Shown: in pieces, positions 1 through 64,000 of the stretch
How the letters are laid out: each line of letters begins with the position of its first letter
Numbering within the stretch: position 1 is the first letter of the stretch
Origin: a virus
Taxonomy: Duplodnaviria > Caudoviricetes
Reading direction: 5' to 3' (one strand)
Length of the DNA: 64,000 nt
Virus record (IMG/VR): IMGVR_UViG_3300020469_003235
Coordinates: 1,674 to 65,673 of that record
The notes under the pieces: model-generated
The model's database searches: none
Seen by the model: only the letters and a program-made list of their open reading frames with translations
Told to the model about the DNA's origin: nothing
Made by a program: the position numbers and the translations under genes

Positions 1-609
1 TTAGAAAACGAAAAAGATATTTTAGAAAAGTACGAGTACACTTCAACAGGAGGTACTGGATTAAGTGAGGATCATATTACTACACGTTTTGGAAAGTATA
101 ATTTACTTTCACAAGACAATCCTGCATTTAGCGAACTATTAACATTCTTAAGATATTCGTATATCGAATATGTACAAACTGCACAACTTGAATTAAAAGA
201 CTTGCAGATTGTATGTTGGGCAAACATTCTTAAACAAAGTGAAGCAATGGCTCCACACTCACACGGTGCTCAGCCAGATTCTTATTTGAGTGGTAACATA
301 CATTTAGAAGATTATTCAACTTCAACATTTTATAGAAGTTGTTATGATCCGGAATCAAAACTTGGGTTACCAAATAAAAAAGGTGGCTGTGTAATGTTTC
401 CAAGTAGTACACAACACTATACAGGCGAACATGATTCAAAAGATCCAAGAGTTAGTGTAGCATTTGACCTACGTTTGACTGGAAGTTTTGATGCTAACGA
501 AATGAATGCTATTCCTTTTATGAACAAGGAAGTGTTAACTCAAATCCAAGAGAACTATAAAACACAAGCACAAGCAAATAAACCGGTTGACAACACTGCT
601 AAAAAGTAG
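1..609 (+). CDS. putative 2OG-Fe(II) oxygenase (5'-truncated by window edge)
   Basis: Frame open from base 1; WANI..HSH...YLSG..., MFPSSTQH and RVSVAFD match the HxH...H...RxS pattern of phage 2OG-Fe(II) oxygenases. Confidence 0.7.
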   Translation, partial: LENEKDILEKYEYTSTGGTGLSEDHITTRFGKYNLLSQDNPAFSELLTFLRYSYIEYVQTAQLELKDLQIVCWANILKQSEAMAPHSHGAQPDSYLSGNIHLEDYSTSTFYRSCYDPESKLGLPNKKGGCVMFPSSTQHYTGEHDSKDPRVSVAFDLRLTGSFDANEMNAIPFMNKEVLTQIQENYKTQAQANKPVDNTAKK

Positions 610-615
610 TATAAT
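587..615 (+). promoter_or_regulatory. sigma70-type promoter upstream of RNase H gene
   Basis: TTGACA(587-592)-17 nt-TATAAT(610-615), perfect consensus; GAGGA SD before ATG 646. Confidence 0.85.
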
Positions 616-645
616 AATACTATAATTTAACAAGAGGACAACTTA

Positions 646-1638
646 ATGGCAACTTACATACTCGTTGATACTGCTAACACTTTTTTCCGTGCAAGGCATG
701 TGATAAGAGGTAACCTTACTGATAAGATTGGTATGGCGTTTCATATTACACTTGCTGGCGTTAGAAAGGCTTGGCAAGACTTTGACGGTACTCATGTTGT
801 ATTTTGTCTTGAAGGACGTAGTTGGCGTAAAGACTTTTATGAGCCTTACAAGAGAAATAGAAGTGATGCTCGTGCGGCGGCTACTGCACAACAACAAGAA
901 GAAGATGAAGTGTTCTGGGAGTGCTTTGATGAGTTCAAGGACTATGTAGGAAACAAGACTAATTGTTCTGTATTACAAAATCCGCAACTTGAGGCAGATG
1001 ATCTTATTGCTGGTTGGGTACAATCACACCCTAACGACAATCATGTTATTATTAGTACTGACGGTGACTTTGCACAATTGATTGCGCCTAACTGTAAACA
1101 GTACAACGGTATACAAGATATTACAATTACACATGAAGGTTACTTTGACAAGAAAGGTAATCGTGTTTTAGATAAGAAGACAGGCTCAGAGAAGCCTGCA
1201 CCTAATCCTGCATTTATGTTGTTTGAAAAGTGTATGCGAGGCGACACAAGTGATAACGTGTTTAGTGCTTATCCTGGTGTTAGAGTAAAAGGTACTAAGA
1301 ACAAGGTAGGCTTAACAGAAGCATTTGCAGATAAAGACAGTAAAGGCTACAACTGGAATAACATGATGTTACAACGTTGGGTAGATCATAACGGTGAAGA
1401 GCATCGTGTGTTAGACGACTACACACGTAATGTTGTATTGTGTGATTTGACTGCACAGCCAAGTGAAATTAGAAGTATTATTGATAGTGTAATCAAAGAG
1501 GCTACTGTAGAGCCTAAAGCAATTACACAAGTAGGTATTAAACTTATGAAGTTTTGTGCTAAACACGATCTTGTTAAAGTAGGTGAGCAAGTACAAAGTT
1601 ACAGTGAACCTTTAAATGCGAGATATGTATGCAACTAA
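646..1638 (+). CDS. rnh: T4 RNase H-like 5'-3' exonuclease (FEN/PIN fold)
   Basis: ILVDTAN, SWRKDFYEPYKRNR, LEADDLIA, IISTDGDF, GDTSDNV acidic motifs of the 5'-3' exonuclease family. Confidence 0.85.
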   Translation: MATYILVDTANTFFRARHVIRGNLTDKIGMAFHITLAGVRKAWQDFDGTHVVFCLEGRSWRKDFYEPYKRNRSDARAAATAQQQEEDEVFWECFDEFKDYVGNKTNCSVLQNPQLEADDLIAGWVQSHPNDNHVIISTDGDFAQLIAPNCKQYNGIQDITITHEGYFDKKGNRVLDKKTGSEKPAPNPAFMLFEKCMRGDTSDNVFSAYPGVRVKGTKNKVGLTEAFADKDSKGYNWNNMMLQRWVDHNGEEHRVLDDYTRNVVLCDLTAQPSEIRSIIDSVIKEATVEPKAITQVGIKLMKFCAKHDLVKVGEQVQSYSEPLNARYVCN

Positions 1639-2165
1639 TGGACGAAGATTATGCTGACGCATATGAGTTTATATGTTCTTTAGAACCAGCAGTACAAGAT
1701 CTTGTTAAAACTATACCTATGAATATAGGCAATGGTTTTCCACATCAAGAGCATTTAAGAGAGAATGCCGCCAAGAAGATTGGTATGATGTTAAGCAAAC
1801 TACCTGTCCAAAATATACAGGTTGATGATATTTTGAAGTTAAATAACTTAGACAATATGCCTCAAGACCCTTATATGGTTAAAGCATTAACAAATATAAG
1901 TGGCAAAGAAGGGTATAGAGAAGTGTATATAAGGGAACAGAAAGAACGTGATCGACGTGATGATCGCGAAAGAGAGTTTCCTTTAGAGCCTATTATTGAA
2001 GCAGTAGAATCCGGGACATGTCGTCCACCTTTGATTGTAGAAGTAGAGAGCGGTCGATATGTTATCGATGGCAGAACAAGATTATATGCGGCTTTGGCGG
2101 CAAACAAAAGTTTAGACGTAACTGTCATAACAACTGAAGTATTAGGAGGAATAAATGACTATTAA
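1629..2165 (+). CDS. ParB/sulfiredoxin-like domain protein
   Basis: C-terminal PPLIV...YVIDGRTRLYAA resembles the ParB-N DGxxR motif. Confidence 0.55.
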   Translation: MQLMDEDYADAYEFICSLEPAVQDLVKTIPMNIGNGFPHQEHLRENAAKKIGMMLSKLPVQNIQVDDILKLNNLDNMPQDPYMVKALTNISGKEGYREVYIREQKERDRRDDREREFPLEPIIEAVESGTCRPPLIVEVESGRYVIDGRTRLYAALAANKSLDVTVITTEVLGGINDY

Positions 2166-2646
2166 AGGAAAATCTATTGTAGCAGGCAAGTTTTGGATTG
2201 TGGAAGAAGACGGAGAACGTATTGGTACTCTTTCAAAGCAAGAAGATAAAACTTATATGTATTGTTGTAACACACATACAAAATTTTACGAAAGCGAAAA
2301 GCACTTATCTAAAGAGATTGCAATTGAATGGGAAACAACTATTTCTGATGCAAACAAAACAAAAGTTGCAGATAAAGAAGTACATGGCTTTCCAACTTCA
2401 TGTGTACCGCATAACAGTATGTATGATGTAAAAAAGAAACTACCACTGTTTACAAAAAGTAAAAAATCTAAAAGTTTATATTGTGCAGGTTACTACATTA
2501 TTAAATTTGACAAAGGTTGGGTAAGAAGTTTTTGTCCTAAAATGGTAACATGTGAAAACTATTTTTCAAAAGGACCATTTAAGTCAGAACTTGAAATGCG
2601 TTCAGAACTTTCAAAGGCAAATGCAGATGCAAAAAGATCCAATTAA
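2155..2646 (+). CDS. hypothetical phage protein
   Basis: 163-aa ORF, GGAGG SD, overlaps upstream stop. Confidence 0.7.
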   Translation: MTIKGKSIVAGKFWIVEEDGERIGTLSKQEDKTYMYCCNTHTKFYESEKHLSKEIAIEWETTISDANKTKVADKEVHGFPTSCVPHNSMYDVKKKLPLFTKSKKSKSLYCAGYYIIKFDKGWVRSFCPKMVTCENYFSKGPFKSELEMRSELSKANADAKRSN

Positions 2647-2872
2647 TACTATACCTTTAGAAAAGTTTTTTTCGCAAGTAAGAGCCGCCGAGCAAGGCAA
2701 TGCTAAAGATGTAAGACTAACACTCGACGATGCCAAAATACTTGCACTCACATTAGGGCAAATCAATGCCCGACTACTTGGTAACATCGAAGAGTTTATT
2801 GCTACCAAGGCAGTTGAAAAAGATTCTGAAATTGTCAACGTCGAAATGGACGGTGGTGGATTTAAAGAGTAA
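2627..2872 (+). CDS. hypothetical phage protein
   Basis: ORF tiles between neighbours; start 2621 or 2627 after AAAGG; ends MDGGGFKE. Confidence 0.6.
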   Translation: MQKDPINTIPLEKFFSQVRAAEQGNAKDVRLTLDDAKILALTLGQINARLLGNIEEFIATKAVEKDSEIVNVEMDGGGFKE

Positions 2873-3486
2873 TGATAAAACAAACTTTGTTTTCGACAGA
2901 CATATACAAGGTAAAAGTTAAGCAACAAGAAGAACTAAAGAGTTTCTTCGTTTCAAACATAGAAAGTGAATATAATGTTAAAGGTCCTAATTGCGATTTC
3001 TGCAATGTATACAGTGATTATTTTTCAGGCGCTCGGCCAGTAGACTGGGAAGACATTCTTCCTAAATATCAATCAACAATACAAGAATTCCTAAACGAAT
3101 ACGGGTATAAAGATACACACAACTGGAAGGTTGGTATTGATGCTTGGTATAACGTAACAGGTAAAGGTGGTTGGGGAGAAACACACAATCACTTATCAAG
3201 TCCAAGAACAATACAAATTAGTGCAGTACATTATGTGAAGTTCGATCCTGAACATCATAGCCCTACAATATTTTATAATCCATCAAGCAATGGCATACGT
3301 AGCAGTGCTCCTACACCTATTACAGATAACCTACCTACAATGTGGCCAAAAGAAGTCATTAATGCAGATGCCTTAGAAGGCGATATGATATTCTTTGCAC
3401 CATACTTAAACCACAGTATTCCTGTACAAAAATCTAATGTACCGCGAATAACGACAGCATTCAACATAACAATTACTGAGAATTAG
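2872..3486 (+). CDS. putative 2OG-Fe(II) oxygenase
   Basis: AWYNV..HNH..ISAVHYV..EGDMIFFAPYLNH..RITTAFN; paralog-like to ORF 1-609. Confidence 0.75.
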   Translation: MIKQTLFSTDIYKVKVKQQEELKSFFVSNIESEYNVKGPNCDFCNVYSDYFSGARPVDWEDILPKYQSTIQEFLNEYGYKDTHNWKVGIDAWYNVTGKGGWGETHNHLSSPRTIQISAVHYVKFDPEHHSPTIFYNPSSNGIRSSAPTPITDNLPTMWPKEVINADALEGDMIFFAPYLNHSIPVQKSNVPRITTAFNITITEN

Positions 3487-3488
3487 GA

Positions 3489-3494
3489 TAAATA
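3489..3494 (+). promoter_or_regulatory. T4-late-like TAAATA box
   Basis: TAAATA in short intergenic gap, AAGGA SD then ATG 3525. Confidence 0.5.
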
Positions 3495-3524
3495 TATACG
3501 TAGTTTATAATAAAGGACACGTAT

Positions 3525-3818
3525 ATGAGTAGACCTAAACCAACAATATTGTTGGAGTACATTGATAAGAAGACTTACAAGTCAGATCAAATACTCGCGG
3601 CTGATGCGATTTGGGCAGTTTTCTATCAGGGAAAACCTTTCAATCTAAAAACACAAAATTCATTATCAAGTTTTCCAGGACCTAAGTATAAGAAAGTTTC
3701 TTTTAGTAATCCAGGACATGCACACAACCTTGCTAAAAAGTTAAACGACTTATTTAATACTGACGAGTTTACTGTTGTGGAACTTACAGATGGAAAAGTA
3801 ACCACAGAGGGCAAATAA
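3525..3818 (+). CDS. hypothetical phage protein
   Basis: 97-aa ORF with SD. Confidence 0.7.
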   Translation: MSRPKPTILLEYIDKKTYKSDQILAADAIWAVFYQGKPFNLKTQNSLSSFPGPKYKKVSFSNPGHAHNLAKKLNDLFNTDEFTVVELTDGKVTTEGK

Positions 3819-3819
3819 T

Positions 3820-4269
3820 ATGTATGAATATAAATGTAAAATTTTAAGAGTAGTAGACGGAGATACAGTTGACGTTGATATCGATCTTGGCTTTGGCATG
3901 TGGATGCACAAAGAACGTGTTCGTATGATGGGCATCGACACTCCAGAATCCAGAACACGTGATAAAGTGGAGAAAGCATTTGGACTCGCATCAAAAGCAA
4001 GACTTAAAGAACTGTTACCAATCGGATCCATGCAAATACTCAAAACAGAAATTGACAGAAGTGGAGAAGACAAAAAAGGAAAATTCGGAAGAATCCTTGG
4101 AGACTTTATCACAGACGACAAAAGATGCACTGACATACTTATTGAAGAGGGATATGCTGTAGCATACTTCGGCGGATCGAAAGAAGAAGTTCAAATGAAA
4201 CATATGGCGAATAGAGAAAAATTAATTCGCGAAGGTATAGTTACACCACCCAAGCCAAAGAAGAAGTAA
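3820..4269 (+). CDS. thermonuclease (SNase-like) family protein
   Basis: RVVDGDTV, RVRMMGIDTPES, GKFGRILG motifs. Confidence 0.85.
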   Translation: MYEYKCKILRVVDGDTVDVDIDLGFGMWMHKERVRMMGIDTPESRTRDKVEKAFGLASKARLKELLPIGSMQILKTEIDRSGEDKKGKFGRILGDFITDDKRCTDILIEEGYAVAYFGGSKEEVQMKHMANREKLIREGIVTPPKPKKK

Positions 4270-4665
4270 ATGAACTGGAAAGAAACCTATACAAAGGTCT
4301 TCTTAAAACAAGCAGACATTAGCATTAACGAAGCAACCATGAAGCAGTATATGCCAGCATGGTGGCAAAACACACGAGTTAAATCAGAAGGCGGACTTCG
4401 ATTAACAGATGCTGGTATGATGTTTCTTACAGAAAAATTAGATTTACTATCATATGATGTTCCGTTTCCAGAGGATTTTCAACTTACAACTAATACAGTA
4501 ATTTGGTTAGACCGTTTTATTACGTGTCCATACTACTTAACTAACAGAGGAATCACTGTATTTGATGAAAAGAAAGCACTCGAACTACATCTTTTTAGTG
4601 GTGATGTAAAGAAATACGGCCTTAATAAAGCATTGAAAAGAGCCGACGAAGAACTAACTCCTTGA
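4270..4665 (+). CDS. hypothetical phage protein
   Basis: 131-aa ORF abutting upstream stop. Confidence 0.7.
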   Translation: MNWKETYTKVFLKQADISINEATMKQYMPAWWQNTRVKSEGGLRLTDAGMMFLTEKLDLLSYDVPFPEDFQLTTNTVIWLDRFITCPYYLTNRGITVFDEKKALELHLFSGDVKKYGLNKALKRADEELTP

Positions 4666-4672
4666 TTTTACT

Positions 4673-4690
4673 GGCTTATTTTGGTAAGCC
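4673..4690 (+). terminator. short hairpin, possible terminator
   Basis: GGCTTA-TTTTGG-TAAGCC followed by TTATT just after stop 4665. Confidence 0.4.
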
Positions 4691-4727
4691 TTATTCAAAA
4701 ATAATTCAAAAAAAGTACAAATAATGG

Positions 4728-4756
4728 TTGACCTTTGGTCATAGAGAGTGTATTAT
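4728..4756 (+). promoter_or_regulatory. sigma70-type promoter
   Basis: TTGACC-17 nt-TATTAT with A-rich UP-like tract upstream; AGGAG SD before ATG 4812. Confidence 0.7.
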
Positions 4757-4811
4757 ATATACATACTTAGAAATTAAGTATGGCACTGAAGTTAACAAAT
4801 AGGAGTACAAA

Positions 4812-5900
4812 ATGGAAAACATTGCAACAAGAACAATTGGTCCTAATGATGCTAAGAAAAGTATCTTAAGGGCTTTTAAGAAAAAGCGTCCTTTATTCAT
4901 ATGGGGACCTCCAGGTATTGGTAAGTCAGACATTGTAAGTCAGATTACTGATTCCTTTGAAAAATCAAAACTTATCGACATTCGTTTGTCATTGTGGGAT
5001 CCAACGGACATCAAAGGTATGCCGTATTATGCCGCAAATGATAATACAATGAAATGGGCACCGCCAATGGAACTTCCAGATGCGGCAATGGCTAAAAAAT
5101 ATAAGACCATTGTATTGTTCTTAGATGAGATGAACTCTGCGGCACCGGCTGTACAAGCGGCGGCATATCAGTTAATCCTTAACCGTAAGGTTGGTACTTA
5201 TGTACTACCAGACAATGTTCTTATTGTAGCGGCAGGTAACAGAGATGCTGACAAAGGTGTTACATATAGAATGCCAGCACCGTTGGCAAATAGATTTGTT
5301 CACTTAGAACTTAAAGTTGATTTCGACGATTGGTTCCAGTGGGCTACTGAAAACAAGATCCACACAGACGTTGTGGGTTACTTAACATTTAGCAAGAAGG
5401 ACTTGTATGACTTTGATCCAAAAAGCCCAAGTCGTTCATTTGCTACACCTCGTTCTTGGTCATTTGTATCTGAGTTACTTGAAGATGATGATGACGAGAA
5501 TACCACTACTGATTTAGTTAGTGGTTCTGTAGGCGAAGGCCTTGCAGTGAAGTTCATGGCCCATCGTAAGATGGCATCAAAACTTCCGAATCCATCGGAG
5601 ATTTTGAAAGGTAAAGTAACAGAGTTAGAAACAAGAGAAATCAGTGCCATGTATTCCTTAACTGTTTCGCTCTGCTATGAACTTAAAGAAGCCAGCGACA
5701 AAAACGATAAGACGTTTGACAATCAAGTCAATAACTTCTTAAAGTTTGCTATGGCGAATTTTGATACTGAATTAGTTGTAATGGGTATCAAGTTGGCACT
5801 TACACAATACCAACTACCAATCGATCCAGATGAAGTAGAGTGTTTTGATGAGTTCCACGAAAAGTTCGGCAAGTATGTAACGGCCGCTCAGGCTTCTTAA
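4812..5900 (+). CDS. MoxR-like AAA+ ATPase
   Basis: Walker A GPPGIGKS, Walker B LFLDEMN, AAGN sensor, PLANRF arginine finger. Confidence 0.85.
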   Translation: MENIATRTIGPNDAKKSILRAFKKKRPLFIWGPPGIGKSDIVSQITDSFEKSKLIDIRLSLWDPTDIKGMPYYAANDNTMKWAPPMELPDAAMAKKYKTIVLFLDEMNSAAPAVQAAAYQLILNRKVGTYVLPDNVLIVAAGNRDADKGVTYRMPAPLANRFVHLELKVDFDDWFQWATENKIHTDVVGYLTFSKKDLYDFDPKSPSRSFATPRSWSFVSELLEDDDDENTTTDLVSGSVGEGLAVKFMAHRKMASKLPNPSEILKGKVTELETREISAMYSLTVSLCYELKEASDKNDKTFDNQVNNFLKFAMANFDTELVVMGIKLALTQYQLPIDPDEVECFDEFHEKFGKYVTAAQAS

Positions 5901-5906
5901 ACTATT

Positions 5907-5944
5907 TTGGGGTAGTATATTTTGGTATGCTACCCCAATCTTTT
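5907..5944 (+). terminator. intrinsic terminator
   Basis: 13-bp stem TTGGGGTAGTATA/TATGCTACCCCAA (one G-U), loop TTTTGG, followed by TCTTTT. Confidence 0.75.
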
Positions 5945-5946
5945 GG

Positions 5947-5975
5947 TTGACAAATCATATTAAATACTGTATACT
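5947..5975 (+). promoter_or_regulatory. sigma70-type promoter
   Basis: TTGACA-17 nt-TATACT. Confidence 0.75.
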
Positions 5976-6004
5976 GTAAGTATAAACAATAAGGAATAGG
6001 CACT

Positions 6005-7276
6005 ATGACAACAGACGTATTAGAACAACAAGAACAAATTGAAATTACAGACGAACTTCGTGCAGAAGTATTAGATCGTATTGTGGTTGCTCGTGTTGGT
6101 TTGTTGTTACGCCACCCATTCTTTGGTAACATGGCTACAAGACTTATTATTAAAGAAGCAAGTGATTGGTGTCCTACTGCCGCAACAGATGGCAGACACT
6201 TGTTTTATAGTGTTCCGTTCTTTGCTAAGATGACTAACAAAGAAGTTGAATTTGTTATTGCACATGAAATACTTCATTGTGTATATGATCATATGACACG
6301 TAGAGAAGATAGAGATCCGCAGATACATAATATCGCGGCAGACTACATTGTAAACAATACACTTGTTAGAGATAGCATTGGTACAAAGCCTAAAGACATT
6401 CCAATTTTCCAAGACTTTAAATATGACAACTGGACATCAGAGGCTGTGTATGATGACATCTTTCAAAAGTATGATGAAGAAGAATTAAAACAATTAGGTC
6501 AATTACTTGACGAACATATTGACTGGGATAAAGAAAATCAAAAGCAAGGTAAAGCACCGTCATCTAAAGGTAGCAAAGGTGGTACTGAAAAACCTTCATA
6601 CAGTAAAGAAGAACTTAAAAAGATACGTGACGAAATTAAAGACAGTATGTTACAATCAGCACAGGCGGCTGGTGCAGGTAATATGCCTAAAGAAATTGAA
6701 CGTATGATTAAGGAACTTACTGAACCTAAGATGAACTGGAGAGAGTTACTTCAGCAACAGATTCAAAGTACAATTAGAAATGATTATACATTTACTCGTC
6801 CTTCACGTAAGGCTTGGCATACAAGTGCTATCCTTCCAGGACTAAACTTTGATGAAACTATCGACTTGTGTATTGCAATTGACATGTCAGGGTCTATTAG
6901 TAATAAACAAGCACAAATATTCCTTTCAGAGATCAAAGGTATTATGGATCAGTATCAAGACTATAAAATTAAACTATGGTGCTTTGATACAGAGATCTAT
7001 AATGAACAAGATTTCGATGCTGGCAATGATGACTTGCTATCATACAAAGTCGATGGTGGCGGTGGTACAGACTTTATGGCTAACTGGAATTATATGAAAG
7101 ACAATGATATCCAACCTAAGAAGTTTATTATGTTTACAGATGGATATACTTGGGACACATGGGGTGATGAAGATTACTGTGATACAGTATTTGTTATTCA
7201 CAGTCATCATGATAAAAACTTAGAAGCACCATTTGGAGTAACCACACATTATGAAGATGAAACCAAATCCGCTTAA
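6005..7276 (+). CDS. VWA-domain/metallopeptidase-like protein (DUF2201-like), MoxR partner
   Basis: TAATDG, HEILH (HExxH), MIDAS DMSGS, GGGGTDF, FTDG; adjacent to MoxR ATPase. Confidence 0.8.
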   Translation: MTTDVLEQQEQIEITDELRAEVLDRIVVARVGLLLRHPFFGNMATRLIIKEASDWCPTAATDGRHLFYSVPFFAKMTNKEVEFVIAHEILHCVYDHMTRREDRDPQIHNIAADYIVNNTLVRDSIGTKPKDIPIFQDFKYDNWTSEAVYDDIFQKYDEEELKQLGQLLDEHIDWDKENQKQGKAPSSKGSKGGTEKPSYSKEELKKIRDEIKDSMLQSAQAAGAGNMPKEIERMIKELTEPKMNWRELLQQQIQSTIRNDYTFTRPSRKAWHTSAILPGLNFDETIDLCIAIDMSGSISNKQAQIFLSEIKGIMDQYQDYKIKLWCFDTEIYNEQDFDAGNDDLLSYKVDGGGGTDFMANWNYMKDNDIQPKKFIMFTDGYTWDTWGDEDYCDTVFVIHSHHDKNLEAPFGVTTHYEDETKSA

Positions 7277-7526
7277 CTTTTTTGATATTAGAAAATTGGA
7301 TTACCCAGGCTCGCATTTAGAGTACATGGAAATAAGTCCAAATTATAATATAGAAAAGGCAATTAGTAATTGGATAATGGCGAACTTAAAAAGTCGCTTT
7401 TATGTAGGCAAAAACCTTACCGTAAATGAAGGCAATGAAATGACAAGTAAACTCAAAATTGGATTTGAAGATCCAAAAGAGTTATCGTATTTCGCTTTGG
7501 CATGCCCCCATTTGAAATACAAATAA
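7251..7526 (+). CDS. hypothetical phage protein
   Basis: 91-aa ORF tiling the operon. Confidence 0.6.
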   Translation: MKMKPNPLNFFDIRKLDYPGSHLEYMEISPNYNIEKAISNWIMANLKSRFYVGKNLTVNEGNEMTSKLKIGFEDPKELSYFALACPHLKYK

Positions 7527-7571
7527 GTAATTAAGTATATACATTATTAAAAGTTAACAAAGGAGAAGACA

Positions 7572-7916
7572 ATGTCTGATACAAATAAAGCAACGGCATC
7601 ACCTGAAGCACCGGCAACGGCACCAGCGACAGGCGGTCCAGTAGATCTAACAGTTCAAGATCTCAATACAATTAGAACTGTAATTGATATCGCTACACAA
7701 CGTGGCGCCTTCAAAGCAAATGAATTACAAGCAGTTGGAACAACTTACAATAAGTTAGATATGTTCCTTCAGCAAGTACAAAAAGCTCAACAAGATCAAA
7801 ACGCACCAGCAACACCAGAGGGAGTTCCAGCAACGGCACAACCTATTAGTGGAGCAGACGCGGCGGCGGCAATGAGCGGAGAAGTTCCTGCTACTGCAAC
7901 AATGGAGAAAAAATAA
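7572..7916 (+). CDS. hypothetical phage protein, Ala/Pro-rich termini
   Basis: AGGAG SD; compact core LTVQDL..IDIATQRGAFKANEL. Confidence 0.7.
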   Translation: MSDTNKATASPEAPATAPATGGPVDLTVQDLNTIRTVIDIATQRGAFKANELQAVGTTYNKLDMFLQQVQKAQQDQNAPATPEGVPATAQPISGADAAAAMSGEVPATATMEKK

Positions 7917-8515
7917 TGGCTATTAAGCATATTGGTAAATTAAAATCAAATAAAAGAAAGGTGGCTGTAGCATACAGAACCCTTCCTAATGATCCAGAAC
8001 ATGCATTAATTGTGTCAACTGAAAACTTAACTGATTCAGATCACGATGTATTAATGCAGTTGGTAGAATCACCGTCTGGACAAGACGCAGGTGAACTTGC
8101 AGAAGCAATGGCACGTACACGTTTAAGTGACGGTAGTGTTATGTTAGCACGTTTCCACTCAACAGGTAAACTAATGAGAGTACCGACAGCAGACGTAGAC
8201 ATGATGCCTACTAACACTGACACAATTAATCTTGCTGAATTAAACAAGGTTATTGCAGAACAAAAAGGTGTTAGCATTGCTGACTTGGCTCTTAAAGACG
8301 ATACACAGCCACTTGCAACTGCTACGGCAACTACTGCACCAGCAAGTACACCGTCTAATGAAGCAACGGCGGCACCAGCAAGTGCTGACGGTGTAATGAG
8401 TGACGAAGACCTTGCAAAATCTTACAGATCACAAGCAGACCGTTTAAGTAAAGAAGCGGCTCAGTTAAGGCGTGATGCTGAAGACTTGGTTCCGACCAAA
8501 AAGAAAAAAGCATAG
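7916..8515 (+). CDS. hypothetical phage protein
   Basis: 199-aa ORF, TAATG coupling, Ala/Thr linker and C-terminal coiled coil. Confidence 0.7.
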   Translation: MAIKHIGKLKSNKRKVAVAYRTLPNDPEHALIVSTENLTDSDHDVLMQLVESPSGQDAGELAEAMARTRLSDGSVMLARFHSTGKLMRVPTADVDMMPTNTDTINLAELNKVIAEQKGVSIADLALKDDTQPLATATATTAPASTPSNEATAAPASADGVMSDEDLAKSYRSQADRLSKEAAQLRRDAEDLVPTKKKKA

Positions 8516-8522
8516 ACTAACT

Positions 8523-8843
8523 ATGCCGAGGAAGAAACTGCTTAAACTTCCTGCAGACGTTATCAAACATTGGCCTGAAGTATTCGAGGGCATAGAAGTA
8601 AAAACTATACCACTCGAATACCTTCAGCACATTGAAGTAACGTTCAGCAATAGGAAAAAATGGTTCATTGAATGTACACCTCAACTTAGCCAAAAGCGGT
8701 TTGAGAAGGATATTCGCGAACTATTCGACGAATACGGAGATAAAATCCGTAATGTAGACTTTGCTGTAGATAGTGCAAAAATCAAACAAGATGTGCAAAA
8801 AGGTACTAAAAGCCTGTTCAAAAAAGCACGGTTCAAGAAATAA
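8523..8843 (+). CDS. hypothetical phage protein
   Basis: ATG 8523 just after upstream stop; basic 106-aa ORF. Confidence 0.6.
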   Translation: MPRKKLLKLPADVIKHWPEVFEGIEVKTIPLEYLQHIEVTFSNRKKWFIECTPQLSQKRFEKDIRELFDEYGDKIRNVDFAVDSAKIKQDVQKGTKSLFKKARFKK

Positions 8844-8896
8844 ATACATTATAGCAAAACAAATGGTATTGGATAAATACTAATAGCAAAACAAAT
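8841..8896 (+). repeat. tandem duplication containing two TAAATA late-promoter boxes
   Basis: TAAATAC-att-ATAGCAAAACAAAT (8841-8864) and TAAATAC-ta-ATAGCAAAACAAAT (8874-8896). Confidence 0.75.
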
Positions 8897-8911
8897 TTGG
8901 AGTAGGTAAGT

Positions 8912-10231
8912 ATGGCACTTAAGATTAGACGAGGTACAACAGCAGAAAGAGGCGCGATGACTGGCGCTAATCCTGCCCTTGCAGAACCTATTTGGGTAAC
9001 TGATAAAGTAAACATTAACGGCGAAAACGGTACATTATACGTTGGAGACGGAGCGACAAGCGGTGGTATTGCAGTTAACCCACAAATATCATTAAACAAA
9101 TTAACAGATGTTGATAGTTCTTTAGCACCTGCAACAGGACAAGTACTTGCTTGGAATACGTCTAATGCACGTTTTGAAGCGTCTACACTTAACCTTACAA
9201 CTACTATTGGTGCATTAACAGATGTTGATACAACAGGTGTTGTTAATAACAAAATTTTAAAATACAATGCATCTACAACTAACTGGGAAGTAGCAGACGA
9301 AGACTTTGCAAGTTTCAACTTTGCTACACAATTATCAGGTAGTAGCATCGACGGTTTAGGTGATGTAAGTACATCAGGTTCAGACGAGCCCACAGCAGGA
9401 CAATACTTGGTATGGGACAATGCTAACTCACAATGGAAGCCAGGAAATTTAGATTTTGGCAGTGCGGCTATTTCAAACTTAAATACTGATCTAAAAGGTT
9501 CAGTATTTGGTGATGATTCATCATTACTTGTTGATGGTGTTAATAGTATAGTAAGATTGTACAATGGTGTGCTTGACTTTGCTGACAATAGTGATTCAGT
9601 TATTTCAAGTACAGGTAACTTTAAAGTTAGTAACGAATTAGAAGTAAACTCAACAGTACTTGAAGCATTCAACAAAGACGAGTCAACTGCAATTAGAGTT
9701 AACGGATTAAACGGTGCAACTGCTGATAACATTTCAGGTTTTTCAATTAACGGTTACTACGGTGGCTTTGAAGGCAGTGGTAATGAAGTTAAAATTACAG
9801 CAGGTCATTACATTGGTGAATTAAGTGCATTAGCATTTGATCCAGACTTTGATGGTTCCGGTACCGGAAAGAAAGTTTTTTCATCAACGATCTTATTTAG
9901 ATCAGACCCAACTGAAACTATTGCAAATGATACTGTAAAAGGTCAAATTGAATTTGTAACTAACGCAGGCACAGGTTCTTCACCAGTTCCTAAGATAATG
10001 GTATTTGATGCTAAAGGTCAACTTGCAATTAATAGAACTGCGGCAAGGTCAACACTTGATATTGATGGTGTTATGACAATGGAACCACAAACGGCGGCTC
10101 CAAGTACTCCAGTAATTGGAATGATTGCAGTTGCTGATAAGACTAATTGGGATCCAGCAAGTTTTAGTGGATCAACTCCTTACCCAGTGTTCTATACAGG
10201 CGCGGCGTGGATATCAATGATTGGTGCTTAA
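8912..10231 (+). CDS. tail fibre/virion fibre-like protein
   Basis: N-terminal LKIRRGTTAER...LYVGDG fibre motif; three L.DV..GQ.L.W repeats; Gly/Ser/Thr rich. Confidence 0.7.
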   Translation: MALKIRRGTTAERGAMTGANPALAEPIWVTDKVNINGENGTLYVGDGATSGGIAVNPQISLNKLTDVDSSLAPATGQVLAWNTSNARFEASTLNLTTTIGALTDVDTTGVVNNKILKYNASTTNWEVADEDFASFNFATQLSGSSIDGLGDVSTSGSDEPTAGQYLVWDNANSQWKPGNLDFGSAAISNLNTDLKGSVFGDDSSLLVDGVNSIVRLYNGVLDFADNSDSVISSTGNFKVSNELEVNSTVLEAFNKDESTAIRVNGLNGATADNISGFSINGYYGGFEGSGNEVKITAGHYIGELSALAFDPDFDGSGTGKKVFSSTILFRSDPTETIANDTVKGQIEFVTNAGTGSSPVPKIMVFDAKGQLAINRTAARSTLDIDGVMTMEPQTAAPSTPVIGMIAVADKTNWDPASFSGSTPYPVFYTGAAWISMIGA

Positions 10232-10777
10232 TTTCCATTTAGGAAATAAGTTATACAATTCCCAAAAACGTTCAAAGTTAAATTTCCAAACTGACTGTTT
10301 GGTATATCTGTAATCCATATCCTTAACCTTTTCAACTACACCCATCTTTTCTAATAAAGGAAAATACACTTGGTGTGATTGATTTTGTTTGGCTTCTGGA
10401 TTCATATTTGTAGTTGAATACAAATCTCCGTTACGTTCAGTAACAAATTTTATAACAGCAGGATGTAAAAATTGATCAGTGTGATTCTGAAACTTTGTGA
10501 TAATACTTTTGCCTTTTCCTAATGGTGGTACAAGTAAACTTGTTCTTCCTGCTCTCCAAGCATTAGGTCCTAATTCATCAAACGTGTGTAATACCTGCGT
10601 TCCTACAATTACATCATCTTCATATAATAAGAACAAATGCATTTCACGTTCGTTGTTAAAGCAATCAATAAGCATTTCTTGGCTTGCATTATTAATAAAG
10701 CCTTTTGCTTCTGCTCTTGCATAATAATCTGTTAGGTCGATACCGTTGTGCCAACGTTCTACTTTAAAACTTGACAT
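10214..10777 (-). CDS. putative GNAT-fold acyltransferase
   Basis: FLLYEDDVIVG, WRAGRTSLL, LYSTTN pattern is GNAT-like; AAGGA SD before 10777. Confidence 0.35.
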   Translation of the reverse strand: MSSFKVERWHNGIDLTDYYARAEAKGFINNASQEMLIDCFNNEREMHLFLLYEDDVIVGTQVLHTFDELGPNAWRAGRTSLLVPPLGKGKSIITKFQNHTDQFLHPAVIKFVTERNGDLYSTTNMNPEAKQNQSHQVYFPLLEKMGVVEKVKDMDYRYTKQSVWKFNFERFWELYNLFPKWKLSTNH

Positions 10778-12218
10778 GTGTATAATTTCCTTTGACACTA
10801 TCGTTTAGATCAATACCACAGTAGTCGTGTCCATAAACTACAAGGTTGTTTATTCTATGTTTAAACTTTGTATAATTCTTTTCAAGTTCTTCTGGTTCTA
10901 TATTCCATTGAAGCATTTCACTTGACCATATGTTTGTAGTCCACAACACCTTAGTACCATGTAGACTATCAATTACATCGAACAGTTTATCACTGTCTTG
11001 TACAATATCAATTATATGAAACTCATGTTTTAATTCTCTATACCTTGCCCATAGTCTTTGAAAAGCAAGGCTTCCGCCGAAGTCTTTTAGTTCTTGTTCC
11101 CAGAATTCTTTATAGTTAGCACGGTAAGTACTGCTGAAGTTATAAGTTAAATCATGTTCTAAGAGCCATTTATCCAAGTCATAACCGTCCCAAGTTTCTA
11201 ATAAATGCTTCTTATAGTTTAAACTTGCTTCGCACCAATCAAAGTAATGTACTGTAGTACCTCTATGAAATCCGTTTGCATTTAGTATTGCAAGTGGTTT
11301 AAATCCTGCGGCCGCACTAAACAAATGATCTATAAGTGTACTTGTACGTACACCTTCTCCACTTAATCTTTCTGTATTAAAAGCATACACTCTGTTCTTT
11401 TCTATTTCTTCTTGGTATCCTAATTTACGTATCCATGCTCGTTGACTGTAATTTAATTGATCAACAAGTTTGTCATTAGTTTTATCTAACCATACCTTTT
11501 CAAGTATTTCAGGTTTGTTGTAAGGATATAAAAATACTTTACATTCTCGCATATCATTATCAAGATTCTCAATAGTAATATTATTTTCTGCGGCAAGATG
11601 TATCCAGTTACTTCCATCAGCAGTAATAGTGCTATGTGTATAACCTTCTGCACCTTTTACCCACTTAGGTGTGTATTCGCTATGAATCTTTTCTTTACTA
11701 TATTCTACATTACGATATTCTCTGGGTCTATCAGTAAACACACCAAGTTCATCAAACTCTGGTTTACCTAATTCAACCCATTTACTTAAATTTACAAACA
11801 AGTATTGTCTATGCAATCCAGGATAAGCGTCTTTAGTTAGATAATGATGTTGTCCTTGCTTGTCCATAATATGTCCAACTACAAAAAACTGCGGATTGTT
11901 TTGTGCATATGCAACACTTTTCTGCACTAAACTTGGACCTCTATACAATAATAATCCTTGGCAAGCAACCATGCAATACTTTTTATCTTGTGCGATTGCG
12001 TTTTCTAATATTTGACTTACAGTTGTATAACGCCCTACGTATGAACACAAGTTCATTTTAATCATTCTATTAATATAGAAGTAAGTCATATCGAATGTGC
12101 GTTTAGCAACAAAGTCGTTATCAATATCTCTGGAGATATCTAATATACCTATACCAACCTCGTTATTAGAATTTAGATCTTCGTAATATCGATCAACTGA
12201 AAGACTATTCCAATCCAT
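10764..12218 (-). CDS. hypothetical two-domain enzyme (possible GT-like N-term, Rossmann/SAM-binding-like C-term)
   Basis: 484-aa ORF; C-terminal FSAAAGFK...VHYFDW resembles methyltransferase motifs I/II; function speculative. Confidence 0.4.
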   Translation of the reverse strand: MDWNSLSVDRYYEDLNSNNEVGIGILDISRDIDNDFVAKRTFDMTYFYINRMIKMNLCSYVGRYTTVSQILENAIAQDKKYCMVACQGLLLYRGPSLVQKSVAYAQNNPQFFVVGHIMDKQGQHHYLTKDAYPGLHRQYLFVNLSKWVELGKPEFDELGVFTDRPREYRNVEYSKEKIHSEYTPKWVKGAEGYTHSTITADGSNWIHLAAENNITIENLDNDMRECKVFLYPYNKPEILEKVWLDKTNDKLVDQLNYSQRAWIRKLGYQEEIEKNRVYAFNTERLSGEGVRTSTLIDHLFSAAAGFKPLAILNANGFHRGTTVHYFDWCEASLNYKKHLLETWDGYDLDKWLLEHDLTYNFSSTYRANYKEFWEQELKDFGGSLAFQRLWARYRELKHEFHIIDIVQDSDKLFDVIDSLHGTKVLWTTNIWSSEMLQWNIEPEELEKNYTKFKHRINNLVVYGHDYCGIDLNDSVKGNYTHVKF

Positions 12219-12921
12219 CGAGTGTTCTCCTATTAGTATAGAAACTTTTTCTTAACGTATAAAACATATCTCTTGTACGTCTACCAAGTTCATAATGTAT
12301 TATCATATGTATTCTTGGTTTGTCGCTACGATTCCAAACACTATGTACGTTGCTAATGTCCATTAAAAATGCACTACCGCTGTCTTTAAAAGGAACAATA
12401 CCTTTGTCTTTAAAAATAAAAGTACAATCTTCTGGATTGTTTAAACTAATGTTACAAACACTTAAACGTTTTTCTTCGTCTTTACGATCTTGATGTGGAA
12501 GTATATACCCGCCCGGTTCAAGTAACATAAATCTTACACGGTTTAAAAACTCTGCAGGCCATACATCTGTTAAAAACTTTTTAGTGACAGGACATTCGTC
12601 TGCTACCCAAGTCCAATCTAATTCTTTAAGTACTTTATCACGTTCACCATATTGACTTAAACTTTGTGTATCTTCATTAAGTCCATGTAGTGTTAGACTC
12701 TTCCAACCCTTGCCGTATGAATCTTCTCTATGACTATGAAACTTATCAGCAAGTGCCTCTGCTTCTTTGTGCATTTCTTTCCAAGGCTGATTATCTAAAG
12801 CACTAAGATGAAAGTATCCCCAACCACTTTCTGTAACTAACCACTTAGGATCAAATGTGTCTGGGTATAATTCTTGCTTCAGGATGCCATGCTCGTTATG
12901 GTATTTTTCTAATTCCTGCAT
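12205..12921 (-). CDS. Asp/Asn beta-hydroxylase-like 2OG/cupin dioxygenase
   Basis: RVRFMLLEPGGYILPHQD...HSVWNRSDKPRIHMI; start 12921 (or 12927), not 13146. Confidence 0.75.
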   Translation of the reverse strand: MQELEKYHNEHGILKQELYPDTFDPKWLVTESGWGYFHLSALDNQPWKEMHKEAEALADKFHSHREDSYGKGWKSLTLHGLNEDTQSLSQYGERDKVLKELDWTWVADECPVTKKFLTDVWPAEFLNRVRFMLLEPGGYILPHQDRKDEEKRLSVCNISLNNPEDCTFIFKDKGIVPFKDSGSAFLMDISNVHSVWNRSDKPRIHMIIHYELGRRTRDMFYTLRKSFYTNRRTLDGLE

Positions 12922-12926
12922 ACTCA

Positions 12927-12974
12927 TATTTACCTGCCAGACACCGTTATGTGCTCTTATAATGGCGGTAAATA
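12927..12974. promoter_or_regulatory. divergent pair of TAAATA late-type promoters
   Basis: TATTTACC(12927-12934)...GGTAAATA(12967-12974) inverted repeat; each box is 5 nt upstream of an ATG. Confidence 0.65.
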
Positions 12975-12979
12975 CTATG

Positions 12980-13963
12980 ATGCCATTCTTACGAAAACAG
13001 GACCTTAAGACGTTAGTTGTAGACTTCACAAGCCATTGTAATGCTATGTGTGGTAATTGCTCACGGAACATTGACGGCATAACTGTCAATCCAAATATGC
13101 CCTTAGGACACATGACTATGGACACTTGGAGAAATATTGTTGACAATGCTAAAGGTGTAGAAGAAATAATTTTTAATGGTGCATATGGTGATCCTATTAT
13201 GAATCCTAATTTACCTTTTGCATTAGAGTATGCAAGAAAATTAAAATGTAAAATTATGATTCACACTAATGGTGGTATAGGTAAACCTAATTTGTATAGA
13301 ATGTTAGCACAGAACTTACGCAGATTCCCTCAAGCAGTTATTACATTTAGTATAGACGGCTTAGAAGATACTAATCATTTATATAGACGACATGTTATAT
13401 GGAAAAATATTATGGCTAATGCAAGTGCGTTTATAGATGCAGGTGGTATTGCACGTTGGCGTATGCTTGTGTTTGAACATAACAAACACCAAATAGAAGA
13501 GTGTGAACAACTATCTAAGGACATGGGTTTTAAAGTTTTTGATATTAACGGCGGTTATACTTTTACTGCTATTGATAGTGTTGTCAATGAAGCAGTAGAA
13601 AACTTTAAAGCAACTAAGAAAGAACAAGCACGTACTATTGCATACGATACAAGTAAATTAGATAATGTAAATCGTGTAAAAGGTTTAATTGAAAAAGGGT
13701 TTGACAAAGGCTGTATTACTTGCAAATGGAAGAAAAAACAAAAGGTACAAATAAGTCATACTGGAGAAGTATTTCCTTGTTGTTATTTGTTAAGTGATCG
13801 TTATGCTAAAAATCCTGACAGTCCGTATGCACAAGAATGTAATAGTGTAGAATGGCCTAATGTTAATAAGATTCCGTTAGAAGAAATTATCGAAAGTGAT
13901 ACATTAAATTATCCCAGTGATAATAGATTTAAAATATGTGAGGTAACCTGCGGTGAAGTGTAA
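12980..13963 (+). CDS. radical SAM enzyme with C-terminal SPASM/twitch (type A)
   Basis: CNAMCGNC (CxxxCxxC), GAYGDP, HTNGG, FSIDG; C-term C..GEVFPCC..CEVTC. Confidence 0.85.
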   Translation: MPFLRKQDLKTLVVDFTSHCNAMCGNCSRNIDGITVNPNMPLGHMTMDTWRNIVDNAKGVEEIIFNGAYGDPIMNPNLPFALEYARKLKCKIMIHTNGGIGKPNLYRMLAQNLRRFPQAVITFSIDGLEDTNHLYRRHVIWKNIMANASAFIDAGGIARWRMLVFEHNKHQIEECEQLSKDMGFKVFDINGGYTFTAIDSVVNEAVENFKATKKEQARTIAYDTSKLDNVNRVKGLIEKGFDKGCITCKWKKKQKVQISHTGEVFPCCYLLSDRYAKNPDSPYAQECNSVEWPNVNKIPLEEIIESDTLNYPSDNRFKICEVTCGEV

Positions 13964-14996
13964 GTATTTAGATCACCAAGTATGTGTTAAAACATCAGGC
14001 GAATATCGTTTGTGTTGTATTAGTAATGAACCTACTAATAGAGAAAATGTAACAACACACACTGTAGACGACTGGCGTAATAGTGCAACATATCAAAATG
14101 CTATTGCAACATTTGAAAACGGATTGTTTCCCAAGGCTTGTGAAAAATGTAAAATACAAGAAGAAGCCGGAGAAACAAGTCAACGTACAAGACCACGACA
14201 GTATGGTCCAGGTGTTAGTCATTTAGACTTACGTTTCGGTAGTAACTGTAACCTACAATGTACTATGTGTTATCCAGGTGTGTCAAGTAGTCTTGCTAAA
14301 GAACATCAAGAGATGCTTAAACAAGGTATTGAATCGCCTTGGGGTAATGAACCTTTTCCAAACTTTGATTGGTACACAGATGAGCGTGGAGAATACTTAG
14401 CCACATTACCTGAACTACGAGAAGTATACTTAACAGGTGGCGAACCTATGATGGTTAAAGGACTTCATAAATTTTTACAAAAGTTAGACAGTTCAGTTGA
14501 AGTACGTTTTAATACTAATGCTACAATTATGAATCCTAACATATATGAAGAACTAAAACGTTTCGAAACTGTTAATATGTGTTTTAGTATAGACGGTATT
14601 GGTAAAGTAAACGATTACATACGTTGGGGTAGTAACTGGGAACAAGTAGAAACTAATATGCTTAAATGGGCTGAGATAGTAAAATACAAAAGCCTCGGGC
14701 CTACTATACAAGTTTTAAATTTACATCACTACGAAACAATTATTGATTGGTGTAAAAAACATGACTTTCAATTCTTTGATAACTTATTAATGAATCCTGA
14801 ATATCTTAACACAAAAAATGCACCAGATGAAATTAAACAATACTGTCCAGAAAAATTTAAGTACTGGGTAGATCAACCTGCAGATATTATTCAACAAGAA
14901 GCATTTAAAAAATGGATATCTATCTTTGATAAACAAAGAGGCTGTAGTCTAAAAGAATATATCCCAGAGGTAGCAAAGGCTTATGGAATTAATTAA
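13953..14996 (+). CDS. radical SAM enzyme with N-terminal twitch domain (type B)
   Basis: N-term C..GEYRLCC..CEKC then CNLQCTMC, TGGEP, NTN, SIDG. Confidence 0.85.
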   Translation: MKCKYLDHQVCVKTSGEYRLCCISNEPTNRENVTTHTVDDWRNSATYQNAIATFENGLFPKACEKCKIQEEAGETSQRTRPRQYGPGVSHLDLRFGSNCNLQCTMCYPGVSSSLAKEHQEMLKQGIESPWGNEPFPNFDWYTDERGEYLATLPELREVYLTGGEPMMVKGLHKFLQKLDSSVEVRFNTNATIMNPNIYEELKRFETVNMCFSIDGIGKVNDYIRWGSNWEQVETNMLKWAEIVKYKSLGPTIQVLNLHHYETIIDWCKKHDFQFFDNLLMNPEYLNTKNAPDEIKQYCPEKFKYWVDQPADIIQQEAFKKWISIFDKQRGCSLKEYIPEVAKAYGIN

Positions 14997-15447
14997 AGAG
15001 AATAAAGAAAAATTAAGACGTGTTTATAAAGGTGCAAACTTTTATCGTAAACAATGGGACTTTGCAAATCAAGAATGGCTTGACGACCATATCGATATAA
15101 TGGAAGAAGTACGTCCTGGTTACATTATTAATCACGGTATTGACGCTGGCAGAATGTTTATTGATACTAAAATTATTGAAGGCACTGTAGCAAACACACT
15201 ACCGCATACACCAGAATTTGTAAAAAGTATATACAATTTTTGTTTAGAAAACATTAACACCACACAACCATTTGCACACGGAGATTGGGTACTCAGTAAC
15301 ATTATTGTTCAAGGTAATTCATATGAATTAATTGATTGGGACAATGTAGGAGTGTATCAACCCAGTGTAGTATTTGATAAATTGGAAAGCGATTTAAGGT
15401 CTGCTTTTGGAGAGAAATTCGATGAAATGTTACGCACCCTGGCATAG
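14983..15447 (+). CDS. minimal APH/choline-kinase-like phosphotransferase
   Basis: HGDWVLSNI (HGDxxxxN catalytic loop) and LIDWD (metal-binding). Confidence 0.65.
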   Translation: MELIKENKEKLRRVYKGANFYRKQWDFANQEWLDDHIDIMEEVRPGYIINHGIDAGRMFIDTKIIEGTVANTLPHTPEFVKSIYNFCLENINTTQPFAHGDWVLSNIIVQGNSYELIDWDNVGVYQPSVVFDKLESDLRSAFGEKFDEMLRTLA

Positions 15448-16540
15448 TATTTTGGTACGTTTTAACGGCGATATTGTACCTGATGGTGTGTACACTAAAC
15501 GCTACGGAAACGTGCTACAAGAGCCCTTAAACACCGTCTTAGACAGCATTACAGCGTCATACACAAAGGATAGTATCCGTAATGGAGTGTTGCCGCCCGA
15601 GTGTCAACAATGTGCTTTAAAAGAGGCTACAGTAGGTCATAGTAGGAGATTATTCTTCCGTGATATATTGAATCCAATGCTTGAAGAATCCAATAATGAT
15701 TACTCAAAAAACTTCCATGATATTAAGTTTTTGGAATTTAATATGAGTAATATTTGTAATTTAAAATGTAGAATGTGTGATGGAATCAATTCAAGTGCTT
15801 GGGTCAAAGACGAATTGAAACTTGCACAAAATGGTAATCCATATCATAGAAGAATTGACAATCCAGAGTTTGGATATGTTAATAAAAGCGAACAGATTAT
15901 AGAACGCTTATTTGAAGATCCTACTCCGTTTATGGGGTTACGTTATCTTAGTATTAAAGGCGGAGAGCCTTACATGGAACCTGCAAATAAAAAAATATTG
16001 CAGAAATTTATAGACTTAGGAGTTGCAAAAAATGTTATACTTGACTGGACAACGAATGGTACGATTGTTGATGAAGAAGTACAGGAACTTGCTGGACACT
16101 TTGGCGAAACTAAATGGACAGTAAGTGTTGAAGGCACTGGCGGACTTTATGAATACATTAGAGGTGGAAAGAACTTTACGTTTGACCAACTTAATAACAA
16201 TCTAAAACAATACAACTTTGATAGAATTATTATTGCTGTAACTGTGATGGCATATAATATTGCACACTTAGATAAAATACAAACTTGGTTTGATGCTAAC
16301 AAAAAAGATAATTGGAGTATATACTTTAATAATGTAGTAGCACAACCTGCCTACTTAAATCCTCGTGTACTGCCTAATGAAGTATTACAAAGTATTGAAC
16401 ACAAGTTACCTAACATAACGTACGAACAAAACAATAGCAAACTATTAGATATGTTTGTAAACTATACTAAGGACTTAGATAAGATTAGAGATACAAGTGT
16501 TTTAGATTATTGTCCAGAACTTAAAGATCTGTTTGTATAG
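15422..16540 (+). CDS. radical SAM enzyme with degenerate N-terminal twitch (type B)
   Basis: CYAPW..GDIVPDG..CQQC then CNLKCRMC, KGGEP, TTNGT, SVEG. Confidence 0.85.
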   Translation: MKCYAPWHSILVRFNGDIVPDGVYTKRYGNVLQEPLNTVLDSITASYTKDSIRNGVLPPECQQCALKEATVGHSRRLFFRDILNPMLEESNNDYSKNFHDIKFLEFNMSNICNLKCRMCDGINSSAWVKDELKLAQNGNPYHRRIDNPEFGYVNKSEQIIERLFEDPTPFMGLRYLSIKGGEPYMEPANKKILQKFIDLGVAKNVILDWTTNGTIVDEEVQELAGHFGETKWTVSVEGTGGLYEYIRGGKNFTFDQLNNNLKQYNFDRIIIAVTVMAYNIAHLDKIQTWFDANKKDNWSIYFNNVVAQPAYLNPRVLPNEVLQSIEHKLPNITYEQNNSKLLDMFVNYTKDLDKIRDTSVLDYCPELKDLFV

Positions 16541-17069
16541 GATCAAGTGCCATATAGTGTAAGTTGTAACTACGTGGACTATCAATTACCCATTTAACAA
16601 GTTTACCTGCTTCAAGCAAACTAATTTTGTTATTAGTGCTTTTATCTAATTGTGTTTGTGATGCAAGTTGACCAAACGCAATATTGCTTACACGAATTTT
16701 GCTACTACCAAACGTTCCGTACTGTGAATACTTTTTACTTAATTCATCAAGTTCGGTTTTGTTTTTAAGATAGTTGCCTGGATTATATCCGTCACCCCAA
16801 TAACTTGTTGTGCTTGAAATATTAATAATGTGTTCACCATTAAACTTTTCATATACCTTACGTAACAATTCTACTTGTTCGCCATTAGGACCGTATTGAC
16901 TGTTTACAAATACATTATGATCTTTTACGTGTTCTGCTACTGCGTCAGCATCTGTAAGATCCCAGTCATTCCATCTACCAATAAATTCTACTTGATTACG
17001 ACTGTAGGCTTCCCATATACCCGAGCATAAGCCTTCATAATTAGGATTACCTGTTACAACTATTCGCAT
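16521..17069 (-). CDS. short-chain dehydrogenase/reductase-like protein
   Basis: IVVTG..G, FVNS, IINISS, YxxxK (YLKNK). Confidence 0.65.
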   Translation of the reverse strand: MRIVVTGNPNYEGLCSGIWEAYSRNQVEFIGRWNDWDLTDADAVAEHVKDHNVFVNSQYGPNGEQVELLRKVYEKFNGEHIINISSTTSYWGDGYNPGNYLKNKTELDELSKKYSQYGTFGSSKIRVSNIAFGQLASQTQLDKSTNNKISLLEAGKLVKWVIDSPRSYNLHYMALDPIQTDL

Positions 17070-17311
17070 CTATATTCCTTTGGTACTGTTCCCCAACCTA
17101 CTGTTCTATCCCAGTCACGTTGTGTATATGTATTTGTTACCTTTTTGTAGGCTTCTTCAAACCCTTCTTCTCTGTGCATTGCTTCGTTATTGTTCCATAA
17201 CCTTTTAAAGTAACTATCGTAACAATCAAAGATGCAATCTTCTGTTGCGTTTAAGTGGCCCTTTACCATATAAAAAATTCTATATGCTTCTCTGCGTGTT
17301 ACTTGAGTCAT
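17060..17311 (-). CDS. hypothetical protein
   Basis: 83-aa ORF with AGGAAGGA SD, overlapping both neighbours. Confidence 0.6.
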   Translation of the reverse strand: MTQVTRREAYRIFYMVKGHLNATEDCIFDCYDSYFKRLWNNNEAMHREEGFEEAYKKVTNTYTQRDWDRTVGWGTVPKEYRCE

Positions 17312-18209
17312 TGTGTTCCTTCCTTATAAAAATATCGCTTAAACAACTGCACACACTTTTACCACATATAATAGGCTCATTGGGCAATTTATATCTTTCA
17401 AGGTTACCTAACGCACCGCCAAATTGACAATCTGCTCTGTATAGGTTCCCCCACATATCTACGTTTACTCCATCAATACCTGCCCAACATTTCCAACCAC
17501 TAAATTGATTCTTTTCTTGTAGTAGGATTTCATTAGCAGTAACTACTGAATTATTTAGTAGTAACTCTCCGCGGTGTAAATTACTAAAGTTAAACTCTCG
17601 TTTGTACTTCCAGTTATTGATTAAATCTTTTTGCTCTGGTGTGTAAACTGTAACTTCATTTGTTACATGTTCTTGACTTGTTTTGTCTACAATTACCTTA
17701 GGCTCAACTGTAAGATTATCACTACCTTCATATAACTGTTTAGCAATGCTTTCTAATTCATTAAATTTTTCTGGTACCATCATTAGATGTACAGCAACAG
17801 GACAGTCAACCGTGTTTGCTATTTCAATAAAATGCTCTACGTCTGCGTACTGTGGGTGATACGAAATAATAAATCCGTCTGTGTAATTACTAATTTCTTT
17901 GTAGTACTTTACACGTTGACTTCCGTTTGTAACAAAACTAAAATAGTGTCCTTGCTTTTTTACAAGTTTTGCAAGATCAATAAAGTGTTTCCAGTATGTA
18001 GGTTCACCACCACTTATTCTGTAACACATTGTCTTGGGTACTTTTAATTTTTCAACAAAGTTTTTTACAGTTTCCCATTTGGGTTGACCTGTACTTCCGT
18101 TATGTAAAATATCTGGACAGTATTCACAACGATAGTTACACTTGTTGCTGAGTGTCCAACTAACAAGGAACCAATCTTTTTTCGTTATGTCTACATACTC
18201 TAATTTCAA
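17280..18209 (-). CDS. radical SAM enzyme (type C)
   Basis: SWTLSNKCNYRCEYC, SGGEPT, TNGS, SYHPQ; C-term WKCWAG..C..CGKSVCSC; probable TTG start overlapping upstream TGA. Confidence 0.85.
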   Translation of the reverse strand: MKLEYVDITKKDWFLVSWTLSNKCNYRCEYCPDILHNGSTGQPKWETVKNFVEKLKVPKTMCYRISGGEPTYWKHFIDLAKLVKKQGHYFSFVTNGSQRVKYYKEISNYTDGFIISYHPQYADVEHFIEIANTVDCPVAVHLMMVPEKFNELESIAKQLYEGSDNLTVEPKVIVDKTSQEHVTNEVTVYTPEQKDLINNWKYKREFNFSNLHRGELLLNNSVVTANEILLQEKNQFSGWKCWAGIDGVNVDMWGNLYRADCQFGGALGNLERYKLPNEPIICGKSVCSCLSDIFIRKEHNDSSNTQRSI

Positions 18210-18796
18210 TTTCTCATCTCTAATGTATTGATGTGGTTTCCACTTTCCCATTCATCAATTATAAACTTAATAACCTTTGCAACTGATTCTGGTTTTAGTA
18301 ATTTGTGTTGTTTTTTAAAGTAATGAAACTTTGTTCTTAATTCTTCTAATACTTCTTTGCTTTTATAAACGTCTTTACCTGCAAAGTCTGTATCACAAAA
18401 TGCAGGAACAACAAGACTTGCTTTACACTCAGGTCTTAAATTATTCCAGTTATGTGTTTTTGTGTGTAGTTCTAATTTATTTTTGTAGTAATCTTCTTCA
18501 AAGAAAATATCATTTGTAGTATTTGCAACAACTGATCCTATGTTTACACACAACTTATCTTTGTCTTGATTAAACACACTCCACATATCAAACAGTGTGC
18601 TTTGTGTATTTTCACAGTAAACATTGTTAATAAAGATATCAACATCACGTAAATGATCAAATGCTTTTGCAGTATCTCTTACATCGCATGACCATTCTTC
18701 ATTTCTATCAAGCAGTACCCAAACATAATCATTTTTGTATAATTCGTAAAATGCTTTTCCAATTCCTGCTTTGTGTCCTGTTAATCCTACTTGCAT
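18206..18796 (-). CDS. short-chain dehydrogenase/reductase-like protein
   Basis: GLTGHKAGIG (TGxxxGIG), FINN, NIGS, YYKNK, PAFCDT. Confidence 0.7.
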   Translation of the reverse strand: MQVGLTGHKAGIGKAFYELYKNDYVWVLLDRNEEWSCDVRDTAKAFDHLRDVDIFINNVYCENTQSTLFDMWSVFNQDKDKLCVNIGSVVANTTNDIFFEEDYYKNKLELHTKTHNWNNLRPECKASLVVPAFCDTDFAGKDVYKSKEVLEELRTKFHYFKKQHKLLKPESVAKVIKFIIDEWESGNHINTLEMRN

Positions 18797-20091
18797 AAAG
18801 CATCTCCAAGTTCAGGAAATATTTTAGTGTAGTCTAATCCACGTTGTTCATCAAGCACTCTTATGTAATCAAGTGTTTGAGGTAACTTTGCTGACCAGTC
18901 TTCTTCCATCATATATTTTATTAAACCTTCCCAACGTACTCGGCCCATTGGGTGTTGAATCCATTGTGTGTTAAATTTTTGTCTGTCTATAAATGCTTCA
19001 ATACGTTTTTTAGCAAACTGTTTGTACTCTTCTGGTAACACTCGTACATTTAGATAAGACGGAAAATATACAAGGTGTGTACTAATCATTCCGCCTTGTG
19101 TTTGTGCATTTACTTTACTAAACCTTTGATCAAGTTTCCATTCAGCAAGTTCATCAAGGTGTGCTACATTAAACATCTGTACTGCTGATGCTATGTTGAT
19201 ATTAATATTTGCATTACTTGAATCAAGTATTTTTATATTCTTTTCAATGTCTGCCCATTTGCTCGGATAACGTATGTAATCATTCTTTTCACCATACGCA
19301 TCAATACTAAAATTAAATGTTACTTCCTTAAAGTGTTGCCATAGTACAAATAGTTCAGGTTTTAATACAAGTCCGTTACTGTTATATCTAATGCAACAAT
19401 TTTCAGCATGGCCTTCATCAACCATAAATTGTAATATGTTATAGTGTTCAGGAATCATTAGAGGCTCGCCGCCTGCAAAATATAATTCTTTAATATGCTG
19501 TGCTTGGTCTTTCATAGAATCTAAAAACGATCCTTTCTTATACCAAGTGTAATCAAAGTCCTCATTCCAACTTTGATCATTAATTAACTCTTTGTTTGTG
19601 TACTTAGGATGATTTAGTTTCCATTCTTTAATCCAACTGCTTGAATCATGTGGACTACACATAACACATTTAAGTTGACATACATTACCTAAACGTAAAT
19701 CAAAGTAAGGAACATTAACAGGCAAGTTACCTTGTTCATCTGTTTTTTCTACAATGCTATCTATGTCTAAACGTTGTTTCCATACTTCTGTTTCCCATTG
19801 ACGTTTACTAACAATACCTTTGCTTTCTTCTGCAAAACATTTGCGACAACTTTCTGGGATTTCATCATTTAACATTTGCAATCTTGTTCGACGCATGTGT
19901 TCACTATTCCATACTTCTTCAATAGTGTGTTCACGCAAGTTCATACTGACTCCGTCTTTCTTAACAAGTCCTGCTGTCTTATCATCTTCTATACCTGCAC
20001 CTGATGCATTAGCAGTACAACAAACTCTAACATCACCGTTAGGTCGTGTTGCTAAATGTATCCAAGGTAAAGGGCAAAATGTTTTAGACAT
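18787..20091 (-). CDS. radical SAM enzyme with N-terminal twitch domain (type B)
   Basis: FCPLPWIH..GDVRVCC..CRKC then CQLKCVMC, AGGEP, NSNG, SIDA. Confidence 0.88.
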   Translation of the reverse strand: MSKTFCPLPWIHLATRPNGDVRVCCTANASGAGIEDDKTAGLVKKDGVSMNLREHTIEEVWNSEHMRRTRLQMLNDEIPESCRKCFAEESKGIVSKRQWETEVWKQRLDIDSIVEKTDEQGNLPVNVPYFDLRLGNVCQLKCVMCSPHDSSSWIKEWKLNHPKYTNKELINDQSWNEDFDYTWYKKGSFLDSMKDQAQHIKELYFAGGEPLMIPEHYNILQFMVDEGHAENCCIRYNSNGLVLKPELFVLWQHFKEVTFNFSIDAYGEKNDYIRYPSKWADIEKNIKILDSSNANININIASAVQMFNVAHLDELAEWKLDQRFSKVNAQTQGGMISTHLVYFPSYLNVRVLPEEYKQFAKKRIEAFIDRQKFNTQWIQHPMGRVRWEGLIKYMMEEDWSAKLPQTLDYIRVLDEQRGLDYTKIFPELGDALCK

Positions 20092-21082
20092 GTTCTTTCC
20101 TTTCAAACTGTGCATTTAGTTTGTCAAAATTTCCACATTGCTTTGAACATTCTTTTATACCAGTTGAAGTCCAACAACTACTAATTTTGTTAAAGAAGTT
20201 ACTGTCAAATATTTCTTTCAAGGACTGCTTGTGTAGGTTAGGAAACTTACCTATCTTTACCATATAATCTATACGTTGTGCTGAGTGCTGTGGTATCCAT
20301 TCTAAGTCTAACCAACAACAAGGACTAACATTACCATTTGCACTAATATACATTTGATTATCTTGTTTTGCTTTACAAGTAATTGTAGGTAGTATTTCTT
20401 GCATTGCTTGTTTTGCAGGCTCGATCATTTCAAGACTCTTTCTTGACGGCAATAAGGTATGTGTGATATTGTAGTTGTCATCAAGTACGTCAAACTTACC
20501 ATCTTTAAATCTTGTAGTGTGCTTAATACTAAATCCTTTGAATCCTAATTCTTTACTCATTTTTTCACAAGTATCAACTTGATGTTCGTTGTGTGCAAAC
20601 ACTAACATATCCCAACGTGCATCTCCGCCTACGTGTATAAACTGTGATGCATTGTTAATAATCTTTTCCCAGTTAGTATTAATTCTATACAATGCATGTG
20701 TGTCATTTAACCCGTCAATACCAAATACAACTTTTACTTTTAGTTCTGCAAGTCCACGCCACCATTCTTTAGTTCTACCACTTCCGTTAGTGTGCATTTG
20801 CAATGTCATTTCTGAATTATTTTCACGCAGGTATCTAAAAATTTTTAATGTATCTTTTGCAACAATAGGATCTCCTAAGTTTCCACACATATTAAGAAAC
20901 TTTAGTTGTTGTACAAAACTTATAGGAAACCATTCTTTGAAAGTGTCAATAGATATTTCTTCTAAATCTAAACCCTCAAGTAATGGACCGCCATGTAATC
21001 TACGTGGACACATTGGACAACGTGCTTGGCACTTAGAAGTAACTTCTAAATGTATTGACGTTATGTCCTGATAATTATACAT
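20084..21082 (-). CDS. radical SAM enzyme with C-terminal SPASM/twitch (type A)
   Basis: CQARCPMC, GNLGDP, HTNGS, FGIDG; C-term C..GNVSPCC..CSKQC; clear paralog of 12980-13963. Confidence 0.88.
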   Translation of the reverse strand: MYNYQDITSIHLEVTSKCQARCPMCPRRLHGGPLLEGLDLEEISIDTFKEWFPISFVQQLKFLNMCGNLGDPIVAKDTLKIFRYLRENNSEMTLQMHTNGSGRTKEWWRGLAELKVKVVFGIDGLNDTHALYRINTNWEKIINNASQFIHVGGDARWDMLVFAHNEHQVDTCEKMSKELGFKGFSIKHTTRFKDGKFDVLDDNYNITHTLLPSRKSLEMIEPAKQAMQEILPTITCKAKQDNQMYISANGNVSPCCWLDLEWIPQHSAQRIDYMVKIGKFPNLHKQSLKEIFDSNFFNKISSCWTSTGIKECSKQCGNFDKLNAQFERKEHV

Positions 21083-21696
21083 TACTTCTGATTCATCCTT
21101 TCAAGTGTGCTTTGAATAGTATCTGGATTTAAATCAACATTTACAATTAACCAATAACTATCATTAAAACTACTGTTGAATAGATAGTGCATTTTTAATG
21201 TATCTACAAAGTAAAGTCTACCTGGTTCCCAATGTAGTGTTTTATCTTCTAATACAAAATTAAAGTACGGAGGATTAACATTACGTAAAGGCATAATCAA
21301 TCTAAAACTGTCTGCTTTACCCGAATGGTAGTTCCAATCTCTGTGTGGAGGAAAGAATCCTCCTGGACCAAACTTTAAAAAGTGTGTTCTATAATAATCT
21401 TTGTCCCAAGGTTTAAGTATATCATGTATTTGTTTGTTTAGTACAGGAGTTGCTACGTTAAAATCTTTTTCATTGTATGATGTTTTGTTTTCTTTATTGT
21501 ACTCGTATAAACTATCTAAATCAATACCGTTGAATGTACCGTCTGAACTTGTAACACTTAATCCCCAACGATTAACATCTTTACGTGGATTATATTTTTG
21601 CCATTCAAAATCATTAGCCCAAGCAATTAACATTTCTGGATCAGTTGTTACGTCTAATTCGATATGCTGACCGTATTGTGTAAGTCTATGTATCAT
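21082..21696 (-). CDS. Asp/Asn beta-hydroxylase-like 2OG/cupin dioxygenase
   Basis: RTHFLKFGPGGFFPPHRD...FVDTLKMHYLFN. Confidence 0.65.
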   Translation of the reverse strand: MIHRLTQYGQHIELDVTTDPEMLIAWANDFEWQKYNPRKDVNRWGLSVTSSDGTFNGIDLDSLYEYNKENKTSYNEKDFNVATPVLNKQIHDILKPWDKDYYRTHFLKFGPGGFFPPHRDWNYHSGKADSFRLIMPLRNVNPPYFNFVLEDKTLHWEPGRLYFVDTLKMHYLFNSSFNDSYWLIVNVDLNPDTIQSTLERMNQK

Positions 21697-22301
21697 TTCT
21701 TTTTCCCTATAACCATAAATCGTTTGTACTTAGGTAATTGAATCTCATCTTTTACTTCTATCTCCAACATACTTTTCCTTGCAAATTGATCTAAACTGTC
21801 ATAGCAATTAACATGCTCTTCTAATTCGTAGTAATCATTACTTTGCACAATAACCTGTGCGGAATCTGGTACATTGTTTAACCATTGTTTGTATTTTTTA
21901 TGAGTAATGTGTTCGCAACTTGTGTTGATAACAATATAAGGCTCTGTTTCATATTTGTAATCTACCATATCACAAGTCACTGCTTCAAACTTACCTTCCA
22001 TTTCGTATCTCTTGTTTACTGTAGTTGCAATTTCCTTGCATACAGGATCAACATCAACACTTATAATTTTTTTAACACCTACTTCGCTGTTGAATAGCAT
22101 ACTTGCCAGTAATCCGTTCCAGCCTCCGTGTATAACTATTTCAGCATTACGTATTAATTTGTTCTTTTCTGAGATAGTATTAATCAACCATAACTTAGAT
22201 TGTATTTGACCACCCCAAAAAGTTTCTAATGTACGATCTTTATCTTCGCTATTGCGAATTGCGTCCATCCAGAACTTAATATCTTGAATATCAATTTTCA
22301 T
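21693..22301 (-). CDS. class I SAM-dependent methyltransferase-like protein
   Basis: VIHGGWNG (motif I), ISVDVD (motif II), CDM, INTSCEH. Confidence 0.6.
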   Translation of the reverse strand: MKIDIQDIKFWMDAIRNSEDKDRTLETFWGGQIQSKLWLINTISEKNKLIRNAEIVIHGGWNGLLASMLFNSEVGVKKIISVDVDPVCKEIATTVNKRYEMEGKFEAVTCDMVDYKYETEPYIVINTSCEHITHKKYKQWLNNVPDSAQVIVQSNDYYELEEHVNCYDSLDQFARKSMLEIEVKDEIQLPKYKRFMVIGKKK

Positions 22302-23040
22302 TTCTAATCTTCTTATTATATTTAACTGCTTCTTGAAGCAATGTAAATTCAGCATTGTACCCTTGTGCTTGGTGTATTAGTGCATCTACGTCCTTAGGAA
22401 AGCAATGGCCGCCAAACCCACGCTTTTCTGTTACATTTGAATGGCTATGTCCTATGCGTTCGTCCTCTGCAACAAATTTTCGTACTTGTTCGGAACTAAC
22501 TCCTGCACTATTACAAAGATCTTCTAATTGATTAAAGAACGATACTTTTAATGCAAGGAAACTGTTACGTGCATACTTGGCTAATATTAATTCTTCAGGA
22601 TCTGCTGGCTTTACTGTTATAGTTCCAAGTAGTTCTACAAAAAAGCCTGCCCAGAAGTGTGTACTGTCACCACCTAACAACACAGTCTTTGTATTTGCAA
22701 AGTCTATTACTGCTGTTTCGGCACGTAAGAACTCTGGACTGAATGTTAACTGCTTTTCAGGAAATGTATCTCGTAGCATACGCCAACCTTCAAGACTTAT
22801 TGTACTCTTAATTAAAATAGGGACATCTGGTGCTTCCTGAATAACTTCAAATACGTTATTCATGTTACAACTTCCATCAGATCGTCGTGGCGTACTTACA
22901 CAAACAATAATTGCTTGTGCATTTCGTAAATCATCGTAATGGCCAAACTTATGATCGCTGATTAAAACTGTATTTTTGTTTTTCATACACTCAGCAATGG
23001 CTTTGCCTACGTAACCGTATCCTGCTATTCCTACGTTCAT
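22291..23040 (-). CDS. UDP-glucose/GDP-mannose dehydrogenase family protein, C-terminally shortened
   Basis: GYGYVG, CVSTP, IKSTI, SPEFLR, KYARNSFLALKVSFFN, GFGGHCFPKD. Confidence 0.85.
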   Translation of the reverse strand: MNVGIAGYGYVGKAIAECMKNKNTVLISDHKFGHYDDLRNAQAIIVCVSTPRRSDGSCNMNNVFEVIQEAPDVPILIKSTISLEGWRMLRDTFPEKQLTFSPEFLRAETAVIDFANTKTVLLGGDSTHFWAGFFVELLGTITVKPADPEELILAKYARNSFLALKVSFFNQLEDLCNSAGVSSEQVRKFVAEDERIGHSHSNVTEKRGFGGHCFPKDVDALIHQAQGYNAEFTLLQEAVKYNKKIRNEN

Positions 23041-23999
23041 AATTTCCTCTTTGGTATTTTGCTATCTGCACTGCTTACACACGTTGGTGTAATACAAAGC
23101 ATTGGTTTATCAAACAATCTAAATCCATCTTGTAACGTGCCTAAAGGTTGATCATGGCAACTGTAACTACGTTTAACTTCGTTGTTTCTAATTATGCAAC
23201 TTTGATATCCGCTGTTACATTCCCAACCTTTAAATTTATTAAATCCGTAAGCATTTAGGCGTTCTGCTTGGTCAATACTATATTCTATTCCATTAACATC
23301 CGTAAGCGAGACTTGGTGGACTGATTGTTCGCTTTCGGTACGCAATATTTCTTTTTGTTCCTCTGTGTAACCACTGACCACAAACGATGCAGTTGGATCA
23401 CTTTGCGGTTTAAGAGTGACGTGTAAGCCTCTATCAATAAATCTTTTACTTCTGGCATAATATTCCTCCCATAGTTCGGGTACCATAACTTGATTAATAG
23501 TTACAAGTACACCTTCATCTTGGAGATACAAAAGTTTATCTCCGAATTCTTTTTCATCTGCAAATTCTGCATGAAAACTTGCTGTAATACTTCTTCTGTC
23601 CATAACATCTGTAACATCTAAAAACTTTTTCCACCATTTCTTTGCTGGACTACAATTACTTGTCATGTGTATGCTTAGGTATTCGCTTTCATAATCCTCA
23701 TAGTGATTAACTAAATCTAAAAAGCCTTTGTATGCTGTAGGCTCGCCACCACTAAAACTAAAATGAAATTTATCGAAGCCATTTGCTTTTGCTTGTTTCT
23801 TGATTTCATCAATAGATGTTTTATAAACTTCTAATTCCTGATAGTCTGGCTTGTCGGTGTTAGCGTAAGGCCAACAGTAACTACACTTGTAATTACAGAA
23901 CCTGCCAAGGATCCAACTAACGCTGAATAGATTAGTATCTAACATTGTTTTCTGTCCGAGACTTACTATGTCTTTAAATGGAATCTTTGTATTCGTCAT
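23037..23999 (-). CDS. radical SAM enzyme (type C)
   Basis: SWILGRFCNYKCSYC, SGGEPT, SFHAEF; C-term WECNSG..C..CITPTC; paralog of 17280-18209. Confidence 0.85.
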   Translation of the reverse strand: MTNTKIPFKDIVSLGQKTMLDTNLFSVSWILGRFCNYKCSYCWPYANTDKPDYQELEVYKTSIDEIKKQAKANGFDKFHFSFSGGEPTAYKGFLDLVNHYEDYESEYLSIHMTSNCSPAKKWWKKFLDVTDVMDRRSITASFHAEFADEKEFGDKLLYLQDEGVLVTINQVMVPELWEEYYARSKRFIDRGLHVTLKPQSDPTASFVVSGYTEEQKEILRTESEQSVHQVSLTDVNGIEYSIDQAERLNAYGFNKFKGWECNSGYQSCIIRNNEVKRSYSCHDQPLGTLQDGFRLFDKPMLCITPTCVSSADSKIPKRKL

Positions 24000-24663
24000 A
24001 CTGCTCCTTTAACCATTCAAAGTCATTTATTTTATATAAAATTTCTTTATCATCTTTGTGTGCTGTACCAAAGTGTTTTCCTACTTGGGCACCGTGAATA
24101 GCATACTTGCCAAACTCGTTGTTGGCACCTACTGTACACCATGTTGTTAATCGTTGTTCTGTTTCTTCGTCTACTTGACCTGGTATAGTTTTACTTGCTA
24201 ATTTTACGCATTCTCTAAATGCACCTCTCCATGTACTAAGAGCATCTGTGTTAAATGCAGTTATACAACTGACCTCTGGCATTGCTTTAAATTTATTACT
24301 AATGCTTGTAGTCATGTCGGGTATAGAGATGTCCATGTTCAGTGTGAGTGATCGTGGTAGTAACTTTACACCTCCATACCCGTATTCCAAGTTATTAATC
24401 GGATTTATACTTCGCCATACATGTACTGTTTCTAAATCCCACTCGGAAACCTCGTAATCAAATTGAAAGCCTCTTGATAATTCTGCATCACCATCTACAA
24501 CCCAGAACATTTTAGTAAAACATTTTTTAGCCGCGGCAATGTGTGCTTGATGTATTCCGTCAATGTCTTTTACACGTTTAGCCATAGGAAATTGGCTTCT
24601 CAAAATTTCCCAATTATTTTCTGCATTGGCTTCGCCATGACTTATAAAGACTATATCATACAT
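23974..24663 (-). CDS. GT-A fold glycosyltransferase-like protein
   Basis: DIVFIS, AHIAAA, FWVVDGD (DxD), GYGGVKL, WRGAFRECVKL. Confidence 0.55.
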   Translation of the reverse strand: MYDIVFISHGEANAENNWEILRSQFPMAKRVKDIDGIHQAHIAAAKKCFTKMFWVVDGDAELSRGFQFDYEVSEWDLETVHVWRSINPINNLEYGYGGVKLLPRSLTLNMDISIPDMTTSISNKFKAMPEVSCITAFNTDALSTWRGAFRECVKLASKTIPGQVDEETEQRLTTWCTVGANNEFGKYAIHGAQVGKHFGTAHKDDKEILYKINDFEWLKEQYDEYKDSI

Positions 24664-25466
24664 CTTACTTTATCCTTTATTTGTTCAACAACTTGATCGT
24701 GTATGTCATACCCATCATGTGCCATATCTCTTGCACGACCAGTCATCTTTGTTTTTACTGTTTGTACCATATCCTTGTCATACTTTGTTTTAAAGTCTGC
24801 TTGGAACGTCCAATTATGTACAGGCACCCCAAGTGCGTTCCATATATTGTTTACACTATTTAAATGATACAAATTTTCATAATTCATTTGTCCTTGTTCG
24901 TGAGCCCAACGTTTATGATACCAATTTGAATCCATCATTTCATATTCTTCTTCAGTTCCGTCTGGAGTAAAATTAATATTTCTATCTTCTAATCGTATCT
25001 GCGAGCCATGAAAAAGTGTTTTCTCTATGTATGCAAAACTCTTTCTTGACGAGTGTGGCCATTGAATTAAGACGCATTTAGGAAGTACTATTTTGTTCTT
25101 CACGAATAAATGTGTGTTTAACGCAATAATATCAGGTCCTGTGCCTGCTTTGGCTAAGTTTATTACGTCTAAACCATACATTTGTGCAATTTTATTACAC
25201 CATATTTCTTCTTCGTATAAACCTACTCCTTCAGTATAACTGCACCCGAACACTAAAATATAATCGTGATTAAGACCCGTTAATTCTTTTGTGCGATATC
25301 CAAGGCTATTAAAGTTATATTCTAACTTGTCAGCAGTATTATGATAGTGCCAACCTTCTTTGTTATGTTCTTTATAATTTTCTTTATCATCTCCACAATA
25401 CCAATGCAGACTCTTACCAGCCTTACCGGGAAAATATAATAATGGATGATCTTTACTGTAATACAT
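24651..25466 (-). CDS. SGNH/GDSL-like acyl-esterase or acyltransferase
   Basis: NSLGYR, FGCSYTEG (block I), NLAKAG (block II), DMAH (DxxH). Confidence 0.55.
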   Translation of the reverse strand: MYYSKDHPLLYFPGKAGKSLHWYCGDDKENYKEHNKEGWHYHNTADKLEYNFNSLGYRTKELTGLNHDYILVFGCSYTEGVGLYEEEIWCNKIAQMYGLDVINLAKAGTGPDIIALNTHLFVKNKIVLPKCVLIQWPHSSRKSFAYIEKTLFHGSQIRLEDRNINFTPDGTEEEYEMMDSNWYHKRWAHEQGQMNYENLYHLNSVNNIWNALGVPVHNWTFQADFKTKYDKDMVQTVKTKMTGRARDMAHDGYDIHDQVVEQIKDKVRCMI

Positions 25467-26650
25467 TATCTTGTGTTTCCGTATTGTAGTACAAGATACT
25501 TAGAATTCTTTTTCATTTTCCTCCAAGGATCAATAAACACAGTATCCTCAGCATAATCTAAGTATGGGGTTGGGTGAGCAAGTAAAACTATACCGCCAAG
25601 GTTTGCTTCATGGCTTGGCATTTCACTTGCAAGTGGATCAATAGCAATAGTTGTTTTTCCTGCTTCTCTTATATAATGATCTACAAGTAACGCATAACTA
25701 CCATCAACATATGGTACTCCTGGTTTATATGAAATACCATTTAGAAAAATACCTCCGCCATATTTCTTTTGTGTTTCAATAACAAACATTGCAAGATTTT
25801 TTGCTTGTACTTCTCTTGCTGTCATAATACTGTCAAAGATATCATATTCTAAATTTAATTCTTTTGCCATGTAACGTAATGCAATATTATCTCTTGGGTG
25901 GCAACTGCCACCATCGCCCATACCTGCTGTCATGTACATTGGACTCATAATACGTTGCGTTGAATGTGCAAGTGCATCTGTTACTACGTCAACATTAATA
26001 TTACCTTGACGTTGTGCAACATCTTGAATCATATTAACAAGACTTAATTTAGTTGAAATAAATGTATTGTAAAATACTTTAATACATTCGCACTCGTCAT
26101 ATGTTCCTATAACATAACGTGGATCATTTTCCATAATGCTTTGATAAAATTCTTTTAGTTGTTTTGCATCACCTGTTTCGCTACCATCGTCTGTGCCTAT
26201 CATTACCATCTCTGGATTAATCATATCCCAACCTACAGTACCCATTGCAATTAAATAAGGATTATATACAAAACGTGTGTGCGTAACACGTGGTACAAAT
26301 TCTCTACGTGTTGTACCTGGTAATACTGTACTAATAAGAACAAGCAGTTGATCTTTTGTCATAAACATATCTGCTTCTTCAAGAACCTCATTTACAATAC
26401 TATAATCAAAGTCTTTAGGTTCAAGATGACTTGTTGGACGTCTGCCGTCATAGTCAGGGTGGTGTGGTGTTGGCACTGCAACAAATACGATATCTGCACC
26501 AGTTACTGCTTCACAGACTGATTCTTTTTGATCAATCAATTCACTATAAACATTTGTAATGTCATAGCCTTGAACTGTATGCCCTTTCTTAACTATTTCC
26601 TCTGCACAAGGTATGCCCAATTTACCTACCCCAATAAATCCAATTTTCAT
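25466..26650 (-). CDS. UDP-glucose/GDP-mannose dehydrogenase family protein
   Basis: GFIGVGKLG, AVPTP, STVLPGT, YNP, KVFYNTFISTK, GDGGSCHPRD, GISYKP; AAGGAG SD. Confidence 0.85.
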   Translation of the reverse strand: MKIGFIGVGKLGIPCAEEIVKKGHTVQGYDITNVYSELIDQKESVCEAVTGADIVFVAVPTPHHPDYDGRRPTSHLEPKDFDYSIVNEVLEEADMFMTKDQLLVLISTVLPGTTRREFVPRVTHTRFVYNPYLIAMGTVGWDMINPEMVMIGTDDGSETGDAKQLKEFYQSIMENDPRYVIGTYDECECIKVFYNTFISTKLSLVNMIQDVAQRQGNINVDVVTDALAHSTQRIMSPMYMTAGMGDGGSCHPRDNIALRYMAKELNLEYDIFDSIMTAREVQAKNLAMFVIETQKKYGGGIFLNGISYKPGVPYVDGSYALLVDHYIREAGKTTIAIDPLASEMPSHEANLGGIVLLAHPTPYLDYAEDTVFIDPWRKMKKNSKYLVLQYGNTR

Positions 26651-26742
26651 GATATCTCCTTGTAACCGCACTGGTGCAGACTTTGGAACCGGCTAAGGCT
26701 CCAATCTTCAGACCAATTGCATAAATCAATAGTTTCACTCAC
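26647..26742 (-). other. structured leader and/or 31-aa upstream ORF (MSETIDLCNWSEDWSLSRFQSLHQCGYKEIS)
   Basis: GTG 5 nt downstream of a TAAGTA box; TGA overlaps the next ATG (ATGA); contains a long hairpin 26667-26721. Confidence 0.35.
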
Positions 26743-26747
26743 ACTAT

Positions 26748-26772
26748 TACTTATTAACTACGCACATAAATA
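26748..26772. promoter_or_regulatory. divergent TAAGTA (-) and TAAATA (+) late-type boxes
   Basis: TAAGTA on - at 26748-26753; TAAATA on + at 26767-26772 inside CACAT-AAAT-ATGTG palindrome, 5 nt before ATG 26778. Confidence 0.55.
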
Positions 26773-26777
26773 TGTGT

Positions 26778-27365
26778 ATGTTTGAAACCGTCAAAGAGTT
26801 TGAAAGAAGCATTGCAGACTATTACAATGCACCATTTGCTGTAGCAACGGATAGTTGTACTCATTCTATCGAACTTTGCCTACGTTACTTGCAACCCGAC
26901 CAAGTAAAGATACCTGCAAGAACATATATCAGTATTCCTTTTACACTAATGAAGTTAAACATCAAGTGGGAATTCCTTGATGCTTCTTGGAAAGAAGAAT
27001 ATGTATTAGGTGGCACAAGAATTATTGATGGTGCTGTTAGTTTCAAACGTGGTAGTTATTTGCCAGATACTTTTAAGTGTTTAAGTTTTCAATATAAAAA
27101 AATGTTAGGACTTGGACGAGGTGGTGCAATACTTTGTAGCACACAGAATGATTATGATATTTTAAAAGCAATGGCACATGATGGTAGGACTGACGACAAG
27201 CCATGGGGCGAACAAGACATTCAATACATAGGTTATCATTATTACATGACTCCTGAAACTGCGGCACAAGGTATTGACTTGTTAAAAACAGTAAAAGAAG
27301 AAGAACAGAAAATTTGGAGTAGCGATGACTATCCATACTTGCCTGATATGAAAGTTTTTAAATGA
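26778..27365 (+). CDS. DegT/DnrJ/EryC1/StrS PLP aminotransferase, shortened
   Basis: FERSIADY..AVATDSCT, PARTYIS, IIDGA, SFQYKK (PLP Lys), GRGGAI, GYHYYMT. Confidence 0.8.
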   Translation: MFETVKEFERSIADYYNAPFAVATDSCTHSIELCLRYLQPDQVKIPARTYISIPFTLMKLNIKWEFLDASWKEEYVLGGTRIIDGAVSFKRGSYLPDTFKCLSFQYKKMLGLGRGGAILCSTQNDYDILKAMAHDGRTDDKPWGEQDIQYIGYHYYMTPETAAQGIDLLKTVKEEEQKIWSSDDYPYLPDMKVFK

Positions 27366-28330
27366 ATACAAACGAATGGGGTCAACTTAGAAAAGTAATA
27401 GTTGGAGTTGCAGATCATGCAAAGATACCTGATGATATTGATATTAGTTTACGCTGTGTAAACTTTGCTGATAAGTTAGACGAAACAGAAATTATCAAAG
27501 GACCTTATCCAAATAAGGTTATTGAAGAAGCAAATGAAGACTTAGAAACATTTGTAGAATTTTTACAAGCAGAAAATGTAGAAGTTGTACGTCCTGAGAA
27601 AACAAATTGTAATTACTATAACTACTGTCCAAGAGATAGTGTACTTGTACACGGTAATCTAACACTTGCTACACCGATGCCTATACGAGCAAGAAAGGGT
27701 GAGTGGAGAGCATTTCAACATCATTTAGATAATCCTAAAGAAATACGTTGCTTCAATGAAAGTCAATTATACAACAAAGACTGTATTGGCAATAAAGATA
27801 TTTTAGCACTCAATGAATACAGTCCTGCATTTGATGCCGCTAATATTATTCGTGCAAACGATCAACTGCTATACTTGGTTAGTAATAGTGCAAACAAGTT
27901 AGGTGCAAACTTATTACAAGGGGCTTTAGGTTCTACTGCTAAAGTAAATCTACTGCAAGACGTTTATAGTTATATGCACATTGACAGTACTGTTGCATTT
28001 TTGCGTGAAGGGTTATTACTTGTTAATCCAAGTAGAATAAAAGTAAGAGAAGATTTGCCTGAGCCATTTAGAAATTGGGATATTATATGGTGTCCTGAAC
28101 CTGTAGACATTGGTCACTTTCCTAAATGGTGTAATGCAAGTACATGGATTAACATGAATTTGTTTAGTGTAAATACAAAGTTAGTTGCATTAGAAGAACA
28201 CCAAGAGGATCTAAGACATCTCCTTGAGCACCAAGGAATAGAGTGTGCTATGTTACCAATGCGACATCAACGTACACTTGGCGGTGGCTTTCACTGCGTA
28301 ACATTGGATGTAAAAAGAGATGTGGACTAA
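27362..28330 (+). CDS. amidinotransferase (glycine / inosamine-phosphate amidinotransferase family)
   Basis: NEWGQLRKVIVG, YCPRD, FDAAN, HIDST, LGGGFHC (catalytic Asp/His/Cys). Confidence 0.85.
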   Translation: MNTNEWGQLRKVIVGVADHAKIPDDIDISLRCVNFADKLDETEIIKGPYPNKVIEEANEDLETFVEFLQAENVEVVRPEKTNCNYYNYCPRDSVLVHGNLTLATPMPIRARKGEWRAFQHHLDNPKEIRCFNESQLYNKDCIGNKDILALNEYSPAFDAANIIRANDQLLYLVSNSANKLGANLLQGALGSTAKVNLLQDVYSYMHIDSTVAFLREGLLLVNPSRIKVREDLPEPFRNWDIIWCPEPVDIGHFPKWCNASTWINMNLFSVNTKLVALEEHQEDLRHLLEHQGIECAMLPMRHQRTLGGGFHCVTLDVKRDVD

Positions 28331-28814
28331 AGGTAAATGCCCTGTACTATGGGACGAAGGATACAAATATTTTAATTACGTTAGACAACCTATTACAGGT
28401 GCTGAGTCTGATACGTGGCGTGAGCAAGGTTATACGCATGAAACTACAACAGGTAAAATGTATGACAGTCGTAATCCTATGCCTGACTATGCTGAACAAG
28501 TTGCACAATTATTAAACTTAAAAAACTGTGGATTTGTATTTTATAAAATGGATACATTAGATATTATGCCTACCCATGTTGATCATTATAATACATATTG
28601 TAAAGTTTTTAATCAGAAGCATGAAGATGTAAGACGTGCTATTGTATTCTTAGAAGATTGGAAACCAGGACACTACTTTGAAGTAGATAGTACTGCACTT
28701 GTAAATTGGAAAGCAGGTGAGTTTGTTTTATGGCATCCTGAAGTACCACATGCGGCCAGCAACATTGGTGTTGATTCAAGATACACTTTACAGATTACTG
28801 GCACCTACTGGTAA
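28320..28814 (+). CDS. 2OG/cupin dioxygenase-like protein
   Basis: IMPTHVD (HxD), FLEDWKPGH, PHAASNIG, RYTLQITG. Confidence 0.65.
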   Translation: MWTKGKCPVLWDEGYKYFNYVRQPITGAESDTWREQGYTHETTTGKMYDSRNPMPDYAEQVAQLLNLKNCGFVFYKMDTLDIMPTHVDHYNTYCKVFNQKHEDVRRAIVFLEDWKPGHYFEVDSTALVNWKAGEFVLWHPEVPHAASNIGVDSRYTLQITGTYW

Positions 28815-29836
28815 TGTTTTCACAAGATATTTTCTGGGGTAACTTACCTGTTAAGTCTACCAAGTTAGGCTCAATGTTTAATGAACTGTTTGAACATTGG
28901 TTTCCTAAAGAGCCTTTTATTATTTTTACTGGTACAAACAAAATAAACTTTGATAAGTTTCCTCTTACTCCTAAGATAGCAAAGAAACTTAAAACACTCA
29001 GCATATATTTGTACGAGCCGTTAAGTTTATACGAAGTTGGCAAAAAGCATAACAGAGATTTCTTTAGTGAATTCAAAGGTGGTGAAAATCTTTATGCTGA
29101 TGAGTTAGACAGTATATTAGCATTTAGTGAAACACTAAAAGATGTAGAGATTACTGTATACACCTGTGATTATAATGTAGAGAAACATATAAAAGATTAT
29201 CCGTTTAAACTAAAATGCTTTGATATATTTTTACGCAATCAGTTTAATGGCGGTGTGCTTACAGTTAATAATGATATTGACAAACACTTTATCTGTCCTA
29301 ATTGGCGTTACAGTTTACACAGACGCTTAATAATAGAACACCTACAAGACACTCCAGGTTATTATAGTTGGGCGTTTAGTAATCCTCCATTAAGTATTGA
29401 TACAGAATTACAAAGTGTAGATCCTGCACATAAAAAATGGCCTGAAGGAAACTTAAATGGTCCAGCAGGACTATCTAAGTATTACGCAAAGAGTTTTTGT
29501 GTAGTTGCAAACGAAACACGCTTCTATCAACCAACAGGAAATTTTAGTGAAAAAACTGTTAATGCAATGATACACAAACGCCCGTTTGTTTGCGTTGCTC
29601 CGCCTTACACATTAGAATATATCCGCAAGTTAGGATTTAAAACATTCAGTTGGGACGAAAGTTATGATACTGAAGAAGACCATATCAAACGTATGAATAA
29701 AATACGTTACTTGTTAGATAGTATAAAATTAATGAGTATTGAGCAGTGTAAAGATATGCTTATTGAAATGGACGATGTGCTTACACACAATCAAACACTT
29801 GCGGCTAAGGTTTACAAGAATCATAAAATTCTTTAA
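28814..29836 (+). CDS. glycosyltransferase-like hypothetical protein
   Basis: C-terminal FCVVANET..FSEKT..KRPFV..LGFKTF resembles the GT-B/GT10-like SEK motif. Confidence 0.4.
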   Translation: MFSQDIFWGNLPVKSTKLGSMFNELFEHWFPKEPFIIFTGTNKINFDKFPLTPKIAKKLKTLSIYLYEPLSLYEVGKKHNRDFFSEFKGGENLYADELDSILAFSETLKDVEITVYTCDYNVEKHIKDYPFKLKCFDIFLRNQFNGGVLTVNNDIDKHFICPNWRYSLHRRLIIEHLQDTPGYYSWAFSNPPLSIDTELQSVDPAHKKWPEGNLNGPAGLSKYYAKSFCVVANETRFYQPTGNFSEKTVNAMIHKRPFVCVAPPYTLEYIRKLGFKTFSWDESYDTEEDHIKRMNKIRYLLDSIKLMSIEQCKDMLIEMDDVLTHNQTLAAKVYKNHKIL

Positions 29837-31172
29837 GTTCAGGAAACGTTTCAACAAGGTTGCTATTGCTACGTTTGTCATATTGCGTAAACCAATTGTA
29901 AAAAGTTTTACGTCCTATTGCTAACTTCTTATCATCATAGGTAGTTGTACGCATATAGTCTACAACACGTCTAAAACGCTCATACTCCAACAAACTAAAC
30001 TTATGGCGGTCACTGTCATCAACGTTATCTCCGATGTACTGTAGGTGCCTTGTCATGTACGGAATGAACTGTTCTTTAGGCAATATGTTCATGTCAAACT
30101 GTATTGGCTCTTTTAAGTACGGAGTATCAAATCTAATGTTTTGCCATTGTATACCTGCATTTGCTCTTGTGTATTTTTTACGCCATTCAAGTATTTTCTT
30201 AAGAAGCAAATCAAAACTTGTTACAGCAAACAAATTGAATGTAATCATAAACGTTACAGGATAACCAAGTTCAGTTAGATAGTAATCTAAATTCTTTTCC
30301 CATAGTTCAATATCTAATCCACGTCTTGTATATTCTGCTTTAGGTCCCCAAGTGTCTATGCTTGTGTATAGTTTGAAACTTCTTATACAGTTCTTTGCTT
30401 TAAGTTCTTTCACACGTTCTACAAGTTTGTGTACAAGAGATTCCTTAACACCCATGTTACTGTTTACTTCAATTTGTATATGAGGTTTAGGATTTGCTTC
30501 AAGTTCATCAAACAAACGCCAAGTACTTTTGTGCATTAAAGGTTCGCCACCAGTAATACGTAAGATGTTTAGTGTCTTACTAACTTCAGGCCACCACTTC
30601 CACCATGCTTCTACATATGGATTAGTTTCTTCTTCATAAAGTTCAAACCAATCAATGTCATTACGGTGTGCTGATACATCTGTGTACGGACCTTCTTTTT
30701 TAATTTCATTAAAGTATCTACTACTAAATTTAGGGTGACAGTATCCGCATTTAAAATTACATTCATTACTAAAGTTTACTTCAATGTATTCAGGATTAAT
30801 ATTATAATCCCACGGATTGTTTTTTATCTCTTCGATACGTTTAGGTGTGTATATACTTGTTGTTTTAATATGCCTATCACTGATGTAGTCTTTACCCATA
30901 CATTCAATGTTCCAACAATATTGACAACCGCTTGGCTTCTCTCCGGCAAGCATTTGTTTACGTTCTTGTTTCTTTTGCGGAGTATTATGTAATTGACTTG
31001 GATTATCAATTAAACCTTCGAGTGGTATTTTATGCGGAGCAGGGTGATAACAACTGTGTGTTTCTCCTGTTTGCAAATATATTGTTACATGGTGCCATTT
31101 AGCCAAGCAGAATGTAGGCGAGATTTTATCTGCCTCTGGCATTATTTTTTTAATTTGTTCTACTTCGCTCAT
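29805..31172 (-). CDS. radical SAM enzyme with N-terminal twitch-like domain (type B)
   Basis: FCLAKW..THSCYH..CQYC then CNFKCGYC, TGGEP, NSN, SIDT. Confidence 0.85.
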   Translation of the reverse strand: MSEVEQIKKIMPEADKISPTFCLAKWHHVTIYLQTGETHSCYHPAPHKIPLEGLIDNPSQLHNTPQKKQERKQMLAGEKPSGCQYCWNIECMGKDYISDRHIKTTSIYTPKRIEEIKNNPWDYNINPEYIEVNFSNECNFKCGYCHPKFSSRYFNEIKKEGPYTDVSAHRNDIDWFELYEEETNPYVEAWWKWWPEVSKTLNILRITGGEPLMHKSTWRLFDELEANPKPHIQIEVNSNMGVKESLVHKLVERVKELKAKNCIRSFKLYTSIDTWGPKAEYTRRGLDIELWEKNLDYYLTELGYPVTFMITFNLFAVTSFDLLLKKILEWRKKYTRANAGIQWQNIRFDTPYLKEPIQFDMNILPKEQFIPYMTRHLQYIGDNVDDSDRHKFSLLEYERFRRVVDYMRTTTYDDKKLAIGRKTFYNWFTQYDKRSNSNLVETFPELKEFYDSCKP

Positions 31173-31414
31173 TGAATCCAGTTATAAATTCCACGCATGG
31201 CAAGTACCAAATAAAATAATTCCATTAATGCTCTTGGTGTGTCACCATCTTTCCAACCCATATAAATCCAAATGATGCAACTAAAACATGCAACACCCCA
31301 GCCTATGGCTTGCCAAGAAGGATCACCTCCACTTAAAATAAATGCAGACGCCATAGCAAGAAAAAATCCTAACCATCGCCATCCGTTAATATTATGATAG
31401 TATCTAATTTTCAT
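31169..31414 (-). CDS. small 3-TM membrane protein (PnuC/SemiSWEET-like size)
   Basis: 81 aa, three hydrophobic stretches, ends GIYNW. Confidence 0.5.
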   Translation of the reverse strand: MKIRYYHNINGWRWLGFFLAMASAFILSGGDPSWQAIGWGVACFSCIIWIYMGWKDGDTPRALMELFYLVLAMRGIYNWIQ

Positions 31415-32304
31415 TTTCGTCTAATTACCCTATCTCCGTTTACATAAACATGTTTAAAAAACTTGCTTTGCTCTTTGTCTAATGCTCGTGTACTTATCGG
31501 TAAGTCAAATGCGTTTTGTAAATGTTCGCCAAGATTAAATATCTCTTCTTCACATTGTCCTTTGTCAAACGAATCGTACAAGTCATTCCAGTATTTGTTT
31601 AAGTATTCAAAATCTCTTGTCTGTGTATGGTCCCAATCAGTAAGCATTGTTTTATAACAACCCTCTCTTGCACCCATAATACTCCATAATCCATTTGTAA
31701 CATCTGCACCCACTTGCATCCACACCAGTAATCTATGATAATTCTGCCACCATAGTTCACTAAAGTCTTTAATAACTTTACCTTGATCTAAACTCATCTT
31801 AACACCCTCACGGAAACCTGCTCTCCATGCTTGTTGTGGTGTTGAACTTATAATACTTGTTGAGTAGTTTTGATTAAGTTGATAGTAGTTGTCAAAGTAA
31901 CAAAACTCAATACTTGTTTGATCAGTTCCGTCTGTGTTTTCATGTGTTTGCATATTCTTAACAAACTCTTTAGTCCACATTTTTAAACTGCCGTTACCAT
32001 ACATTAGTCCGTTGACATCAATTTTACCACACCAACTAAACTGGTAATCATCATCTACACCTAATTTGTCTAAGTCTAACACTACTTCTATAAATTTAGG
32101 ATCAATAATAGTGTCACCGTCTACAGTAACAAAGTGTTTTGTATCGGATAAGTCTGCACAGGCTTTGTGTGCGGCGTCTGAACCTTCTACACCATGTACA
32201 CGTTTTGCCCACGGCACTTTGCGTTTTAGGTCTGCCCAGTTTTCTTCAGCATTAGGCTCGTCATAACTTAAAAAGATAATATCCTGTTCAGCGATTTTAA
32301 TCAT
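31411..32304 (-). CDS. GT-A fold glycosyltransferase-like protein
   Basis: DIIFLSYDE, AHKACA, FVTVDGD, YGNGSLK, WRAGFREGVKM; paralog of 23974-24663. Confidence 0.55.
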   Translation of the reverse strand: MIKIAEQDIIFLSYDEPNAEENWADLKRKVPWAKRVHGVEGSDAAHKACADLSDTKHFVTVDGDTIIDPKFIEVVLDLDKLGVDDDYQFSWCGKIDVNGLMYGNGSLKMWTKEFVKNMQTHENTDGTDQTSIEFCYFDNYYQLNQNYSTSIISSTPQQAWRAGFREGVKMSLDQGKVIKDFSELWWQNYHRLLVWMQVGADVTNGLWSIMGAREGCYKTMLTDWDHTQTRDFEYLNKYWNDLYDSFDKGQCEEEIFNLGEHLQNAFDLPISTRALDKEQSKFFKHVYVNGDRVIRRK

Positions 32305-32860
32305 TTATGACTCCTGTGCTATAACTATTGAACAACTTATTAGTATATAAGTCGTATTGTTTTATTATAACATCATCTTGGTCAAATTGCAAGTCTAAAT
32401 TTGCATCTGACAAGTTAAATTTTAATGTTCTATGCAGTTTATATGGATCGTTTTTATCTACAACACTAAAATTCTTAATCGTTTGTAGTGTTACAGTATT
32501 CTTTTCTAATGTTTTAGCAAATAGTGTACCAAACTGTAGTTGCCATGTTTTAGTTTTGTAATTTTTAATAACATTAATGTCTGCTTCTATATTATTAGGT
32601 ATCTTGTATATACTATTGTTAACATTGTATTCAAAACGTTCTTCTTCATGTACATTAACAAGTTCATACATGGTTGATGTTGGATTAAATTGAACTTTAT
32701 AGTGTAAGAAGTTTTCCGAGCCGTCTAATAGTCCTGCTACTGCTTTTGGATCTACTTCAATATGCTGTTTTGTTGGGTATGAAGTAATCGTTAGGATACT
32801 TCCTGTCTTAGAATCAAACTCTATATATGTTTGTACTTCATCTTTATGCATATCTGTCAT
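32297..32860 (-). CDS. hypothetical protein
   Basis: ORF tiling the operon; start likely 32860. Confidence 0.55.
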   Translation of the reverse strand: MTDMHKDEVQTYIEFDSKTGSILTITSYPTKQHIEVDPKAVAGLLDGSENFLHYKVQFNPTSTMYELVNVHEEERFEYNVNNSIYKIPNNIEADINVIKNYKTKTWQLQFGTLFAKTLEKNTVTLQTIKNFSVVDKNDPYKLHRTLKFNLSDANLDLQFDQDDVIIKQYDLYTNKLFNSYSTGVIND

Positions 32861-33653
32861 AAAACTTATCCGTAAAATCTTTTTCAGTGTAATGAAACAC
32901 TGTATCTTGTAAATGACCACCAACTCTTAACTGTGCTTCATTGTTAACAAAACAACTTACACGATCTTGCCATTTCTTTGTTTGTGTTTTCCATGTTTGT
33001 ACATAAGGTTTCATATGTACAAAAGTTGGAAACGCTAAAGTCTTGTTTGTAACTTTGTTTTCTACACCTAACATCTTAATTGCAATACTTGTACATACAT
33101 CTACACTGGCAATCTTTTGCATACGCTTGGGTGCATACTTTTCATAACACTCTTCCCAGTGTTTCATTGTGTATTCTAATGCATGATAAAACTCTTTTGC
33201 AAAGTCAGACTTTTTAAAGTAGTGCAATGCAACATAAATGTTGGGTAAGTTGTTTGCTTCAAACATTTTCCTATAATATGTTGCATTAAGTTTACATTGT
33301 TTATAATCTGTAACGTTTGTTGTATAGAAAACTTCATAATTTTGCATTAAGTTCCACCAATTAGATAAGTTATGACACACTAACATGTCTGTGTCTAATA
33401 CAAATGTACTGTCATATGGACATGCATGGTATATCTTCCAACGGTTTTGAACTTTCCACTTGTGTTCTTCTGCTTTATCTTCCCACGGTATAGGTACAAT
33501 ATCATCGAATAGTTCTGTACGCTCTACATTGTCATTAGTAATTAAACAAATCTTACTATCTGGATTAGTTTTCCTAATACTCAATGCTAATAATTCTGCT
33601 TGACGTATATAATTGTATTCACTATTTTGTGCAAGGAAAGTAAAATTAGGCAT
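32844..33653 (-). CDS. GT8-like glycosyltransferase
   Basis: LALSIRKTN..ICLIT, CPYDSTFVLDTDML (DxD), FVHMK. Confidence 0.6.
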   Translation of the reverse strand: MPNFTFLAQNSEYNYIRQAELLALSIRKTNPDSKICLITNDNVERTELFDDIVPIPWEDKAEEHKWKVQNRWKIYHACPYDSTFVLDTDMLVCHNLSNWWNLMQNYEVFYTTNVTDYKQCKLNATYYRKMFEANNLPNIYVALHYFKKSDFAKEFYHALEYTMKHWEECYEKYAPKRMQKIASVDVCTSIAIKMLGVENKVTNKTLAFPTFVHMKPYVQTWKTQTKKWQDRVSCFVNNEAQLRVGGHLQDTVFHYTEKDFTDKFYDRYA

Positions 33654-34467
33654 TAGCAATTTCCCTTCCTAAACTAAACTTGTTCATTATATGTAAATTT
33701 ATACCTTGTGTACGAATTAACGTATATTCTCCTATACGATCTTGTTTTTCTACAAGTAGTGTAAATGAATCGTCTTTAATTTTTTGTAATATATCTTTGC
33801 CTGTACTATAAACCATTTTACCGGGTAATTCTTTTGTATACCCCATAATATGATTTGCAATACTAAATGCAATATCATTTCTAAATACTGTTGTTGTAAC
33901 TTGATACAAGTTACGATAGTGTTCGTAATGTTCTTTTATATGTTTTACAAGATTAAAAAATGCTTCATTGCGATCTGACTTATCAAATATAATACATGTC
34001 GCCCACCAAAAGTCTATTGATGTTTCACTAATTAATTCAAACTCACTTGTATCTCTCCAACCACTAATATCCATTGACTTTTTATACATCATAAGTTCGT
34101 GCGGTAACGTCATTGCATGTGCAAGTAAATCATTGCTTACAATGTAGTCAGTGTCTAACACTAAAGTTCTATCATAAGGAGTTAAGTCGTAACTATCACT
34201 TCTATTAAAGTTTTTAAACTCTAATACTTTTTTAGATAAACTTCCGTCTTGATATGTTTTACGATTTTTATATTCTATAGATGATGAAACAATTTTATCA
34301 AATACTTCTTTTCCGTTGTAAAATTTTACAACACGTTCTACATCATCTGTTACAAGTGTGGTAGGTAAGTTTAAGTACTTTTTAATTCTCTTTGCAAGGA
34401 ACCGAGCCTGCGATACGTAATCAACTTGCTCATTATTGAATGCAAATAAAAGTACTCCACTATTCAT
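33646..34467 (-). CDS. GT8-like glycosyltransferase
   Basis: GVLLFAFNN, TPYDRTLVLDTDY (DxD), FRNDIAFS, HIMNK; paralog of downstream gene. Confidence 0.6.
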   Translation of the reverse strand: MNSGVLLFAFNNEQVDYVSQARFLAKRIKKYLNLPTTLVTDDVERVVKFYNGKEVFDKIVSSSIEYKNRKTYQDGSLSKKVLEFKNFNRSDSYDLTPYDRTLVLDTDYIVSNDLLAHAMTLPHELMMYKKSMDISGWRDTSEFELISETSIDFWWATCIIFDKSDRNEAFFNLVKHIKEHYEHYRNLYQVTTTVFRNDIAFSIANHIMGYTKELPGKMVYSTGKDILQKIKDDSFTLLVEKQDRIGEYTLIRTQGINLHIMNKFSLGREIANA

Positions 34468-34807
34468 TAACCAATCCATCTACAGATCTACTTGTTTCAA
34501 GTTTGCTGTAGTCTTTATGATAGTTGTTTAGTGCAACATAATATTTGTCTGTAATATTATCGTAAAAATCTGATATGTCATCAATAAAGATAGGAGTGTC
34601 AGTGTCATCAATTAACACAGATGAATCTTGATCAGTTGACTGTAATGTGTAAACATAGTTAATCAACTCTTTGTTAATTGTAAATTGTCCGCCTTGAAAG
34701 AAGTATATAGACTCTGTAACAAACTTTTCCTTCAAAACTCTCCTTTGGTTATTAAGAGTTGCGGAATAGTTTCCAAATTCTAAGGCTTTTGATAGTTTCT
34801 CGTCCAT
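34460..34807 (-). CDS. hypothetical phage protein
   Basis: 115-aa ORF; TAAATA (34813-34818, - strand) 5 nt upstream, no SD. Confidence 0.7.
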   Translation of the reverse strand: MDEKLSKALEFGNYSATLNNQRRVLKEKFVTESIYFFQGGQFTINKELINYVYTLQSTDQDSSVLIDDTDTPIFIDDISDFYDNITDKYYVALNNYHKDYSKLETSRSVDGLVNE

Positions 34808-34833
34808 AGTAATATTTACTATGTAATTAGAGA

Positions 34834-35754
34834 TTAAAGAGTATTTGTGGTATTAAATGTAGGAGAAGTTAAAGAAACTCTTGATCCTGTAGGCAGTCTT
34901 TCGCCAACTACACTTTGTAGTGTACCTGTTACTGATTCATCTTGCGGGTTAAATGCACCATCGTTGTTTGTGTCATCACCTACATCATCATCTCTGAATT
35001 GAATAGTAAATTGGATTGTAGTTGAATTAAGTTCTTTTGCTTTGATATTATAATCGTTTTCAGTATAAACACCTGTACCATCTTTTTGGAATATAAGTTG
35101 GTCTGTAGCAGTCATATCAAAGTTACCAATGTTAAATGACGTCCCTGGTGAACTTCCAACTGATGTACAGTTTTCTGATTTAAATAATACTGTTCCCATG
35201 TTTGCTAACAATGAATTCCAATCGTTGTTCTTACCATTTGAAGACGCTGGATCTAAATCAGCAGTAAATCTAATTTCACCGCCTGCATTAAAAAAGTGTC
35301 TACGTACATCTGCTGAAGCAAAAGTTACTGTTGCAATATGATCAACTATTCCTGACCATGAATTTGTTCTTGATGTATTTGTTTTGTTTGCTGTAATTGT
35401 GCTTTGTGAAGTATCAGCAGTATAAATTACGTCTTTGTTTGTTTCAATTAGTGTTGCTAAATCTTCGTATTGTAAGATACCTTTTGCAGTACCTGTGTCA
35501 GTAGCATCTTCTTCAATAACATCACCTGCCGAAATTGACGCTAATGAATTAGGAACACTACCTACTTGGTGTACTCTTGCATTAATCAAGTCAGTATAAA
35601 GCGTGGACATGTGTCCTGAATCAATAGTAGTGTCTGCCGCAACTTGCGAACTTGCTAAAACTTGTCCGTATCCGAACTGTCCAGCACCATTGCCCATTAC
35701 GTTTGCTACTGTTGACTGTAATGTATTATATCTTGCCGCTGTGATTATAGCCAT
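34834..35754 (-). CDS. virion structural protein (tail-associated)
   Basis: Thr/Gly/Asn-rich, RHFFNAGGEIRF motif; GAGG SD; in tail operon. Confidence 0.6.
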   Translation of the reverse strand: MAIITAARYNTLQSTVANVMGNGAGQFGYGQVLASSQVAADTTIDSGHMSTLYTDLINARVHQVGSVPNSLASISAGDVIEEDATDTGTAKGILQYEDLATLIETNKDVIYTADTSQSTITANKTNTSRTNSWSGIVDHIATVTFASADVRRHFFNAGGEIRFTADLDPASSNGKNNDWNSLLANMGTVLFKSENCTSVGSSPGTSFNIGNFDMTATDQLIFQKDGTGVYTENDYNIKAKELNSTTIQFTIQFRDDDVGDDTNNDGAFNPQDESVTGTLQSVVGERLPTGSRVSLTSPTFNTTNTL

Positions 35755-35771
35755 TTCTTACTTCCTCTATT

Positions 35772-37250
35772 CTATACTTTCAAGAATGTTTCTACTAATT
35801 TTTCTTCGTGTCTATCGTTTGACTCTAAAGCAATACCAATTAAGTCACCTTCGTCTGCTTTTTGTGCAGTACCGTTAGCGCCTACGTATAGTTTGTCGCC
35901 TTTGTTAACAGGTCCCATAACTCTTACTGGAACTCTACCTTTAAGTGCAACTGCTTGTCCGTCTGCTTCTGCATTCATTAAGTATGCAGGCTTAGAACTA
36001 ATAACACCAATTGGCATGTCTGTCATTGGGCACCAAGTTGCTTCACTACCTTCGTCAGCGCCTATTGTCATAATAGTTCCTACTGGATACTGATCGTCTG
36101 TTGTGTATTTCTCTGCCAAGTCAGCATATTTTGCTGAACTTGCAATACCTTGGAAGTTGTTAGCAAATAAGTCACCGTTTGAATCTCTAACTGCAACTGT
36201 ATCGTTAGTTGCTGATGTACTTGCTGTTCTATTATTAGATCCAACAACCATTGCGTTTGCACTTGTTGCTGTACCGTTAAATGTTGTTGCCCATACATCA
36301 CTAAATTTTAGTGAACTACTACCAATGTTAAATGTAGTATTAGCACCTGGGAAAATACCCTCTGCTTTAAACTGTACTGGCTCTGTTGATTGTGCTGACG
36401 AATTATCAACTTTAAATCTAATTACAGTACCAACATCGTTACTAATAACTGCTTGGTTTCCGTTTTCAATTTTAACTGATAAGTCATTTGAGTCACCAAC
36501 TGTATAACCTGCGTCTGCAAATCTTACAACTTCAGAAAATGAAGTTACTGCTCCTGGAACTGATACAACGTATTCGCTTGCCGCTCTACCGCCTAATTTC
36601 TCTGCGTTAGTTGCTGTACCCCAGAATCTATGTGCTGTTGATGTAACACCTTGCTGTGCATTAGTAGTATTCTTTAAAGTCATACCTTGATGAATTACAT
36701 CGAAACCTGTTATGGCGTTGTTCGGGACAGTTGAGTCGATTGTAAAGTCAGCGGCACTTAATACCACTACTATTTCATCATTGATAGTACCTTTAATTAC
36801 TGTTCTTTGTACGTTTGCAATGTCTGTTACTGAATCAGTAACAAATGATGTTGTTGTTGCACCTTGTGACTGTGGACCAATTAGTACAAATCCTGCACCA
36901 GTGTTCGCATACAACTGATTGTTTGCGTTATCCCACCAAAAGTCACCTTCTGTTAGTCCTGATGGTTGACTTGCACTTACTTCTGCTCCACCAGTTGTTC
37001 TAAATTTTGTTCCGTCATAGAACTTTAATTTGCTCGTTCCTGAGTCAAACCAAAGTTGACCGCTAATTGCTCTGGATGGTGCATTCGCACTTGAGAAGTT
37101 CTCAAGCAAATGAACGAAGTTTTCGTTCTGAATTTCGCCATATCCAGCGTAGTTTTTACCAACAAGTTTAAGATCAGTAGTTTGATTGACTGTGCCGTCT
37201 TCAACTACTGCAATCTGGCTACCGTCGGTTTTGTTAATAATGTATGCCAT
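35772..37250 (-). CDS. tail fibre protein with C-terminal chaperone-like domain
   Basis: Shared MAY.IN..ENF..LLENF..GQLW.D N-terminus; C-term YADLAEKY..GVIS..VALKGRVPV resembles autoproteolytic chaperone domains. Confidence 0.7.
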   Translation of the reverse strand: MAYIINKTDGSQIAVVEDGTVNQTTDLKLVGKNYAGYGEIQNENFVHLLENFSSANAPSRAISGQLWFDSGTSKLKFYDGTKFRTTGGAEVSASQPSGLTEGDFWWDNANNQLYANTGAGFVLIGPQSQGATTTSFVTDSVTDIANVQRTVIKGTINDEIVVVLSAADFTIDSTVPNNAITGFDVIHQGMTLKNTTNAQQGVTSTAHRFWGTATNAEKLGGRAASEYVVSVPGAVTSFSEVVRFADAGYTVGDSNDLSVKIENGNQAVISNDVGTVIRFKVDNSSAQSTEPVQFKAEGIFPGANTTFNIGSSSLKFSDVWATTFNGTATSANAMVVGSNNRTASTSATNDTVAVRDSNGDLFANNFQGIASSAKYADLAEKYTTDDQYPVGTIMTIGADEGSEATWCPMTDMPIGVISSKPAYLMNAEADGQAVALKGRVPVRVMGPVNKGDKLYVGANGTAQKADEGDLIGIALESNDRHEEKLVETFLKV

Positions 37251-37283
37251 AGTATATTACCCCTTCATTGTTAGTATTTATCG

Positions 37284-39368
37284 TTATACCGCAGAACTTA
37301 CTCCGCTGGTATAAACCCAGGCACCAGCAGTTACAGTACATGTTAGTACATATCTGTTAACTGTTAGTGAAACCGATCCTGTTACGTCACTAAACTGTAC
37401 ATCTTTTAGTACGGTCTCGTTTTCTTGCCCTGTTTCTGTTACCCTCGATACACTTGCACTATCCGCTGTATATGTACCAACTTCACTGCTTGTATCTAAG
37501 TTTATCTCTATTTCTGTTGAACTTACAATTCTATTAATAGCATATGTACCATTAATTGCTGTAACTCCTGTTGCACCTGTAACTGTTACATTACGGCCTG
37601 CATCATAGCCATGAACTGCATCTAATGTTAAGATAGTTAATGTACCTTTAGTAATAGACGCAACTGTTCTTGTTGCCACTGTAACTGTTTTATCAACTGC
37701 TACTGTAGTTTCATCTAATCCTGTATTCAATGCACTTGCTGTTAGTGTAGCACTTGCTGATGTTTGATCAGTTGCATGAATTTTTGCGGCTGTTCCGTTT
37801 ACTTTTGTACTTGCTGGAACAATCTCTTCAAGTAGTGTAACAAGTTTAGTACCAAAGGCCGCTCCGCCTCCTGCACCTGCATTGTAACCTAAGCCTGTAA
37901 TATTAAGTGCCATTGCAACGCCTTCGCCGTCAATAGCAGTATCTACATAATTTTTAGTTGCCGCATCTGTGCCTGCAACTGGCTCACCTAATCCTGAAAT
38001 CTTATTTGTGTTTAAGATTTCGATAACACCTGTTGCTCCTTCAAGTTGTAGGTTACCTACTCCTGTTGAAACTTTTTGTCCGTCAACACTAACGTTATCA
38101 ACATCTAATGACGTAAGTGTTCCAAGTGTTTGCATTTGTGGAGCACTTGTAATTGTTCCTAATGTTGTACCTGATATAACAGTATTGCCGTTAATCTTAT
38201 AACCTGCTGTTGAATCAAAGAATACGTTTGATGTAAATGCGTTTGTTGCAAGTTTCCAAAGAAACTCTTTATCATCTGGATTTGCTTTAACAATGATACC
38301 TGCGTCATTAACATCTGCATCTGGTAATACTGTGCTATCACTTGTAATAGCAAGTTCAATATTTTTATCTTTAATTCTTAAGTTATCAACGTCTGTACTA
38401 AAAGTGTTACCACTTACAGTTAGGTTACCGTCAATTTTAACATCGCCGCCAACGTCAAGTGTTGCTGTAGGTACTGCTTTGAAAATACCTGCGTAACTAT
38501 TTGTAGTATCAATTTTAATTGCTGAAGTTGCACCACTTGCTTTTCTTACTTGGATATCTAAATTTCTATCTCTAACTTGGTTTGCAATAACTGTTTGGTT
38601 TGCAACAACACCAATGTTAATATTATCTTCTGGTCCTACTGTAATACCACCATTGTTAATTGTGCTAATAGTACCGTTTGAAGTTGCATTAGAATCCGTT
38701 GGCATAAACTGTGATGCGTTTTTCTTAACACCTTGTGCATTAATAATTGTATCTGCTGAAGTTGCTGTTCCGTGAAACTTAAAGTCGGCATCAATTACAT
38801 TAATACCTTTTTCAACTGCGCCAACAATTCCTGTAATAGGATTTGCTGAGTTAGGTGTAAATCTAATGTTTGAAAGTATTGCTTCTTTTTGTCCGCCAAC
38901 ATTTAAATTAACAAGTGTTCTGTTTGACTGTGTTGTATCTAAAACTGTTTCAGTTGTAAACCCTGAAGTTCCTTCTGATGTTGCAAAGTCAGGACCAACA
39001 AGTACTAAGTCTGTTCCGTCAAAGAAATATAACTTATTGTTTTGATTATCAATCCAAAGATCGCCTGTAACCATTTGTGGTTGTGTAGGACTTACAATAG
39101 GTCCACCTGCACTTTTAAATTGTGCACCATCATATAATTTTAATCTTGCTTCACCACTGTCATACCATAACTGACCTGTAAGTGGATTTGCTGGTGCTTG
39201 TGTGTTAGTAAAGTTTTCAAGCATCTTAACAAAATTTTCGTTAATGCTTTCGCCAAAGCCTGAATAGTTTCTACCAACTAATGAAATATCAGTTGTTTGT
39301 GTGTTTAATTGTCCGTCAACTAAATTTACAAGTAAGTCGCCGTTTGTTTTATTAATCTGATACGCCAT
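37284..39368 (-). CDS. tail fibre protein
   Basis: Same N-terminal anchor; LDVGGDVKIDGNLTVSG beta-repeat; DAATKNYVD fibre motif. Confidence 0.7.
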   Translation of the reverse strand: MAYQINKTNGDLLVNLVDGQLNTQTTDISLVGRNYSGFGESINENFVKMLENFTNTQAPANPLTGQLWYDSGEARLKLYDGAQFKSAGGPIVSPTQPQMVTGDLWIDNQNNKLYFFDGTDLVLVGPDFATSEGTSGFTTETVLDTTQSNRTLVNLNVGGQKEAILSNIRFTPNSANPITGIVGAVEKGINVIDADFKFHGTATSADTIINAQGVKKNASQFMPTDSNATSNGTISTINNGGITVGPEDNINIGVVANQTVIANQVRDRNLDIQVRKASGATSAIKIDTTNSYAGIFKAVPTATLDVGGDVKIDGNLTVSGNTFSTDVDNLRIKDKNIELAITSDSTVLPDADVNDAGIIVKANPDDKEFLWKLATNAFTSNVFFDSTAGYKINGNTVISGTTLGTITSAPQMQTLGTLTSLDVDNVSVDGQKVSTGVGNLQLEGATGVIEILNTNKISGLGEPVAGTDAATKNYVDTAIDGEGVAMALNITGLGYNAGAGGGAAFGTKLVTLLEEIVPASTKVNGTAAKIHATDQTSASATLTASALNTGLDETTVAVDKTVTVATRTVASITKGTLTILTLDAVHGYDAGRNVTVTGATGVTAINGTYAINRIVSSTEIEINLDTSSEVGTYTADSASVSRVTETGQENETVLKDVQFSDVTGSVSLTVNRYVLTCTVTAGAWVYTSGVSSAV

Positions 39369-41431
39369 TATTTCGCCCCCGCATAAATTAGATAGTTCAT
39401 TGCCAAGTACGGATTCATTACATTAAAGTCTTGCCCGACTGCTGTATTGCTTACCACTCCTCCTGAGAATGGAAACTTTTGTCCTGCGTTTGAACCTTGC
39501 GGTGCATCGGCTACTGTAGCATCACCATCTACTGGTGTACCTTGTACATCTCTTGTTGCGTAATACTGTGTACCACTTGGTCCACGTAAATCATGTTCGT
39601 GTTCTGGTAGTTCATCAACTGCAATTGGTTTCTTCTCGACACCTGCTGTACCACCTATTGTATCAGCATTTTCGTCTGTAACTCTGTTTGCTGGTCCTGT
39701 TTGTGTACCCATGTTATCCATACCAAGTGGAAATCTACCACGTAAATCTGGTAAGGCAAATTTACCTAATGCAGGATTTGCTTTGAATGACGTACCAATA
39801 ATTCCATGTAGTTCTGGCCAATCAACAATAAACACTTCACTACCATCACATAATAACCAACCGTTTAAGTCTAAGACTGATGTTGCGTTACCTGCATATG
39901 GTGTAATCATTCCAACTGGGTTAACAGGTAAAGCACTAAACAAGTTACTTCTTGATAGTTTTTTAATTCCTGTTCCGCTACCGTTTTCATCGTTAATTCT
40001 ATTAACAAGGAATTCGTCATCAAATCTTGATGTTGGAACTGATGTTTTATTTGTAATGAAAGTACTATTAATACTAATATCAAAATTCTTAACAAGTGTA
40101 GTTTCGCCTGGCGCACTATATTGTCCATCAAAGATAACTGGCGGTGCTGTTACATCACCTGTAATTTGAAATGTTGTTCTTGAAGCAAGTTTATCTGAAC
40201 TTCCTGAACGTCCTGTAACTGTACCAGTTACATTACCAACCAAGTTAGCCCTTACTGTGTTTGCATTAATCTCTGCAAACTTTAATGTTGTACTACCAAT
40301 GTTAACTGAGTTTGTAGAATCTGGTAATACTGTACCACCTAATGTAGTTGTACCACCTACTTCTAAACTGTTTCCGATTCTTGCACTCTTGGCAATACCA
40401 ATACCACCTGCTGTAGTAATTGCTCCTGTTCCAGTGTTAACTGCTTCTGCAATTCCATTAATAACAAGGTTGTTACTAATAATAGCATTACCTGTTACGT
40501 CTAATGCTTCTGCTGGTGATAAGTTGTTAATACCAACTTTTTGTGTTGAATCAATTCTTAATACAGGTTGTAAGTTTCCTGCATTGTTAATACGTAAGTC
40601 AATGTTAGCACCTGATGTATTATTTGAGATAATAGCATTTTGTCCTTCAATACCTATTTGGACAACTGCATCACTACCAATACTTACACCTGTGTTATTT
40701 TTAATTTGTAAACTTGCATTTGAAATACTTGCAATGTCGCCTCTTAAAAAGTTTGAAGCCGCTACAACTGTTGAACCTACAATTAAGTTTTCTGCTTTCT
40801 CTGATACACCATAGTATTTTCCTACGCCTGCACCTGTAATGTCTGCTGTACTTAAATTGAATCCTGGACTTACTGTTGAAAATCCTTGAATAGTTGCCTT
40901 AGGAGTAAATGCACTTGTCGCATAAATTGCAACAACTTTGCCGCCTATTTCAACTTGTAACGCTGTGTAATTAATATTGTCAGTACCAGTTAGTGTAGTA
41001 GGTCTAACACCTGCCGCTAATCCGTCACTAAACTCTGGTCCTACTAAGATCCAACCTGAACCTGTAAACAAATATAACTGTTGATTGTCTGTGTCTGTCC
41101 ACAAATCACCTGCTACTGAATTTGCTACGTCTGGTGCTGAGTCGCCACGTTTTAATCCGCCAGCCTCAATCCAGTTAGTTCCGTCATAAATTTTAAGAAT
41201 GTTAACACCAACTGCTGTGTCATACCATAGTTGACCTTCAATTGGTCTTGCTGGTGCTGTACTATTACTAAAGTTTTCTAATAGTTGTAAAAAGTTTTGT
41301 CCAATTAACGCACCGTAGTCTGTTGTAAACCTACCTGGAATCTGTAATGTAGTAGAAGTATCGGTAGTGTTATCCTCGATAGCAATACTACCCTTATTCG
41401 TAATGTCGGTATAGTTAATAGTATATGCCAT
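39368..41431 (-). CDS. tail fibre protein with tail-collar domain
   Basis: Same N-terminal anchor; PVGMITPYAG..GWLLCDG..FALPDLRGRFPLG collar motif; C-term NPYLAMNYLI. Confidence 0.8.
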   Translation of the reverse strand: MAYTINYTDITNKGSIAIEDNTTDTSTTLQIPGRFTTDYGALIGQNFLQLLENFSNSTAPARPIEGQLWYDTAVGVNILKIYDGTNWIEAGGLKRGDSAPDVANSVAGDLWTDTDNQQLYLFTGSGWILVGPEFSDGLAAGVRPTTLTGTDNINYTALQVEIGGKVVAIYATSAFTPKATIQGFSTVSPGFNLSTADITGAGVGKYYGVSEKAENLIVGSTVVAASNFLRGDIASISNASLQIKNNTGVSIGSDAVVQIGIEGQNAIISNNTSGANIDLRINNAGNLQPVLRIDSTQKVGINNLSPAEALDVTGNAIISNNLVINGIAEAVNTGTGAITTAGGIGIAKSARIGNSLEVGGTTTLGGTVLPDSTNSVNIGSTTLKFAEINANTVRANLVGNVTGTVTGRSGSSDKLASRTTFQITGDVTAPPVIFDGQYSAPGETTLVKNFDISINSTFITNKTSVPTSRFDDEFLVNRINDENGSGTGIKKLSRSNLFSALPVNPVGMITPYAGNATSVLDLNGWLLCDGSEVFIVDWPELHGIIGTSFKANPALGKFALPDLRGRFPLGMDNMGTQTGPANRVTDENADTIGGTAGVEKKPIAVDELPEHEHDLRGPSGTQYYATRDVQGTPVDGDATVADAPQGSNAGQKFPFSGGVVSNTAVGQDFNVMNPYLAMNYLIYAGAK

Positions 41432-41434
41432 CTA

Positions 41435-42049
41435 TTATCCCTCGTTGTAACCAGTTAAACTTTGTACTCTAACAGTATAATCGATTTGAATTAATCTGTT
41501 TAATGATTTTTGTACAGGATGGAATACAACGTGTGTTAATAATCTACCTGTTCCTGTTGGACTATAACTTACTAATCCTAACTCATCAAACACATACTGG
41601 TTTTCAGTATCTGTTGCTGTATCGTTTGCTTCTTGACCATTTGGCTCACCGTAGTCTAACAAACACTGTACAATAATGTCTGTGTAGTTAGTTCCACTAA
41701 CGTGCCTTGTTTCAATTTTGTTTCTGTTAGGATCAACGTTGTTTACACTTTGATCGTCAACAATTTTCTTATATGTTTGGTTGTATAAACTTGCGTTTGT
41801 ACCTGTGCTATTTGGAGTTAGGTAAGTAATAATGCCTGTAGGATCAACACTTGTACCACCATTACCAAACGCCATTTCGTACACAAATCCTTGTCCTGCA
41901 TTTGCAAGGGATTCTGCCAAAGCAATACTCATATTTTCATAGTGAATTGCATTGCGTTTATCAATGAAAACTTCTTTTGTTTCGGGGTTAAAGATCTTAA
42001 TGTGACCTTGCACTAACACTCCGTTTTTGTCTAATATGTTATCTGTCAT
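41435..42049 (-). CDS. virion structural protein
   Basis: 204 aa, FDELGL..LLTHVVFHPVQKSLNR; in tail operon; TAAATA and AGGA SD upstream. Confidence 0.6.
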   Translation of the reverse strand: MTDNILDKNGVLVQGHIKIFNPETKEVFIDKRNAIHYENMSIALAESLANAGQGFVYEMAFGNGGTSVDPTGIITYLTPNSTGTNASLYNQTYKKIVDDQSVNNVDPNRNKIETRHVSGTNYTDIIVQCLLDYGEPNGQEANDTATDTENQYVFDELGLVSYSPTGTGRLLTHVVFHPVQKSLNRLIQIDYTVRVQSLTGYNEG

Positions 42050-42069
42050 TTATGTTTCCTACATTGTAT

Positions 42070-45000
42070 TTATTTAGGTAAGTCAACCTCTTCAGCTCTT
42101 AAGAACTGTGCTATTGCATTTTTTGTCTTTCCTAATGTTTTTCCTGAATCATTCCAAGTTTTTCCAACTTTTCTGACTACTGTTACCCTAACACCGTCCG
42201 CTGGTGCTGTTATTAGTGTTAATATATTGCCAGAAACACTAAATTCTGCTTGTGCTGTAATATCGCCTTCTGGACTGTCTTGAGCAACTGTTGCATCAAA
42301 CATTGCAATATCACGTTTTCGTAGACGTTTACCGCCTGCGAACACTTCAAATTCGTCAACACCTTTAGTAGGTGTCCAATCTAACAAGTATTCTGTTGAA
42401 CTTCCATCACCAATATATGTGTTAATTAGTGTTTTGTCCTGGTAAGGAACAGTTTGTTGGAAGCCTTGATCAAAGATTTCATCACCTGTTTGGTGGATAT
42501 CTTTAACTCCAGTACCAAATGTACCTCTACGTAACTGTGTTAAACTGTTACTATCCTTAACCATATACTCAATACGTTCACCATTAATGAAAATAACACC
42601 TGGTGTATTTGTAGTTTTATCTGGAACAAACATACTATCTGGGTTATCTACTATAATTTCTTTATCAAACGGTTTAAGATCTTGTACTAATCTATATTTA
42701 TTATTATCTCCAAGTCGTTTGTACACTGTTCTGTTAAGCATGTCTTTAAACACTCTCCAACCAAACTTAGATACTGTTGGACCTGTTTCAGAAAACTGTA
42801 TAACCTCAACAACATCATTTGCTGTTAATGGTTGTGCCATTCTTACAAATAACTGATCGTCTGTAACTTTGTAATCAACACTTGGTGTTTGTAACTTGCC
42901 GTTTACAACAATCCATACATATTCAGCATCAACTGTTTGTCTTTCAAGTTTAATTAAACCTGCAAGTAAGTGATTGTACTCAATGTCTGCCGCACTTTCA
43001 AAGTCAATAGTAGTTCTTGTAACAATATCAAAGTTCTTACGATTAATTTCTTGTATATCATGTTTACTAAAGTGTGTAACTTTGATTGTAGTATCTATTG
43101 TTGGTACAGTATCTAATGTTAGTACATTACCAGCAACTGTGTATTGGCCATCTGTTGTTACAAATATATCAAGTTTGTCACCTGCTTGTGCAACATTTTC
43201 AAAAATTTCAACACTTGAGTTAGCAGGACGGAAAATAAAGTCTGAAGTATATGTTAATGCATTACCGTTAAGCAATACAATAATATCATCAGCACCTAAT
43301 GTACCTCCTGGTTGTTGCCAGTTACGTAATTGATATTCTACTCTGTTGTCAATAGTGAATGATTCGTTATAACCTGCATTAAGAATATTATCGCCAACTC
43401 TTACAATTATGTTATGACTTGCAGGCAAACTACTAAATGGTGTTGTGCTTAATTCATAACTTGCACTACTTCCATCAGCAATCAAGTTATCTGTTTTAAT
43501 TTCACTAAATGTTTGAGCGTCACTTGCATATATTCCAAAGTTAATTACTGCTTCATCTGCCGGTGCCGCACCAAATGTAATTACTGCTTTGTTGGCAGTA
43601 TCGTATGAACTGTCTGTAGTTTCTAATACGTAAGAAGGTTTTTCTCCGTTAACAGTTACAATACTATTAATATCTTCTCTCCAGTCAACATTCGTAACAA
43701 ACTGTATAGTTGAACCGTCACCTGTAAATGTATCTAAGTCAAGAATCTTATCACCGTTACCGCTCATTGAAATTACATTAATTCTTTGATTAAGTGCTGG
43801 TGCACTTGCCATTGTAACAGTTTTATTTTTATAATCAACTGTGTAAGTAGATTGTAATGCAATTATATTATTCACTTTTACTAACAATGCATCTTTAGAT
43901 TGCGGTATGCCGTTATAACTAAACACTGTAGTCGAACCATCACCAATGTATGAAACACTTTCAATAACACTTGCACCACTTCCTACTCTATCGTAAATTT
44001 TCATATCAAGAGTATCTAATACTTGTCCTGGAATTTGTTCTTCAGGACCTTTGCTTGTTAACTGTGTTACAAACCCATCACCGTCAATGTTAATTTCTTC
44101 TGGATTAATACCTGTTGCACTTGCATATGCTAAGTCGCCACCTTGTACCAATGTATCGTATGCTCTTGGATCAGGTACAAACGAACCGTCACTTGTATTT
44201 TTTCTAAATATTAATACATCATCAGCACCTGGACTGTTAATACCGTTGATATCTAATCCATCATTGTCAAGGAAGATAGTTTGTGTTGTACCATCACCTG
44301 TTAGCGTTGTAGTCCTTGCATTTGGATTAGTTGGACTGCTTGGATAATTTGGATCATCAATTCTTGTACCATTCAAGTAAACATTATATTCAACACCATT
44401 TTCTAATGGCTTAGAAAGTGTTACACTAATTGTACTTCCATCTAAACGTATTACTTCATCTTCGTATGTATTATCGTATGAATCATAAGCACCAGTGAAC
44501 CAACCTTCTGTTCCCCAACCAGAGCCGCCACCAAAGGTAAAACTCTTAACTTGAACTCCACCGTAATCAATGCCGTCCATTAACTGTCCAAGATCGTTTG
44601 CTAATTGTCCTGTAGTTGGATTGTAGAACAAGTTAATTCTATCTTGTGCAGTTAGTAATGAAATTTCTTTCTTATAACTAATCGATATATTACTGTTATT
44701 AGCCGGAGGTGTTGTAAATGTAACTTGTCCAATACTACGTTCATGTGTTCTACCTACGCTGTCAATAATATTTAAAACATTATATCCGCTCTGTAGTACT
44801 TCAATGCCGTCTACAGTTACTGACACTTGATCTGTTTTAACATCCATTGGCCATTTTAGTTTAAAGTTATACTTGCCGCCTGTACCTACAAACGTTTCTG
44901 TTTCTGCAAGTGTTGTAATAAAGAACGTTCCTGTTACTCTATCAAACTTAACAGTCATATGTGTAGTTCTTAGATTCGAGTTGCCTATAATTGCACTTGC

Positions 45001-48000
45001 TTTACCAACCTTACCACCGTCTGCTACTGCACCATTAAGTACTATTGTGGGTGCGGACACATACCCCTGGCCCGCATTGTCTATTTTAATTTCTGTAATT
45101 TTTCCGCCACCAACGTATGCTGTTGCTTTGGCTCCTGTTCCGCCGCCGCCAACAAACTCTACACCTGGTGCATTTTCATAACCTGATCCTGCATCAAAAA
45201 TGTCTACTGATTTAATTTTAAAACTTGCATTATCTTTCCAATGCTTACTTGGATAAGTGTTTAAAAGTGATGCTGATTGTAATTCATCATCAACTACTCT
45301 AACAGTTTGTGGAATAATTTTTCCTGCAATATCGCTGTATATTGGAGATAAATCAAAGTCAGTAACCATAGACGATGCTGTGTCTTTACCTTCGTATGTA
45401 CTTAGGTATTCTCTAATTTTAGATTTATATGGTTTAACTTCTTTTACATATTCTTCATAACTTTCTAAGAAATCATTATTAAATGTAATGTCTTTTCTTA
45501 ATGAACCAATATTATGTTTTGCTTTGATAAATGATGTTTTAAACATCCAATCAACAAATTTTTGTTCTGATAAAATGTAACGCATTTGTGCAAAGAACAA
45601 CTTATTGTACTCAATAGCAAGTTCGTCAACAAATATTTTATCTCTTAATGCTTTTAAGATAATACGCATTTCATCAATTGGTTGTAAGTCAAATGCACTG
45701 TCATCATAACCGAATGAATCGTATCCGATTAGTTCTTCGCTGTAATCATATAGTGACTTACCTAATTCTATTGTTGCATTTTGCCTACCAATAGTTTTAT
45801 AGTTAACTGTATAGTCTACATTTGCTTGTGAATCTACTTTTTCTAATAGTAACCAGCCGCCTGACCCAACATTATTAATCTTAATAATATTACCAAACGT
45901 ATCTTGTAGTGATTCTAACTTATAAGTTTCGTCAATAACATAATCTGCTTTCGTTAAAGCATTATAACCTGTAGCATACCAGTCAATGTAACTCCAATAA
46001 GGTTTTACATCATATCGTTGACTTTTAATTCTGTTCCAAATTACTGTGCCACCAACATATTCATACAATGACCATTTGTTTTCGTATGTTGTATCAGTTG
46101 TTGTAAGCACTGTAAATGGTCTTATTCTAATAGTATCTGTTTGAGCATAGTTAGTACCACTTTTAATAACTGTTGCACCTGTAATCTGTCCTACATTGTT
46201 CATTGTAAGACTAACTTCAGCGCCTGTGCCTGATACTGTTGTAATTGCTACTGTTGGTACTGTTTTATAACCGTATCCTTGTTCAGTAACGTCTGCTCTT
46301 AACACTTTACCATCTTGGATCGTTAAACTAACTGTTGCTTGTTTAAGTCTACCTACTGGTACAAACTGTAATTCGCTGTCACTGTCAATTTGTCTGTCAA
46401 ATTTTCTTGATGCTACTGTTGGAATAGGATCATTAGTTTCTAAATCACTTAAATCAAAGTCATCAATTAAGATTTTTTGTTTTAATGATGTATTAACTCT
46501 TTCAACAAGTTGTTTTAATGCTTCAATCCTGTTAACAAACATTGTTTGTCTTGGCTCGTTAAGAATACCGTATCTATCTTTGGTTGTTAACTCTCTGTCT
46601 GGTACTGGTCTTCCTTGCTCGTCAAATCCGATTAAACTATCAAACCATTTACGTTCTAAATCTGTTTTAGGAACACTTGTTTCTAACCCGTCTGTAATAA
46701 TCTTGTATTGGTTGTGTACATTTTTATCAGTTTCTTCAATATTCCAATATGCAAATTTAAGAATAGTGTCATTACCTGTAATAGAACTTTGTAAGTTATG
46801 TAATGTCCACTCGTTCTTATCAAGCATTGTTGCAAATTTTAGTCCTGCACCTGATGGATCTCTAATTAACTCTTGTACATCAGCGGCACTAATTGTTCTT
46901 CCTGGTACATTTGGTGTTGTTTTCTTATTACGTACCCAGTAGTAATAATAAAGTGTAAATTTTTGTGCTTCGTCATCATAAACACGTCTTGAACTATAAG
47001 CATTGTCGCCGTATTTTGACTTTCCACTAATTCCTTCTACTAATCCTGATTCAGTATCCGCTTGTTCGTCCCATTCACTTGGTAATAAATCACTTTCTAC
47101 CCATTCGTAAATTTCAACTTCTGTTCCTGGGAACACTGAATTCATTGTATTACTTGTAGTGAAGATATTTCCTGTGTTACTGTACGGATTAATAAATCTT
47201 ACAGCATCGATATCCCACCATAATTTACCAACATTGTTTGTTGTGTCAAACATTGTTTCGTCTTTTACAACTGTTGTATCAGTTGCTATGTTATATGTTG
47301 AAGGATCATATGTTGTTTTAAATGTTAACTCTGTTTCAGCCGTTCCTGCAATTTTTCCTTGTGCTGGATCAATGTAATCAATGTACTCAGTAACCTGATT
47401 TGTATTTTTATCATATAAACTAATACCTTTGAATCGGCTAAGATCAACTAATGGTCTTTCAGATCTAATTTTTTCCCATAGTTTAGTATTAGGATTTGAT
47501 CTGTAATCTATTACTGTTCCTCTGCTATTGTTATCATCTCTACTATATGTTGGTATACCAATATAAATGTGATTACCGTTGATGAACATTGTTCTACCAA
47601 AGTATAATGCTTTGCTATCTGCAAATTTTAACTTGTCTGCATACACATATCTGTTACCTAACAGTTCATAAACAAATACTTCACCAGTATCAATAAGTGA
47701 TGTATTGAATAATGTAGTTCCATTGTCAAATGCTGTTATGCCGCCGTCAAATCCTGTAATACTTGTAAGGTCACCACCTGCTGAATGTACTGCAATCCTA
47801 TCAGTTCCGTACTTAACAACTGATCCAAACTTCTCGTTTGCAATTCCTTGTGGTCCAACCAAGTGCTGTACTTGTTGGAATGTACCATTAACACTTTCGT
47901 AAATGAATACTGTACCTTGGTTTACATATTCAGCACTATATTTAGGAGCACCTACAGCAATAAATCTACCATCATTGGAAACTGTTACTGAACTTCCGTA

Positions 48001-51000
48001 GCCAATGCCGTCTGCGTATGCATCAATTACTTGACTGAATAAAAAGTGTCCTAATACTTTTCTATAAATTGCTAACTTAGGTGTATTAATAGAACTATCT
48101 ACAGCATCTCCGTACTTAACAATAGTTGCTAATACTTCTCCGTCACTGCTGATTCCAAATTGTGTACCAAATTCATATAAATTAGTATCTTGTAATGCAC
48201 TATCATCACCAATAATAAAGCCTGTATCGTTTGGTAAGTACCCATTCAGATCAAGTCCTTCAGTAATTAGTGTCCAATTTGATCCATTCCATGCACCTGC
48301 AATAATATTTGTTTGTGCCTGATAAATTTGTCCAAGATATTTTACATATTCGCCAGTTTTATAAGTTACAGTTGTACTAAAGTCACCTTTGTAGTCTGTA
48401 TCTTGTCCTAAAATCCAACCTTTTATTTTGTCGTATTTTATAACATTAATTCTACCTGGTTGTGTAAATGTTCCGTTGCCTTTGCTTAACAAGTATGCAG
48501 TATAAGTTCCGTCATTGTGTGTAACCATTTCAACTGTTGCACCTAAATGTCTACTATCTGCCGCATCTGGCATAATATAAACGTTATGTAAATTATAGAA
48601 ATTACTTGTATTTCTTTCGTAGATAGCATATGCACCTTGTCTTGTTAATGCACTTGCTGTACCACTCGAATTTGCAGTAATATTGTAAACTCTTTCCCAA
48701 TCGTTATTAGTATTGCTTGGAGGATTTGCATCTCTTGAAATACCCGATTGTTCTACACTGTCATAAATCCAGTATTCAAACCCTTGTAATGTTCTTGCTG
48801 AGCCTGGTGTTAAGTTTACATCTTTTTGTACAACAACAATTGGTCCTGCTGTATCTGATTCTAAATGTCTTGTGTTGACTGTACCAACAAGTCTTACAAC
48901 GCCTACGCCTTGTGATCCACCGTTAATACTTAAACTTGAAATATCATTATTATCTGAACCAAACTTCCAAGTACCATCAACATTTTTAATCCATAGTCTT
49001 AAAGTGTTAAACAGTTTTTCTACTCCTGCAACTGTCGCTGTTGCAAGTGTGTCATTATCTTGTACTGTATCTCCAATAACAGGAATAAAAGGTTCACCGT
49101 AATTAGGATTGAAGTCAGCATCGCCTGGTGTAGGTGAGCCTCTGTCATCAAATGATGTAAGATTTATTTCCAGCCAACCGTTCCAAATATCATAAACTGT
49201 ATGTTCTGTTCTGTTTAGATAGTCGTGTGTTATCTCTGGACTTATTACACCTGGATTTTGTATTAATCCATCTGCTGTTGCATATTCATTAAAGAAAAAG
49301 TTGAATGTATTTCCTACTGAAAGACTGCTTGTTAAAGTTGCTGGTGCTCTAAATACCCATTTGTCTGAAAGTACATTACCGCTATCACCTAAATATGTTA
49401 AAGTTTCAATGTAACTTGTTTTTGTAGGATTCTGATCTGTTAGGTTATCTTGAATTCTAAGTGCATTATCATAATATTTTACACTACGTGATACACCTGT
49501 TTTAATAATGTCTTGAATAACAAGATATGGTTTAGTTTCAATAGTAGTTGTTGAAGTAAAACTTGCACTCGGTCCAGCAATTTGCCACCAACCGCCTAAT
49601 AAAGTTTCTTCTTGTTGTACTGCTCTTTCAAATGCACCTATTTGAATATCACCAACAAATAATGTACCTGTTGACTCAAACAACCCGTTTGCATCTTTAA
49701 CATAAATTAAACTTCTATTATCACCTGTAGTATGTACCTTAGTAACAACTGCAACTGCTGTTGCACTACTAATTGTTTCTCCTACACTTGGAATAGCCTG
49801 TGTGTTATCAATTAATAATATATCATCGATTTTTTCTACAATAGCATGTTCGCCATCTAAAAATGCCTTAGTCATTAATGGATCATTATTGAACGGTGTT
49901 ACACCACTTGGATATCTTGTGTTAATGTCATTCCATAATAGTTGTAACTTATCGCCTATTTCTGTTCCGTCATATTGTCCTTTAGGTGCTCTAATTAACA
50001 TGTGATCTGTTAACTCTTCAGGAAAACTAAAATTACCTCTTAATATAAAGTATAAGTTGCTGTACACATTATTTTCTAATGTACTAACAAGTGCTTGTAC
50101 ATGAGAACTAAATGTTTGATATTCTAAACTTGGATCTTGTGGCTCAACTGTTGTCTTTGCTTGCCAGTATTGATTTGTATATTTTACAGTATCAAATTGT
50201 GCGTAAGTAGTAGAACTATTAAAGTCGCCTTTGTAATAAGACTTAACATTAGAAGCATACGGCATACCAACAATTAACCATTTACCATCTGTGGAAATAT
50301 TTGTACTTTGACCGAAACTATTTTCACCACTTGACATAACCCCTGTTGGAGCGTCAAGTATTTGAGATTGTACAGCCTTAAGATTTTCTGATGCTCTAAA
50401 GTATATGTCTACTCTACCATTTTCTGTTTCGTCTGGTACACCAACTGGAATAATACTGTTAGTTGCGTTTGCACTAATACTTGTTCCAAAGTTTTTATCA
50501 TCAGTACCTAAAATACCTTCAATACTGTTACTAAACATTTGTTGTGATTGTGCATATTTGTTTTTATTTTCTACAACCGCCCATCTATTGTTTTCGTCTT
50601 GGTCAACCCAAACTCTTTCATTATTACTAACATTATCTCTTGTAATTTTTTTATTAACACCATTAAGATCAGCAACCCTTACACTGTTTAACTGTGTAAT
50701 GAATCCTGAAATTTCTGGTAAGTCTGGTTGTTCTACTGATGTTGTAGCATAGATAGTGTTAAGACTTGTTCTTTGAACTTTAAAGAATCTATCTACATCA
50801 CCTGTACCAAGCACACTGATAATATCGTCTTTTACGAACGGAGGTGCTTTACCTGTTGTAATCTCTATCATACCCGAACTATCCGAGTTTACAATAGAAC
50901 TTACCTTGAATGGTGTTTCAGTTTGGCGCAAGACATCCCATGTTTGGCCTTTTTTAGCAACCCAAATATATTTTCCTACATCTATTGTGTTAGGATCAAG

Positions 51001-54000
51001 TCCAAGTATATCATCATAGTTTGTAACTTTAAATTCAGCGTCTGCGTCAGCAACATATCCTGCTGTCTTAATATATGACTCTTCCTCTGGAATATATTTT
51101 GTTGGGAACGGAGCATGATTATAATCGTCTGGTTTACTGTACACTTCCGATGGAGCATATCTATAAACAAGGTCAGTTAACAACGGGTCAATATTTGGTA
51201 CTAATTGAAACGGTTGCGGACTTAATCTAAAGTTGCCTTCGTCCAGTTTATATTCAATTTCTTCAAAGCCACCGTTGGCTCCATATTGTCCAACTTTAAA
51301 TGCCCATTCTTCAAAAAACTCTAAACTTGAATTTTCTGTATTTGATAAAGCATCAAACAATTTACTTAATGAATTTACTGTTCCTTTATCTTGGATATAT
51401 CCTTGATAGAATTTGTATTGTGAAACATCATCATTAATAATGTTTTCAATATACTTACGTTTCTGATAACCTGTTAAGTGTTGTGCCAACCGTTGCTGTT
51501 CACTGTCAAAATTATCTGTATCTAAATCATAAAAGTCTGCAAATTGATTTGCTTTATAATCTAAGTTTGGTACAAGTTCTGCTTTAGGTTTTTCAGGTAA
51601 TTTATACCAGTCTGTTTCGTCAAATGTTGTCGACCCTGTAATGTTATATTTTGCACTGTAATAAAATGTTTTGTGCTGAACTACAGAAGCAATATCATAG
51701 TCTGTATTTTCTTCCCAATCTTTACACACAACATTATCGTATGTAAATCCAGGAATATTTAAACCACCATTCCAGTCAGTACTTCTATAACCTAATATTT
51801 TAATACGTGCTTGTCTGTATCCAGGACCTGGATTATAAATTGTGTCATTGAATACTGTTTTGTTATCAATTAAACAAACATGTTCTTTTTGTACAAGTGG
51901 TAATTTTAAAAAGTAGATTCCGTCAGCAGTGTTTTTAAGTTTTAATCCAAACGTGTTTTGATTGCTACGTAATGTATTTGTAAATTCTTCTTTAAGTTTG
52001 CCGCCGTCTGCTTTTAATAATGTATAGTCATAAAAGTTATCAAAGATATTATCTACTACTGCATATGGTCTGCTAAACTGTAGGTTAATAGCACTTGGAC
52101 TTAGAGTAAGTAATGCACCTTCACTCCAGTTTTGTGTAGTCCAGAATAAAAATTCTCTTGCACTTAATTCCCAGTTTTCAACTGTTTCAAGTTCTCTGTT
52201 AAATCCGCTAAAGTCAAAGCCTTGTTTTATTAAGTATTGTTCGTAACCTAATATAAAGTCAATAACATCCTGGGTAGTTCTTAGCATTGTACCGTAATTT
52301 AATTTACTTGTTGTACTATCAAATGCTCGTCTTAGAATTCCTTCTCTACCACCTTCCATTGGAAGTTCAACAAGTTTAACAAAATTTTCATCTGTAATAG
52401 TTTGGAAACTTCCTGAATTTTGTACACGGAAAAAGTTAGTAGAAACTCGTATAATTTGTCCTGCTTGGTAACGTTCTCCTGGCACCCATTCTAAGAAGTT
52501 TTCACTAACACCACCTACGTTAATAACTGGATCAGCGGAACGTTCAATATGTTTGTAATAGTCAAAGTATGGTTTGCTTTTGTCATAACCTTTAACAACA
52601 AATCCTGCTGTGCGTTTTTCAATAATTACACCACTGTAAGAAACAGTGTCAACTGGAGAACTTGTGTTTAGAATAATTTTATAATTTTCTTCTGGTACAA
52701 AAACATTTCCTTTATTATTAGGAGTTCTTGAATCAAGTAATAACTTAAACTTATTTTTTTCAGTAAAGCCACCTATCTTAAATCCAAGTTGTACTGCAAG
52801 GCTCTTAACGTTCTCTTTATATGCTTTATTAAGTTTAGTTACGTCTGCATTAATATAGTTGAAAATATAGTTAATTAGACCCGCTGTAGTTACACGAGTA
52901 GTATCTTCTACAGTGTTAGGGAATATTAAACTCTTAGGCTCTAAACGTTTATCAGTTGACGAATAAACAATGCCGCCTGCTGGATTACGTTTAATTCTTG
53001 ATCTATCAAAGCCAACGCCCATTACCTTAGCAGGTTGATGGATTAAAAATGCTGTTAGTAATGCAAATGGATATTCTGCACTTCTACGCCATGCACTTTC
53101 TACAGGTGATTCGTCGCCAAACACAAATGAGTTATTTGTTTCAGGAACAATAAGTCCTTGTGCATATCCGCTTTCGTATGGACTTATTAAATTACCTTGA
53201 CCATCTACAGGAATGTATTTTGTTAAATCTTTTCTTTTATAATTTGTTTTGTATCTAATAGGATTATTAGGCTCACGTACTAACCCCTTCTCAAGGTCTT
53301 CCCAAAGAATTAAATTTTCTTTTGTGTAAGGTGCTGGGCCATATACTGTTTCCCACCAAGTTGGTTGATCTATATATCCTAAAACTTTCCACGGAGTTGT
53401 GTGCGGAGTATCTGTACTTAGATAGTCTTTATAAATTGCTCTCCAAAAACCTGGTAAAGGTGCACCGTCTGGATCAGCCATTATAGAGTAATTCCATGTA
53501 AACGAATTTGCTCTATCGTAGAATGATATATCTGTATAATCAGGATCACCTGCAATGCTTAACCATTCAACAAAGTCAGTAATAGTAACTTCGTCTGCAT
53601 CAAGTCTTGTGAATCCTGTGTCTCTTGTTTTATGTCCAAGGAAACTATCAATATCAAATATGTTAATATCGTAATTTACTTTAACATTATTATAAATTCT
53701 TTTTTCAATTTCTAATAGAATGTCATCTCTATAATCTTGGTATGCTTTAGTAACACTACCATCATGCCCTTTGATAAGCACACGCGGTGTACTATACGTG
53801 TTGTCAGTAAATATTACTGGTTTGTGTAACGGATATAATCCTAACTTTGTTGGTGTAGGTGGAATAAACGAAGCGTCTGTTGATTCGTATTCATAAATTG
53901 TGATAGTGTCATCTACAGCAAGAACAAAATCATTACTAATTTGAATAAAGCCTTCTGATGTAAATGTATAATCTTGTCCATGTAACATCTGTACATTATT

Positions 54001-56928
54001 GTGATATACATAAACTGCTTTAGCACTAACTGTTGTTAAATCAAATGGTGTTGTTAAACTATAAAATTTATTACCTGAATCTGTAACAGTAAATTCACGC
54101 TTGTTATTAGCACCTGACCCAATCATGTCTGTCCAGTAAAATGCTGTTTGCTTTGATTTCTCAGATTGCCATTTTGCAATTACTTTATCAGTTAAGTATT
54201 GTGCTGATCCGTCTAAGCCTAATTTTTCTGAAATATCTACTATTGCTCTTTTAAACTTTGCGTATTCTTTTCTTGCAAATCTAAGTGCTTTTACAATATT
54301 ATAATCTTTGTTTGTAATGTGATACAACGACAATGGAATAGTACCCGAGTGTTGTACAAATTTTGTACCAAGTTTTGCAAGTCCGCCTAAGTTACGTAAG
54401 TTACTTGGTCCTGGAAAAGCCCCTTCAAACCCGTTAACGTTACTAATAATAGTGCTTACATGGTCAATTACTTCTCCGTATGTAAAGGTACTAATGTTTT
54501 CATTAAGTGGATTATTCTGCAAGTTAATCGGAAACTCGTATTTTCCGTTTTCGTTTTTGTCTGCTTCACTTGTAGTATGGATTATTAAGTTATCGCCATT
54601 TTTTAGAGGAGTAACAAACTGTACATAAGCAATGCCGTTTTGTCTATTTAATGACCAAGCACTTTGTCTTACATTGTTTACAAATACTTGTACATCTAAA
54701 TTATTTAAATCGCCACTTCTGTCATATACATCAATTGCAAAGGTATTGTTTTGTCCGTCGACCATATATTGACGTACAACTTTTTGTATACTATCTGCAT
54801 CTGCCTTTTCCCAACCACTTACATTTGTATAAGTGTTTAGTCCTGTATATTTTCTTAGAGTAGACGAATCTGTATTTTGTGTATAATCTTTTTGTGCAAG
54901 TTGATATGTAAAAGAATCTGTTAACAAATCAAAGTTAAAAACAATATCTCCACTGTTTTCAATATTTCTATAAGTTAAAGGTAATCCTATTACAGGATCA
55001 TTAGCACCCGATCCTTGTTTATAACTAAACAAACAAGTACCTGTAAATGTATTTGCATTATACGTATCAAAACTTACATCAGTAATATCATAAAGATTAA
55101 ATTTAGGTTTCTGATTTGTTTTTAGTTTGTCTTGTGCTTTGATCCATTTAGTACCATTGTACCAATAAATTTTACCTTGGTTAACTGTACCGCCTGCAAC
55201 TAATACTGTTTCATTTTCTAAAGGAGTAGTATCTGTTTCATCTTGCAACGCAATTTGTCTTTGACCGTTGTGTGTGATAAATTTTACTTTGTAAATTCTA
55301 CCATTAACTCTAATGTCAGGATCTTTAGTGAAAAGTATACGTAATCCTTCTGTAACTTCAACACCGTCAATGTTATAACCTTCACTGCCCTCAATAGTAC
55401 TAAACACGTCACCGGTAAAGTCGTCAATTAAATCAACGTTTGTTTTCTTCATACTACCAAAATTGTATAAACGTAATCCTGCGTTGAATTCAATAATAGG
55501 ACGTTTAGCACGTTGCGTTTGATCTAACGCAATCTCTGTGCCATTTGCTATAGCAGTTTTTTCAATAGTGTCTTTGTGGAACCAACGATTGTGTCTACTC
55601 CATTGGTTACCGTCAATACTTGCTCTATTAATTGTAATGTAGTCTTGTTCTTTAGGATAGTTAAGTGCTTGTCCGAAAGGTAACTTATCAAAGTTTTCTG
55701 TATCAAATGGTACAAATATATTTGAACTGTATGCTCCAGTAATTTCAAGATCTGCTTTGTTAATTAGTTGTATAGATTCACCAACTCCTTCAACATACCA
55801 ATATCCTTCGCTATACTTTGCTGGTGTTACATCACCTAAAAACTCTACTAACATACCATTGGATAAATCAGTATCTGTTCTTGTTGTATAAGTTAACTTT
55901 TGTAGAATTTCTTTTTCTACATCTATCTCTGTATTTTCTAAAATATTATAAAGTGTAACTAAGCCTGATGTGTTTACATCATTTTGACTGATATAAAATA
56001 ATGTATCAGGTGCATCAAGTGGCACTGTAAATTTAAGTGTGCCTTTTTCTACATACACTGTTGCTGATTCTACACCGTCGGTATAAATTGTAGAGATATT
56101 ATCTCCGTCCTTGAATCCAGTTATACCGCCTTCGACAGGCTCTACTATGTATTCACCTGTGTCGTAGCCATCGGTGTCATATAATTCTGCTTCAAACTTA
56201 CCAGATGCCAACACACCTTCAACTGTCTCAGTTATAATCGCTTGTCCTGGAGTAAATGCTCTATTGGTTGCAAATGCTATTGGATGTCCAGGTGTATCAA
56301 TCTCGAATATGTAAGTTTGACCTTTGTAAAGTTTTAGAGTAGGATTTTGTGTTAAACCTGTTGGGGTAAATTTATACGCTACGTTGTCATCATTTTCCTC
56401 CACGGATACTTTAAAAGTAGATACAATTTCTTTGTTCTGTCCAAAGATAGGTAATACTTGTGGTCCTGCTGGAAGCCAATAGTATTCTCTAAAGTTTGTA
56501 AACTTATCCCAATCAACATGTGGTTGCCACGCATAATATTCTTGTGCGTTAATTTTACTATGATCAGGATTTCTATTACCAAACGCTCTTAGTTGGTTTA
56601 TGTAATCATTATAGTCTTTGTAAAAGTCAACATTGTCAACATTGTCTTTTAAAACAACTGCTGGTTCTAATTGATAATTTTGTCTTTGGTCTGAAACGTC
56701 ATTAACATAGTTGTCTGCTGACTGAACTGCTTTTGCGTCTCTACGGCCATAGTAAGAATTAAGTTTTTCAACTTCTCCTGGATTCATAAACTGATCCAGT
56801 GTACTTGTTAAAAACTTTTTATTTGCTGGTGTTCTAAAATACTTAGGTAAGTGGCTTAGGCTTGTTCGATTTTCGCCATCGTCGTTTGGACCAATTGGAA
56901 TATCATTCTGGTCATTATCGTAAGCCAT
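42070..56928 (-). CDS. giant (4952 aa) baseplate wedge/adhesin-like virion protein
   Basis: Uninterrupted ORF following the gp6-like gene; FG-GAP-like repeats, W/F..Y..G..V.Y modules, G.GY..AP repeats, C-terminal GDGS repeats. Confidence 0.75.
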   Translation of the reverse strand: MAYDNDQNDIPIGPNDDGENRTSLSHLPKYFRTPANKKFLTSTLDQFMNPGEVEKLNSYYGRRDAKAVQSADNYVNDVSDQRQNYQLEPAVVLKDNVDNVDFYKDYNDYINQLRAFGNRNPDHSKINAQEYYAWQPHVDWDKFTNFREYYWLPAGPQVLPIFGQNKEIVSTFKVSVEENDDNVAYKFTPTGLTQNPTLKLYKGQTYIFEIDTPGHPIAFATNRAFTPGQAIITETVEGVLASGKFEAELYDTDGYDTGEYIVEPVEGGITGFKDGDNISTIYTDGVESATVYVEKGTLKFTVPLDAPDTLFYISQNDVNTSGLVTLYNILENTEIDVEKEILQKLTYTTRTDTDLSNGMLVEFLGDVTPAKYSEGYWYVEGVGESIQLINKADLEITGAYSSNIFVPFDTENFDKLPFGQALNYPKEQDYITINRASIDGNQWSRHNRWFHKDTIEKTAIANGTEIALDQTQRAKRPIIEFNAGLRLYNFGSMKKTNVDLIDDFTGDVFSTIEGSEGYNIDGVEVTEGLRILFTKDPDIRVNGRIYKVKFITHNGQRQIALQDETDTTPLENETVLVAGGTVNQGKIYWYNGTKWIKAQDKLKTNQKPKFNLYDITDVSFDTYNANTFTGTCLFSYKQGSGANDPVIGLPLTYRNIENSGDIVFNFDLLTDSFTYQLAQKDYTQNTDSSTLRKYTGLNTYTNVSGWEKADADSIQKVVRQYMVDGQNNTFAIDVYDRSGDLNNLDVQVFVNNVRQSAWSLNRQNGIAYVQFVTPLKNGDNLIIHTTSEADKNENGKYEFPINLQNNPLNENISTFTYGEVIDHVSTIISNVNGFEGAFPGPSNLRNLGGLAKLGTKFVQHSGTIPLSLYHITNKDYNIVKALRFARKEYAKFKRAIVDISEKLGLDGSAQYLTDKVIAKWQSEKSKQTAFYWTDMIGSGANNKREFTVTDSGNKFYSLTTPFDLTTVSAKAVYVYHNNVQMLHGQDYTFTSEGFIQISNDFVLAVDDTITIYEYESTDASFIPPTPTKLGLYPLHKPVIFTDNTYSTPRVLIKGHDGSVTKAYQDYRDDILLEIEKRIYNNVKVNYDINIFDIDSFLGHKTRDTGFTRLDADEVTITDFVEWLSIAGDPDYTDISFYDRANSFTWNYSIMADPDGAPLPGFWRAIYKDYLSTDTPHTTPWKVLGYIDQPTWWETVYGPAPYTKENLILWEDLEKGLVREPNNPIRYKTNYKRKDLTKYIPVDGQGNLISPYESGYAQGLIVPETNNSFVFGDESPVESAWRRSAEYPFALLTAFLIHQPAKVMGVGFDRSRIKRNPAGGIVYSSTDKRLEPKSLIFPNTVEDTTRVTTAGLINYIFNYINADVTKLNKAYKENVKSLAVQLGFKIGGFTEKNKFKLLLDSRTPNNKGNVFVPEENYKIILNTSSPVDTVSYSGVIIEKRTAGFVVKGYDKSKPYFDYYKHIERSADPVINVGGVSENFLEWVPGERYQAGQIIRVSTNFFRVQNSGSFQTITDENFVKLVELPMEGGREGILRRAFDSTTSKLNYGTMLRTTQDVIDFILGYEQYLIKQGFDFSGFNRELETVENWELSAREFLFWTTQNWSEGALLTLSPSAINLQFSRPYAVVDNIFDNFYDYTLLKADGGKLKEEFTNTLRSNQNTFGLKLKNTADGIYFLKLPLVQKEHVCLIDNKTVFNDTIYNPGPGYRQARIKILGYRSTDWNGGLNIPGFTYDNVVCKDWEENTDYDIASVVQHKTFYYSAKYNITGSTTFDETDWYKLPEKPKAELVPNLDYKANQFADFYDLDTDNFDSEQQRLAQHLTGYQKRKYIENIINDDVSQYKFYQGYIQDKGTVNSLSKLFDALSNTENSSLEFFEEWAFKVGQYGANGGFEEIEYKLDEGNFRLSPQPFQLVPNIDPLLTDLVYRYAPSEVYSKPDDYNHAPFPTKYIPEEESYIKTAGYVADADAEFKVTNYDDILGLDPNTIDVGKYIWVAKKGQTWDVLRQTETPFKVSSIVNSDSSGMIEITTGKAPPFVKDDIISVLGTGDVDRFFKVQRTSLNTIYATTSVEQPDLPEISGFITQLNSVRVADLNGVNKKITRDNVSNNERVWVDQDENNRWAVVENKNKYAQSQQMFSNSIEGILGTDDKNFGTSISANATNSIIPVGVPDETENGRVDIYFRASENLKAVQSQILDAPTGVMSSGENSFGQSTNISTDGKWLIVGMPYASNVKSYYKGDFNSSTTYAQFDTVKYTNQYWQAKTTVEPQDPSLEYQTFSSHVQALVSTLENNVYSNLYFILRGNFSFPEELTDHMLIRAPKGQYDGTEIGDKLQLLWNDINTRYPSGVTPFNNDPLMTKAFLDGEHAIVEKIDDILLIDNTQAIPSVGETISSATAVAVVTKVHTTGDNRSLIYVKDANGLFESTGTLFVGDIQIGAFERAVQQEETLLGGWWQIAGPSASFTSTTTIETKPYLVIQDIIKTGVSRSVKYYDNALRIQDNLTDQNPTKTSYIETLTYLGDSGNVLSDKWVFRAPATLTSSLSVGNTFNFFFNEYATADGLIQNPGVISPEITHDYLNRTEHTVYDIWNGWLEINLTSFDDRGSPTPGDADFNPNYGEPFIPVIGDTVQDNDTLATATVAGVEKLFNTLRLWIKNVDGTWKFGSDNNDISSLSINGGSQGVGVVRLVGTVNTRHLESDTAGPIVVVQKDVNLTPGSARTLQGFEYWIYDSVEQSGISRDANPPSNTNNDWERVYNITANSSGTASALTRQGAYAIYERNTSNFYNLHNVYIMPDAADSRHLGATVEMVTHNDGTYTAYLLSKGNGTFTQPGRINVIKYDKIKGWILGQDTDYKGDFSTTVTYKTGEYVKYLGQIYQAQTNIIAGAWNGSNWTLITEGLDLNGYLPNDTGFIIGDDSALQDTNLYEFGTQFGISSDGEVLATIVKYGDAVDSSINTPKLAIYRKVLGHFLFSQVIDAYADGIGYGSSVTVSNDGRFIAVGAPKYSAEYVNQGTVFIYESVNGTFQQVQHLVGPQGIANEKFGSVVKYGTDRIAVHSAGGDLTSITGFDGGITAFDNGTTLFNTSLIDTGEVFVYELLGNRYVYADKLKFADSKALYFGRTMFINGNHIYIGIPTYSRDDNNSRGTVIDYRSNPNTKLWEKIRSERPLVDLSRFKGISLYDKNTNQVTEYIDYIDPAQGKIAGTAETELTFKTTYDPSTYNIATDTTVVKDETMFDTTNNVGKLWWDIDAVRFINPYSNTGNIFTTSNTMNSVFPGTEVEIYEWVESDLLPSEWDEQADTESGLVEGISGKSKYGDNAYSSRRVYDDEAQKFTLYYYYWVRNKKTTPNVPGRTISAADVQELIRDPSGAGLKFATMLDKNEWTLHNLQSSITGNDTILKFAYWNIEETDKNVHNQYKIITDGLETSVPKTDLERKWFDSLIGFDEQGRPVPDRELTTKDRYGILNEPRQTMFVNRIEALKQLVERVNTSLKQKILIDDFDLSDLETNDPIPTVASRKFDRQIDSDSELQFVPVGRLKQATVSLTIQDGKVLRADVTEQGYGYKTVPTVAITTVSGTGAEVSLTMNNVGQITGATVIKSGTNYAQTDTIRIRPFTVLTTTDTTYENKWSLYEYVGGTVIWNRIKSQRYDVKPYWSYIDWYATGYNALTKADYVIDETYKLESLQDTFGNIIKINNVGSGGWLLLEKVDSQANVDYTVNYKTIGRQNATIELGKSLYDYSEELIGYDSFGYDDSAFDLQPIDEMRIILKALRDKIFVDELAIEYNKLFFAQMRYILSEQKFVDWMFKTSFIKAKHNIGSLRKDITFNNDFLESYEEYVKEVKPYKSKIREYLSTYEGKDTASSMVTDFDLSPIYSDIAGKIIPQTVRVVDDELQSASLLNTYPSKHWKDNASFKIKSVDIFDAGSGYENAPGVEFVGGGGTGAKATAYVGGGKITEIKIDNAGQGYVSAPTIVLNGAVADGGKVGKASAIIGNSNLRTTHMTVKFDRVTGTFFITTLAETETFVGTGGKYNFKLKWPMDVKTDQVSVTVDGIEVLQSGYNVLNIIDSVGRTHERSIGQVTFTTPPANNSNISISYKKEISLLTAQDRINLFYNPTTGQLANDLGQLMDGIDYGGVQVKSFTFGGGSGWGTEGWFTGAYDSYDNTYEDEVIRLDGSTISVTLSKPLENGVEYNVYLNGTRIDDPNYPSSPTNPNARTTTLTGDGTTQTIFLDNDGLDINGINSPGADDVLIFRKNTSDGSFVPDPRAYDTLVQGGDLAYASATGINPEEINIDGDGFVTQLTSKGPEEQIPGQVLDTLDMKIYDRVGSGASVIESVSYIGDGSTTVFSYNGIPQSKDALLVKVNNIIALQSTYTVDYKNKTVTMASAPALNQRINVISMSGNGDKILDLDTFTGDGSTIQFVTNVDWREDINSIVTVNGEKPSYVLETTDSSYDTANKAVITFGAAPADEAVINFGIYASDAQTFSEIKTDNLIADGSSASYELSTTPFSSLPASHNIIVRVGDNILNAGYNESFTIDNRVEYQLRNWQQPGGTLGADDIIVLLNGNALTYTSDFIFRPANSSVEIFENVAQAGDKLDIFVTTDGQYTVAGNVLTLDTVPTIDTTIKVTHFSKHDIQEINRKNFDIVTRTTIDFESAADIEYNHLLAGLIKLERQTVDAEYVWIVVNGKLQTPSVDYKVTDDQLFVRMAQPLTANDVVEVIQFSETGPTVSKFGWRVFKDMLNRTVYKRLGDNNKYRLVQDLKPFDKEIIVDNPDSMFVPDKTTNTPGVIFINGERIEYMVKDSNSLTQLRRGTFGTGVKDIHQTGDEIFDQGFQQTVPYQDKTLINTYIGDGSSTEYLLDWTPTKGVDEFEVFAGGKRLRKRDIAMFDATVAQDSPEGDITAQAEFSVSGNILTLITAPADGVRVTVVRKVGKTWNDSGKTLGKTKNAIAQFLRAEEVDLPK

Positions 56929-59900
56929 TAGTAACCTCCGCTACTTGAACTTGATGAACTGCTTGAAGAACTTGAACTCGATGAACTCGAACTTGTTGTA
57001 CTTGTACTTGTATTTGTAGTTGTACCTGTATTTGCACTTGATGTAATCCCTGCATTCTCTGTTGTGGCTGTACTTACTATAGTACCTGTTGTTTGTAATC
57101 TTGATGCTGTAAGGCTATCGATTATTGCAACATTATCAACAGTTGCTCCACTAATGAAAATTTCATCGTTCTCTGTTGACACTTCGTATAGACTTCCAAA
57201 TGCTTTCTCTGTTTGATTAGGTACTAACACAAGTGTTGTAATGTCTGGTGCTAATACATTAACAATATATGTGGATAGTTCTGTGAAACTAAACTTGTCT
57301 CCAAAGTCCCAGAATTCTAAAGCAAAAAATTCATTAATTGCTTGTACAATTCTTAACTTAATATCATTGTCATTAGTTATTACTTCTGGATTTTTAACAA
57401 CTTTAAATGTTGCTTGTAAATCTGAATCTGCTTTGTTACCAAACAATATTTTATAGTTAACTGGGTGATAAATTACTTCATCACTGATTGATTTAATCTT
57501 ATTAATTTCTGCTCCAAAGTTCTGAAATAATTCATCTGAACTCGGTGGTAAAGGTTTAGTAGTTATAGTATTTGCCAAGTACTGTCTAAATGATCTATCA
57601 TATGTTTTTGTTAACAAGTATGTGTCAATAATATTAGAACTACTTGGGTCTAATCTATTATTCTCATCAGCACTGTGTACGTATTGGAATACAAGTTTAT
57701 CTCTACCTTGATATGCTTTATATCCTGTTTGTAATGTTAGGTTTGCATTTGTTTTGCTGTATACTTTAAAAACATTGTTGTCTACAAAGTAAAATATTGT
57801 ACCGTCATCGTATTGTGACAATGCGCCTGTTGCTGTTTCTGATGCAAACGTTCTAATATTTTCTACTGCGGCATCTACATAATCATAATTTGTAGATTGA
57901 TTATTTGAAATCTTTTCTTTTAGAAAAATCCATTTTGTTAACGGATTAGTATCCTGTGCAACAAAGTCATCAAACAACGCTGGATTATCAACTACGCCAT
58001 CACCGTCACTGTCAAAAAATCCTACTTCTACTTTTTTACTATTAATATATCCTTCTTCATCTCTAAACTCTTTAGTAACTTGCCAAGGATAATCAATAGT
58101 TGCAGGTGATACTGAATCTGGTTTCTTGTTAATAGACATTAAGTTAATTTTATCTCTAATAACTTGTCCTGTTCTACTGTCGTAAATTCTGTCTGTTTCA
58201 TCAAAGTAAAACTTAACTTCTTTATTACTTTCAAAAATGTATCTAACACCTCTGTAAGTTATATTGTATTTTTCACCATCTGTTTCAAATAACATTAACC
58301 AACTTGAATCTAAGTTTTGTCCTGATGTGTCACCGGTCTTACCCATATTAAACGCATTACCGATACTTAAATTATTATTAAGAATTACACGCCATTCTCT
58401 ATCTGAAGTACTGTAACGTACTCCAAATGTTTTATATGAAAATATTTGATCAATAATTTGTGTTGTAACATCAGTTGTTAAGTTTGTTGCAAACTTAGGT
58501 TTAACTTCATCTAATACTGCACCGGTTGGAATAACATCGTTAAAGATAATCGGTCCTTGACCGTCATCGTAGTTTTCAGTTCCTTTATCGTTTACTCTAA
58601 CAACCTTTGTCCAAATGTATGTTGTTGCGCCTGGATGGTCTGCATCGCCAGCCATTAATTCATGACTGTTGTCTTTCATAAAGTGTTTGCCTTCTGGAGC
58701 AATAAATTTAACCATTGCGCCTGGCTCTACAAACTTTAATGTACTACCAGTAAATGTTCCTACTGTTAATTTAATATCTAATGAGTCTGAAATATAACCG
58801 CTGGAGTTATTAGTTTGTTTTGCAACCTGTGTCCAGTCTGCTTGTAAGTCTGTTGTTGATATTTTAGGAAACTGATTTAAGAAAAAGTTTTTAATTACAG
58901 TGTTTGAAAGTAACGGTGTAATTACGTTTTGAATATTTCCTTCTACATCTGTTTTTGTATTAAAAGAAAAACTAATTTTTTTATCAAACACCTCTTTATA
59001 GATAACGCCATCGTTACCAAATATATTTGTACTTGAATACTTTCCTGTTGAATCAATTAAATCAAAGTATCTTGAAATACCCGAACTTGTTCTATTGATA
59101 CTTTTTACTTTAACTACTTCTTGACTAACTGCTCTTGGTGCAACATTATAGTCCTCACCAGTAATCATTCTATTTTGTGTATAGTATGTACTTGGAGCAT
59201 TTTCTTTGATGCTTTTTGAAGTTTCTGGTCCACTTGCATTATCAACTGTGTATTTTAATGAACATACAAGTGTAAATGTTTCAGGTGTACCTGCACGACT
59301 TGTATATGGTACACTAATAGTTACGTTGGTTAATTCTTCAGGTTGGATTGCAAACTTGCTACCAAGTCCTTTTCTAAAGTAACATCTAAATTGTCCTTTA
59401 GGCAAATCACCAAATGTTCCGTCTGCAAATAATAAACTAATTCTGTCATCAATACGTGATTGCACAGCATACAAACTTCTGTTCTGTTTATTAATACTAT
59501 TATAAATTACATTGTTACCTTCAGTTGCTTCAACCTTAGTCCATAATTTTGTTTCGTTTCCGTTACTGTCTAATTGATAAAGCCAAACATCTGAATTGTT
59601 AATGTTTGTTGTGTCAATTGCAACTGCTTGGTTGGTAGTTGGATTTTCAATTGAAAAATTACCTGTGTCTAATACACCTTGTCTAAAGTGTACAAAATAT
59701 CCTGAGTTTGAACTGCCAGCACCCTTGCCATCTTCTCTATATAAAAATGCTAAACTGTTGCCTGGTAACGGATCTTCTTCAAAAATCTTGTTAGCATCAA
59801 TAGATGCACTTGTTACTTCAAATACAATATTCTTTTCGCCTACGTTTTTATTAAAACTGTAAACAGGTAAGTTTGTGTTTGATGCATTGAAACGATATTG

Positions 59901-60455
59901 CTCAGTTGTAATACCTGCAATAGTTTCTTTCTTTACTGGCTTACCTACAATACTGTTTTCTGGTAATGCCGCATTTAAAATTTTTCTAAACTGTTCTGAC
60001 CAATCAGGATTTGATGGATCGTTCCATTGTATAGATTGTCCTGATAAGTTAACACCATTAGTGTCACTGATTGCTTCTGTTGTTTGTACACTTTCAAATT
60101 TCATTAATCCGTTTGCTGATTGATTACGCTTTGGATTATAAGAAAGTAAACGTGCTAAACGTAATACGCTTTCTCTACGTTCTGCTAATTCAAGGAAGTT
60201 TTCACGTGCATTTAAATCAACACGGAATGCCATGTTTTGTCCAAGATATGCAATAAGATCAATTAGTGCAAGGTATTCTGAACTTTCAATGTAGTCATTA
60301 AAATCTTCTGGATAGTTTTCACGCAAATATGCGATCATAGTTCTACGTAAACTATCAAAATCATACGATTTGAAGTCCGCAGTTTTAAATGTTTGATATA
60401 CTCGCTTCCAATCTTCAGCAAGTAATAATCTATTTTGTCTATCCGTTGTTGACAT
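56928..60455 (-). CDS. baseplate wedge protein (T4 gp6-like)
   Basis: DFDSLR..DFNDYIESS..LIDLIAY..LARLLSYNPKR; FADGTFGDLP; ETSKSIKENAP..TQNRMITGEDY. Confidence 0.8.
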   Translation of the reverse strand: MSTTDRQNRLLLAEDWKRVYQTFKTADFKSYDFDSLRRTMIAYLRENYPEDFNDYIESSEYLALIDLIAYLGQNMAFRVDLNARENFLELAERRESVLRLARLLSYNPKRNQSANGLMKFESVQTTEAISDTNGVNLSGQSIQWNDPSNPDWSEQFRKILNAALPENSIVGKPVKKETIAGITTEQYRFNASNTNLPVYSFNKNVGEKNIVFEVTSASIDANKIFEEDPLPGNSLAFLYREDGKGAGSSNSGYFVHFRQGVLDTGNFSIENPTTNQAVAIDTTNINNSDVWLYQLDSNGNETKLWTKVEATEGNNVIYNSINKQNRSLYAVQSRIDDRISLLFADGTFGDLPKGQFRCYFRKGLGSKFAIQPEELTNVTISVPYTSRAGTPETFTLVCSLKYTVDNASGPETSKSIKENAPSTYYTQNRMITGEDYNVAPRAVSQEVVKVKSINRTSSGISRYFDLIDSTGKYSSTNIFGNDGVIYKEVFDKKISFSFNTKTDVEGNIQNVITPLLSNTVIKNFFLNQFPKISTTDLQADWTQVAKQTNNSSGYISDSLDIKLTVGTFTGSTLKFVEPGAMVKFIAPEGKHFMKDNSHELMAGDADHPGATTYIWTKVVRVNDKGTENYDDGQGPIIFNDVIPTGAVLDEVKPKFATNLTTDVTTQIIDQIFSYKTFGVRYSTSDREWRVILNNNLSIGNAFNMGKTGDTSGQNLDSSWLMLFETDGEKYNITYRGVRYIFESNKEVKFYFDETDRIYDSRTGQVIRDKINLMSINKKPDSVSPATIDYPWQVTKEFRDEEGYINSKKVEVGFFDSDGDGVVDNPALFDDFVAQDTNPLTKWIFLKEKISNNQSTNYDYVDAAVENIRTFASETATGALSQYDDGTIFYFVDNNVFKVYSKTNANLTLQTGYKAYQGRDKLVFQYVHSADENNRLDPSSSNIIDTYLLTKTYDRSFRQYLANTITTKPLPPSSDELFQNFGAEINKIKSISDEVIYHPVNYKILFGNKADSDLQATFKVVKNPEVITNDNDIKLRIVQAINEFFALEFWDFGDKFSFTELSTYIVNVLAPDITTLVLVPNQTEKAFGSLYEVSTENDEIFISGATVDNVAIIDSLTASRLQTTGTIVSTATTENAGITSSANTGTTTNTSTSTTSSSSSSSSSSSSSSSSSSGGY
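56931..57030 (-). repeat. low-complexity poly-Ser/Thr coding tract
   Basis: Encodes TTTNTSTSTTSSSSSSSSSSSSSSSSSSGGY with mixed TCA/AGT/TCG codons. Confidence 0.8.
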
Positions 60456-60510
60456 CTATTTTCCTCTTACAATGTATTTATTTAAACGAGATATCCGAGT
60501 ACTTAATTCC

Positions 60511-60957
60511 TTAAGACGCAAAGCCTGCATCTTTGTCAAAACTAAATTTCATTTGTTCAGATATGTTGTACGGTAAGTATTGAAGTTTGCACTCAATTTG
60601 AATACCGCTCTCGTATTGATCAACAACAATTCCAGTTGCATTTATTCTCGGGTCACTGTTGATTATGTCTGTTACATTGGTTATAATTGCTTCTTTTAAT
60701 GAATCTGTTAAAGGTTCAAACAATACGTCCCATATAATTGTTCCAAACTCAGGATTTTCAAGTTTTTCACCCTGTCTAACATGGAAGTGATTAAGTAAAT
60801 CTTGTTTAATTAATCCAATGTCGTATAGTGCGTAAGATTTGTTGTCTGGATTGACTGTGCTAAGGCCTTTATATGCTCTACCTTTTACAGGTGGCTGTTC
60901 CTTAACATTAGATTTTACTCTAACATTTCTTACTGTATTTTTCTCTAAACTACTCAT
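60511..60957 (-). CDS. baseplate wedge protein (T4 gp25-like)
   Basis: LIKQDLLNHF..GEKLENPEFGTIIWDVLFEP..DPRI gp25 signature; between gp5- and gp6-like genes. Confidence 0.85.
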   Translation of the reverse strand: MSSLEKNTVRNVRVKSNVKEQPPVKGRAYKGLSTVNPDNKSYALYDIGLIKQDLLNHFHVRQGEKLENPEFGTIIWDVLFEPLTDSLKEAIITNVTDIINSDPRINATGIVVDQYESGIQIECKLQYLPYNISEQMKFSFDKDAGFAS

Positions 60958-60962
60958 ATTAG

Positions 60963-60970
60963 TATTTATA
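60963..60970 (-). promoter_or_regulatory. T4 late promoter consensus TATAAATA
   Basis: Exact TATAAATA on - strand, 5 nt before ATG 60957. Confidence 0.65.
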
Positions 60971-62510
60971 CACCCTTCTTAAAGGTGTCTGGAGTGTTGT
61001 CATAATCAAAACTTTCAGGTATAGGTGTTTCATTAAGTCTGTTTGTTCTTAGAGGTTTGTACGCAAACGGATCAACATTTTCATGATGTGGCCAAGGCTC
61101 GTGTTGTGGCAAACGCTTGTGCAACGATGTTAATGCAGTGTCTGTAGGTGTTGTGAAAGGTCCTCCGGGAACAACGTGTGTGGTTAACGGCGTAGCCGCG
61201 GTAGCGGTAGCGGCCTGCGGTCCATTCATATGGATATTCGGAGCGGTTTCTGTATGGTTACCTCCGCTGAGTATATCAGTAGGTCCGCCTGCTGTAAGTT
61301 TGTTTGCTCCTATTGTGTTTAGATCGTAATCTAACAATGTTGTAACTTGATTGTTTCCTGCAACATACGTTATCATATCTGTGTTTGTTTCGATCTGGAT
61401 ATCATCTTTTGACAACACATTAAAGTTACGTCCTGCATTTAGATTAATGTCTCTATCTGCTGTAATGTTTAAATCATTTTCAGTGTGCATACTAATACTA
61501 TCTTTTGCATACACATCAATTTTACCATTAGAAGTTAATTCAATCCAACTGTTACCACTGCCATGATCTATGCGTATTAGATCTTCTGTTTGATGTAATA
61601 ATATTTGATGTCCTGTACGTGTTCTAATACGCACAAGTTCGTTGTGTGGTACTGTGTAGTCTCCGCCCTTTTCACCCTTTTCGTGATTGACAAATTCCTT
61701 TTTAGTTGTACCTGCGGGACCTTTACGTAAAATTTTGTCATCACCGTCATCCATTACAAAACTTGTTCCGCCAAGTCTGTTAAAAGGAATTGATGCCGCC
61801 TGTCCTCCAGGACCGTATCCTGCTTTTGGTGCTCCAGGTCTCTTGTCATATGGTCCTGGTGTGTTTATACCAAACACCATACTTGGTAATTCTCTTCTTG
61901 CACTACTTGTTGTTAAACCTCTTGTGCCGTCTGCTTCAAGTCCTTGAGCAAACAATAAGTCCATCCATTCTTCGTTAATAGACTTTTTAAATTTTGTAGG
62001 ATCGTTACCCTTATTGTCTACAAGATTCTTTTTATTAATTTCACCAACTACAACTTTGCTTGTTTTTGCTATTGCTGATTTTGCACCGTCTCCTTCGGCT
62101 TTGCCTGAAAAGAAACTTGTTGCAATTTTGTCTGGTACATTAAGGTTAATATAGTTGTCAGGTATACACCCAATCCAGTAACCCATGTTGGCCGCGCCTT
62201 CAACAAATGTTACAAGAACTCTACTTCCAACATCTGGTGGTGTCATCCACATACCGTATGCTTGTTGTGTGTATGCAAAGCCTTGGTTAGCACTAATACC
62301 GTTAACAGGAGTTTGTCCGTAAAATGGACTTGCATAGTGTACTTTGAATGTTTGGCCGCCAACATCATCGTTGTTTGCTACTTGGCCTTTGAGTAGTTGT
62401 ACTTCAAGAGCTCCCATATAGTTAGGATCAAGATGTCCTACAACTCTTCCAATATATGGACCGGAGTCTAATTTGGCTTCTTGGCCTGCTGTACGTTTTT
62501 CGTTAGCCAT
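60966..62510 (-). CDS. baseplate hub/spike protein (gp5/VgrG-like)
   Basis: N-terminal OB fold (DPNYMGALEV..PPDVGSRVLVTF..YWIG), RTRTGHQILL, beta-helix-like repeats; no lysozyme domain seen. Confidence 0.75.
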   Translation of the reverse strand: MANEKRTAGQEAKLDSGPYIGRVVGHLDPNYMGALEVQLLKGQVANNDDVGGQTFKVHYASPFYGQTPVNGISANQGFAYTQQAYGMWMTPPDVGSRVLVTFVEGAANMGYWIGCIPDNYINLNVPDKIATSFFSGKAEGDGAKSAIAKTSKVVVGEINKKNLVDNKGNDPTKFKKSINEEWMDLLFAQGLEADGTRGLTTSSARRELPSMVFGINTPGPYDKRPGAPKAGYGPGGQAASIPFNRLGGTSFVMDDGDDKILRKGPAGTTKKEFVNHEKGEKGGDYTVPHNELVRIRTRTGHQILLHQTEDLIRIDHGSGNSWIELTSNGKIDVYAKDSISMHTENDLNITADRDINLNAGRNFNVLSKDDIQIETNTDMITYVAGNNQVTTLLDYDLNTIGANKLTAGGPTDILSGGNHTETAPNIHMNGPQAATATAATPLTTHVVPGGPFTTPTDTALTSLHKRLPQHEPWPHHENVDPFAYKPLRTNRLNETPIPESFDYDNTPDTFKKGV

Positions 62511-64000
62511 TAAGTAAACACCCTTTGATCATTATTTGTTGTTCTGTCTGTGGCATCTTGAATTTCTTCTTCTTTACGCTTATCAGTACCTTGTGCGTTA
62601 TCTGTTTTAATTTCTTGTGTTCCTTTTTCACCGCTGTCTGCTGTTGCTTTCTCAGACATTTGCGGTCTTTTCACAAGTTCAAGTACTTGTTTAAACTGTC
62701 CTGCGGCAAATTCGTTCTTAACACTAATTACCATATATAATCCGCTAAAGAAATCAACTGGCACAGTATCATCTGGGAATCCCATAATACCGTTATCTCT
62801 ATAATCAATTGGTGTTCTAAATAATACTTCAACATCTACTTCACCATATTGATAATCTATACTTCCATCTGCATCAAGATTAATAAATTGTGTGTTCTCT
62901 GAGTTATAGTTTCCTATTCCACTATCAGCAATATAATAAGGGTCGCCCATGATAGTCATGTCGATTGTTAATAAGTCAACATCACTGTTTACAATCGCTT
63001 CGTTAAATCTACGAGCAATGTCAACACGCATATCATCAAGACTGACTGCACCTGCCGCTTTGGCATTGTTGTTACGATTTTCTAATGCTTTATTATTAAC
63101 TTGTGAATCGTTGTTAGTAGGAGTCATTGTAGTTTTCAATGACGGATCTTCACCTTCTTTAGAACCGTCTGCAAGATTATTCTTTGGAAGTGTTCCAGGA
63201 GATACACTTTTAAAGAATGTATTATCAAGATTAATTTCAAGATCTAAAATATCTTCGTTTGCACCACTATAGATATAATTGTAACGTTTACAAGTTTGTA
63301 TTCTTAAAGCGTTTAGTCCTGCTGGTGTTTCGTCTGGAGCAATAAATTTACTTTCGTGGACCATATAAGGTAAAACTCTAAACACATATATTCTTGGAGG
63401 CACACCTGTTTTCTTTTCTGTTTTTCTATCTGTGATATTAAAAACTTGTGTATCAATTTTAAACCAAGGACGCATACCTTTTACTGCTGGCGCATCAATA
63501 ATATTTTTTCCATAATCACTTAAGATTATACATTCTTCAATAATATCTTGAATACGTGTCCCTGCTAAAAACTTAATTGTACCAAGTCCTGGATCTATTT
63601 GTAACTGTCCACTTGATCTTACCCAAACTTGTTTATCTTTGTCGTATGTAAACGAAGCATCTCCAAAAGGTTGATTAGTTGTACCAAGTGAATCAAGATT
63701 GAATATGTTTGCCAATCCAATATTGTTAGAATGTTTTGCGCCTGTTTGTTTGTCTGTTATATCTTGACCAAGTTGTGTAGTTGAAACTAATTTTTTAGTT
63801 TGTTCAGCCCAAGCCGCGAATGCCTCTGGGGGTGGTCCGCCTTGTGCAATCATGTTGTATAGTTCTTCCAGTTTGTCTACACTACTTTGTTTACGATCAG
63901 TTAAGATCGGTCCAGTGTTTATTTTTGATGCTTCTGATTGAGTTGCGGAGCCATCTGTAGCACCGCTCGATGTTCCGTAATAGTTACTGGAAAGTTTTCC
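62510..64000 (-). CDS. baseplate hub/tail protein (5'-truncated by window edge)
   Basis: Frame open to 64000; KRYNYIYSG.N.DILD, IMGDPYYI, FSGLYMVISV..F..GQFKQ.L motifs; upstream of gp5-like gene. Confidence 0.6.
   Translation of the reverse strand, partial: GKLSSNYYGTSSGATDGSATQSEASKINTGPILTDRKQSSVDKLEELYNMIAQGGPPPEAFAAWAEQTKKLVSTTQLGQDITDKQTGAKHSNNIGLANIFNLDSLGTTNQPFGDASFTYDKDKQVWVRSSGQLQIDPGLGTIKFLAGTRIQDIIEECIILSDYGKNIIDAPAVKGMRPWFKIDTQVFNITDRKTEKKTGVPPRIYVFRVLPYMVHESKFIAPDETPAGLNALRIQTCKRYNYIYSGANEDILDLEINLDNTFFKSVSPGTLPKNNLADGSKEGEDPSLKTTMTPTNNDSQVNNKALENRNNNAKAAGAVSLDDMRVDIARRFNEAIVNSDVDLLTIDMTIMGDPYYIADSGIGNYNSENTQFINLDADGSIDYQYGEVDVEVLFRTPIDYRDNGIMGFPDDTVPVDFFSGLYMVISVKNEFAAGQFKQVLELVKRPQMSEKATADSGEKGTQEIKTDNAQGTDKRKEEEIQDATDRTTNNDQRVFT

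Follow-up and report, generated by a model that had tools for sequence, protein, structure and literature searches.

Four overlapping open reading frames lie on the + strand at positions 26778-29836 of the window, i.e., the whole 64,000-nucleotide stretch of DNA that was analyzed, as a first-pass annotation had described. The window belongs to a viral IMG/VR fragment (65.7 kb; CheckV completeness of 18%) from an uncultured marine giant phage. Its baseplate-hub protein shares 27-31% identity with the matches listed, Atu_ph07 included, and reaches about 31% against PA5oct and its relatives, the jumbo phages listed highest. Gene 1 (26778-27365; 195 aa, or 197 aa from an in-frame upstream ATG at 26772) encodes a half-size DegT-like PLP enzyme, and gene 2 (27362-28330; 322 aa) a StrB1-like L-arginine amidinotransferase, as judged by a PDB phmmer search and its catalytic triad. 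Gene 3 (28320-28814; 164 aa) encodes a small cupin that, by its HxD...H set, is probably an Fe(II)/2-oxoglutarate oxygenase, and gene 4 (28814-29836; 340 aa) a glycosyltransferase with a GT-B fold in its structural model. The enzyme families named in the first-pass annotation are correct. The translational coupling that it proposed is borne out by the overlapping junctions: genes 1 and 2 share an ATGA (27362-27365), genes 2 and 3 overlap by 11 nt (28320-28330), and genes 3 and 4 overlap in a TAATG at 28814.

The cassette is preceded by the motif ATAAATA (26766-26772, + strand), a consensus match to a late-type promoter-like element 5 nt before the ATG at 26778. Nine copies are observed in the window compared to 33.2 expected, and for seven of the nine a gene on the same strand, fiber and baseplate genes among them, starts no more than 72 nt downstream; the 5-nt spacing recurs before the gene starting at 60957. 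These positions suggest that ATAAATA is a putative late-type promoter common to the cassette, fiber and baseplate genes. A flat 21-kb contig in two RNA libraries is probably carried-over DNA, and in two other libraries a small number of short contigs match the amidinotransferase, glycosyltransferase and fiber genes exactly; support from the RNA data is weak.

Upstream, a divergent gene on the - strand (25466-26671) encodes a nucleotide-sugar 6-dehydrogenase-like (UGD-like) protein with three Pfam UDPG_MGDP_dh domains, which scores 155 bits against TIGR03026, below the cut-off of 189.8. Downstream, a convergent gene on the - strand (29805-31172) encodes a twitch-domain radical SAM protein of 455 aa that matches NF033640 (N_Twi_rSAM) over its full length (309 bits; cut-off, 170) and has no informative PDB sequence match. 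The surrounding island of soluble tailoring enzymes (10764-34807; ~24 kb) ends at the fiber genes, and fiber-type genes begin at 34834. It contains eight radical SAM genes (starts at 12857, 13953, 15407, 17280, 18787, 20084, 23037 and 29805), several of whose products carry SPASM domains, as well as two more AspH-like cupins (12205 and 21082) and two UGD-like genes. No polytopic membrane protein was found among the 31 island proteins, none of which has two or more hydrophobic 19-mers.

The cassette enzymes

In a PDB phmmer search, gene 2 matched StrB1 (PDB 1bwd) over residues 4-319 of 322 with an E value of 4.7e-58, compared to 3.8e-34 for HsvA, 2.9e-29 for AGAT and 6.4e-26 for SxtG; the corresponding bit scores are 200, 122, 105 and 95. 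The phage-clade profile also places StrB1 first (250 bits vs 148 for AGAT). All seven significant PDB matches are amidinotransferases (1bwd, 5wpi, the 1jdw series and 6u1r). No arginine deiminase or DDAH chain is among the PDB matches at E <= 10, and the automatic JGI name "DDAH" carried by relatives is therefore probably wrong. The CPRD (89-92), HID (206-208) and GGGFHC (307-312) motifs noticed earlier are present. D158, H206 and C312 are invariant in all 15 amidinotransferase sequences and align with 1bwd chain positions 179, 227 and 332, which we take to be the catalytic triad of StrB1 (Cys332/His227/Asp179, numbering after Fritsche et al. 1998). By its sequence, gene 2 belongs to the AGAT/StrB1-type family of the guanidino-group modifying enzyme superfamily, and it is predicted to catalyze arginine-dependent transamidination.

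The product of gene 1 exceeds the curated Pfam cut-off for PF01041 (DegT_DnrJ_EryC1; 53.9 bits vs 19.8), with a match that consists of two separate stretches, one of them covering profile positions 24-92. K110, which aligns with the Schiff-base lysine (SFFGNK motif) of GDP-perosamine synthase, is invariant in 8/8 sequences, as are D86 and K109 in the alignment. The structural model (pLDDT 85.6) yields 127 Foldseek matches at E <= 1e-3, the top ones all sugar aminotransferases, and covers only the large domain of these enzymes (TMq 0.60-0.67; TMt about 0.35). With 195-197 aa, the protein lacks the C-terminal small domain of the two-domain DegT architecture (~360-400 aa) and is DegT-like, not a canonical member of the family. 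The short form is itself a large family of conserved length (194-216 aa). In all 32 related loci the called lengths are 194-257 aa, 30 of them 194-206 aa, and the calls of 228 and 257 aa (loci L023 and L015) align over only ~197 residues. Modeling predicts a homodimer (score of 0.86, with the best control at 0.00; three runs that agree in >= 95% of contacts; partner pLDDT >= 92), passing a calibration mark that was reached by 20/30 solved same-chain pairs and 1/23 proteins solved as single chains; this pass may reflect likeness, because like dimers have already been solved. The ligand of this protein may not be an NDP-sugar, and the protein may even lack transaminase activity.

Residues H86, D88 and H144 of gene 3, which form the HxD...H iron-binding set, and R154 are invariant in 9/9 aligned homologues. 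Both Pfam matches fall below their cut-offs (PhyH, E 0.003, 18.3 bits vs 22; AspH, E 0.057, 13.7 bits vs 22.6), and the sole match in a PDB profile search is a weak one to AtsK (E 0.7). The nearest Atlas cluster (score 0.98) is viral, with PF05118 on 19% of its members, and the homologue in the cyanophage S-SCSM2R is annotated as a 2OG-Fe(II) oxygenase. Collectively, these features point to a small cupin that is probably an Fe(II)/2-oxoglutarate oxygenase.

Gene 4 has no sequence match in Pfam, PHROG, NCBIfam or PDB. Its structural model (pLDDT 73) was compared with solved structures by VIA-align, in which T4 beta-glucosyltransferase (Z 10.3; rmsd 4.8; 249 residues aligned) and the glycosyltransferase of phage HY126 (PDB 9iqz; Z 10.2) were followed by the GT10 enzymes FUT9 (Z 9.5; 13% identity, the highest) and FUT11 (Z 9.4), which are tied with other GT-B enzymes. 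The top three values extend over 218-250 residues, and 27 chains reach Z >= 8. Every Foldseek match listed is a GT-B enzyme, none of them at E <= 1e-3. The model thus predicts a GT-B fold glycosyltransferase with two Rossmann-like domains. An Atlas lead to GT10 (score 0.80) and an invariant ETRF...SEK stretch in the homologues, which we take to resemble a GT10 motif, suggest that the enzyme is possibly GT10-like.

Linkage and conservation among relatives

The link between aminotransferase and amidinotransferase, set beforehand as a refutation test of the first-pass proposal, holds in 32/32 related phage loci and in at least two gene orders. The cupin lies near the amidinotransferase in 31 of these loci; in the remaining one, the contig breaks off 67 nt past the amidinotransferase. 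S-SCSM2R, a T4-like cyanophage, and locus L033 have this trio of genes in another order, accompanied by a radical SAM gene and by different glycosyltransferases. The UGD-like gene adjoins the cassette in most jumbo-type loci, though not the trio in S-SCSM2R, and the downstream position of the radical SAM gene is conserved. Relatives carry insertions, within or next to the cassette, of genes that by eye appear SGNH-like and GT10-like. In every related locus examined the cassette genes are intact, and the four are under purifying selection (dN/dS of 0.08-0.26 in 12/12 pairwise comparisons), which places the cassette far beyond chance. The gene set is also abundant: it is represented by at least 120 protein clusters (identity, 63% or higher), and near-identical DNA is present in marine runs of more than 10 studies, some of which possibly represent the source sample.

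The cassette had initially been read as streptidine-type chemistry, a reading that is borne out in part. The enzyme families, the coupling, the linkage and StrB1 as nearest PDB match all speak for this reading, whereas only half a DegT is present, no cyclitol-forming enzyme was found and the kinase is not co-conserved. Cyclitol-forming enzymes (PF01761 and PF07994) were detected in 0/5 records, the complete S-SCSM2R genome included. The "mini-kinase" (154 aa) proposed as the pathway kinase has a sub-threshold APH match (E 0.006) and occurs in only two of the five records, the complete S-SCSM2R genome not being one of them, and the radical SAM "dehydrogenases" matched no solved dehydrogenase by sequence. 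A StrB1-type acceptor, scyllo-inosamine-4-phosphate, is not supported, given the absence of cyclitol genes from the five records and the sub-threshold score and patchy occurrence of the APH-like protein; the host could still supply a cyclitol. Bacterial StrB1-like homologues adjoin NRPS-like genes and not inosamine genes. Since these homologues are closer to StrB1 (379 bits) than gene 2 is, StrB1-likeness does not imply a streptidine-type acceptor. Their neighbors include OCD-family and PALP-family genes, presumably SbnB/SbnA-like genes of diaminopropionate synthesis, and an adenylation-carrier protein.

Possible chemistry and acceptors

Our preferred reading, to which we assign a probability of about 0.5, is that the four genes form a phage-specific cassette, expressed late, that tailors a sugar from hydroxyl to ketone to amine to guanidine in a soluble glycan pathway, possibly on the phage's own fibers. 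We infer the substrate, step order, product and target, and the reactions are read from the enzyme families. A carbinol carbon of the sugar would first be oxidized to a ketone by the small Fe/2OG cupin or a neighboring radical SAM enzyme, and the half-size DegT-like PLP enzyme, acting as a dimer, would transaminate this ketone to an amine. The amidino group of L-arginine would then pass via Cys312 of the amidinotransferase to the amine, yielding a guanidino sugar and ornithine, and the GT-B enzyme would either transfer the guanidino sugar or supply the sugar to be tailored. The acceptor is most likely a soluble macromolecule made late, because the island enzymes are soluble, the late-type motif is common to the virion genes and the island abuts the fiber genes; we favor the phage's own fiber proteins. 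More tentatively, the glycan may already be on the fiber proteins when oxidation (by the oxygenase or a radical SAM enzyme), transamination and amidino transfer take place. The guanidinium-bearing product would give the fibers a fixed positive charge for binding anionic host surfaces, and the loss of lid domains by the half-size DegT and the shortening of the amidinotransferase would adapt them to a polymer-bound sugar. No glycoconjugate unit of this guanidinium-bearing class was found among the papers listed in a literature search.

It is unlikely that the island instead edits host lipopolysaccharide or capsule during infection, e.g., as a block to superinfection. The GT-rich "host recognition clusters" of marine myophages are read this way in published work: Zaragoza-Solas et al. 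2020 (PMC7029224) favor O-chain modification for large islands beside fiber genes, in which they describe radical SAM cassettes, glycosyltransferases and UDP-glucose 6-dehydrogenase. The island studied here likewise has UGD-like and GT genes. However, neither an initiating polyprenyl-phosphate transferase nor a flippase or polymerase was seen, the 0/31 count of proteins with two or more hydrophobic segments is unfavorable, and a late-type promoter common with virion genes would leave little time for surface remodeling to matter. The solubility of all cassette and island enzymes would also suit DNA hypermodification, in which gene 4 would attach a sugar to a modified base of the phage DNA and genes 1-3 would convert this sugar into an amino or guanidino sugar, giving cationic, restriction-resistant DNA. 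The top two structural matches of gene 4 are both DNA glycosyltransferases, and the DNA of HY126, like that of some other phages, contains arabinosylated 5-hydroxycytosine (PMC13326640). Yet the Z values of both matches are tied, within 1, with those of GT10 fucosyltransferases and many other GT-B enzymes, and a thymidylate-synthase-type hydroxymethylase (PF00303), the enzyme type searched for, was found in 0/5 records, complete S-SCSM2R included. A late-type promoter and a place among virion and fiber genes are, to our knowledge, unlike known DNA-modification genes, and we consider DNA as the target quite unlikely.

A free small molecule, either an aminoglycoside-like antibiotic or a guanidino metabolite directed at competitors or host metabolism, is improbable. 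Antibiotic synthesis was suggested by the S-SCSM2R authors in their report (BMC Biol 2025, PMC12801897), where ORF305, 306 and 309 are termed "antibiotic synthesis genes," and the closest characterized relatives act in the streptomycin, butirosin and perosamine pathways. Against this stand the lack of a cyclitol synthase in the five records, the APH-like kinase that is not co-conserved, and the embedding of the cassette among glycosyltransferases with a late-type promoter; no exporter or resistance gene was noticed. Characterized AspH-family members hydroxylate proteins, and the island has three cupins of this family along with radical SAM proteins whose SPASM domains are typical of peptide maturases. 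These enzymes, the PLP enzyme and the amidinotransferase could modify side chains of virion proteins, e.g., to a residue resembling homoarginine or guanidino-alanine, in which case the amidino acceptor would not be a sugar. The OCD, PALP and adenylation-carrier neighbors of the bacterial enzymes would likewise point to amino-acid acceptors. In S-SCSM2R, the product of ORF266 and a 2OG oxygenase were detected in purified virions (PMC12801897); ORF266 is a distant amidinotransferase paralogue in our comparison (24% over 138 aa). On the other hand, the structural neighbors of the PLP enzyme are all sugar aminotransferases, the trio is closely accompanied by GT and UGD genes, and no cysteine-repeat or other obvious precursor protein was seen in the island; protein-residue chemistry is the least probable of the explanations considered.

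If the preferred reading of a guanidino sugar product is true, the cassette would provide a new building block of biological glycans and a new viral means to charge the phage's own surface or DNA. It also offers a function to test for the modules of radical SAM enzymes and amidinotransferase in Campylobacter phages, which have lacked an explanation since 2010. Because S-SCSM2R, a cyanophage with the trio, is in culture, a direct test is possible. The half-size DegT enzymes deserve enzymological attention in their own right.

Comparison with known systems

Compared to StrB1, the L-arginine:inosamine-phosphate amidinotransferase of Streptomyces griseus, gene 2 shows full-length homology, the same fold family, the triad positions, and the CPRD and GGGFHC motifs. 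It is shorter (322 vs 348 aa), and no inosamine pathway genes (PF01761, PF07994) lie alongside it. The phage amidinotransferases form a separate branch, to which cellular homologues are only 37-40% identical; those homologues are much closer to StrB1 than gene 2 is (379 vs 200 bits). The residues before the catalytic histidine are VYSYM in gene 2, LYAST in StrB1 and DPNPM in AGAT (PMC4887976). Gene 1 shares with the DegT/DnrJ/EryC1/StrS enzymes (3dr4 GDP-perosamine synthase, 1b9h AHBA synthase, 3nu8 WbpE and 2c81 BtrR) the PLP-binding large domain, an aligned Schiff-base lysine, the invariant D86 and a predicted homodimer. In contrast to them, it has no C-terminal domain at all, starts ~25-40 residues in from their N terminus and lacks ~45 internal residues.

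The module of Campylobacter phages CP220/CPt10 likewise combines radical SAM genes with an amidinotransferase. It consists of five radical SAM genes, a "glycine amidinotransferase" and GT-A-type transferases, and Timms et al. 2010 (PMC2853527) described it as an interchangeable unit whose role was unknown. Its amidinotransferase and gene 2 share only 24% identity, no DegT-like or cupin homologue was detectable in it, and it comes from another phage lineage with another host. In both published reports (PMC12801897; PMC2853527), such phage genes are annotated without functional tests. The cultured Synechococcus phage S-SCSM2R (ORF305-309; PQ898602.1) has the orthologous trio, with identities of 63% for the amidinotransferase, 54% for the half-size DegT and 34% for the cupin. 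There the trio is accompanied by a radical SAM gene and flanked by glycosyltransferases, in the order DegT, radical SAM, GT, cupin, amidinotransferase and GT2. The backbone of S-SCSM2R is that of a T4-like cyanophage and holds no orthologue of gene 4 (g340). Adjacency to fiber genes is not general, since the S-SCSM2R trio lies among small auxiliary genes, away from the fiber genes.

Architecture of the cassette and assignment of its genes

The window covers 64 kb of an IMG/VR record of 65.7 kb, and the CheckV completeness of this record, 18%, points to a genome of several hundred kb. Its baseplate hub/lysozyme-like protein is approximately 31% identical to those of the jumbo phages that rank highest among the matches listed (PA5oct and relatives); identities across all matches listed, Atu_ph07 among them, are 27–31%. 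The window also encodes several fibre-type proteins. In the structural region, a 4952-aa ORF (42070–56928, minus strand), presumably encoding a giant fibre or virion protein, is followed by a 1175-aa ORF at 56928–60455.

Four plus-strand ORFs span 26772/26778 to 29836. They encode a DegT-like protein (gene 1, 26778–27365, 195 aa), an amidinotransferase (gene 2, 27362–28330, 322 aa), a cupin (gene 3, 28320–28814, 164 aa), and a predicted GT-B glycosyltransferase (gene 4, 28814–29836, 340 aa). Each gene overlaps the next, first by ATGA, then by 11 nt, and last by TAATG. The first-pass annotation had described the same four genes, and its coordinates and description were borne out.

Residues 4–319 of the 322 in gene 2 align with StrB1 (PDB 1bwd; E 4.7e-58, 200 bits), while the same PDB search gave 122 bits for HsvA, 105 for AGAT, and 95 for SxtG. 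A profile of the phage clade produced the same ranking with StrB1 first, the placement relative to StrB1 and AGAT resting on bit scores. No arginine deiminase or DDAH chain was found among the PDB matches of gene 2, even at E 10. Residues D158, H206, and C312 align to StrB1 chain positions 179, 227, and 332, which we take to be the StrB1 catalytic triad, and these residues are invariant across 15 aligned family members together with the CPRD and GGGFHC motifs. By homology, gene 2 belongs to the StrB1 branch of amidinotransferases. At the five positions preceding the catalytic histidine, gene 2 reads VYSYM, StrB1 LYAST, and AGAT DPNPM; in AGAT, these residues shape specificity (PMC4887976). Many relatives of gene 2 (proteins P0022–P0119) bear the automatic JGI name "N-dimethylarginine dimethylaminohydrolase", which is probably wrong, as the PDB search shows amidinotransferase homology only.

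Gene 1 passes PF01041 at 53.9 bits with a match split in two pieces. Its residues 7–54 and 97–176 align to residues 40–90 and 176–251 of GDP-perosamine synthase, and K110 aligns with the Schiff-base lysine of that enzyme. Compared to GDP-perosamine synthase, gene 1 lacks the N-terminal 25–40 residues, approximately 45 residues in the interior, and the C-terminal domain in its entirety. Its homologues are 194–257 aa long as called in all 32 phage loci compared (194–206 aa in 30); in the two exceptions, L023 and L015 with calls of 228 and 257 aa, only approximately 197 residues align. In a profile search, the best 120 of at least 8000 candidates were 194–216 aa long. Because the half-size length is kept across all these loci and profile matches, sequence comparison indicates that gene 1 is a genuine half-size DegT and not a product of decay. 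D86, K109, and K110 are invariant among the aligned homologues. The AlphaFold model (pLDDT 85.6, pTM 0.83) gave 127 Foldseek matches at E ≤ 1e-3, of which the top ones were exclusively DegT-class sugar aminotransferases and dehydratases; the matches span only the large domain of these enzymes (TMq 0.60–0.67, TMt approximately 0.35). When modelled as a homodimer with PLP, gene 1 scored 0.86, compared to 0.00 for the best of three controls, with at least 95% of contacts common to three runs and a partner pLDDT of at least 92. Of 30 solved one-chain pairs, 20 reached the calibration mark, as did 1 of 23 proteins with a single-chain solved structure. Since like dimers have already been solved, the score indicates likeness to these and not proof of a dimer.

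The invariant set of gene 3 comprises H86-x-D88...H144 and R154. Its PhyH and AspH Pfam matches are both sub-threshold, the Atlas cluster nearest to it is viral and carries PF05118 in 19% of its members, and its homologue in the cultured Synechococcus phage S-SCSM2R is annotated as a 2OG-Fe(II) oxygenase. Gene 4 has no family match in Pfam, PHROGs, NCBIfam, or a PDB profile search, and its predicted structure models as a GT-B glycosyltransferase. In VIA-align comparisons it matched T4 beta-glucosyltransferase (Z 10.3, rmsd 4.8, 249 residues aligned), the phage HY126 glycosyltransferase (Z 10.2), FUT9 (Z 9.5, rmsd 3.9, 218 residues aligned, 13% identity), and FUT11 (Z 9.4). These top scores are tied and therefore single out no one acceptor class.

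Linkage in phages and the bacterial relatives

The loci compared comprise 31 from an IMG/VR scan, with amidinotransferases 60–96% identical to gene 2, and that of S-SCSM2R from GenBank (63%). The first-pass annotation had made its reading hinge on the pairing of aminotransferase and amidinotransferase in other genomes, and the half-size DegT accompanies the amidinotransferase in all 32 loci. The cupin occurs in 31, the lone miss being a contig that ends 67 nt past the amidinotransferase. Gene 4 has an orthologue in 27; three of the misses are contig ends, and two loci (L001 and L033) carry other glycosyltransferases in its place. Most of the loci belong to one syntenic jumbo-phage lineage, so that their agreement partly reflects shared ancestry. 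In S-SCSM2R and L033, the trio of half-size DegT, cupin, and amidinotransferase lies on a different backbone in the order DegT, radical SAM, glycosyltransferase, cupin, amidinotransferase, and in relatives the cassette genes are interrupted by an SGNH-like protein (by eye), a second cupin, or an alternative-oxidase-like gene. The persistence of the trio in another order, on another backbone, and despite such insertions argues for a functional linkage of the cassette genes. The dN/dS ratio was 0.08–0.26 in 12 of 12 pairs.

Two of the interrupted loci serve as examples, with the inserted genes named by eye. In L028, an alternative-oxidase/PTOX-like di-iron protein (5431–6036) lies between the second cupin and the GT-B gene. 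In relatives such as L017 (5764–6711, minus strand; 7328–8008, plus strand), an extra GT10-like gene separates the UGD-like and DegT-like genes, and an SGNH-like gene separates the DegT-like gene and the amidinotransferase.

The bacterial homologues of gene 2 are only 37–40% identical among the best 80 of 214 genome matches. The cassette lies in an island of tailoring genes of approximately 24 kb (approximately 10.7–34.8 kb), and none of these 80 bacterial loci (L034–L113) has another island gene near the amidinotransferase, so bacteria offer no model for the cassette. Instead, a protein of approximately 1170 aa with adenylation, carrier, and membrane parts adjoins the enzyme in 72 of the 80, and an ornithine-cyclodeaminase-family gene and a PALP-family gene, which we take to be SbnB/SbnA-like, are each found nearby in 28. 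These loci may represent an uncharacterised guanidino-amino-acid pathway of marine Gammaproteobacteria and Hyphomicrobiales, and the label "StrB1-like" clearly takes in non-cyclitol acceptors too. The score of one bacterial enzyme to StrB1 is 379 bits, close to double that of gene 2, and the phage clade is therefore, as judged by bit scores, a distinct and more divergent branch.

The tailoring island and its putative late expression

The island encodes eight radical SAM proteins, whose genes are packed into approximately 18 kb (12857–31172). Several of these proteins have an N- or C-terminal SPASM domain, one is a full-length member of the twitch-domain family, and a reaction could be assigned to none of the eight. 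The island further contains two additional AspH-like cupins, two nucleotide-sugar dehydrogenase-like genes, and several proteins without assignment. As called, an AspH-like ORF (12205–13146, minus strand) overlaps the ORF at 12857–13963 (plus strand) by approximately 290 nt, with real Pfam domains on both; the true start of the AspH-like gene is probably a later ATG. In a simple hydropathy scan, none of the 31 island proteins had two or more hydrophobic 19-mers, and no cysteine-repeat precursor protein was found in the island. Fibre-type genes come straight after it.

The heptamer ATAAATA occurs 9 times in the window, compared to 33.2 copies expected, at 3488, 8840, 8873, 26766, 37275, 42067, 42695, 60475, and 60963. 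Seven copies lie at most 72 nt ahead of the start of a gene on the same strand, namely of the cassette, three fibre/baseplate-region genes, the gene for the 1175-aa protein, and the gene at 8912 (two copies). The cassette copy stands 5 nt ahead of ATG 26778, the start common to gene 1 homologues, with a spacing equal to that at gene 60957. This distribution suggests that ATAAATA is probably a late-type promoter core of this phage. Scans for sigma-70 promoters (22 found, 23.3 expected) and terminators (2 found, 2.7 expected) were at chance.

RNA libraries give weak evidence of expression. The metatranscriptome runs X15 and X16 contain a flat 21-kb contig over both strands, most likely DNA within the RNA library. 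Libraries X17 and X18 yielded scattered short contigs with exact matches to the amidinotransferase, gene 4, and fibre genes, in a cover whose empty bins carry no meaning. In two RNA-library runs, a contig carries an additional 832 letters at window position 26667/26678.

Predicted function and relation to known systems

Most likely, the cassette acts in a late, soluble glycan pathway, where a hydroxyl of a sugar would become first a ketone, then an amine, and finally a guanidino group. The first-pass annotation had proposed a streptidine-like route to a guanidino-sugar or guanidino-cyclitol, with a small kinase and radical SAM dehydrogenases as possible sources of further steps. Of the families that form cyclitols, neither PF01761 nor PF07994 occurs in any of the five records searched, the complete 244-kb genome of S-SCSM2R included. 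The proposed kinase, a 154-aa APH-like protein (14983), has a sub-threshold match and occurs in two of the five records, the complete S-SCSM2R genome not being one of them. PDB searches of two radical SAM proteins for BtrN-like dehydrogenases assigned neither as a dehydrogenase: the 29805–31172 protein gave nothing informative, and the L033 enzyme matched at best a 4Fe-4S protein without a name (E 1e-5). Given these negative results and the presence of glycosyltransferases and UGD-like genes, a sugar acceptor is better supported than a cyclitol. The alternative of a DNA modification is disfavoured by the absence of a ThyA-type hydroxymethylase from all five records. The first-pass annotation therefore stands for the plus-strand genes, and its interpretation is supported in part.

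In a full-text literature search, no mention of a guanidino or guanidinylated sugar occurred among the matches listed. The S-SCSM2R paper describes the cassette homologues as "antibiotic synthesis genes" not previously reported in cyanophages, and it reports from the virion proteome a 2OG oxygenase and ORF266, a further "glycine amidinotransferase" (PMC12801897). ORF266 (L115, 17354–18247) is a distant paralogue of gene 2 paired with 2OG oxygenases, and its presence in the proteome hints that such enzymes associate with virions. Timms et al. (2010) reported that Campylobacter phages carry five radical SAM genes and an amidinotransferase as an interchangeable module (PMC2853527). In our analysis, the CP220 module, unlike the cassette described here, is without a DegT or cupin homologue, and it also has two GT-A-type genes. 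Similar islands flanking fibre genes were read by Zaragoza-Solas et al. (2020) as modifiers of the host O-chain (PMC7029224).
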